Shown here one piece after another: positions 1-17,300 of a DNA stretch of 17,300 nucleotides (positions are counted from its first letter, which is position 1; each line of letters begins with the position of its first letter). A program made the translations under genes and the position numbers. This stretch comes from a virus. Taxonomy: Duplodnaviria; Heunggongvirae; Uroviricota; Caudoviricetes. The notes under the pieces were generated by a model, which was not told the DNA's origin, ran no database searches, and saw only the letters and a list, made by a program, of their open reading frames with translations. The stretch lies in IMG/VR virus record IMGVR_UViG_3300044678_002996, positions 1 through 17,300 of that record. The stretch is one strand, 5' to 3'.

Positions 1-43
1 TATCAGATACGTGACACTTAACACAGCTTGTTATTTTAGCCAT
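1..43 (-). CDS. 5' fragment of a gene running off the left edge (MAKITSCVKCHVSD..., CxxC)
   Basis: ATG at 43-41 overlaps the TAA of the upstream gene (TAATG). The frame is open to the window edge. Not in the ORF track. Confidence 0.55.
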   Translation of the reverse strand, partial: MAKITSCVKCHVSD

Positions 44-270
44 TATGACTCCATAGAGGCTTTACATTGATAATATTCTTTTGCCATTGGGTGCCTGTAC
101 ATAAACACAAGATACGCCCCTCGGTCCTCACACAGGCCGAGCCTCAACATTTCTTTAAGGCAGGCTGATACCTCCTCTGCTGAGTATTTGGGCAAATCCT
201 TAATTATAGACGCTTCACACGCCCCTGTGTCAATAACGCAAACAATGTCATGTACTAATTCTTTGTCCAT
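43..270 (-). CDS. Hypothetical protein, possible winged helix-turn-helix
   Basis: 75 aa, TAATG-coupled at both ends. S-AEEVSACLKEMLRLGLC-EDRGAYL resembles a wHTH recognition helix plus wing (pattern only). Confidence 0.7.
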   Translation of the reverse strand: MDKELVHDIVCVIDTGACEASIIKDLPKYSAEEVSACLKEMLRLGLCEDRGAYLVFMYRHPMAKEYYQCKASMES

Positions 271-554
271 TATTTAATCCTATTCTTAGTAGTTAGGCTC
301 TCTGTTATAGATACCATATTCGACACTTCTCCGTCCTCAAAAGGGAAGATAGACCCATTTATCTCATATGTTATTGTGGATTTTAGCGCCCCAATTCTTC
401 TAACGCAGACGAATGAATTTCCTTCAAAGAAAAATTTTGTATTATCTTCATCTGGCACTTCAAAGATAAATTCAACGACGTTATTTACGTGGGCCACATC
501 AAACACGTACATTGCGTCCGTAATCGTTATAAATGACAAGGTATGATCGGACAT
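270..554 (-). CDS. Hypothetical beta-rich protein
   Basis: 94 aa, in-operon orientation, stop overlaps the next ATG (TAATG at 268-272). Confidence 0.7.
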   Translation of the reverse strand: MSDHTLSFITITDAMYVFDVAHVNNVVEFIFEVPDEDNTKFFFEGNSFVCVRRIGALKSTITYEINGSIFPFEDGEVSNMVSITESLTTKNRIK

Positions 555-784
555 CTTAGTCTTTCTATTTTGAGTATGTCGTGCCTGATGAAATCCAATA
601 TCTTTCGCTTGTCGTCGTCTGACATCTTGTCCAAGGACACGATTAGTAGGCAGTAGAGATCCTTATTCAGGACGCTCTTGCACCAAAGCTCATTATCTTC
701 TTCTAGCGTGTTTTCTCGTGGGCCACGCCCACCGTAGTGGACGTATAGCTCATCGCCCTTAATTACCGATATTGGGTTGTCCAT
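527..784 (-). CDS. Hypothetical protein
   Basis: 85 aa, fills the gap between neighbours with 26-28 nt overlaps. Start uncertain. Confidence 0.55.
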   Translation of the reverse strand: MDNPISVIKGDELYVHYGGRGPRENTLEEDNELWCKSVLNKDLYCLLIVSLDKMSDDDKRKILDFIRHDILKIERLRCPIIPCHL

Positions 785-1163
785 AGTCTATCACCGCAAA
801 CACGTTGGTGCGTGTAAGGTCTTTGCTGTAAATTTGAAAATACTCTAGGTTGTAGCTCTTGAATCGCTTTTCGCAATATTGCGCGAATTCACCCATATCC
901 ATTTGCCTATCTGCTTTTCTAAGCATAATGTACTGCTTCTCTGTTATATGGCCTTTATCGTCAAGATAAAAGCACATACAATCTCCACTCTTAAGTTGGA
1001 CGAACTTTTTGTTACCAATATTAGTGTGAGAATCTTTTAGATAGACAACCGTATATGATATAAATTGAGAGCGTTCGACATTTTTCTCTGCGGCGACCAA
1101 GCCGATTGTCGACCCAGCCACCATCGCTCCGGCTGCAAGCCGTAAGAAGTTTCTTCGTAACAT
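759..1163 (-). CDS. Protein with twin-arginine (Tat) signal peptide, unknown function
   Basis: N-terminus MLRRNFLR-LAAGAMVAGSTIGLV-AA|EK matches the (S/T)RRxFLK consensus plus a moderately hydrophobic h-region and a small-residue cleavage region. Start fixed by TAATG overlap at 1161-1165. Confidence 0.75.
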   Translation of the reverse strand: MLRRNFLRLAAGAMVAGSTIGLVAAEKNVERSQFISYTVVYLKDSHTNIGNKKFVQLKSGDCMCFYLDDKGHITEKQYIMLRKADRQMDMGEFAQYCEKRFKSYNLEYFQIYSKDLTRTNVFAVIDYGQPNIGN

Positions 1164-1621
1164 TATCGCCCTTTCGTATAGGCCAAATTGCTGAATATCT
1201 TAACCATGTAGTCTACCTTATCTACCACCCCGTCCATGGAGTCTATAACTGCCCTAAGCTTTACCATTTCCGTTTGCATCTTCTCGATGTTGGAATGCTC
1301 TGCCGCCGCAGACGCTGTGATCAAGTCCTTGCCCAGAAACTCGTTATAGGAGTGGTAGACCTTAATTAGGGCTCTGTTGAATAGCATTGAGTTGGCATCA
1401 TAGAAGCTCTTAAGCAGGTTAATTCTCTTGTGAATGGAGATAGAGTACCTCGTAAGAATATACTGGGCCGCTATGCAGTCTTCCTTGGACATCGCCCGCA
1501 ATTCATCTTCTGGTAAGTTGAGGTAGTACTCATAGTCCGTATCTACGTGGTCGACCTTAGCGACCCCAATCATTGTGTCATTTTCGGCGATTACTTGTTC
1601 AATCTCTTTAGTTAGTGTCAT
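1163..1621 (-). CDS. Alpha-helical protein, possible UvsY-like recombination mediator
   Basis: Start moved to ATG 1621 (ATGA overlap with upstream stop, AGAGG upstream), giving 152 aa. Helical/coiled-coil pattern and size are similar to UvsY and it lies close to UvsX. The CDS is secure; the function is inference. Confidence 0.5.
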   Translation of the reverse strand: MTLTKEIEQVIAENDTMIGVAKVDHVDTDYEYYLNLPEDELRAMSKEDCIAAQYILTRYSISIHKRINLLKSFYDANSMLFNRALIKVYHSYNEFLGKDLITASAAAEHSNIEKMQTEMVKLRAVIDSMDGVVDKVDYMVKIFSNLAYTKGR

Positions 1622-2016
1622 TGTACCTCTTTGATTATATTGGGCCAATCGTCTACCTTGTCAAAAGGTAATTCGATGAATATGATGTCGTTGAGTTCGC
1701 ACCAGTCTTTTTTCTTCTGGTCGCGTAGCTGTGATTTCTTGAACCCAGCCTTAGTCTTGTGGAATCGCTTCACAAACTTATAGTGCTGTTCACCGTGTAC
1801 TTCAATTAGGATCGACAGATCCGGAATGAAAAAATCAGCTATTAGACCAGTGCCCAATAGCTGTACTTCTTCGTAGATGGTTGAGAATGGAAACCGTGAT
1901 TTCAGTAGCTTTCTGGCGGACAAATGCAATCCACTAGGGGAGCTAGAATCCTTACAAATCTTCTTAAAGTTGAAGATATGTTCCTTGCCATCAAAATCAA
2001 TAAACCTAATGGACAT
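1618..2016 (-). CDS. PD-(D/E)XK endonuclease, Vsr/DUF559-like
   Basis: Motifs EE...ADFF...IEVHGEQH...RDQKKKDWCELNDIIFIEL typical of Vsr/DUF559-type nucleases. Confidence 0.8.
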   Translation of the reverse strand: MSIRFIDFDGKEHIFNFKKICKDSSSPSGLHLSARKLLKSRFPFSTIYEEVQLLGTGLIADFFIPDLSILIEVHGEQHYKFVKRFHKTKAGFKKSQLRDQKKKDWCELNDIIFIELPFDKVDDWPNIIKEVQ

Positions 2017-2179
2017 TTTCTTCCAATCGATCCATTACTCTGCGAAATACATTGGGGCACTTCGCGAAGTCATCCCAAGTAAGATTAAGAATTTCTTCCA
2101 TTTCTTCTTCAGATAAAACTCGCCCCATAATCAATGACTTAAGGCATTCCTTAAATTGTGGTTTTGTCCATGTACTCAT
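2006..2179 (-). CDS. Hypothetical protein (57 aa)
   Basis: ATG at 2179 preceded by GGAG-AATAAT. The ORF-track start at 2191 is a TTG overlapping this RBS. Confidence 0.65.
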   Translation of the reverse strand: MSTWTKPQFKECLKSLIMGRVLSEEEMEEILNLTWDDFAKCPNVFRRVMDRLEENVH

Positions 2180-2180
2180 A

Positions 2181-2660
2181 TTATTCTCCAAATACTTCTT
2201 TTACTGTTTTTAGCTTACTGATCTCAAGGCTCCACATATCTACCTTGCACACAAATGGGCCGTCCCTCGTACCGATTGGAACAAAGGTTGCCTCTTCGAA
2301 AAAGTCGCTCTTAAGCGCCGCCCCTAATTCCCACGCCTTCTTAAGATCCTTTTGAATCCTATAGAAGACGTAGGCGTCACTTCCGTGCTTTTTCTGGTAA
2401 TCAGAAACGGAAGCGGTATAATTAGGAAGAGGAGTATCCTTACAGCTTTTAGCTTTTACATCCACTTTTAGCGACTTATAAAGAACATCATAATGCTTTG
2501 TGTTCTTAAGTTCGCCCGCATATTTATGGAGGAAAAGCTCCTCTGCGAGGATACCGTACAATTTCCCATTTGTAGTGAAAGAGTAGATGTTAGTTTTTTG
2601 GATATCCGCCCGAGCCGCAGCCCTAGCTAAGATATCCTTATCTATTTCTACTTCTATCAT
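2181..2660 (-). CDS. PD-(D/E)XK restriction-endonuclease-like protein
   Basis: GILAEELF helix, YD...DVK catalytic pattern, DAYVF and AWELG segments characteristic of phage REase-fold nucleases. ATGA-coupled to UvsX. Confidence 0.7.
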   Translation of the reverse strand: MIEVEIDKDILARAAARADIQKTNIYSFTTNGKLYGILAEELFLHKYAGELKNTKHYDVLYKSLKVDVKAKSCKDTPLPNYTASVSDYQKKHGSDAYVFYRIQKDLKKAWELGAALKSDFFEEATFVPIGTRDGPFVCKVDMWSLEISKLKTVKEVFGE

Positions 2661-3751
2661 GCTACACTTTCCTCTAGTTCTGGGGGCACGAATTCAAAGC
2701 TTACGCCGTATGTATCGCTATAATGATTTTCTATCAGCTTTTGTAGATACTCTCTGTTTTCGCTAATAATTTCAATAGCGTTGTCCGCGCCCTGCACTTT
2801 CTTATCGATTTGGTCTGTTATGAATGTATACCAAGCTCCACCTCTAACAAGTAGCCCAATCTCTTCTAGAATTGGAAGTGCTTCTTTCGCCCACCACACA
2901 CCTTCACCGAACATGAAGTAATTGAGTATTTTCTTATCATTTTCTTTTGAGACATACGGGGCAAGTAATTTATTGTAGGGTAAATCCCACCGAGCTAATT
3001 GGCCAGCTAGTTCATCTTCGTCTTTAGCCATAGCGATACTTTCGCCGTTTAGATCAAGTTGTCTGTGCCGTGATTCAAGTACGATGTCTGCGTCATATTC
3101 AATACCATTACCACCCTTTGGCACTATTTTACCCATACCCATTGGGGAAGTGTCGACCATCATATGTTGAATGCCGACTAGAACACACCTATTCACTCGC
3201 AACAAGTTTCCGACCTTCTTACAAAAGTCTTCATTTAGCTTAGGGCCCATGTCTCTTCTGTCTGAACGAACGTTTGGGTCGTCAAGTGTATCTTGGCCGA
3301 CAATTCTTGAGAAAGAGTCAATAACAAACAAAGCTCCAGCATATTCTGGATTCTTCATCAGAGCTATAACTTCGCGGTAGATCTCTTCTCCGCTTAGAAT
3401 CTTTCCCTCTTTCGAACGTATCATGATGAAGTTAGGATTCTTAATGTCGAACCCTCTAACTTGAAAGTATTTGTACGCGTTAAGTCTGCATTCTGCGTCT
3501 ACAAAAACCACTTTTCTGCCTTGCTCCAATGCATTTTGTACAATTTGCATAGCAAGGCTTGTCTTGCCAACCTTTGGGCGAGATCTGATTAAGACGAATG
3601 ACCCTTCTGGAATTCCTCCGCCGAGTCTAAAGTCAATAGAGGGACTAGTGGGAATTACAGAGAGGTTAACGCACTGTTGCATTGCCTCTTCTGCTGTTGT
3701 AAAGATATTGTTGTCTGTTACTTTTTCTTTGGTTGCTTTTTTCTTAGCCAT
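2657..3751 (-). CDS. uvsX: RecA/UvsX-family recombinase
   Basis: LGGGIPEG, Walker A variant SRPKVGKTS, DAE catalytic Glu, Walker B FVIDS, PKGGNGIEYDAD, C-terminal GAWY; 364 aa. Confidence 0.93.
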   Translation of the reverse strand: MAKKKATKEKVTDNNIFTTAEEAMQQCVNLSVIPTSPSIDFRLGGGIPEGSFVLIRSRPKVGKTSLAMQIVQNALEQGRKVVFVDAECRLNAYKYFQVRGFDIKNPNFIMIRSKEGKILSGEEIYREVIALMKNPEYAGALFVIDSFSRIVGQDTLDDPNVRSDRRDMGPKLNEDFCKKVGNLLRVNRCVLVGIQHMMVDTSPMGMGKIVPKGGNGIEYDADIVLESRHRQLDLNGESIAMAKDEDELAGQLARWDLPYNKLLAPYVSKENDKKILNYFMFGEGVWWAKEALPILEEIGLLVRGGAWYTFITDQIDKKVQGADNAIEIISENREYLQKLIENHYSDTYGVSFEFVPPELEESVA

Positions 3752-3753
3752 TT

Positions 3754-4116
3754 TTACTCATCTAGTAGTGAGGGCTTTTTACCCTCTAGTTTACGGAACA
3801 ATGGTATTTCGGGGTCTATCTTTTCGACCACCTCTTGTTTTTTATCAGCTAATGCAACCCTCTTAAGACGCGACGCTTCCAGCTCAAACATATCGGGCAG
3901 CTTTTTAGCCGCCAATGAGAAGCACCACGTTTCCCTATTTATAACATTCGTTACAGCATCTTCGCCGTAAGTCCTTATGAACTTCGCCCCAAGCCTCATC
4001 TGCATTTGATATTTTGGTTTATACTCAGGAAGATTCCAAAATTTCGCAGGAAGCGTGACACTTTTCTTAAGATACTCTCGACGAATCATCTCTTCCGCTA
4101 TTCTGGTGATGTTCAA
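3754..4116 (-). CDS. Hypothetical protein (LPxKFWN motif) upstream of UvsX
   Basis: 120 aa from TTG at 4116 (alternative ATG 9 codons later). Gaps of 1-2 nt to both neighbours. Confidence 0.75.
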   Translation of the reverse strand: MNITRIAEEMIRREYLKKSVTLPAKFWNLPEYKPKYQMQMRLGAKFIRTYGEDAVTNVINRETWCFSLAAKKLPDMFELEASRLKRVALADKKQEVVEKIDPEIPLFRKLEGKKPSLLDE

Positions 4117-4117
4117 T

Positions 4118-4411
4118 TTAGTCTTTCTTTTGGTTTTTTCTACGGAAAATATGCGGGGCGTTTAGATTGTTGTTGGTAGTCTTTTTGGGGACATATTCCG
4201 ACATTGCTGTTGTAAGAGTCGCCCCAATCGTTTCTCCATTAGCTTTCAACCTAGCTGGCTCTTTAGCACGTTCTGCCCGCGCGGCTTTAATAAATTCCGC
4301 CGCTACTAGTTGGTCTAACCCAATCTCTTCAGAGATCTCTAGGGAGTTCTTATCCAGATTGGCTAGAATATACGCTTCGTCAGCTTTGTTTAGTTTTGTT
4401 CGTTTTTTCAT
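4118..4411 (-). CDS. Hypothetical protein with possible N-terminal HTH
   Basis: LNKADEAYILAN-LDKNSLEISEEIGLDQLVAAEFIK has an HTH-like pattern, followed by a basic low-complexity tail. Confidence 0.65.
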   Translation of the reverse strand: MKKRTKLNKADEAYILANLDKNSLEISEEIGLDQLVAAEFIKAARAERAKEPARLKANGETIGATLTTAMSEYVPKKTTNNNLNAPHIFRRKNQKKD

Positions 4412-4414
4412 TTT

Positions 4415-4618
4415 TTACCTTTTATGACATTCTATCATATCTTCGTCTACAAATTCGAAATAGTAATCGTCTGTACCGAATAGATTTGGATAACCTATGA
4501 ACTGGATTTCATTAAGGTGCCCACAAACACACTTGACCTTTAGGGTCATTAGGTCACCGTCTGTGTCTCTAGAAAAGGCGCAAATAGCTTTACACGCTTC
4601 GCACGTTATTGGTTGCAT
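4415..4618 (-). CDS. Small zinc-ribbon-like protein
   Basis: 67 aa, CEAC...CVCGH. Confidence 0.7.
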   Translation of the reverse strand: MQPITCEACKAICAFSRDTDGDLMTLKVKCVCGHLNEIQFIGYPNLFGTDDYYFEFVDEDMIECHKR

Positions 4619-4824
4619 TGTAATATCCTATCCATTGTTTGTTTCAGGGAATCGACGCATTCTTGATAAGTTTTCCCGCTTACTTCGAGTGTCTTATGCT
4701 TAAGGCCGCTTTCTTTTAATTGGGCTCGGTGGACACAATGTCCGCTTAATTCCCCAGTAGCGTCTACCGGGTAAATTGAAAATGAAATGTTTACGATAGC
4801 CTTATAGGGCCGATCATGATCCAT
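4606..4824 (-). CDS. Hypothetical protein
   Basis: 72 aa, TAATG-coupled start. Confidence 0.7.
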   Translation of the reverse strand: MDHDRPYKAIVNISFSIYPVDATGELSGHCVHRAQLKESGLKHKTLEVSGKTYQECVDSLKQTMDRILQCNQ

Positions 4825-5021
4825 TATCTATCCTTTCTGTGAACTAATTCAAATTCTTGAACTACATATTTCTTGGGCGATTTTTGACGAAGACTCGCCC
4901 TAGCTTTATTGGCATTTGACACATGGGTAAATAAACGGGCCTTATAAAGATGTGTAGTCCACTTAAACTTAGGAGTTAAGAAGTTTCCATTATCAGGATC
5001 TTGTACGGCCCATATATTCAT
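4824..5021 (-). CDS. Hypothetical basic protein
   Basis: 65 aa, TAATG-coupled at both ends. Confidence 0.7.
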   Translation of the reverse strand: MNIWAVQDPDNGNFLTPKFKWTTHLYKARLFTHVSNANKARASLRQKSPKKYVVQEFELVHRKDR

Positions 5022-5344
5022 TATAGTATTCCTCGTTCGATGTATCTCTTCTTCTGTTCTGGCGTAGCATTTGCTAGCTTTCTAACGTGGGTCTGTTTGG
5101 CCAATTTCTTTTCGGTATTTTCGCCCATCACTTTTTCACGCTCGTACTTATTTCTCTTATTGTTTTGCTCCATTAATTTTCCAATAGTACGCGGGCTCCC
5201 ATCTTTTGCTATTATAGCTGCTGATAGTAATCTTTCTATTGGTGATTTACAAACTGGACATTTTTTATATACCTCCTCGTGATTTTGAATAAATTCTATT
5301 TCTCCACATTTTTCGCACAAATATTCTTTTGTTACGTTTGCCAT
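5021..5344 (-). CDS. FmdB-like zinc-ribbon protein with basic helical C-terminus
   Basis: YLCEKCG...KCPVCK...IERLLS pattern of FmdB-type ribbons. AAGGAG RBS 5 nt upstream. Confidence 0.8.
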   Translation of the reverse strand: MANVTKEYLCEKCGEIEFIQNHEEVYKKCPVCKSPIERLLSAAIIAKDGSPRTIGKLMEQNNKRNKYEREKVMGENTEKKLAKQTHVRKLANATPEQKKRYIERGIL

Positions 5345-5457
5345 AATAGCTCCTTGTTATTTTTGTTATTTTTGTCAATAAAAGTTAAAAACTTTATGAA
5401 AATAGTGTAATATATAATAGGCGGGGTTTCGCCCTTTAAGTATGAATCGAGACAATA
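5345..5457. promoter_or_regulatory. Divergent AT-rich intergenic region: RBS of the zinc-ribbon gene, 9-bp tandem repeat, TATAAT -10-like box for the HNH gene
   Basis: AAGGAG on minus strand at 5355-5350; TTGTTATTT x2 (5354-5371) plus a partial third copy; TATAAT at 5413-5418 on plus strand with no canonical -35. The only sizeable non-coding gap in the window. Confidence 0.5.
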
Positions 5458-6354
5458 ATGAAAACATGTTGTAAATGTAAAAACGAAAGAGATTTTGAGT
5501 GTTTTGTAAAAAATAGTAGCTCAAAAGACGGGCGTTCTGGCCGGTGTAAACTATGTGACGCTATTTACAGAGAAAAAAATAAGGAACGCTCTAGTGTTTT
5601 AAGCAAACAATATAGGCTAAACAATAAAGAAAAGTCTAGTGAATATCACAAAGACTATGCCAAAACGCATAAAGATTGCATAAAAAAATATCAAAAAGAA
5701 TACGCTCAAAAGAACAAAGAAAAAATTAAAGATTATCAAAAAAAATACAGAGATGAAAATAGAGACACGATCAACGGGCAGATCAAGGAGTATTCTATAA
5801 AAAACAAAAATAAAATCAAGGAATACAAAACGCAATATTATTTGAAAAACAAAGCCCGTACGAAAGAAAAGCAAAGGGAGTATTATTTAAAAAACAAAGA
5901 AAATATCGAAAATAAAAGTAAAATATACAGAGTGATAAATCAAGGTAAGATTAGAAGTCGCCGGAAAAATTATCTTGAATCTAACCCTGATGCCAAGCTA
6001 AGCAAAGCACTTAGATGTAGGATTAGAATGGCACTCAAAGTAAGAAATTGTAAAAAATCAGATTCTACGTATAATTTATTAGGGTGTTCTAAAAAATTCT
6101 TTCAAGACTATATAGTCTCAAAATTCACTAAAGGTATGACCCTAGAGAATAATTCTGTAGATGGATGGCACCTCGACCATATTGTCCCATGCGCGTCTTT
6201 TGATTTAAGTGACCCAGATCAGCAAAAATTGTGTTTTCATTATACAAATTATCAACCACTCTGGGCCACTAAAGAAATCGCTATGAGGCACGGTGAAAAC
6301 AGTAACTATATAGGCAATTTAGAAAAGGGCAGTCGTATGTTTTTACAACAATAG
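5458..6354 (+). CDS. Free-standing HNH homing-endonuclease-like protein
   Basis: N-terminal CxxC...CxxC finger, long K/Y/N repeat region, C-terminal LLGCS...GWHLDHIVPCASFDL...CFHYTNYQPLWA...NLEKG nuclease domain. Only gene on the + strand, strongly A-rich. Confidence 0.88.
   Translation: MKTCCKCKNERDFECFVKNSSSKDGRSGRCKLCDAIYREKNKERSSVLSKQYRLNNKEKSSEYHKDYAKTHKDCIKKYQKEYAQKNKEKIKDYQKKYRDENRDTINGQIKEYSIKNKNKIKEYKTQYYLKNKARTKEKQREYYLKNKENIENKSKIYRVINQGKIRSRRKNYLESNPDAKLSKALRCRIRMALKVRNCKKSDSTYNLLGCSKKFFQDYIVSKFTKGMTLENNSVDGWHLDHIVPCASFDLSDPDQQKLCFHYTNYQPLWATKEIAMRHGENSNYIGNLEKGSRMFLQQ
5581..5985 (+). repeat. Nine degenerate 15-aa (45-nt) tandem repeats in the HNH protein
   Basis: KERSSVLSKQYRLNN/KEKSSEYHKDYAKTH/KDCIKKYQKEYAQKN/KEKIKDYQKKYRDEN/RDTINGQIKEYSIKN/KNKIKEYKTQYYLKN/KARTKEKQREYYLKN/KENIENKSKIYRVIN/QGKIRSRRKNYLESN, with Tyr at position 11 in all nine and Asn at 15 in eight. 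Confidence 0.85.
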
Positions 6355-6358
6355 CCAT
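6281..6358 (-). pseudogene. Relict 5' end of the zinc-ribbon gene (MAIVVKTYDC..., stops after 25 codons)
   Basis: ATG overlaps the MazG-like gene stop (TAATG 6360-6356). The first 10 codons (6358-6329) match the N-terminus of 5021..5344 at 6/10 aa. Confidence 0.55.
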
Positions 6359-6798
6359 TATGATTTTGCTTTTTCTATTAGGTCTTTAAGTTCCACTGGT
6401 TTGTATCCCGGTGGTTTTAACATCTTGCCGTCTTCACGCCACACAGCGCCCGGCCCAACCTTTGTTAGATTATTCTGATCAACCCGCTCAAGGGCTTCTT
6501 CAAAAACATATTGCAAACCACAAGAAATCAGTGTCCCATTCGTTACGACGGCTAAATCACACGCTCCGTCTAGCACCTTTTCTGGGCTATAGTTTTCTGC
6601 CCCAGCATCAATGAATTTGCCAAGTACGAAATCTACCCCAAGTGCTTCAATGGTTTCGAGCGCTTCTTCGTAAATTAGCTTCGCCCGCAGAATTCTCTCT
6701 TCTGGTGTAGGGACTCTTAGAGATTTTGCAACAGTTTGTTTTGCCCCGAGCATTAGCCCTTCGATAGCCCAAATGTGTTCTTCTAGTGAGTATGTCAT
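6358..6798 (-). CDS. MazG-like / PRA-PH family nucleoside triphosphate pyrophosphohydrolase (DR2231-like, possible dUTPase)
   Basis: LIYEEALET, LDGACDL, NNLTK and REDGKMLKP motifs. Confidence 0.85.
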   Translation of the reverse strand: MTYSLEEHIWAIEGLMLGAKQTVAKSLRVPTPEERILRAKLIYEEALETIEALGVDFVLGKFIDAGAENYSPEKVLDGACDLAVVTNGTLISCGLQYVFEEALERVDQNNLTKVGPGAVWREDGKMLKPPGYKPVELKDLIEKAKS

Positions 6799-6995
6799 TT
6801 TAGCTTAGTGTATTCCTTAATTAAACTATTAACCTTTTCGCCAAACACATCGCTGGTTTGGTCTACTCGCAATAACAAAATAGACTGAATAAACTTTTCA
6901 AATCCATTATCCATTCTTTGGTTAACTTGTAGTTTGATTTCAGTTACTACTTCATCCAGCAATTCTTTCTTTTTGGTTTGAATTTTTTCACTCAT
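6795..6995 (-). CDS. Hypothetical helical protein
   Basis: 66 aa, ATGA-coupled at both ends. Confidence 0.7.
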   Translation of the reverse strand: MSEKIQTKKKELLDEVVTEIKLQVNQRMDNGFEKFIQSILLLRVDQTSDVFGEKVNSLIKEYTKLK

Positions 6996-7408
6996 TTTGC
7001 AACATACCTCGTCCCGTCAATAATTAGCGATTTAATGGTTCTATGGTCTACTTGGCGGATGCGGTCAGACTGCTTCTTATCCAAGTCCTCTACCTGAGAT
7101 CGCCCGTCTGTCGTCTCAGAGTCTTTACACAATCTACCACGCAGAGTGCGAAGTTTGCCGTCCTTCTTAACAAAGACGACGGTAAAAGGGGTGTCTCCAG
7201 CAGAGATAAGCTTCTCAACAATTTCAGTGCGGTTCATATTATATGAAACACTGAACGCGTCAGATGACTTAAATGCGGTCCTGATACCAGTGCCTTTGAT
7301 CTTAAACTTTTTCTCAGAGTCAAGATCCATAGCTAGGATGGTGTCCCCATCATCTTCCAAAACTTTAGCATATTTAGTGAACGCAACAATTTCATAAACT
7401 TCACTCAT
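6992..7408 (-). CDS. SH3-like / WYL-like beta-barrel protein
   Basis: Start moved to ATG 7408 (GGAG upstream), giving 138 aa. C-terminal FTVVFVKKDGKLRTLRG...RQVDHRTIKSLIIDG resembles phage WYL-like SH3 folds. Confidence 0.6.
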   Translation of the reverse strand: MSEVYEIVAFTKYAKVLEDDGDTILAMDLDSEKKFKIKGTGIRTAFKSSDAFSVSYNMNRTEIVEKLISAGDTPFTVVFVKKDGKLRTLRGRLCKDSETTDGRSQVEDLDKKQSDRIRQVDHRTIKSLIIDGTRYVAK

Positions 7409-7562
7409 CTTTATCTCCATTTTCTTCTCGAAAAATTTCACAAGCGTAACTGTAACCTTCCCAATTATCCACTCCAGCCCCCTGAAGTGCCTCTAGGAAT
7501 AGGGAATCTTCTAAGAGAGACTCGTACTCTTCTTTACTTATTACAACAGTTTCTTCGTCCAT
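7401..7562 (-). CDS. Small acidic phage protein with GVDNWEGY motif (53 aa)
   Basis: ATG at 7562 preceded by GAGG. VVISKEEYESL...LEALQGAGVDNWEGY is a pattern recalled from diverse phage hypothetical proteins. Confidence 0.75.
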   Translation of the reverse strand: MDEETVVISKEEYESLLEDSLFLEALQGAGVDNWEGYSYACEIFREENGDKDE

Positions 7563-7569
7563 TTTGCCC

Positions 7570-7965
7570 TCAAAACTTATAGGTTTTCTTGGCCGGAGGG
7601 GCCCCTGCGACCCCTTTAAAATCCGCGCCCACAATCAATTTTTCCTTAGCCCCCTTGGGGAGAGCGTACGCCCCGCCCCCAAACTCAATGATTTTTTCAA
7701 CATAATCATCAAATCTCTTCATGGCGTCCTTCATAGCATCGCCATTGTACTTCTTGCCGAACTTATTGGTTTTGACGTTATCACAACCCCTTATATCATC
7801 CCAGTAAACTGGGATTTCTTGGTAAGGCTTATTAGTTTCTTTGCAGAATCGTTTTACTAGAGCGTGAGAGACAGACACTATCTCGGTACACTCTAGGGCT
7901 GACAATTGCCTGTGAAGAAAACCGTAGTCGTCAAAACCCCGCCCAACACTTACTCCGAGTATCAT
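7570..7965 (-). CDS. Degenerate YspA/DUF2493-like SLOG-fold protein
   Basis: MILGVSVGRGFDDY...EIVS...YWDD...KFGKKYN follows the DUF2493 outline but lacks the GGAxGAD and AGxxRN motifs. Confidence 0.6.
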   Translation of the reverse strand: MILGVSVGRGFDDYGFLHRQLSALECTEIVSVSHALVKRFCKETNKPYQEIPVYWDDIRGCDNVKTNKFGKKYNGDAMKDAMKRFDDYVEKIIEFGGGAYALPKGAKEKLIVGADFKGVAGAPPAKKTYKF

Positions 7966-8198
7966 GTCTTCCCTTCTAAAAAGGCTATAAGCTCTTCAGA
8001 GCAGGAAACACATACATGATATGCTTTGTAAGAATCGTAATAATTGATAAACACTCCGTCGTGTGCGAGTGGATAGTTAGTCGCGTTTGTTCGTGAGGAA
8101 AGAGGAACATCTGTCCTACTAATGCGAAACATACCTTCGACGGGAATAATTGTTTTTTTACACTTGTCACACGTACATACAATTGTTGTTTCTATCAT
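7962..8198 (-). CDS. Small CxxC...CxxC zinc-binding protein
   Basis: CDKC...CVSC-SEELIAFL; ATGA-coupled at both ends. Confidence 0.75.
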   Translation of the reverse strand: MIETTIVCTCDKCKKTIIPVEGMFRISRTDVPLSSRTNATNYPLAHDGVFINYYDSYKAYHVCVSCSEELIAFLEGKT

Positions 8199-8482
8199 TT
8201 AGACGCCTCGTATAGAGAACAAGTTCCCTTTATATCCACAGTATGGGCGGATTCCCAAGCTCGCCACTCGGCAAGCTGTTTTGTATAGGTATCCCCATCG
8301 TAATAGTCAAAGGGTTCATTAAGGGCATCGCCCGAACGCGGACGGTCTTTAGACACATTACAATATAAGACAGGTAGACCAACACCTGTTAGGAAATCTT
8401 GGGGGATGTAGCAGTGTTTGCAGCTTATACATCCCTTGTGGGCCATCGTCACTTCGCCGTCTGTCAGTGTATAATCTTTCAT
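8195..8482 (-). CDS. Cys-containing hypothetical protein
   Basis: CISCKHC...C...C; ATGA-coupled at both ends. Confidence 0.72.
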   Translation of the reverse strand: MKDYTLTDGEVTMAHKGCISCKHCYIPQDFLTGVGLPVLYCNVSKDRPRSGDALNEPFDYYDGDTYTKQLAEWRAWESAHTVDIKGTCSLYEASK

Positions 8483-9210
8483 CGCCCGCCCTTGTAATTA
8501 AGTTGTTTGAGGATCTTTCCGATAAGTGGGTGACGAAGGATATCCTTTTCGTCCATACAGACCATACCGCACAGGTCTTCTCTCGGATGAAGTTTATCTA
8601 TAAGGTATTCAAGGCCACTCTCGCCCCGCAGGTCTTGTTGGTCAGTGTCGCCCTCAAATACCATCTTACAGTTTTCGCCCAAGCGTGTGATCGCCATGAC
8701 AGCCTGTGGGATGGTCATATTTTGAGCCTCGGTGATCAGAACGTAACAGTTCTTGTAGGTAAAACCCCTCATGAGTTCAATAGCTTGTAACTCGATGGTC
8801 CGGTTTTCAAGAAGGCGTTCAAGTTCTTTACGAGATCCCAACAGGTCTTCTAAGTTGGATAGAATAGGGGCAAAGTATGGCACGAGTTTCTCATAGAGCG
8901 TGCCTTTAATGAATGGGAAGTCTCTGTCTGACGTGGCGACCATAGGGCGAGTTACATAGATCTTAGCCCTCTCTCTTGTGAAGAATACATCCTCTAGGGC
9001 AGTATTTAGGGCCACCAAGCTTTTACCAGTCCCAGACGGGCCAGAGCAGATTGTGATGTCCTGAGTCTTGATTGAGTTTACATATTCCTTTTGGTTTGTG
9101 GTCTTAGGTTTGATAAAGCGATACTGTACAGGCTTTGTGGACGCTGCCTCATTTTGTTTTGGTGGAACTGCGTCTGCCTTTTTTGTAGTTCTGCTTCTAT
9201 GTCGTGTCAT
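8479..9210 (-). CDS. phoH: PhoH-like protein
   Basis: PKTTNQ, GPSGTGKS Walker A, TRP, EK..PY, EAQN, TRLGE, GD..QQDL, RHPLI. Walker B and RGRT motifs are altered. Confidence 0.92.
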   Translation of the reverse strand: MTRHRSRTTKKADAVPPKQNEAASTKPVQYRFIKPKTTNQKEYVNSIKTQDITICSGPSGTGKSLVALNTALEDVFFTRERAKIYVTRPMVATSDRDFPFIKGTLYEKLVPYFAPILSNLEDLLGSRKELERLLENRTIELQAIELMRGFTYKNCYVLITEAQNMTIPQAVMAITRLGENCKMVFEGDTDQQDLRGESGLEYLIDKLHPREDLCGMVCMDEKDILRHPLIGKILKQLNYKGGR

Positions 9211-9800
9211 ACGATGCTTTCTTTGGGCAAATCTGCCCTAAATTTATTATTCATCTCTGAGAAATTGATCTCTGACGATAGCCACGCTGGTGGGTATCGT
9301 CTAGTATAAACCATCATATTTTTACCATTTTTATCAACCCGCTTACCGTGCTTGTAATAATCGCGATAAGCTTCAATCGTGTCGTCTTGCTTGTATTCGT
9401 CAGGCATACATTGGGGCGGCTTGGTGATATACCAACTACCCAATTTGATTAACTTAGTCTCATCTAGCTCTGGAATATCTGGAATATGCAGATTAAGCCA
9501 ACCAAATAAGCCAGTCATACTATGAACTTTTCCGCTATATCTGTGAGAATATTCCATCATAAGTGCTTGTGTGTATACAGTTAAATACACATAATTTTCT
9601 TTATGCGAACGGCACCATATTGCAGAAGGATGATTTTGGTGTGTTAACTTGACCAGTTTCTGACGAACATTATCAATTGGGTGGAGGTGATGTGCTGAAG
9701 ATAGAAGCTGTATGGACTCTAAAATCATTTTGACAACGTGTTTGTCACAAAGTGACTGGGCAGACCCATATGCGTTAGCGTCTAAAAAGAAAATGTTCAT
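9207..9800 (-). CDS. Pyrimidine-dimer DNA glycosylase (DenV/endonuclease V)-like protein
   Basis: MNIFFLD, DKHVVKMILES.QLLS, TH.NHP..IW, PQCMPDEYK, AYR.YY motifs. Confidence 0.82.
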   Translation of the reverse strand: MNIFFLDANAYGSAQSLCDKHVVKMILESIQLLSSAHHLHPIDNVRQKLVKLTHQNHPSAIWCRSHKENYVYLTVYTQALMMEYSHRYSGKVHSMTGLFGWLNLHIPDIPELDETKLIKLGSWYITKPPQCMPDEYKQDDTIEAYRDYYKHGKRVDKNGKNMMVYTRRYPPAWLSSEINFSEMNNKFRADLPKESIV

Positions 9801-10051
9801 CAGTTAGGTTTTTCTATCTTAAATAGAGGAGAGATATTTATTCCCACCTTATCCTTAAAGTATCTCATTGTGCAGGAAGATCGCCCATAATTACGCTCTT
9901 TTGGGAAATTTACATACCCATCTCCATTTTCACGATCTATTCTAATAATCATCCATTCATCACGTTGAAAATAAATTTGGTGCATTGGCTCTGCTCCGTC
10001 GTATATCTGCACCCAATAGTATCCTGAATCTGCTTCGTCTAGTGGTATCAT
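9800..10051 (-). CDS. Hypothetical protein
   Basis: 83 aa, TGATG overlap downstream, GAGG upstream. Confidence 0.7.
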   Translation of the reverse strand: MIPLDEADSGYYWVQIYDGAEPMHQIYFQRDEWMIIRIDRENGDGYVNFPKERNYGRSSCTMRYFKDKVGINISPLFKIEKPN

Positions 10052-10052
10052 G

Positions 10053-10742
10053 TTATCCTCTTATTACAAAACCAGTTTGATCTTTTTTAGCTTTACCTTT
10101 TGCGGTAAGGCCCCCGATTTGCCCCTTAGGGTCTAGAAAACGTAAATCTGTTTCGTCAGCACTAAATACTGTGTACCCATCATAAGTTTCGGGCACGGTC
10201 TGGAAGACTGCGGCCACTGTATGATCGTTATCGAGTACAGTTTTGCAGAACTTCCAATTAGACTCAGACCTGCTGAATGTGAGATAGTAGTTGGGCGGGC
10301 ATTTGCCATCCATATACTTTCTCATAATCTTCTCTTCTTTGGTGTAATTATACATAATCACATCAGAGAATTCTTCAAATATCTGGGGCACTTTGCTTGG
10401 CCAGTAAATATCTGAAGTTCCGTTAAGCCTAACGCAAGGAATCATACCCTTAGACTTTGCCTGATTAACAAGGGCATGAATATCTCGCTTAAGATCCCTG
10501 ATAAATACATCCGGGTCTTCAAACAATTCCTTTGTCTTTCTAATTCGGGCGGCTTCAACGGAGTGCATTACACCTCTCCCCGCCGTAAACAAACAAGATG
10601 CCCGACATCCTTCCGTGGATGAAGGGCAAGTTTGATAGCCCGAAGTTTTAGCCGGAGCTAGGTAGAGTACCCCTGTTAGATACTCCCCTAGTTTGTCTCC
10701 TTTTACAGTCTTAGCATTAGCCCCAACATTTAAGAGTTTCAT
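10053..10742 (-). CDS. GP88-like protein with C-x6-C-x3-C motif (predicted radical-SAM-like Fe-S enzyme)
   Basis: N.K..K, L.LAPA, CPSSTEGCRASCL..AGRG, RLNGTSD, YTK, Y.LTFSRSE, D.TDLRFLD, L.AKG.AKKD.TGFV. Confidence 0.75.
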   Translation of the reverse strand: MKLLNVGANAKTVKGDKLGEYLTGVLYLAPAKTSGYQTCPSSTEGCRASCLFTAGRGVMHSVEAARIRKTKELFEDPDVFIRDLKRDIHALVNQAKSKGMIPCVRLNGTSDIYWPSKVPQIFEEFSDVIMYNYTKEEKIMRKYMDGKCPPNYYLTFSRSESNWKFCKTVLDNDHTVAAVFQTVPETYDGYTVFSADETDLRFLDPKGQIGGLTAKGKAKKDQTGFVIRG

Positions 10743-11695
10743 TCTTCATATTCCTCTAGGTCTTCGACCAAAACCATTTCTAATTCTTGACTCCAAACGT
10801 GTCGCACGACTACTGTATCATAGCCTTCAGTGTCACTTAGAACTTCGACATAAGAGTCTTGATAAAGAGCCATATCTCCGCGTCTAAACGAACTGACTTC
10901 TGAGATAGAATCATAATCGTTATCAATATCTTCGTCGCAAGTACATTCATTATAACATTCGTCATATGATGTGTTCTTGAGAATATCGCAATAATCCTTC
11001 ACAACTTCGTATTCGCACACTCTGATCTTTGTGGAATTATGATCATAAGGTACACACACTACATTCTTAGGGTTTACCTTAACGATAATACACTTGTCCC
11101 CGTGCCCCGAATACCATCCATTTGGGCCGGAGTAAGCCAACCCGCCCACGTGCAATCCTTGGGCACAATGGTGACGAGCGTCGTCGGAAATCTTATTGCG
11201 GTCCATCTTAATGACAGACCCGATAGTGTTAGAGATGGTGCCCGAGAACTTATCCTTATAATCCTTACGAACGCACTTATAGGCCAATAGGTGGCCGTCT
11301 TCGGTAAGGGGTAGCTTATGGGTTTCAATAAATCTCCACAACTGCTCGATTGAACTAGCAGAAGGATTTTCCATAAGATTCTCTAGGAACTTAACAATAG
11401 GCTTAATGTCAAGCCCAGCCGTGCGGTATTCGTAGATAGCGTCAACAACAGAGTTATGAATCAACTCTCCATTGAAGAATACCCCAAGGTCCGTCACCTC
11501 AATCTTGCCCCCAGAGCTAGAGGATACTGACTTAGCCACGCAGGCCAAATTTTCGATTTCTTCAAATCTTACGCTTGAGCTGTTGAGGGCCGCTACGATT
11601 TTTTTGAAGTTAAGGTGGTCTTTGTTAATCTCCACAGTTTTAGTTTCATGGAAAATGCAAAGTGAGTTACTCGTCAAAACATAATTCAAAGACAT
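10739..11695 (-). CDS. rIIB: rIIB-like protein
   Basis: FLENLMENPS, LPLTEDGHLLAYK.VR.DY.D..SGT..N..G...M.R, C..GLH, VKVNP..VV.VP.D....K.RVCEYEV; directly downstream of rIIA. Confidence 0.92.
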   Translation of the reverse strand: MSLNYVLTSNSLCIFHETKTVEINKDHLNFKKIVAALNSSSVRFEEIENLACVAKSVSSSSGGKIEVTDLGVFFNGELIHNSVVDAIYEYRTAGLDIKPIVKFLENLMENPSASSIEQLWRFIETHKLPLTEDGHLLAYKCVRKDYKDKFSGTISNTIGSVIKMDRNKISDDARHHCAQGLHVGGLAYSGPNGWYSGHGDKCIIVKVNPKNVVCVPYDHNSTKIRVCEYEVVKDYCDILKNTSYDECYNECTCDEDIDNDYDSISEVSSFRRGDMALYQDSYVEVLSDTEGYDTVVVRHVWSQELEMVLVEDLEEYEE

Positions 11696-13700
11696 TCTGG
11701 TCTCCCTTTTCTATATACTCTTTTAGTGGTTTTTTGAATTTCGCATCTTTAAGATGGTATTGATTTATTATGCTTAGTAATGGATAATTTGTTTCAACTG
11801 TTTTATCAATTGACTTTCTAATTTTATCCAATAACTTAGAGGATTTTTGGGCCAAATCTAATGGTTTGAATCCTAGTGAACACATAGATGAATACAATTG
11901 ATTCATATATTTTATTTTTACGGTGTCTGACTTTCTATAAAACTTGGCGAGGCCATTAGCATAATCTTTTCTTTCCTTAGCTAAGAACTCATGAAGGTTG
12001 TTTCTCTGCAGTTCTTTGTAAATCCAATCCGCCCAATATTGTTCAATGTGCCCATTAACCTCTTTCTCTAATACGTCGAAAAGATAAATTCCGTTGGGCG
12101 GTTTTTCAAATTCCCAGTCCAGAACGATAACATCTTTTTCTAGAGGTGTAGAAGCGTAATATACATCACTAAGCGTGTATGTCATTTTGTTGTGTGACAC
12201 ACTCTTATTCTTCATTATGACGTAATAACCATCATATTTCTCTAGATCTGGCTTGAACTTTTCTGCTATGTTGATAAAAGTTGGGTTGTAGGTTGTGCCC
12301 TTTCTGAGTTTGTAGATGTCTTTTTTCTCTTTAACTACTCCCGCTTTTCGGGGGGCTCGCTTCTTTACTGGAAGACTAGACGCTTTTATTTTGAAAATAT
12401 CTCCAAATTTGTCGGCAAATTCCTTAGTTTTCTCGGTAGATAGTTCTACACACACTGTGCAGTATGCGTGAGGGACATTGTCGGCTATTCGCGTAAGTCC
12501 GCCAGCCGGAATATCATCTATGATAAACTGGTGATCTGGGTAGTTTGTGAGATATGAACGATAATTAAATCCGTCCGAATCATAAGGCACAAAAGACTTC
12601 TTATTCTTAAGTTTAAGAGTGAAGTTCTTCTTAAGCTGCTCTTTGAGGTATTCCATGGAGAGATTGTGACCTTTCCACTTCATAGGCTTCAGCTTGATAA
12701 TATCCATTCGTGAGTAAATCGTTAGGGCATCCCTATAGTTGTCAGAGGCGTCTATTTGCTTTTGCACCTCTGCTTCAATATTAGCTTCAATATGACGTAA
12801 AACCGACTTCGCGTAAGCGACTGTTTTCGCGTTCATCTTCAATTTTTCGCGAGACGCTTGTACTGACACAGACCCCAGTGGGGCTTCTACGATAACGTAA
12901 CGATTACTTAGGATATTCGAACGCTCGACAAGATTATAGTCTATGTCGTAGGCGACGCCGCCCATTACGATCATATTCTTAAGTAACTTATTATTATAGC
13001 CATTATTCTTGTATGTATTGGCTATGATAAAAATTTTGTCGTCTATTTTGATACTCAAAGAGTCTACTTTGGATAGGGTGTCCTTGAAGTACTCAATTTT
13101 CAGGCCGCACTCAAAAAGCTCTGATTTAATAAAAGAAAGAGAGTACTTAATATCTTCACAAAACAGGGTAATTTCTTCTCTCTTGATGGAGTAGCTAACT
13201 TCTAGGCCGTCATGTTGATCTGTCCGCTCTGAATTAATAGCGGCGACTTGTGGCACACCGTCTTCGCCCCCAAAGATTGAGTAAAGTGTAACGGTGCCGT
13301 CCTTATAGGATTTAACCGTAAATTGCTCTACATACGCAAGTGGAGATAGGGCCCCTATTCCGAAGAACCCTATCTCGTTTTCTATTTCTTTTTTAGATGA
13401 AGAGCCTAAAGATGTGTATAGATCTCTGATTTCAGCCGAAGTTAAACCCGGCCCGAAATCTCTTACAGAGAACACTGGGTTTAGGGCCGACGGATATTGA
13501 ATTCTAATGGGCACTTGGGAATTAGTGCGGGTGTTAGCGTCTAGGGCGTTTGAGATAATTTCTCTAATACCAGCCATTCTTGGCATGGAATAAACAGACT
13601 CTGTTAAGATACTGAAAATAGCCCCAGTGTTTTCTGACACTTTGGCTGGCATATATGTTACGTTTGATTGTACTTTTGCGCGGGGGCTATTATCTATCAT
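11667..13700 (-). CDS. rIIA: rIIA-like protein with N-terminal GHKL ATPase
   Basis: IREIISNALDA (N box), VRDFGPGL (G1), S.K....IGFFGIG..SP.AY (G2), GLEVS, MGGVAY.I, G.V....SREKL; 677 aa; overlaps rIIB. Confidence 0.92.
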   Translation of the reverse strand: MIDNSPRAKVQSNVTYMPAKVSENTGAIFSILTESVYSMPRMAGIREIISNALDANTRTNSQVPIRIQYPSALNPVFSVRDFGPGLTSAEIRDLYTSLGSSSKKEIENEIGFFGIGALSPLAYVEQFTVKSYKDGTVTLYSIFGGEDGVPQVAAINSERTDQHDGLEVSYSIKREEITLFCEDIKYSLSFIKSELFECGLKIEYFKDTLSKVDSLSIKIDDKIFIIANTYKNNGYNNKLLKNMIVMGGVAYDIDYNLVERSNILSNRYVIVEAPLGSVSVQASREKLKMNAKTVAYAKSVLRHIEANIEAEVQKQIDASDNYRDALTIYSRMDIIKLKPMKWKGHNLSMEYLKEQLKKNFTLKLKNKKSFVPYDSDGFNYRSYLTNYPDHQFIIDDIPAGGLTRIADNVPHAYCTVCVELSTEKTKEFADKFGDIFKIKASSLPVKKRAPRKAGVVKEKKDIYKLRKGTTYNPTFINIAEKFKPDLEKYDGYYVIMKNKSVSHNKMTYTLSDVYYASTPLEKDVIVLDWEFEKPPNGIYLFDVLEKEVNGHIEQYWADWIYKELQRNNLHEFLAKERKDYANGLAKFYRKSDTVKIKYMNQLYSSMCSLGFKPLDLAQKSSKLLDKIRKSIDKTVETNYPLLSIINQYHLKDAKFKKPLKEYIEKGDQNVFELCFDE

Positions 13701-13909
13701 TATTTACCTCTTAGTGTGAAATCCTTAAAACCATCTTTTGTATTGCAAACGTATGCACTACTGTGGAGCCTAGTGCGTGGAATAACTGAGTCAGGAACTG
13801 AATAGGTCTCATAAACGTTTACTCTGAAACATTCGCCCCCAACAGCTTTTATTTTTGGGACACAATTATCTGGGAAACCTAGCAAATCTTTAGCTTCTTT
13901 TGGAGTCAT
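13700..13909 (-). CDS. Hypothetical protein
   Basis: 69 aa, TAATG-coupled at both ends. Confidence 0.72.
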   Translation of the reverse strand: MTPKEAKDLLGFPDNCVPKIKAVGGECFRVNVYETYSVPDSVIPRTRLHSSAYVCNTKDGFKDFTLRGK

Positions 13910-15000
13910 TATTCGTAGTTCCTTATTGCTACCATTACTGGAAATCTTGGGACGCCGTCTTCTGTTATTTCAAAGTATCTTATGGTGGCCATCATCCCGA
14001 TATAACTGTCAGCATTTGCTAAGTAGAGGGCCCGCTCTTCTTCTGTTCCTTTCGGGACAGCTTCAAAAGTTTTCTTGTCTTTAGTGACCAAAGTAAATGT
14101 TGGTATATTTTTGAACTTGCCTTTCCCAGTTTTGTAGCCAGTGATTTCAAATTCGTCATCAATAAATTCCTTAAGTTTGAGAAGATCGTACGATCTCTTA
14201 TTTGGTTGATAGAGGGACGCCAAATTGCGAATCATCGTGCCCTCTTGCCCAGCCTTAACATTTTCTTTATGCCATCTGAAAAGGTCGTCCTCAGTTTTTA
14301 TTATTTTCCACGGAACTATTTTTGAATTTTTGAGGCCGACTAACAAAAGGTCCAAGGCCACAACTCGTTCGTGGTAGGTGCTGTCGTCGACAATGTCGAA
14401 TGCGTAGAAGAAGATTTTATACATTCTCTCGTCCTTCGATTTTGTCTTGCGGACAACTGAAACAATATCATTGAAGGAAAGTTCATTACTATAGAGTTCG
14501 CCGTCAAGAGTTATATCGGTGTTTAGGGTTATTAGCTCGTCAGTTATATGGTCAAGGTTTACTATCTCTGTCCCGGTGCGACTGGTGCATTTTGCAACGC
14601 CGTCCTTAATGTCGATAATAACTCTAATGCCGTCTATCTTAACGCTGGCGATTGCGGGCCACTGAATCTTGTGGGCGTAGTCAGAATACTTGTGGGCCAA
14701 CATTGGGAGGGCTGGGGGCTTCTGGGCGACAGCGGTGGAGTAGCCTTTACGCTCAATTTGCTTTGTGTAAAGGGCTTCTGCCTCTGCCCTACATTGTTCT
14801 GTAGCAGTTGTTTCATTAGCTCGCCCAATATTTTTACCTTCAGCGACTTGGACTTCTGTCTTTTGCATCTGCCCATTTAGTTGCCCGTGTAACACGGAAT
14901 AGTAGGGAATATCGTCCTCGTCGAATCCGACGTAGACTTCCCACGTACGAGTTTTACCCTTAGAATCTATCTTATAGAGAGTGCTATTGATTTTTATCAT
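13909..15000 (-). CDS. lig: ATP-dependent DNA ligase
   Basis: PMLA, motif I KIDGIR, SRTG, III LDGELY, IIIa FYAFDI, IV EGTMIR, V LLKLKEF, OB-fold ending PRFP. Confidence 0.96.
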   Translation of the reverse strand: MIKINSTLYKIDSKGKTRTWEVYVGFDEDDIPYYSVLHGQLNGQMQKTEVQVAEGKNIGRANETTATEQCRAEAEALYTKQIERKGYSTAVAQKPPALPMLAHKYSDYAHKIQWPAIASVKIDGIRVIIDIKDGVAKCTSRTGTEIVNLDHITDELITLNTDITLDGELYSNELSFNDIVSVVRKTKSKDERMYKIFFYAFDIVDDSTYHERVVALDLLLVGLKNSKIVPWKIIKTEDDLFRWHKENVKAGQEGTMIRNLASLYQPNKRSYDLLKLKEFIDDEFEITGYKTGKGKFKNIPTFTLVTKDKKTFEAVPKGTEEERALYLANADSYIGMMATIRYFEITEDGVPRFPVMVAIRNYE

Positions 15001-15281
15001 ACGAATTCTGTCTTTCCTATGGTTACAGCTATAGCATCTTGCTTGTATTTAATTGTAAGTAAATTTAGCGAGTTTTTGATCTCATTTATATTAACTCTGT
15101 CTGTCTCAAAAACCCAACACGCATTTTGCCATGGTCTATCCCAAGAAGATCCTCCAGAAAAATGTATTACACCTAATTTTGACACTACCCAGTCGACGTC
15201 TTTACAAAACACTGACCACTCATATTGGGTTAATTTATTATCCGTGTTTCCTATTTGGACAGTTACAGTTACATTATCCAT
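14997..15281 (-). CDS. Conserved-looking hypothetical protein (IGN.D.KLTQ.EW...HFSGGS...WQNACW)
   Basis: 94 aa, coupled at both ends, alternating beta/alpha pattern. Confidence 0.75.
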   Translation of the reverse strand: MDNVTVTVQIGNTDNKLTQYEWSVFCKDVDWVVSKLGVIHFSGGSSWDRPWQNACWVFETDRVNINEIKNSLNLLTIKYKQDAIAVTIGKTEFV

Positions 15282-16072
15282 TACTGTATTTCTTTCTTCT
15301 CAATATCAAGAATTTCATTTACGATTGCCTTGAAGTCGCACTGGTACAATCCACTCGTATTGATACTATTAGCCTCTAGTTGTTTAACTTCGCCCTTGCT
15401 AATCGCTACATCTAGAATCCACAGTGGATAGGGGCGGTATGTGCCAGAGTCTAAGTCTGCCTCGATGCCCTTAATTTGGACGTCAGACAACTTTGCCCCG
15501 TAGTCTGGATAACTTGACTGAGTTACGACCTTATTAAACCAAAGCCCAGAGATATCATCATATTGTGAGCGAATGACTAATCTAAATTCCTCAGAGATTT
15601 CCTTTTCCTCGGCGGCCACTAAGATTTCTTCTGGGAAAATATTAGCCTTTTCAAGTTCTACATATGCTACAGGGGCACTGTAGAGTCCACCAGTAAATAC
15701 TTTGTAGCCAGAATTTGATCTAATATAATCTTGGCTATGGTCTTTTAGTGCTTCTGGATCAGAGAATACATTTCTAAGTAATTGCCCATAAGTAACTAAT
15801 AGAAATCTATCGTTCAACAGATTGTTCAAATGTGATCCAAAGAAAGAGTAATCAAATTCTTTTCCAAGCCAAATCTGGAACCTCGCCCCTACTCGTTGTA
15901 ATGCTAGGGCGTTCTTAATCGTCCCAATAAAAAATACGTGATTGTCAGCAGCTAGGTACGGCGGTCGCCCGTCTGGATTCCAAATAGTGTGTTCAATTCG
16001 CATCTCATCCAATACTCTAAGGATTTCATTTTGTTCTTCTGGGAACGCATTTGCTTCAATAAGAAATTTCAT
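15281..16072 (-). CDS. ATP-grasp domain protein, DUF4343/R2K-like
   Basis: YIRS...KVFTGG, E.R.VI, KVVT.S.Y, LDVA...K.LEAN..N.SGLY retaining the D and ExN catalytic positions. Confidence 0.75.
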   Translation of the reverse strand: MKFLIEANAFPEEQNEILRVLDEMRIEHTIWNPDGRPPYLAADNHVFFIGTIKNALALQRVGARFQIWLGKEFDYSFFGSHLNNLLNDRFLLVTYGQLLRNVFSDPEALKDHSQDYIRSNSGYKVFTGGLYSAPVAYVELEKANIFPEEILVAAEEKEISEEFRLVIRSQYDDISGLWFNKVVTQSSYPDYGAKLSDVQIKGIEADLDSGTYRPYPLWILDVAISKGEVKQLEANSINTSGLYQCDFKAIVNEILDIEKKEIQ

Positions 16073-16449
16073 TATTCGCCTTTCAAAATTCTAATAGCAC
16101 TTTTGGGCCATTTTGTGCCACCTGTAAAGTTTGTTTCTTTTTCCATCACATAACACTCATAGATTTCATCATCTAATACTAATACTGGAATAGCCCAAGT
16201 GCTTGACAAGTGAGTACGCTTTTTTGTCACGATTTGACCGTTTTGGTATATTACAGCCCCAGTATGCTCGAAGTCATCCTGAAGACCGGCTTGGGCGACC
16301 TTTGGTTGGACTTCTCTTATTTTTTGGGCGGCGGCATTCCAATCGAATACCTTAATTGGGTTTTTGCGACTAGCTTCGCCCTTTAGATCAAGAGCCCTAT
16401 CTACTTTCCCGTAGTTAGATCTTAGTGTCTCACCTTCTAGCTTTTTCAT
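16072..16449 (-). CDS. Hypothetical phage protein (VFDW..AA...AGL..D...TG...STWA.P...KWP.SA)
   Basis: Start moved to ATG 16449 (125 aa); the track's 25-codon extension overlaps another gene. Confidence 0.75.
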   Translation of the reverse strand: MKKLEGETLRSNYGKVDRALDLKGEASRKNPIKVFDWNAAAQKIREVQPKVAQAGLQDDFEHTGAVIYQNGQIVTKKRTHLSSTWAIPVLVLDDEIYECYVMEKETNFTGGTKWPKSAIRILKGE

Positions 16450-16573
16450 GCTTTTCTTCTTTCTTCTTAAGGTCGTCGACCAGTTGAAGATACATACTGT
16501 ACTCTTCGTCGGACAGATAGTCACCTTGATACAGCTTCATCAAGAGTTCCGAAAGCTTTAACTTAGTCTTCAT
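16430..16573 (-). CDS. 47-aa helical protein missed by the ORF track (MKTKLKLSELLMKLYQGDYLSDEEYSMYLQLVDDLKKKEEKHEKARR)
   Basis: Strong RBS TAAGGAGG 4 nt upstream of ATG 16573; TGA at 16432-16430. Confidence 0.75.
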   Translation of the reverse strand: MKTKLKLSELLMKLYQGDYLSDEEYSMYLQLVDDLKKKEEKHEKARR

Positions 16574-16582
16574 AATTCCTCC

Positions 16583-17044
16583 TTAGAAAAGTTCCTTAGC
16601 GGTATTCTCAAAAATACGAATTAACTGTGGGCTCATTTCAAATCTTTGCCCATTATGTTCAATAGACTTTAGGATATTTCCATCGTTGTGGCGTTCGCTA
16701 GCAGCCTTCCAGTCCACAAGCATTTCGACCAAGTCCAGAAGGGTCATGTCGTTAATACCATGCTTGTGATGCTCTGGGTGGTGAGCGTTACGGGCGTAGT
16801 GGTGTTCTAGGGCGACGCCCATTTCCTTTTTGAAGCGATTATATTCCTCAGATCCAAAAGTACAGGCAGCAAGCTTAGGGGTGTATTCTGTGAATAGCTC
16901 CACCTCTGGTGATTCCAGCTTGCTCTGGTCGTGTTTCTCGGCACGCCCCATTAGGTTTGAGATTACTCTATTGATGTAATTTCTTACTTTTTCAATATGC
17001 CTCATTGTAATAAAGTTACACGCTTGTTGTTCTTCAGTTAACAT
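16583..17044 (-). CDS. DUF5662-like HD-type metal-dependent phosphohydrolase
   Basis: H..KV, HD.SK, HHY..N.HHPEH, EM..DW.AAS.R pattern. Confidence 0.75.
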   Translation of the reverse strand: MLTEEQQACNFITMRHIEKVRNYINRVISNLMGRAEKHDQSKLESPEVELFTEYTPKLAACTFGSEEYNRFKKEMGVALEHHYARNAHHPEHHKHGINDMTLLDLVEMLVDWKAASERHNDGNILKSIEHNGQRFEMSPQLIRIFENTAKELF

Positions 17045-17300
17045 AAATTCATAACCTCTTCGTATTTCTCTGGAAAGTAAAGATTGTAAATTGGAATATC
17101 GTAGTGGGCCGCGATTCTAAGGGCTTGGCCGGTTCCGCCCGTATCTTTGCCGTCTTTAGTCCAACAGACCACAAACTCACTATTAGGGGCCCCGTCTTTC
17201 CCTATGATTTGTCGGTAGTTACGGGCCATGAGGTTTCTTACCGGCCCCACAAGCTTGTTAGGAGCTGGGTGGAATTTGAGGCTGTCAAACGCCTCTTCGT
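17038..17300 (-). CDS. C-terminal part of a DprA-like / SLOG-fold phage protein (5' truncated by window)
   Basis: Frame is open to the edge: ...EEAFDSLKFHPAPNKLVGPVRNLMARNYRQIIG...FVVCWT.DG...GGTGQALRIA...IPIYNL. Confidence 0.75.
   Translation of the reverse strand, partial: EEAFDSLKFHPAPNKLVGPVRNLMARNYRQIIGKDGAPNSEFVVCWTKDGKDTGGTGQALRIAAHYDIPIYNLYFPEKYEEVMNLC

Follow-up and report, generated by a model that had tools for sequence, protein, structure and literature searches.

Genomic context of the locus

The DNA analyzed here (17,300 nt; the window) corresponds to positions 1–17,300 of an 81.3-kb IMG/VR record (CheckV, 47% complete; GC, 41.8%) in which nearly all genes lie on the minus strand. 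Within the window are rIIA, rIIB, an ATP-dependent DNA ligase, and PhoH; ribonucleotide reductase, RNA ligase, and NAMPT are encoded elsewhere in the record. The source is a large, uncultured T4-like phage.

The gene under study occupies positions 759..1163 on the minus strand and consists of 134 codons plus a stop. Its 134-aa product, P0001, begins with MLRRNFLRLAAGAMVAGSTIGLVAAEK, and the minus-strand translation gives the N terminus as MLRRNFLR-LAAGAMVAGSTIGLVAA-EK. The TAA stop of the upstream ORF and the ATG of the P0001 gene overlap at base 1163 (TAATG). None of the 12 in-frame codons 5′ of this ATG is an ATG, GTG, or TTG; therefore, the ATG at 1163 is the first possible start. An AAAGGG stretch resembling a Shine-Dalgarno sequence (1169..1174, minus strand) is located 5–10 nt 5′ of the ATG, within the end of the upstream gene, and relatives carry AAAGGG or GGAAGGGG at equal spacing. 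Stop/start coupling is also found in relatives, as TAATG in four contigs (L002, L005, L012, and L013), TGATG in L006, and GTGA in L014. An earlier note on this DNA had considered the start to be fixed by TAATG coupling, and the overlap, the lack of an earlier start codon, and the recurrence of the arrangement in relatives all bear this out. Compared with three relatives, the gene has a dN/dS ratio of 0.09–0.22, which indicates that it is translated and under purifying selection. On the basis of the ORF translation, homologs, and dN/dS, we regard 759..1163 as a real gene.

The upstream gene (1163..1621, minus strand) encodes 152 aa from its ATG, although in the ORF list it starts farther upstream, at a TTG (1648). 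It had been described as UvsY-like, but this annotation could not be upheld: the UvsY profile PF11056 had no match at E values up to 10 anywhere in the record, and the protein itself (P0002) had no Pfam or PHROG match. The P0002 model is all helical (pLDDT 80.6), but the fold match is not specific; T4 UvsY (4zwt_D; PDB: 4ZWT) appeared at Foldseek rank 44 (E 0.85, TM 0.33/0.36), and the VIA list was filled by generic helical bundles with Z scores of 9–11. Separately, this protein is unusually constrained for one that belongs to no family, being 97–99% identical among relatives whose recombinases differ by 7–13% (dS 0.6–1.3).

A UvsX/RecA-like recombinase is encoded three genes upstream (2657..3751, minus strand; PF00154, 39.2 bits; phrog_97, E 8.4e-32). 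The description of the locus as a recombination operon was, however, an overstatement, because the UvsX-like gene is part of a long, tightly packed block of co-oriented genes, of which many are small. A promoter and terminator scan of positions 1..5500 gave counts no higher than those for shuffled sequences and thus did not delimit an operon. The same block contains a 132-aa homing-endonuclease-like ORF (1618..2016, minus strand) that matches only the C-terminal part of homing/HNH PHROGs (phrog_9084, E 7.4e-17). This ORF is 98% conserved in relatives with a dN/dS of 0.03, and from its sequence it resembles a nuclease domain that has been domesticated or truncated more than it does a mobile element.

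On the other side, an 85-aa downstream gene (527..784, minus strand) overlaps the 3′ end of the P0001 gene by 26 nt, and an overlap of this type recurs in L002, L005, and L007. No family and no signal-like N terminus was found for the 85-aa product. Small genes further downstream are variable, as the P0001 gene is: a 94-aa gene (window 270–554, minus strand) is 62% identical in L012, and the 75-aa slot next to it (window 43–270, minus strand) holds an unrelated gene in L005 (14.5% identity).

An N-terminal twin-arginine motif

Codons 3–8 of the P0001 gene (1140..1157, minus strand) encode RRNFLR, a twin-arginine motif of the form R-R-x-F-L-K/R that is supported by conservation and profile matches. 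It is followed by the h-region LAAGAMVAGSTIGLVAA (codons 9–25; 1089..1139, minus strand), which has 17 uncharged residues ending in V-A-A. The mean Kyte-Doolittle hydropathy of this region is 1.79, and 11 of its 17 residues are Gly, Ala, Ser, or Thr. By sequence, the terminal V-A-A is a possible signal peptidase I site.

When all six frames of the 81.3-kb record were searched for RR-x-F-[LIV]-[KRQ] with 13 or more uncharged residues directly after it, the only occurrence was the N terminus of P0001, and the pattern was absent from all of 2000 residue-shuffled proteomes. A looser pattern had an expectation of 0.038 per shuffled proteome.

The arginine pair of P0001 is at residues 3–4, which leaves an n-region just two residues long. 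A start of this kind is known from E. coli CueO, which begins MQRRDFLK and also has its arginine pair at residues 3–4. From the arginines onward, P0001 matches the bacterial consensus R-R-x-F-L-K. The full Tat consensus is S/T-R-R-x-F-L-K, or more generally Z-R-R-x-Φ-Φ, where Z is polar or charged (2026 review, PMC13673990), whereas the residue before the arginine pair is hydrophobic in this family: Leu2 in the window clade, P0022, and L007, and Ile2 in P0016 and P0021. This substitution lowers the claim of P0001 to membership among Tat signals, but it appears compatible with Tat recognition.

At the C-terminal end of the leader, the window clade has small residues ahead of a Glu (V-A-A or V-A-G). 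The AxA-like end is less clear in the more distant homologs, which have G-V-S-T-K (P0016 and P0021) or I-G-A-T-P (P0022). A basic "Sec-avoidance" residue in the c-region is absent from the window clade, whereas P0016 and P0021 have a Lys. The absence of a lipobox from P0001, also proposed in the earlier note, was confirmed; its first Cys is residue 62. P0016 and P0022 have a Cys at residue 9, but this precedes the h-region and is not part of a lipobox.

The motif is retained in all complete homologs

Relatives of P0001 were sought by word-indexed search of 5.8 billion proteins, exhaustive phmmer of 1.8 billion cluster representatives, and profile search. Twelve were found in total, all of them metagenomic and from related lake-phage contigs; the family amounts to 12 proteins in one phage clade. 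No match was detected among GenBank phages by tblastn or megablast, and pattern scans of IMG/VR and JGI metagenome contigs produced no relative. Scans against Pfam, PHROGs, NCBIfam, and PADLOC assigned no family to P0001, in line with the earlier observation that the part of the protein after the leader has no recognizable motif.

Wherever the neighboring genes of a relative could be read, the gene slot is identical. In close relatives, the order is UvsX-like, 159 aa, 57 aa, 132 aa, 152 aa, the P0001 gene, and 83–85 aa, followed further on by ThyX, DnaB, and primase; on the short contigs of distant lineages, the P0001-type gene is two genes upstream of ThyX. By identity to P0001, the sequences form four lineages: the window clade (77–99%), P0016/P0021 (33–35%), P0022 (27%), and the L007 form.

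The earlier note had proposed conservation of the arginine pair as a check, and an RRxFL-type segment was present in every complete homolog N terminus across the four lineages sampled. The motif M-[LI]-R-R-[NST]-F-[LIV]-[KRQ] is kept down to 27% identity, although this rests on four lineages only; variants are MIRRNFLK and MIRRTFIK (P0016 and P0021) and MLRRNFVK (P0022). The codons that encode it vary between lineages in a synonymous or conservative way (Arg3, CGA or AGA; Phe6, TTC or TTT; position 7, TTA, CTA, or ATA). The h-region has diverged almost wholly between lineages, whereas the RR motif has been retained, and all lineages share a positively charged start, 15–18 uncharged residues, and then a polar stretch. 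Two 120-aa entries, P0015 and P0008, seem to be leaderless, but neither counts against conservation of the leader. The start of P0015 had been placed at an internal ATG; the contig itself encodes MLRRNFLQ in the same frame, again with the TAATG overlap. The contig that carries P0008 is 1.1 kb long.

Tat profile scores and comparison with other leaders of the phage

Two curated Tat profiles were used to score the leaders, and in P0001 both matched from residue 3, covering RRNFLR. P0001 scored 13.9 bits against PF10518 (TAT_signal; curated cut-off 22.7) and 14.1 bits against TIGR01409 (curated cut-off 16.7). The P0022 leader passed TIGR01409 with 23.1 bits (cut-off 16.7); P0016, P0021, and P0013 had no TIGR01409 match. 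When the first 40 residues of four homologs were searched, PF10518 was the top family in all four (12.8–14.2 bits, below the gathering score of 22.7). Across all six frames of the 81.3-kb record, the sole PF10518 match was the P0001 N terminus (14 bits, E 0.0088). The language-model neighbors of residues 1–45 were mostly Tat-signal clusters, including TAT_signal, periplasmic [Fe] hydrogenase small subunit, and Rieske Tat signal; with scores of 0.84–0.87, these neighbors serve as leads only.

All ORFs of the record with an N-terminal hydrophobic run were then listed and compared with the P0001 leader. Most of the other signal or membrane-anchor N termini have Lys-type n-regions (MKK, MKN, MKR, or MKFVK), and their cores have mean hydropathies of approximately 1.9–3.35, all above the 1.79 of P0001. 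One of them has a lipobox (LVSGC). P0001 is the only one of these ORFs with an RR n-region directly before the core, and among the cores that of P0001 has the lowest hydropathy and the highest Gly/Ala content. The contrast between an RR leader with a core of low hydropathy and Lys leaders with more hydrophobic cores indicates that two leader styles exist in one phage, and thus in one host.

The mature domain has a confident predicted fold

Structure prediction and a structural search of the mature part had been suggested earlier, and both were carried out; they produced a confident fold with no credible relative in the PDB, AFDB clusters, ESM Atlas, or BFVD. An AlphaFold2 model based on an 11-sequence alignment covers the mature domain (codons 26–134; 762..1088, minus strand) with pLDDT values of 84–93 over residues 40–125 and a pTM of 0.66. 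The core of the model (residues 37–130) is a beta sheet of seven core strands plus one helix at residues 90–100. The leader was unmodeled or of low confidence, so the model is uninformative about export.

Foldseek against the PDB gave no credible match (best E 0.21), and the best hits in AFDB clusters (E 0.12) and BFVD (E 0.15) were no more convincing. TM scores in the ESM Atlas reached at most 0.41. The wide VIA-align search returned only pieces resembling propeller blades (best Z 3.4, rmsd 3.9 over 61 residues). An hmmsearch of PDB sequences with the family profile produced only noise (best E 0.021), and a language-model search of the mature part gave no usable match. Pfam, PHROGs, Foldseek against the PDB, and VIA-align gave no sign of a muralytic or antiholin family or fold in the mature domain. 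These failed searches prove neither a new fold nor a function.

Weak phmmer matches raised the possibility of kinship to the repeat proteins P0017, P0018, and P0020. This was dropped because the BLAST matches were short hairpin motifs, the Pfam matches of the three proteins were RCC1-like or noise, and the hhalign probability for P0017 was 1.7%.

Two cysteines, Cys62 (codon at 978..980, minus strand) and Cys97 (873..875, minus strand), are invariant in 10/10 aligned sequences. We infer that they form a candidate disulfide, which would fit an extracytoplasmic location.

The leader behaves as a module apart from its cargo

One contig, L007 (Logan, ERR14064761), carries a different mature domain behind a similar leader. 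L007:1–700 was aligned to window positions 527–1172; DNA identity is 77–83% in the leader, 30–57% in the mature domain, and 83–87% in the downstream gene. The identity breaks just past the leader, and the L007 cargo resembles the P0022 allele. A break at this point is what would be expected of a modular protein, and the comparison suggests that residues 1 to approximately 27 form an independent targeting module behind which cargo can be exchanged. As a separate observation, the L007 gene is split by a frameshift near L007 137–152; this was seen in a single contig and may be an assembly error or mark a pseudogene.

The P0001 gene evolves much faster than its neighbors, as judged by its lower identity and higher dN/dS. 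In relatives in which P0001 is 77–84% identical, the upstream 152-aa protein is 97–99% identical, and the dN/dS of the upstream gene is 0.01–0.02 compared with 0.09–0.22 for the P0001 gene. The earlier note raised superinfection exclusion, envelope remodeling, and a TatBC decoy as possible functions. Fast evolution and cargo exchange fit a role at the envelope or in an arms race, but they do no more than fit.

P0001 is probably exported by a Tat-type leader

Taken from sequence and model, the properties above suggest that P0001 is probably a small phage protein exported to the periplasm by a Tat-type route, where it would be released or remain tethered. The earlier note called the leader a near-textbook Tat signal. 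A Tat signal is still the best-supported reading, with the motif kept in four lineages and the sole Tat-profile match of the record at this N terminus. Against it, the window protein scores below both cut-offs and has Leu before the arginine pair. We propose that residues 1 to approximately 25 of the precursor act as the leader, with a short n-region containing RRNFLR, a 17-residue Gly/Ala-rich core, and a V-A-A end, and that residues approximately 26–134 make up a compact domain of a beta sheet and one helix with the two invariant cysteines. Translation would be coupled to that of the upstream gene, in the same long block as the UvsX-like recombinase gene. The mature domain would fold in the cytoplasm before transport, the host TatBC receptor would recognize the RR leader, and the folded domain would cross the inner membrane. 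It would then either be released by signal peptidase I or stay tethered by its leader, and act in the periplasm or on the envelope. A fast-evolving cargo would fit a protein whose envelope partner varies; receptors, incoming phages, and the lysis machinery are examples of such partners.

It is possible, if somewhat unlikely, that P0001 instead leaves the cytoplasm or enters the membrane by the Sec/YidC route, with either an ordinary signal peptide or a weakly hydrophobic SAR-like signal anchor, and that the arginines provide positive-inside charge only. SAR domains are rich in Gly, Ala, Ser, and Thr, and the 11/17 such residues in the P0001 h-region would also suit one. The sub-cut-off profile scores and the hydrophobic residue before the arginine pair point the same way, and so does the invariant Cys pair, which suggests that the chain is exported unfolded and then forms a disulfide; a requirement for a disulfide would be easier to reconcile with Sec than with Tat export. 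The Tat review emphasizes that the export route is not set by the leader sequence by itself and that Sec export can be driven by most Tat leaders (PMC13673990). The known T4-type small periplasmic proteins use Sec-type leaders, T4 RI among them (PMC8385771). However, charge alone leaves unexplained the Phe, the Leu/Ile/Val, and the basic residue or Gln after the arginine pair, all of which are kept despite divergence of the h-region, and Arg-Arg is never changed to Lys among the homologs. Several other signal-like N termini of the phage do use Lys, and all of them have more hydrophobic cores; in addition, the P0022 leader passes the curated TIGR01409 cut-off.

That P0001 is not exported, and that its hydrophobic N terminus has another use inside the cytoplasm or on the inner side of the membrane, is very unlikely. 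Such a location would agree with the placement of the gene among replication and recombination genes, but not with a charged start, 15–18 uncharged residues, and a polar stretch in all lineages, with a leader that behaves as a module apart from the folded domain, or with an invariant Cys pair that fits an oxidizing compartment. Still more improbable, to the point that we give it hardly any weight, is the proposal that P0001 works as a decoy, blocking the host TatBC receptor, with no function as periplasmic cargo: the presence of a Tat-like leader is all that speaks for it, and a jamming peptide would need neither a 100-residue domain that folds well, is conserved by purifying selection, and has invariant cysteines, nor alternative cargo alleles behind the same leader.

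Comparison with known export signals and phage proteins

P0001 resembles bacterial class I Tat signal peptides (TIGR01409 and PF10518) in its N-terminal R-R-x-F-L-K/R, in the moderately hydrophobic, Gly/Ala-rich core of 15–18 uncharged residues found across the family, in the small-x-small V-A-A end of the window clade, and in having a folded, compact passenger. It differs from them in the Leu or Ile before the arginine pair, the two-residue n-region, and the sub-cut-off scores, as well as in being encoded by a phage and carrying a passenger without a cofactor motif or a known family. Tat leaders as such are well known; the unusual points here are the phage origin of the gene and the orphan fold that follows the leader. 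No characterized phage-encoded Tat substrate was found in the open-access literature searched. The 2026 review of Tat transport mentions none (PMC13673990), and a 2026 screen of Klebsiella phages with SignalP 6 reported no phage Tat signals (PMC13412088).

The function of P0001, judged from its sequence features, is likely to be directed at the envelope. T4-type phages encode small periplasmic proteins, among them the antiholin RI (PMC8385771) as well as Spackle (Sp) and Imm, that act on the envelope, incoming phages, or the lysis machinery. Faster evolution, exchange of the cargo, and the rIIA and rIIB genes led us to guess at a role like that of T4 Imm, Sp, or RI in superinfection exclusion, envelope protection, or lysis timing, and by analogy this would be the most reasonable guess. 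The P0001 gene, like those of RI, Sp, and Imm, is located outside the late structural genes, with rIIA and rIIB in the same phage. The T4-type proteins are helical; P0001 showed no sequence or fold similarity to them in searches of Pfam, PHROGs, Foldseek against the PDB, and VIA-align, and their leaders are of the Sec or SAR type. P0001 shares with them a size of approximately 80–130 aa, a putative N-terminal signal, and a small domain that would likewise be periplasmic.

A broader reading, which we consider improbable as a whole, is that in this T4-like lake-phage clade the conserved Tat leader serves as a portable export tag. Behind it, swapped and rapidly diversifying cargo of an unseen fold would be exported folded and would act in the periplasm against competitors or on the envelope, through superinfection exclusion, receptor masking, or lysis timing. 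If true, T4 Imm, Sp, and RI would have a counterpart here that depends on Tat. Superinfection exclusion and lysis timing are under the control of small periplasmic phage proteins, and those characterized have Sec-type leaders; if the P0001 family is Tat exported, it would show that phages route folded effectors through the host Tat system, and it would give researchers a compact orphan fold whose leader is natural and whose cargo can be swapped. Otherwise, the significance is modest, because a Tat-like leader on a phage ORF is unsurprising in itself and the family is tiny.

Host and a prepilin-like protein of the same phage

The phage fragment encodes no TatA-family protein. The earlier note had concluded that the leader implies a Tat-using host; this carries little information because TatA-family genes were present in 13/14 control genomes. 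Recombinase matches by tblastn were to mixed hosts at only 24%–27% identity. Outside the window, a 115-aa ORF (G000:C1:76501-76848, minus strand, which corresponds to L011:6501-6848, minus strand) starts with MMPSPEQLRMTRRGFTLVEVLVVIGITCILIALLVPAL. A scan of genome contigs with this pilin-like protein yielded no relative. It passes the Pfam N_methyl profile (PF07963) with 29.7 bits against a cut-off of 21.2, and by sequence we classify it as a phage-encoded prepilin or pseudopilin-like protein. Its ALLVPAL tail resembles those of pseudopilins of the PVC superphylum and is a possible lead to the host.

Follow-up and report, generated by a model that had tools for sequence, protein, structure and literature searches.

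A probable homing-endonuclease cassette of an uncultured lake phage that rebuilds the 5' end of the gene it interrupts

In intronless homing, a phage-borne nuclease gene is present in one and absent from another close relative and has its target in a neighbouring gene; flanking markers are co-converted along with it and the tract ends are variable. To our knowledge, free-standing nuclease genes of the T4 type are intergenic and produce no duplicated piece of a gene. SegF, SegG, SegB and MobE are such free-standing homing endonucleases, as cited in PMC2330249, PMC2790892 and PMC8351571. Within a coding sequence, a homing endonuclease gene is found in Aeromonas phage Aeh1, where mobE splits nrdA (Friedrich et al. 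2007, as cited in PMC10448857 and PMC8351571).

The principle that a nuclease gene travels with a replacement for the end of its target gene is already published for yeast and fungal mitochondria. According to Coughlan et al. 2020 (PMC7282813) on WHO elements at FBA1 of Torulaspora and Lachancea yeasts, the homing endonuclease gene moves together with a replacement end of the target gene, while the native end that it displaces remains adjacent as a non-functional fragment, the proposed homology arm; the chimeric gene is resistant and divergence of the target is sharply discordant on either side of one position. In the same paper, elements and fragments are later lost through decay or deletion, and cleavage was shown experimentally. 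The mORFs of fungal mitochondria make 'gene hybrids', in Glomus with atp6, atp9, cox2 and nad3 (PMC3630166) and, by that paper's citation of Paquin et al. 1994, in Allomyces macrogynus with atp6: they are inserted with a foreign gene end, the native end stays and is near-identical to that of an element-free close relative, and the inserted end is far more diverged, with 63.5% identical nucleotides for Glomus atp6 (PMC3630166). A literature search for a phage homing endonuclease with a partial duplication of its target gene returned no paper combining all terms, and broader searches gave reviews and the fungal and yeast cases.

Here, we analyse 17,300 nucleotides of an uncultured lake phage (the window; positions 1 to 17,300 of IMG/VR record IMGVR_UViG_3300044678_002996), in which a small zinc-ribbon gene is interrupted within its first 11 codons by an HNH gene. 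We are fairly confident that it is part of a mobile homing-endonuclease cassette that rebuilds the 5' end of the gene it interrupts.

Anatomy of the locus and its junctions

Several features of the locus had been described in an earlier note, made from the letters of the window, and these descriptions are accurate: the stop of the MazG-like gene overlaps an ATG in TAATG, this ATG opens MAIVVKTYDC, and the intact zinc-ribbon gene beyond the inverted HNH gene starts with MANVTKEYLC (6/10 residues and 18/30 nucleotides alike, with synonymous differences at Ala, Val and Tyr) behind its own AAGGAG ribosome-binding site; the hand counts of GC (16/60 and 27/60) are exact too. The MazG-like protein matches PHROG 671 (nucleotide pyrophosphohydrolase) with an E-value of 9e-22 and its gene is 93.8% identical to the counterpart in the empty-site contig L006. 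Coordinates of all parts are listed in Table 1.

The upstream gene start is a relict: five contigs that lack the nuclease gene begin their intact zinc-ribbon gene with the very same 33 bases, thus the similarity of the two starts is not due to chance. It is all that the 81-kb record retains of bases 1-171 of the native allele (allele A). The HNH frame ends with NLEKGSRMFLQQ, and its last nine codons (the Gly of NLEKG, common to both, SRMFLQQ and the stop) are on the antisense of the relict, as had been noticed. The earlier note had also let the similarity of the two starts end at the first Cys, where NLEKG begins; this needs correcting, as the relict reaches through Cys10 and Pro11 to base 33. 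Its final five bases, GCCCT (6330..6326), belong to the NLEKG codons as well, and the exact junction therefore lies somewhere in bases 28-33. The 25-codon frame that runs from the relict ATG into the HNH antisense is probably a translated by-product; its counterparts differ, with a stop at codon 9 in L014 and a 3-base deletion in L012.

Blastn aligns window 7965..6326 with L006 2394..4033 and window 5311..1300 with L006 4034..8051, with the break at 6326: a clean insertion of 1014 bases after base 33 of the gene. Compared with the empty sites, 1152 foreign bases (5174..6325) are found in place of 138 native bases, and they comprise the inverted HNH gene, a 113-base spacer with the AAGGAG and a foreign version, allele B, of the 5' part of the zinc-ribbon gene. 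The empty-site contig is homologous again from 5173 on, and a contig of run X5 has the empty form, in which 138 other bases connect window position 6326 with 5173. Both junctions are spanned, with no difference, by contigs from two further studies of lake water, which excludes an assembly artefact.

The allele B tract covers the entire Cys4 (zinc-ribbon) domain and is in frame with the native remainder, and the full gene (5344..5021) encodes a chimeric protein of 107 amino acids. An insertion near the gene start, with a diverged 5' end and a ribosome-binding site that rebuild the gene, had been proposed in the earlier note and is borne out, except that the imported part is 57 codons long instead of 10.

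Table 1. Parts of the locus in the window (positions of the window; strand relative to the given sequence)
Feature	Position	Strand	Basis
MazG-like nucleotide pyrophosphohydrolase gene, 146 aa, upstream neighbour	6358..6798	-	ORF list, translation
Relict: displaced native first 33 bases (MAIVVKTYDCP), allele A	6326..6358	-	33/33 vs L006-L010
25-codon frame from relict ATG: 11 native codons, antisense HNH, stop	6281..6358	-	direct sequence reading
HNH nuclease gene, 298 aa, inverted vs operon	5458..6354	+	translation
Cassette spacer, 113 bases, between divergent HNH and zinc-ribbon starts	5345..5457	-	five-cassette alignment
Allele B: imported 5' part of zinc-ribbon gene, bases 1-171 (codons 1-57)	5174..5344	-	
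Native backbone-type 3' part of zinc-ribbon gene	5021..5173	-	96.8% to L006, 86.4% to L035

Relatives with and without the nuclease gene

At the empty sites (L006-L010, L011 and L038) there is no HNH gene and the MazG-like stop is directly followed by MAIVVKTYDCPKCG; MazG-TAATG-MAIVVKTYDCPKCG is thus found as one continuous gene in HNH-free relatives, where the earlier note had suggested looking for it. Coupling is tight and spacer-less in more distant nuclease-free relatives as well. Filled sites are those of the window and of L035/L036. Close relatives are therefore polymorphic for the nuclease gene at this locus: the flanks are 94-98% identical between the window and L006 and 99.8-100% between L035 and L011.

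Comparison of the two filled sites with each other reveals a mosaic. Between the window and L035, identity in the backbone is 79.8% for MazG, 80.0% downstream and 86.4% for the 3' part of the zinc-ribbon gene, and in the cassette it is 98.4% for HNH, 95.5% for the spacer and 97.1% for the 5' part of the gene. The switch back to backbone type on the right is at about base 171-180 of the gene in the window and at about base 230 in L035, and L035 has its left switch about 12 bases before the relict; these differing tract ends indicate separate events. Far higher similarity in the nuclease gene and its adjacent markers than in the backbones, together with tract ends that vary, is the pattern of co-conversion. 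At least three further backbones have older copies of the cassette. In the two whose junctions can be read (L012/L013 and L014-16), identities are 62-69% in the flanks, 79-82% in HNH and 85-91% in the 5' part of the gene, and a degenerate relict, starting MATVTKNYD in the L012 and MATVIKAY in the L014 backbone, is present at the same junction; L049 and a P0009 contig likewise pair the HNH gene with allele B.

Could such a mosaic have arisen by ordinary recombination, with the block moved by the general recombination of phages, the nuclease gene a passenger that does not target the locus and the relict the scar of one illegitimate event, now simply inherited? Cleavage by the nuclease is something we infer, the phage encodes a RecA/UvsX-type recombinase close to the locus (Pfam RecA_N in a neighbouring gene) and HNH paralogues occur at other loci without relicts; a search for a relict beside the one at 44955-45752 of the same record showed no similarity to the start of its downstream gene. 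However, block borders and nuclease gene coincide in all backbones, identity is 97-98% within the block but about 80% in the flanks, at least two events with different right ends share the same left junction, and allele B is accompanied by this nuclease gene in all cases but L017/L018. We regard the passenger explanation as unlikely.

In the exception, L017/L018, the MazG stop is followed by 13 bases with a ribosome-binding site and MANVTKEY, with neither HNH gene nor relict. This order was named in the earlier note as one that would speak against the insertion; it does exist, yet looks secondary. The allele B tract of L017/L018 is 98-99% identical to the cassette-borne one, and the backbone of L017 belongs among the allele A phages (91% to L011): within bases 1-171 its identity is only 60% to L011 but 98.8% to L035. 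Moreover, the ribosome-binding block of L017, AAGGAACCAT, matches the last 10 bases of the L035 spacer (AAGGAGCCAT), and the right switch is at the same place. Given the cassette-like allele B, the allele A backbone and the 10 retained spacer bases, L017/L018 are best read as former carriers of the cassette from which relict and nuclease gene were later deleted.

The reverse order of events would have allele B with its own ribosome-binding site, in the L017/L018 form, as the ancestral state of a sub-lineage, with the HNH gene entering the spacer and the relict added later by a separate recombination with an allele A phage. Apart from the nuclease-free arrangement of L017/L018, this is suggested by L037, which has a 56%-identical HNH gene in the intergenic region upstream of a zinc-ribbon gene and no visible relict, indicating that nucleases of this lineage can do without one. 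The mosaic of L017 and its ten bases of cassette spacer argue against it, as does the spacer-less coupling in the more distant nuclease-free relatives, and we consider it more improbable still than a passenger nuclease. Tandem duplication of the gene start in situ, with later divergence and a nuclease gene landing between the copies, would account for two homologous starts about 1 kb apart, but is hardly credible: it is contradicted by the upstream copy matching native alleles at 33/33 bases where the downstream copy has 59% over 170 bases, and by the downstream copy being of other GC and 97-99% identical to copies in other backbones.

Nuclease, spacer and target gene

The product of the inverted gene is predicted to be an HNH nuclease (His-Me finger, 'endonuclease VII'-type), with an N-terminal Cys4 finger, a long helical region of KxY..NKEK repeats and a C-terminal HNH core. 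It matches PHROG 1035 ('endonuclease VII') with an E-value of 7e-15. Across 62 homologues, D240 and H241 (in HLDH, residues 238-241) and N264 are invariant and K290 of NLEK is present in at least 90%; the AF2 model (pLDDT 93.4, with the last five residues below 50) has strands at 237-241 and 265-269 and then helices, one of them at 287-293. Residues and modelled fold together correspond to the beta-beta-alpha-metal core of HNH/His-Me finger nucleases, in which the first beta strand ends with the catalytic His and a structural Asn and, on the next helix, a metal-binding Asn or His follow. Among the BFVD fold matches are proteins named HNH endonuclease or HNHc (E about 3e-9); the best match (E 2.8e-13) is an unnamed protein.

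Pfam finds no HNH model in the nuclease even at E 10. Sequence searches of the PDB with the protein and with a profile of the 62 sequences gave weak rows only, to ribosomal proteins and, at E 0.44, to Hpy99I. With Foldseek, no PDB match had E <=0.001, and VIA-align, run on PDB representatives, found nothing but coiled coils resembling the helical repeat. The weakness of the PDB matches is explained by the dominance of this repeat; NucA, EXOG and Gme HNH, all of them His-Me finger nucleases, were among the weak Foldseek rows (E 0.9-3.2). An IMG/VR scan with the nuclease identified only homologues of at most 45% identity, at other loci. The family ends variably past NLEKG: conservation of SRMFLQQ in homologues, which the earlier note had said would make the match to the relict fortuitous, is not seen, and the 98%-identical copy ends with GSHMSLQQ, read from its own relict.

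An alignment of five cassettes reveals conserved blocks in the spacer, AAGGAG (5355..5350), TTGACA (5378..5373) and ATTATATATTACAC (5418..5405), which are kept even at the 56%-identical HNH locus of L037. To judge from this conservation, the spacer probably provides promoters in addition to the ribosome site; a sigma-70 pattern scan of the spacer did not call the conserved blocks as a promoter. A terminator-like hairpin (5434..5419) is suggested by a pattern scan.

Allele B is 59.4% identical to allele A of L006 and 97-98% identical to its counterparts in L035 and L017. With 32.7% GC it resembles the HNH gene (32.0%), in contrast to its native 5' counterpart (44.4%) and the MazG-like gene (44.7%). 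The chimeric protein retains all invariant residues of the family, including the four cysteines: C10, C13, C29 and C32 are invariant in 13 homologues. Its score against Zn_ribbon_8 (FmdB-type, PF09723) is 26.7 bits (E 5.5e-6), below the gathering cut-off of 34.4. Megablast and tblastn searches of GenBank phages with the region and the zinc-ribbon protein gave no matches, and IMG/VR scans with the zinc-ribbon and MazG proteins gave distant or irrelevant loci only; L004 is a gp32-like gene. Around the junction, allele B differs from allele A at 6/18 bases on the left and 3/14 on the right, and neither allele B nor the relict, with its right half replaced, keeps the allele A sequence across base 33.

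Proposed homing cycle and comparison with known systems

The mobile unit would consist of the inverted HNH gene, the 113-base spacer and the foreign first 171 bases, placed after base 28-33 of the gene, with the resident start left as a dead 33-base relict that is still coupled to the MazG-like stop. In a mixed infection, we infer, the nuclease would cut the unoccupied allele A near the CPKC codons and the break would be repaired from the occupied genome. The end of MazG plus the relict would act as left homology arm; on the right, native bases 34-171 would be too diverged to pair and, with only 59% identity over bases 1-171, repair must extend to the conserved 3' half of the gene. Nuclease gene, spacer and allele B would thereby be copied into the recipient. 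The product would be a full-length chimeric gene with a 5' half that differs from the cut allele at about 40% of positions, a difference that would probably save it from being cut. The founding insertion probably arose from two joins, a homologous one on the right and, where the nuclease gene has its 3' end, one through the microhomology GCCCT.

We lean slightly towards a wider reading, whose parts are to be taken together: the cassette may be the 5'-end mirror, in a phage, of the strategy of WHO elements and mORFs, bringing expression signals of its own together with a recoded version of the target gene's first domain, with the discarded gene start as left homology arm, the junction at base 28-33 marking the cut site of the nuclease, and later clean excision leaving only a resistant allele. 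On this reading, a single small clade of lake phages would display the whole cycle of a homing element, from invasion through persistence to loss.

If the cassette functions as proposed, a free-standing homing endonuclease can live in coding sequence without intron, intein or gene splitting, by swapping the interrupted gene end for a diverged, working copy. This would account for half of a small conserved gene being at 59% identity between phages that are otherwise 94-98% identical, and it bears on phage phylogeny, pangenome clustering and gene calling, as both the chimeric gene and the 25-codon frame of the relict invite misannotation. The near-isogenic empty/filled pair L011/L035, together with the nuclease-lost L017, is a ready experimental system.

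With T4-type free-standing nucleases, the cassette shares the presence/absence polymorphism and the variable ends of co-conversion tracts; unlike them, it lies inside a coding sequence and carries a substitute start. Aeh1 mobE, as portrayed in the citing papers, is likewise an HNH-type homing endonuclease gene of a phage within a coding sequence whose function is kept, but there two expressed pieces of nrdA reassemble as protein, whereas in the window no gene is split: a new 5' part stands in for the old start, which is discarded. The resemblance to mORFs lies in an endonuclease ORF with a foreign, diverged gene end and in the native end left behind; mORFs differ in being LAGLIDADG or GIY-YIG, in replacing the carboxy-terminal end, often as an in-frame fusion, and in residing in organelle genomes. 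With WHO elements, as described by Coughlan et al., the cassette has in common the nuclease gene with a replacement gene end, the displaced end beside it, the discordant divergence and the later loss; WHO proteins are intein-like, not HNH, the elements replace the 3' end and they act in the meiosis of a diploid eukaryote, whereas the phage cassette has to bring a ribosome site, and probably a promoter as well, and is inverted in a phage operon. A foreign in-frame end, a full-length chimeric gene and a displaced native end beside the nuclease gene are all present at the phage locus; an intein-like, LAGLIDADG or GIY-YIG nuclease and a replaced 3' end are not. With its HNH-type nuclease and replaced 5' end, the cassette would therefore work like WHO elements and mORFs while being a member of neither family.

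The split gene start and its empty sites

The window, with the locus in it, covers the first 17.3 kb of the 81.3-kb record of an uncultured virus. Among public sequencing runs the record is best represented in lake-water metagenomes, and the genes of the window are closely coupled on the minus strand. All sequence details that the earlier note gave for the locus, including hand counts of GC content, proved correct on recounting.

Features of the cassette locus and of related loci
Feature	Position	Strand	Basis or content
MazG-like gene	6798..6358	-	PHROG nucleotide pyrophosphohydrolase, E 9e-22; ends in TAATG
Relict frame	6358..6281	-	MAIVVKTYDCP, then 14 junk codons; opened by the ATG of the MazG-like gene's TAATG
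Nuclease gene, 298 aa	5458..6354	+	translation; C-terminal end ...GNLEKGSRMFLQQ
Helical repeats of the nuclease (P0001), residues ~40-195	~5575-6042		repeat K.Y...NKEK......
Spacer, 113 bases	between nuclease gene and zinc-ribbon gene		sequence; contains AAGGAG
Spacer hairpin	5419-5434	-	GGGCG...CGCC, then ATTATATATT
Spacer block 1	5405-5418		ATTATATATTACAC
Spacer block 2	5373-5378		TTGACAAAAATAA
Zinc-ribbon gene, 107 aa	5344..5021	-	Pfam Zn_ribbon_8 match under cut-off; start MANVTKEYLC
Foreign block	5174..6325		1152 bases in place of 138
Paralogous HNH gene, 267 aa	G000:C1:44955-45752 (L003:1501-2304)		same record, outside the window
Mini zinc-ribbon ORF, 42 aa	L014:1743-1871		two CxxC pairs
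PhoH product, 609 aa	L012:1-1240		Pfam Hom_end and LAGLIDADG_3 matches

Searching 5.8 billion proteins with the zinc-ribbon protein gave 12 homologues, two of which (P0008 and P0010) start with MAIVVKTYDCPKCG; from about residue 57 onward, P0008 and the window's protein are identical. The contigs of these two, L006-L011, have the window's gene order without the nuclease gene, and their MazG-like stop directly abuts the zinc-ribbon start, which is the continuous MazG-TAATG-zinc-ribbon arrangement that had been predicted for relatives lacking the HNH gene. The window's relict matches the first 33 gene bases of L006-L010 at 33 of 33 positions, with identity stopping just after TGCCCT, and blastn (window 7965..6326 to L006 2394..4033; window 5311..1300 to L006 4034..8051) shows 1014 bases cleanly inserted behind base 33. 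The empty form is also present on a contig of an unrelated biofilm metagenome, where 138 other bases link window 6326 to 5173; for the filled form, contigs of two further lake studies span each of the junctions without one difference. The 33/33 match and the empty-site contigs confirm that a gene start was split and a replacement 5' end supplied, and by its sequence the relict is a real remnant of the native zinc-ribbon gene start. The remainder of this native 5' part (allele A) was not found elsewhere in the 81.3-kb record.

In a base-by-base gene alignment, bases 1 to ~171 of the window's gene (allele B) match allele A of L006 at 59.4% identity; beyond ~base 171 the gene turns to the L006 type, with 96.8% identity. 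These switch points define the foreign block, which takes in the nuclease gene, the spacer and the target's entire Cys4 domain. It is AT-rich, with a GC content of 32.0% in the nuclease gene and 32.7% in allele B, compared to 44.4% in the native 5' part and 44.7% in MazG. The chimeric zinc-ribbon protein retains every invariant family residue. An inserted element that rebuilds its target gene with a diverged 5' end and RBS, as proposed in the earlier note, agrees with these data, but the imported tract is 57 codons by alignment rather than ten.

The nuclease and its tail

A Pfam search with the nuclease gave no match; PHROG 1035 'endonuclease VII' matched at E 7e-15, and GenBank phage homologues (best 37% identical) are annotated as HNH endonuclease or endonuclease VII. 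Three residues, D240, H241 and N264, do not vary among 62 homologues. The structural model (pLDDT 93.4) has a Cys4 finger, a region of repeated helices (~160 residues) and, at the C-terminus, a beta-beta-alpha core; a BFVD fold search matched viral HNH endonucleases, and PDB searches returned nothing informative. The repeats, ~ten in tandem and 14-15 residues each, form a long helical array in the model, with pLDDT above 90. They are likely a modular DNA-binding region, present also in HNH proteins of giant viruses and phages in BFVD.

Across 120 nuclease homologues the C-terminus is variable, with 0-12 residues beyond the conserved GNLEKG; SRMFLQQ was looked for and is not conserved among them. 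The tail is GSHMSLQQ in the 98% identical copy (from its own relict), GHSF in L012, GNSNKL in L014 and SDKII in the paralogue elsewhere in the record, and the last five residues of the nuclease have a pLDDT below 50 in the AF2 model. As tails vary and none is conserved after GNLEKG, the nuclease tail is, judged from sequence, whatever the antisense of the relict encodes, just as the earlier note had read it. The last bases of the relict and the Gly codon of NLEKG have GCCCT in common, which places the junction within bases 28-33; the founding event may have been a microhomology join at GCCCT.

Cassettes in other backbones

A second backbone (L035/L036) carries a nuclease (P0016) that is 98% identical to the window's. 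Between window and L035, identity is 98.4% in the nuclease gene, 95.5% in the spacer and 97.1% in allele B, and 79.8% in MazG, 80.0% in the downstream genes and 86.4% in the 3' part of the zinc-ribbon gene. MazG and downstream sequence of L035 are 99.8% and 100% identical to the empty L011, and the window's flanks are 94-98% identical to the empty L006. The right-hand return to backbone sequence is at ~base 171-180 in the window versus ~base 230 in L035; in the ~45 bases left of the junction, L035 has four differences to L011, starting 12 bases before the relict's ATG. On these comparisons, the two cassettes are separate transfers with different conversion tracts.

Nuclease gene, homologous spacer and allele B are also found in more diverged backbones (L012/L013, a form found on 24 contigs; L014-L016; L049; the P0009 contig), with flanks 62-69%, nuclease 79-82% and allele B 85-91% identical to the window. 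At the same junction, a decayed relict is found in both L012 and L014: in L012 it reads MATVTKNYD and has lost 3 bases, and in L014 it reads MATVIKAY followed by a stop, with the TAATG coupling kept but a different upstream gene. In L014, the mini zinc-ribbon ORF follows the MazG-like gene and precedes the relict, to which it is TAATG-coupled; the upstream neighbour of the zinc-ribbon gene therefore varies among backbones. The Pfam matches of the L012 PhoH product suggest an intein containing a homing endonuclease, a second type of selfish element within this block of genes.

In L017/L018, allele B stands without the nuclease gene, after the MazG stop and 13 bases with AAGGAA. The form that the earlier note had held against its own reading, a MazG stop, spacer and RBS-driven MANVTKEY start without HNH gene, thus exists, but it reads as a later loss of the nuclease gene, because the L017 backbone (91% identical to L011) falls within the allele-A phages, bases 1-171 of L017 are 98.8% identical to L035 versus only 60% to L011, the 10 bases before its ATG (AAGGAACCAT) match the L035 spacer end (AAGGAGCCAT), and more distant nuclease-free relatives are all tightly coupled, without spacer. 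With this secondary loss and the 57-codon tract as amendments, the earlier interpretation is supported. At the L037 locus, a zinc-ribbon gene is preceded by a spacer with partial homology and by a nuclease gene of 56% identity; no relict was found there, and the locus may represent an older, purely intergenic state.

The two spacer blocks are kept in all cassette spacers (alignment of window, L035, L012, L014 and L037), in reduced form in L037. Their conservation makes it probable that they are divergent promoter elements, serving the nuclease in one direction and the rebuilt gene in the other; a sigma-70 scan did not call them as promoter. The terminator-like hairpin, located within the spacer on the strand of the operon, is present in window and L035, absent from L012 and L014, and might stop operon transcripts running antisense through the nuclease gene. 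The paralogous HNH gene (45% identical) is likewise inverted in an operon on the minus strand, where its neighbours are genes of 247 aa and 220 aa. At its stop it overlaps the end of the upstream gene by 8 bases, its upstream spacer has a TATATTACAC block in common with the cassette spacer, and a relict of the start of the downstream gene was not found beside it.

Comparison with known elements

Known phage cases are intergenic free-standing endonuclease genes with co-conversion, and phage Aeh1 reportedly has a split nrdA. Our literature search found no phage paper describing a nuclease with a replacement 5' end. In the model for yeast WHO elements, the sensitive allele is cut by the nuclease and then repaired by copying in the element and, with it, a gene end that confers resistance; the displaced fragment is the homology arm (PMC7282813). 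The window data fit this published model as well as the 'gene hybrids' of fungal mitochondrial mORFs (PMC3630166). By analogy, the cassette nuclease would cut the sensitive allele A, and repair would copy the cassette including a resistance-conferring allele B, with the relict acting as homology arm; cleavage, cut position, allele B resistance and promoter use are what we infer for the cassette system. As in WHO elements and mORFs, the nuclease travels with a replacement gene end; unlike them, the cassette replaces the 5' end, as in a mirror image, encodes an HNH enzyme and is found in a phage, and it must therefore bring translation signals and probably also transcription signals.
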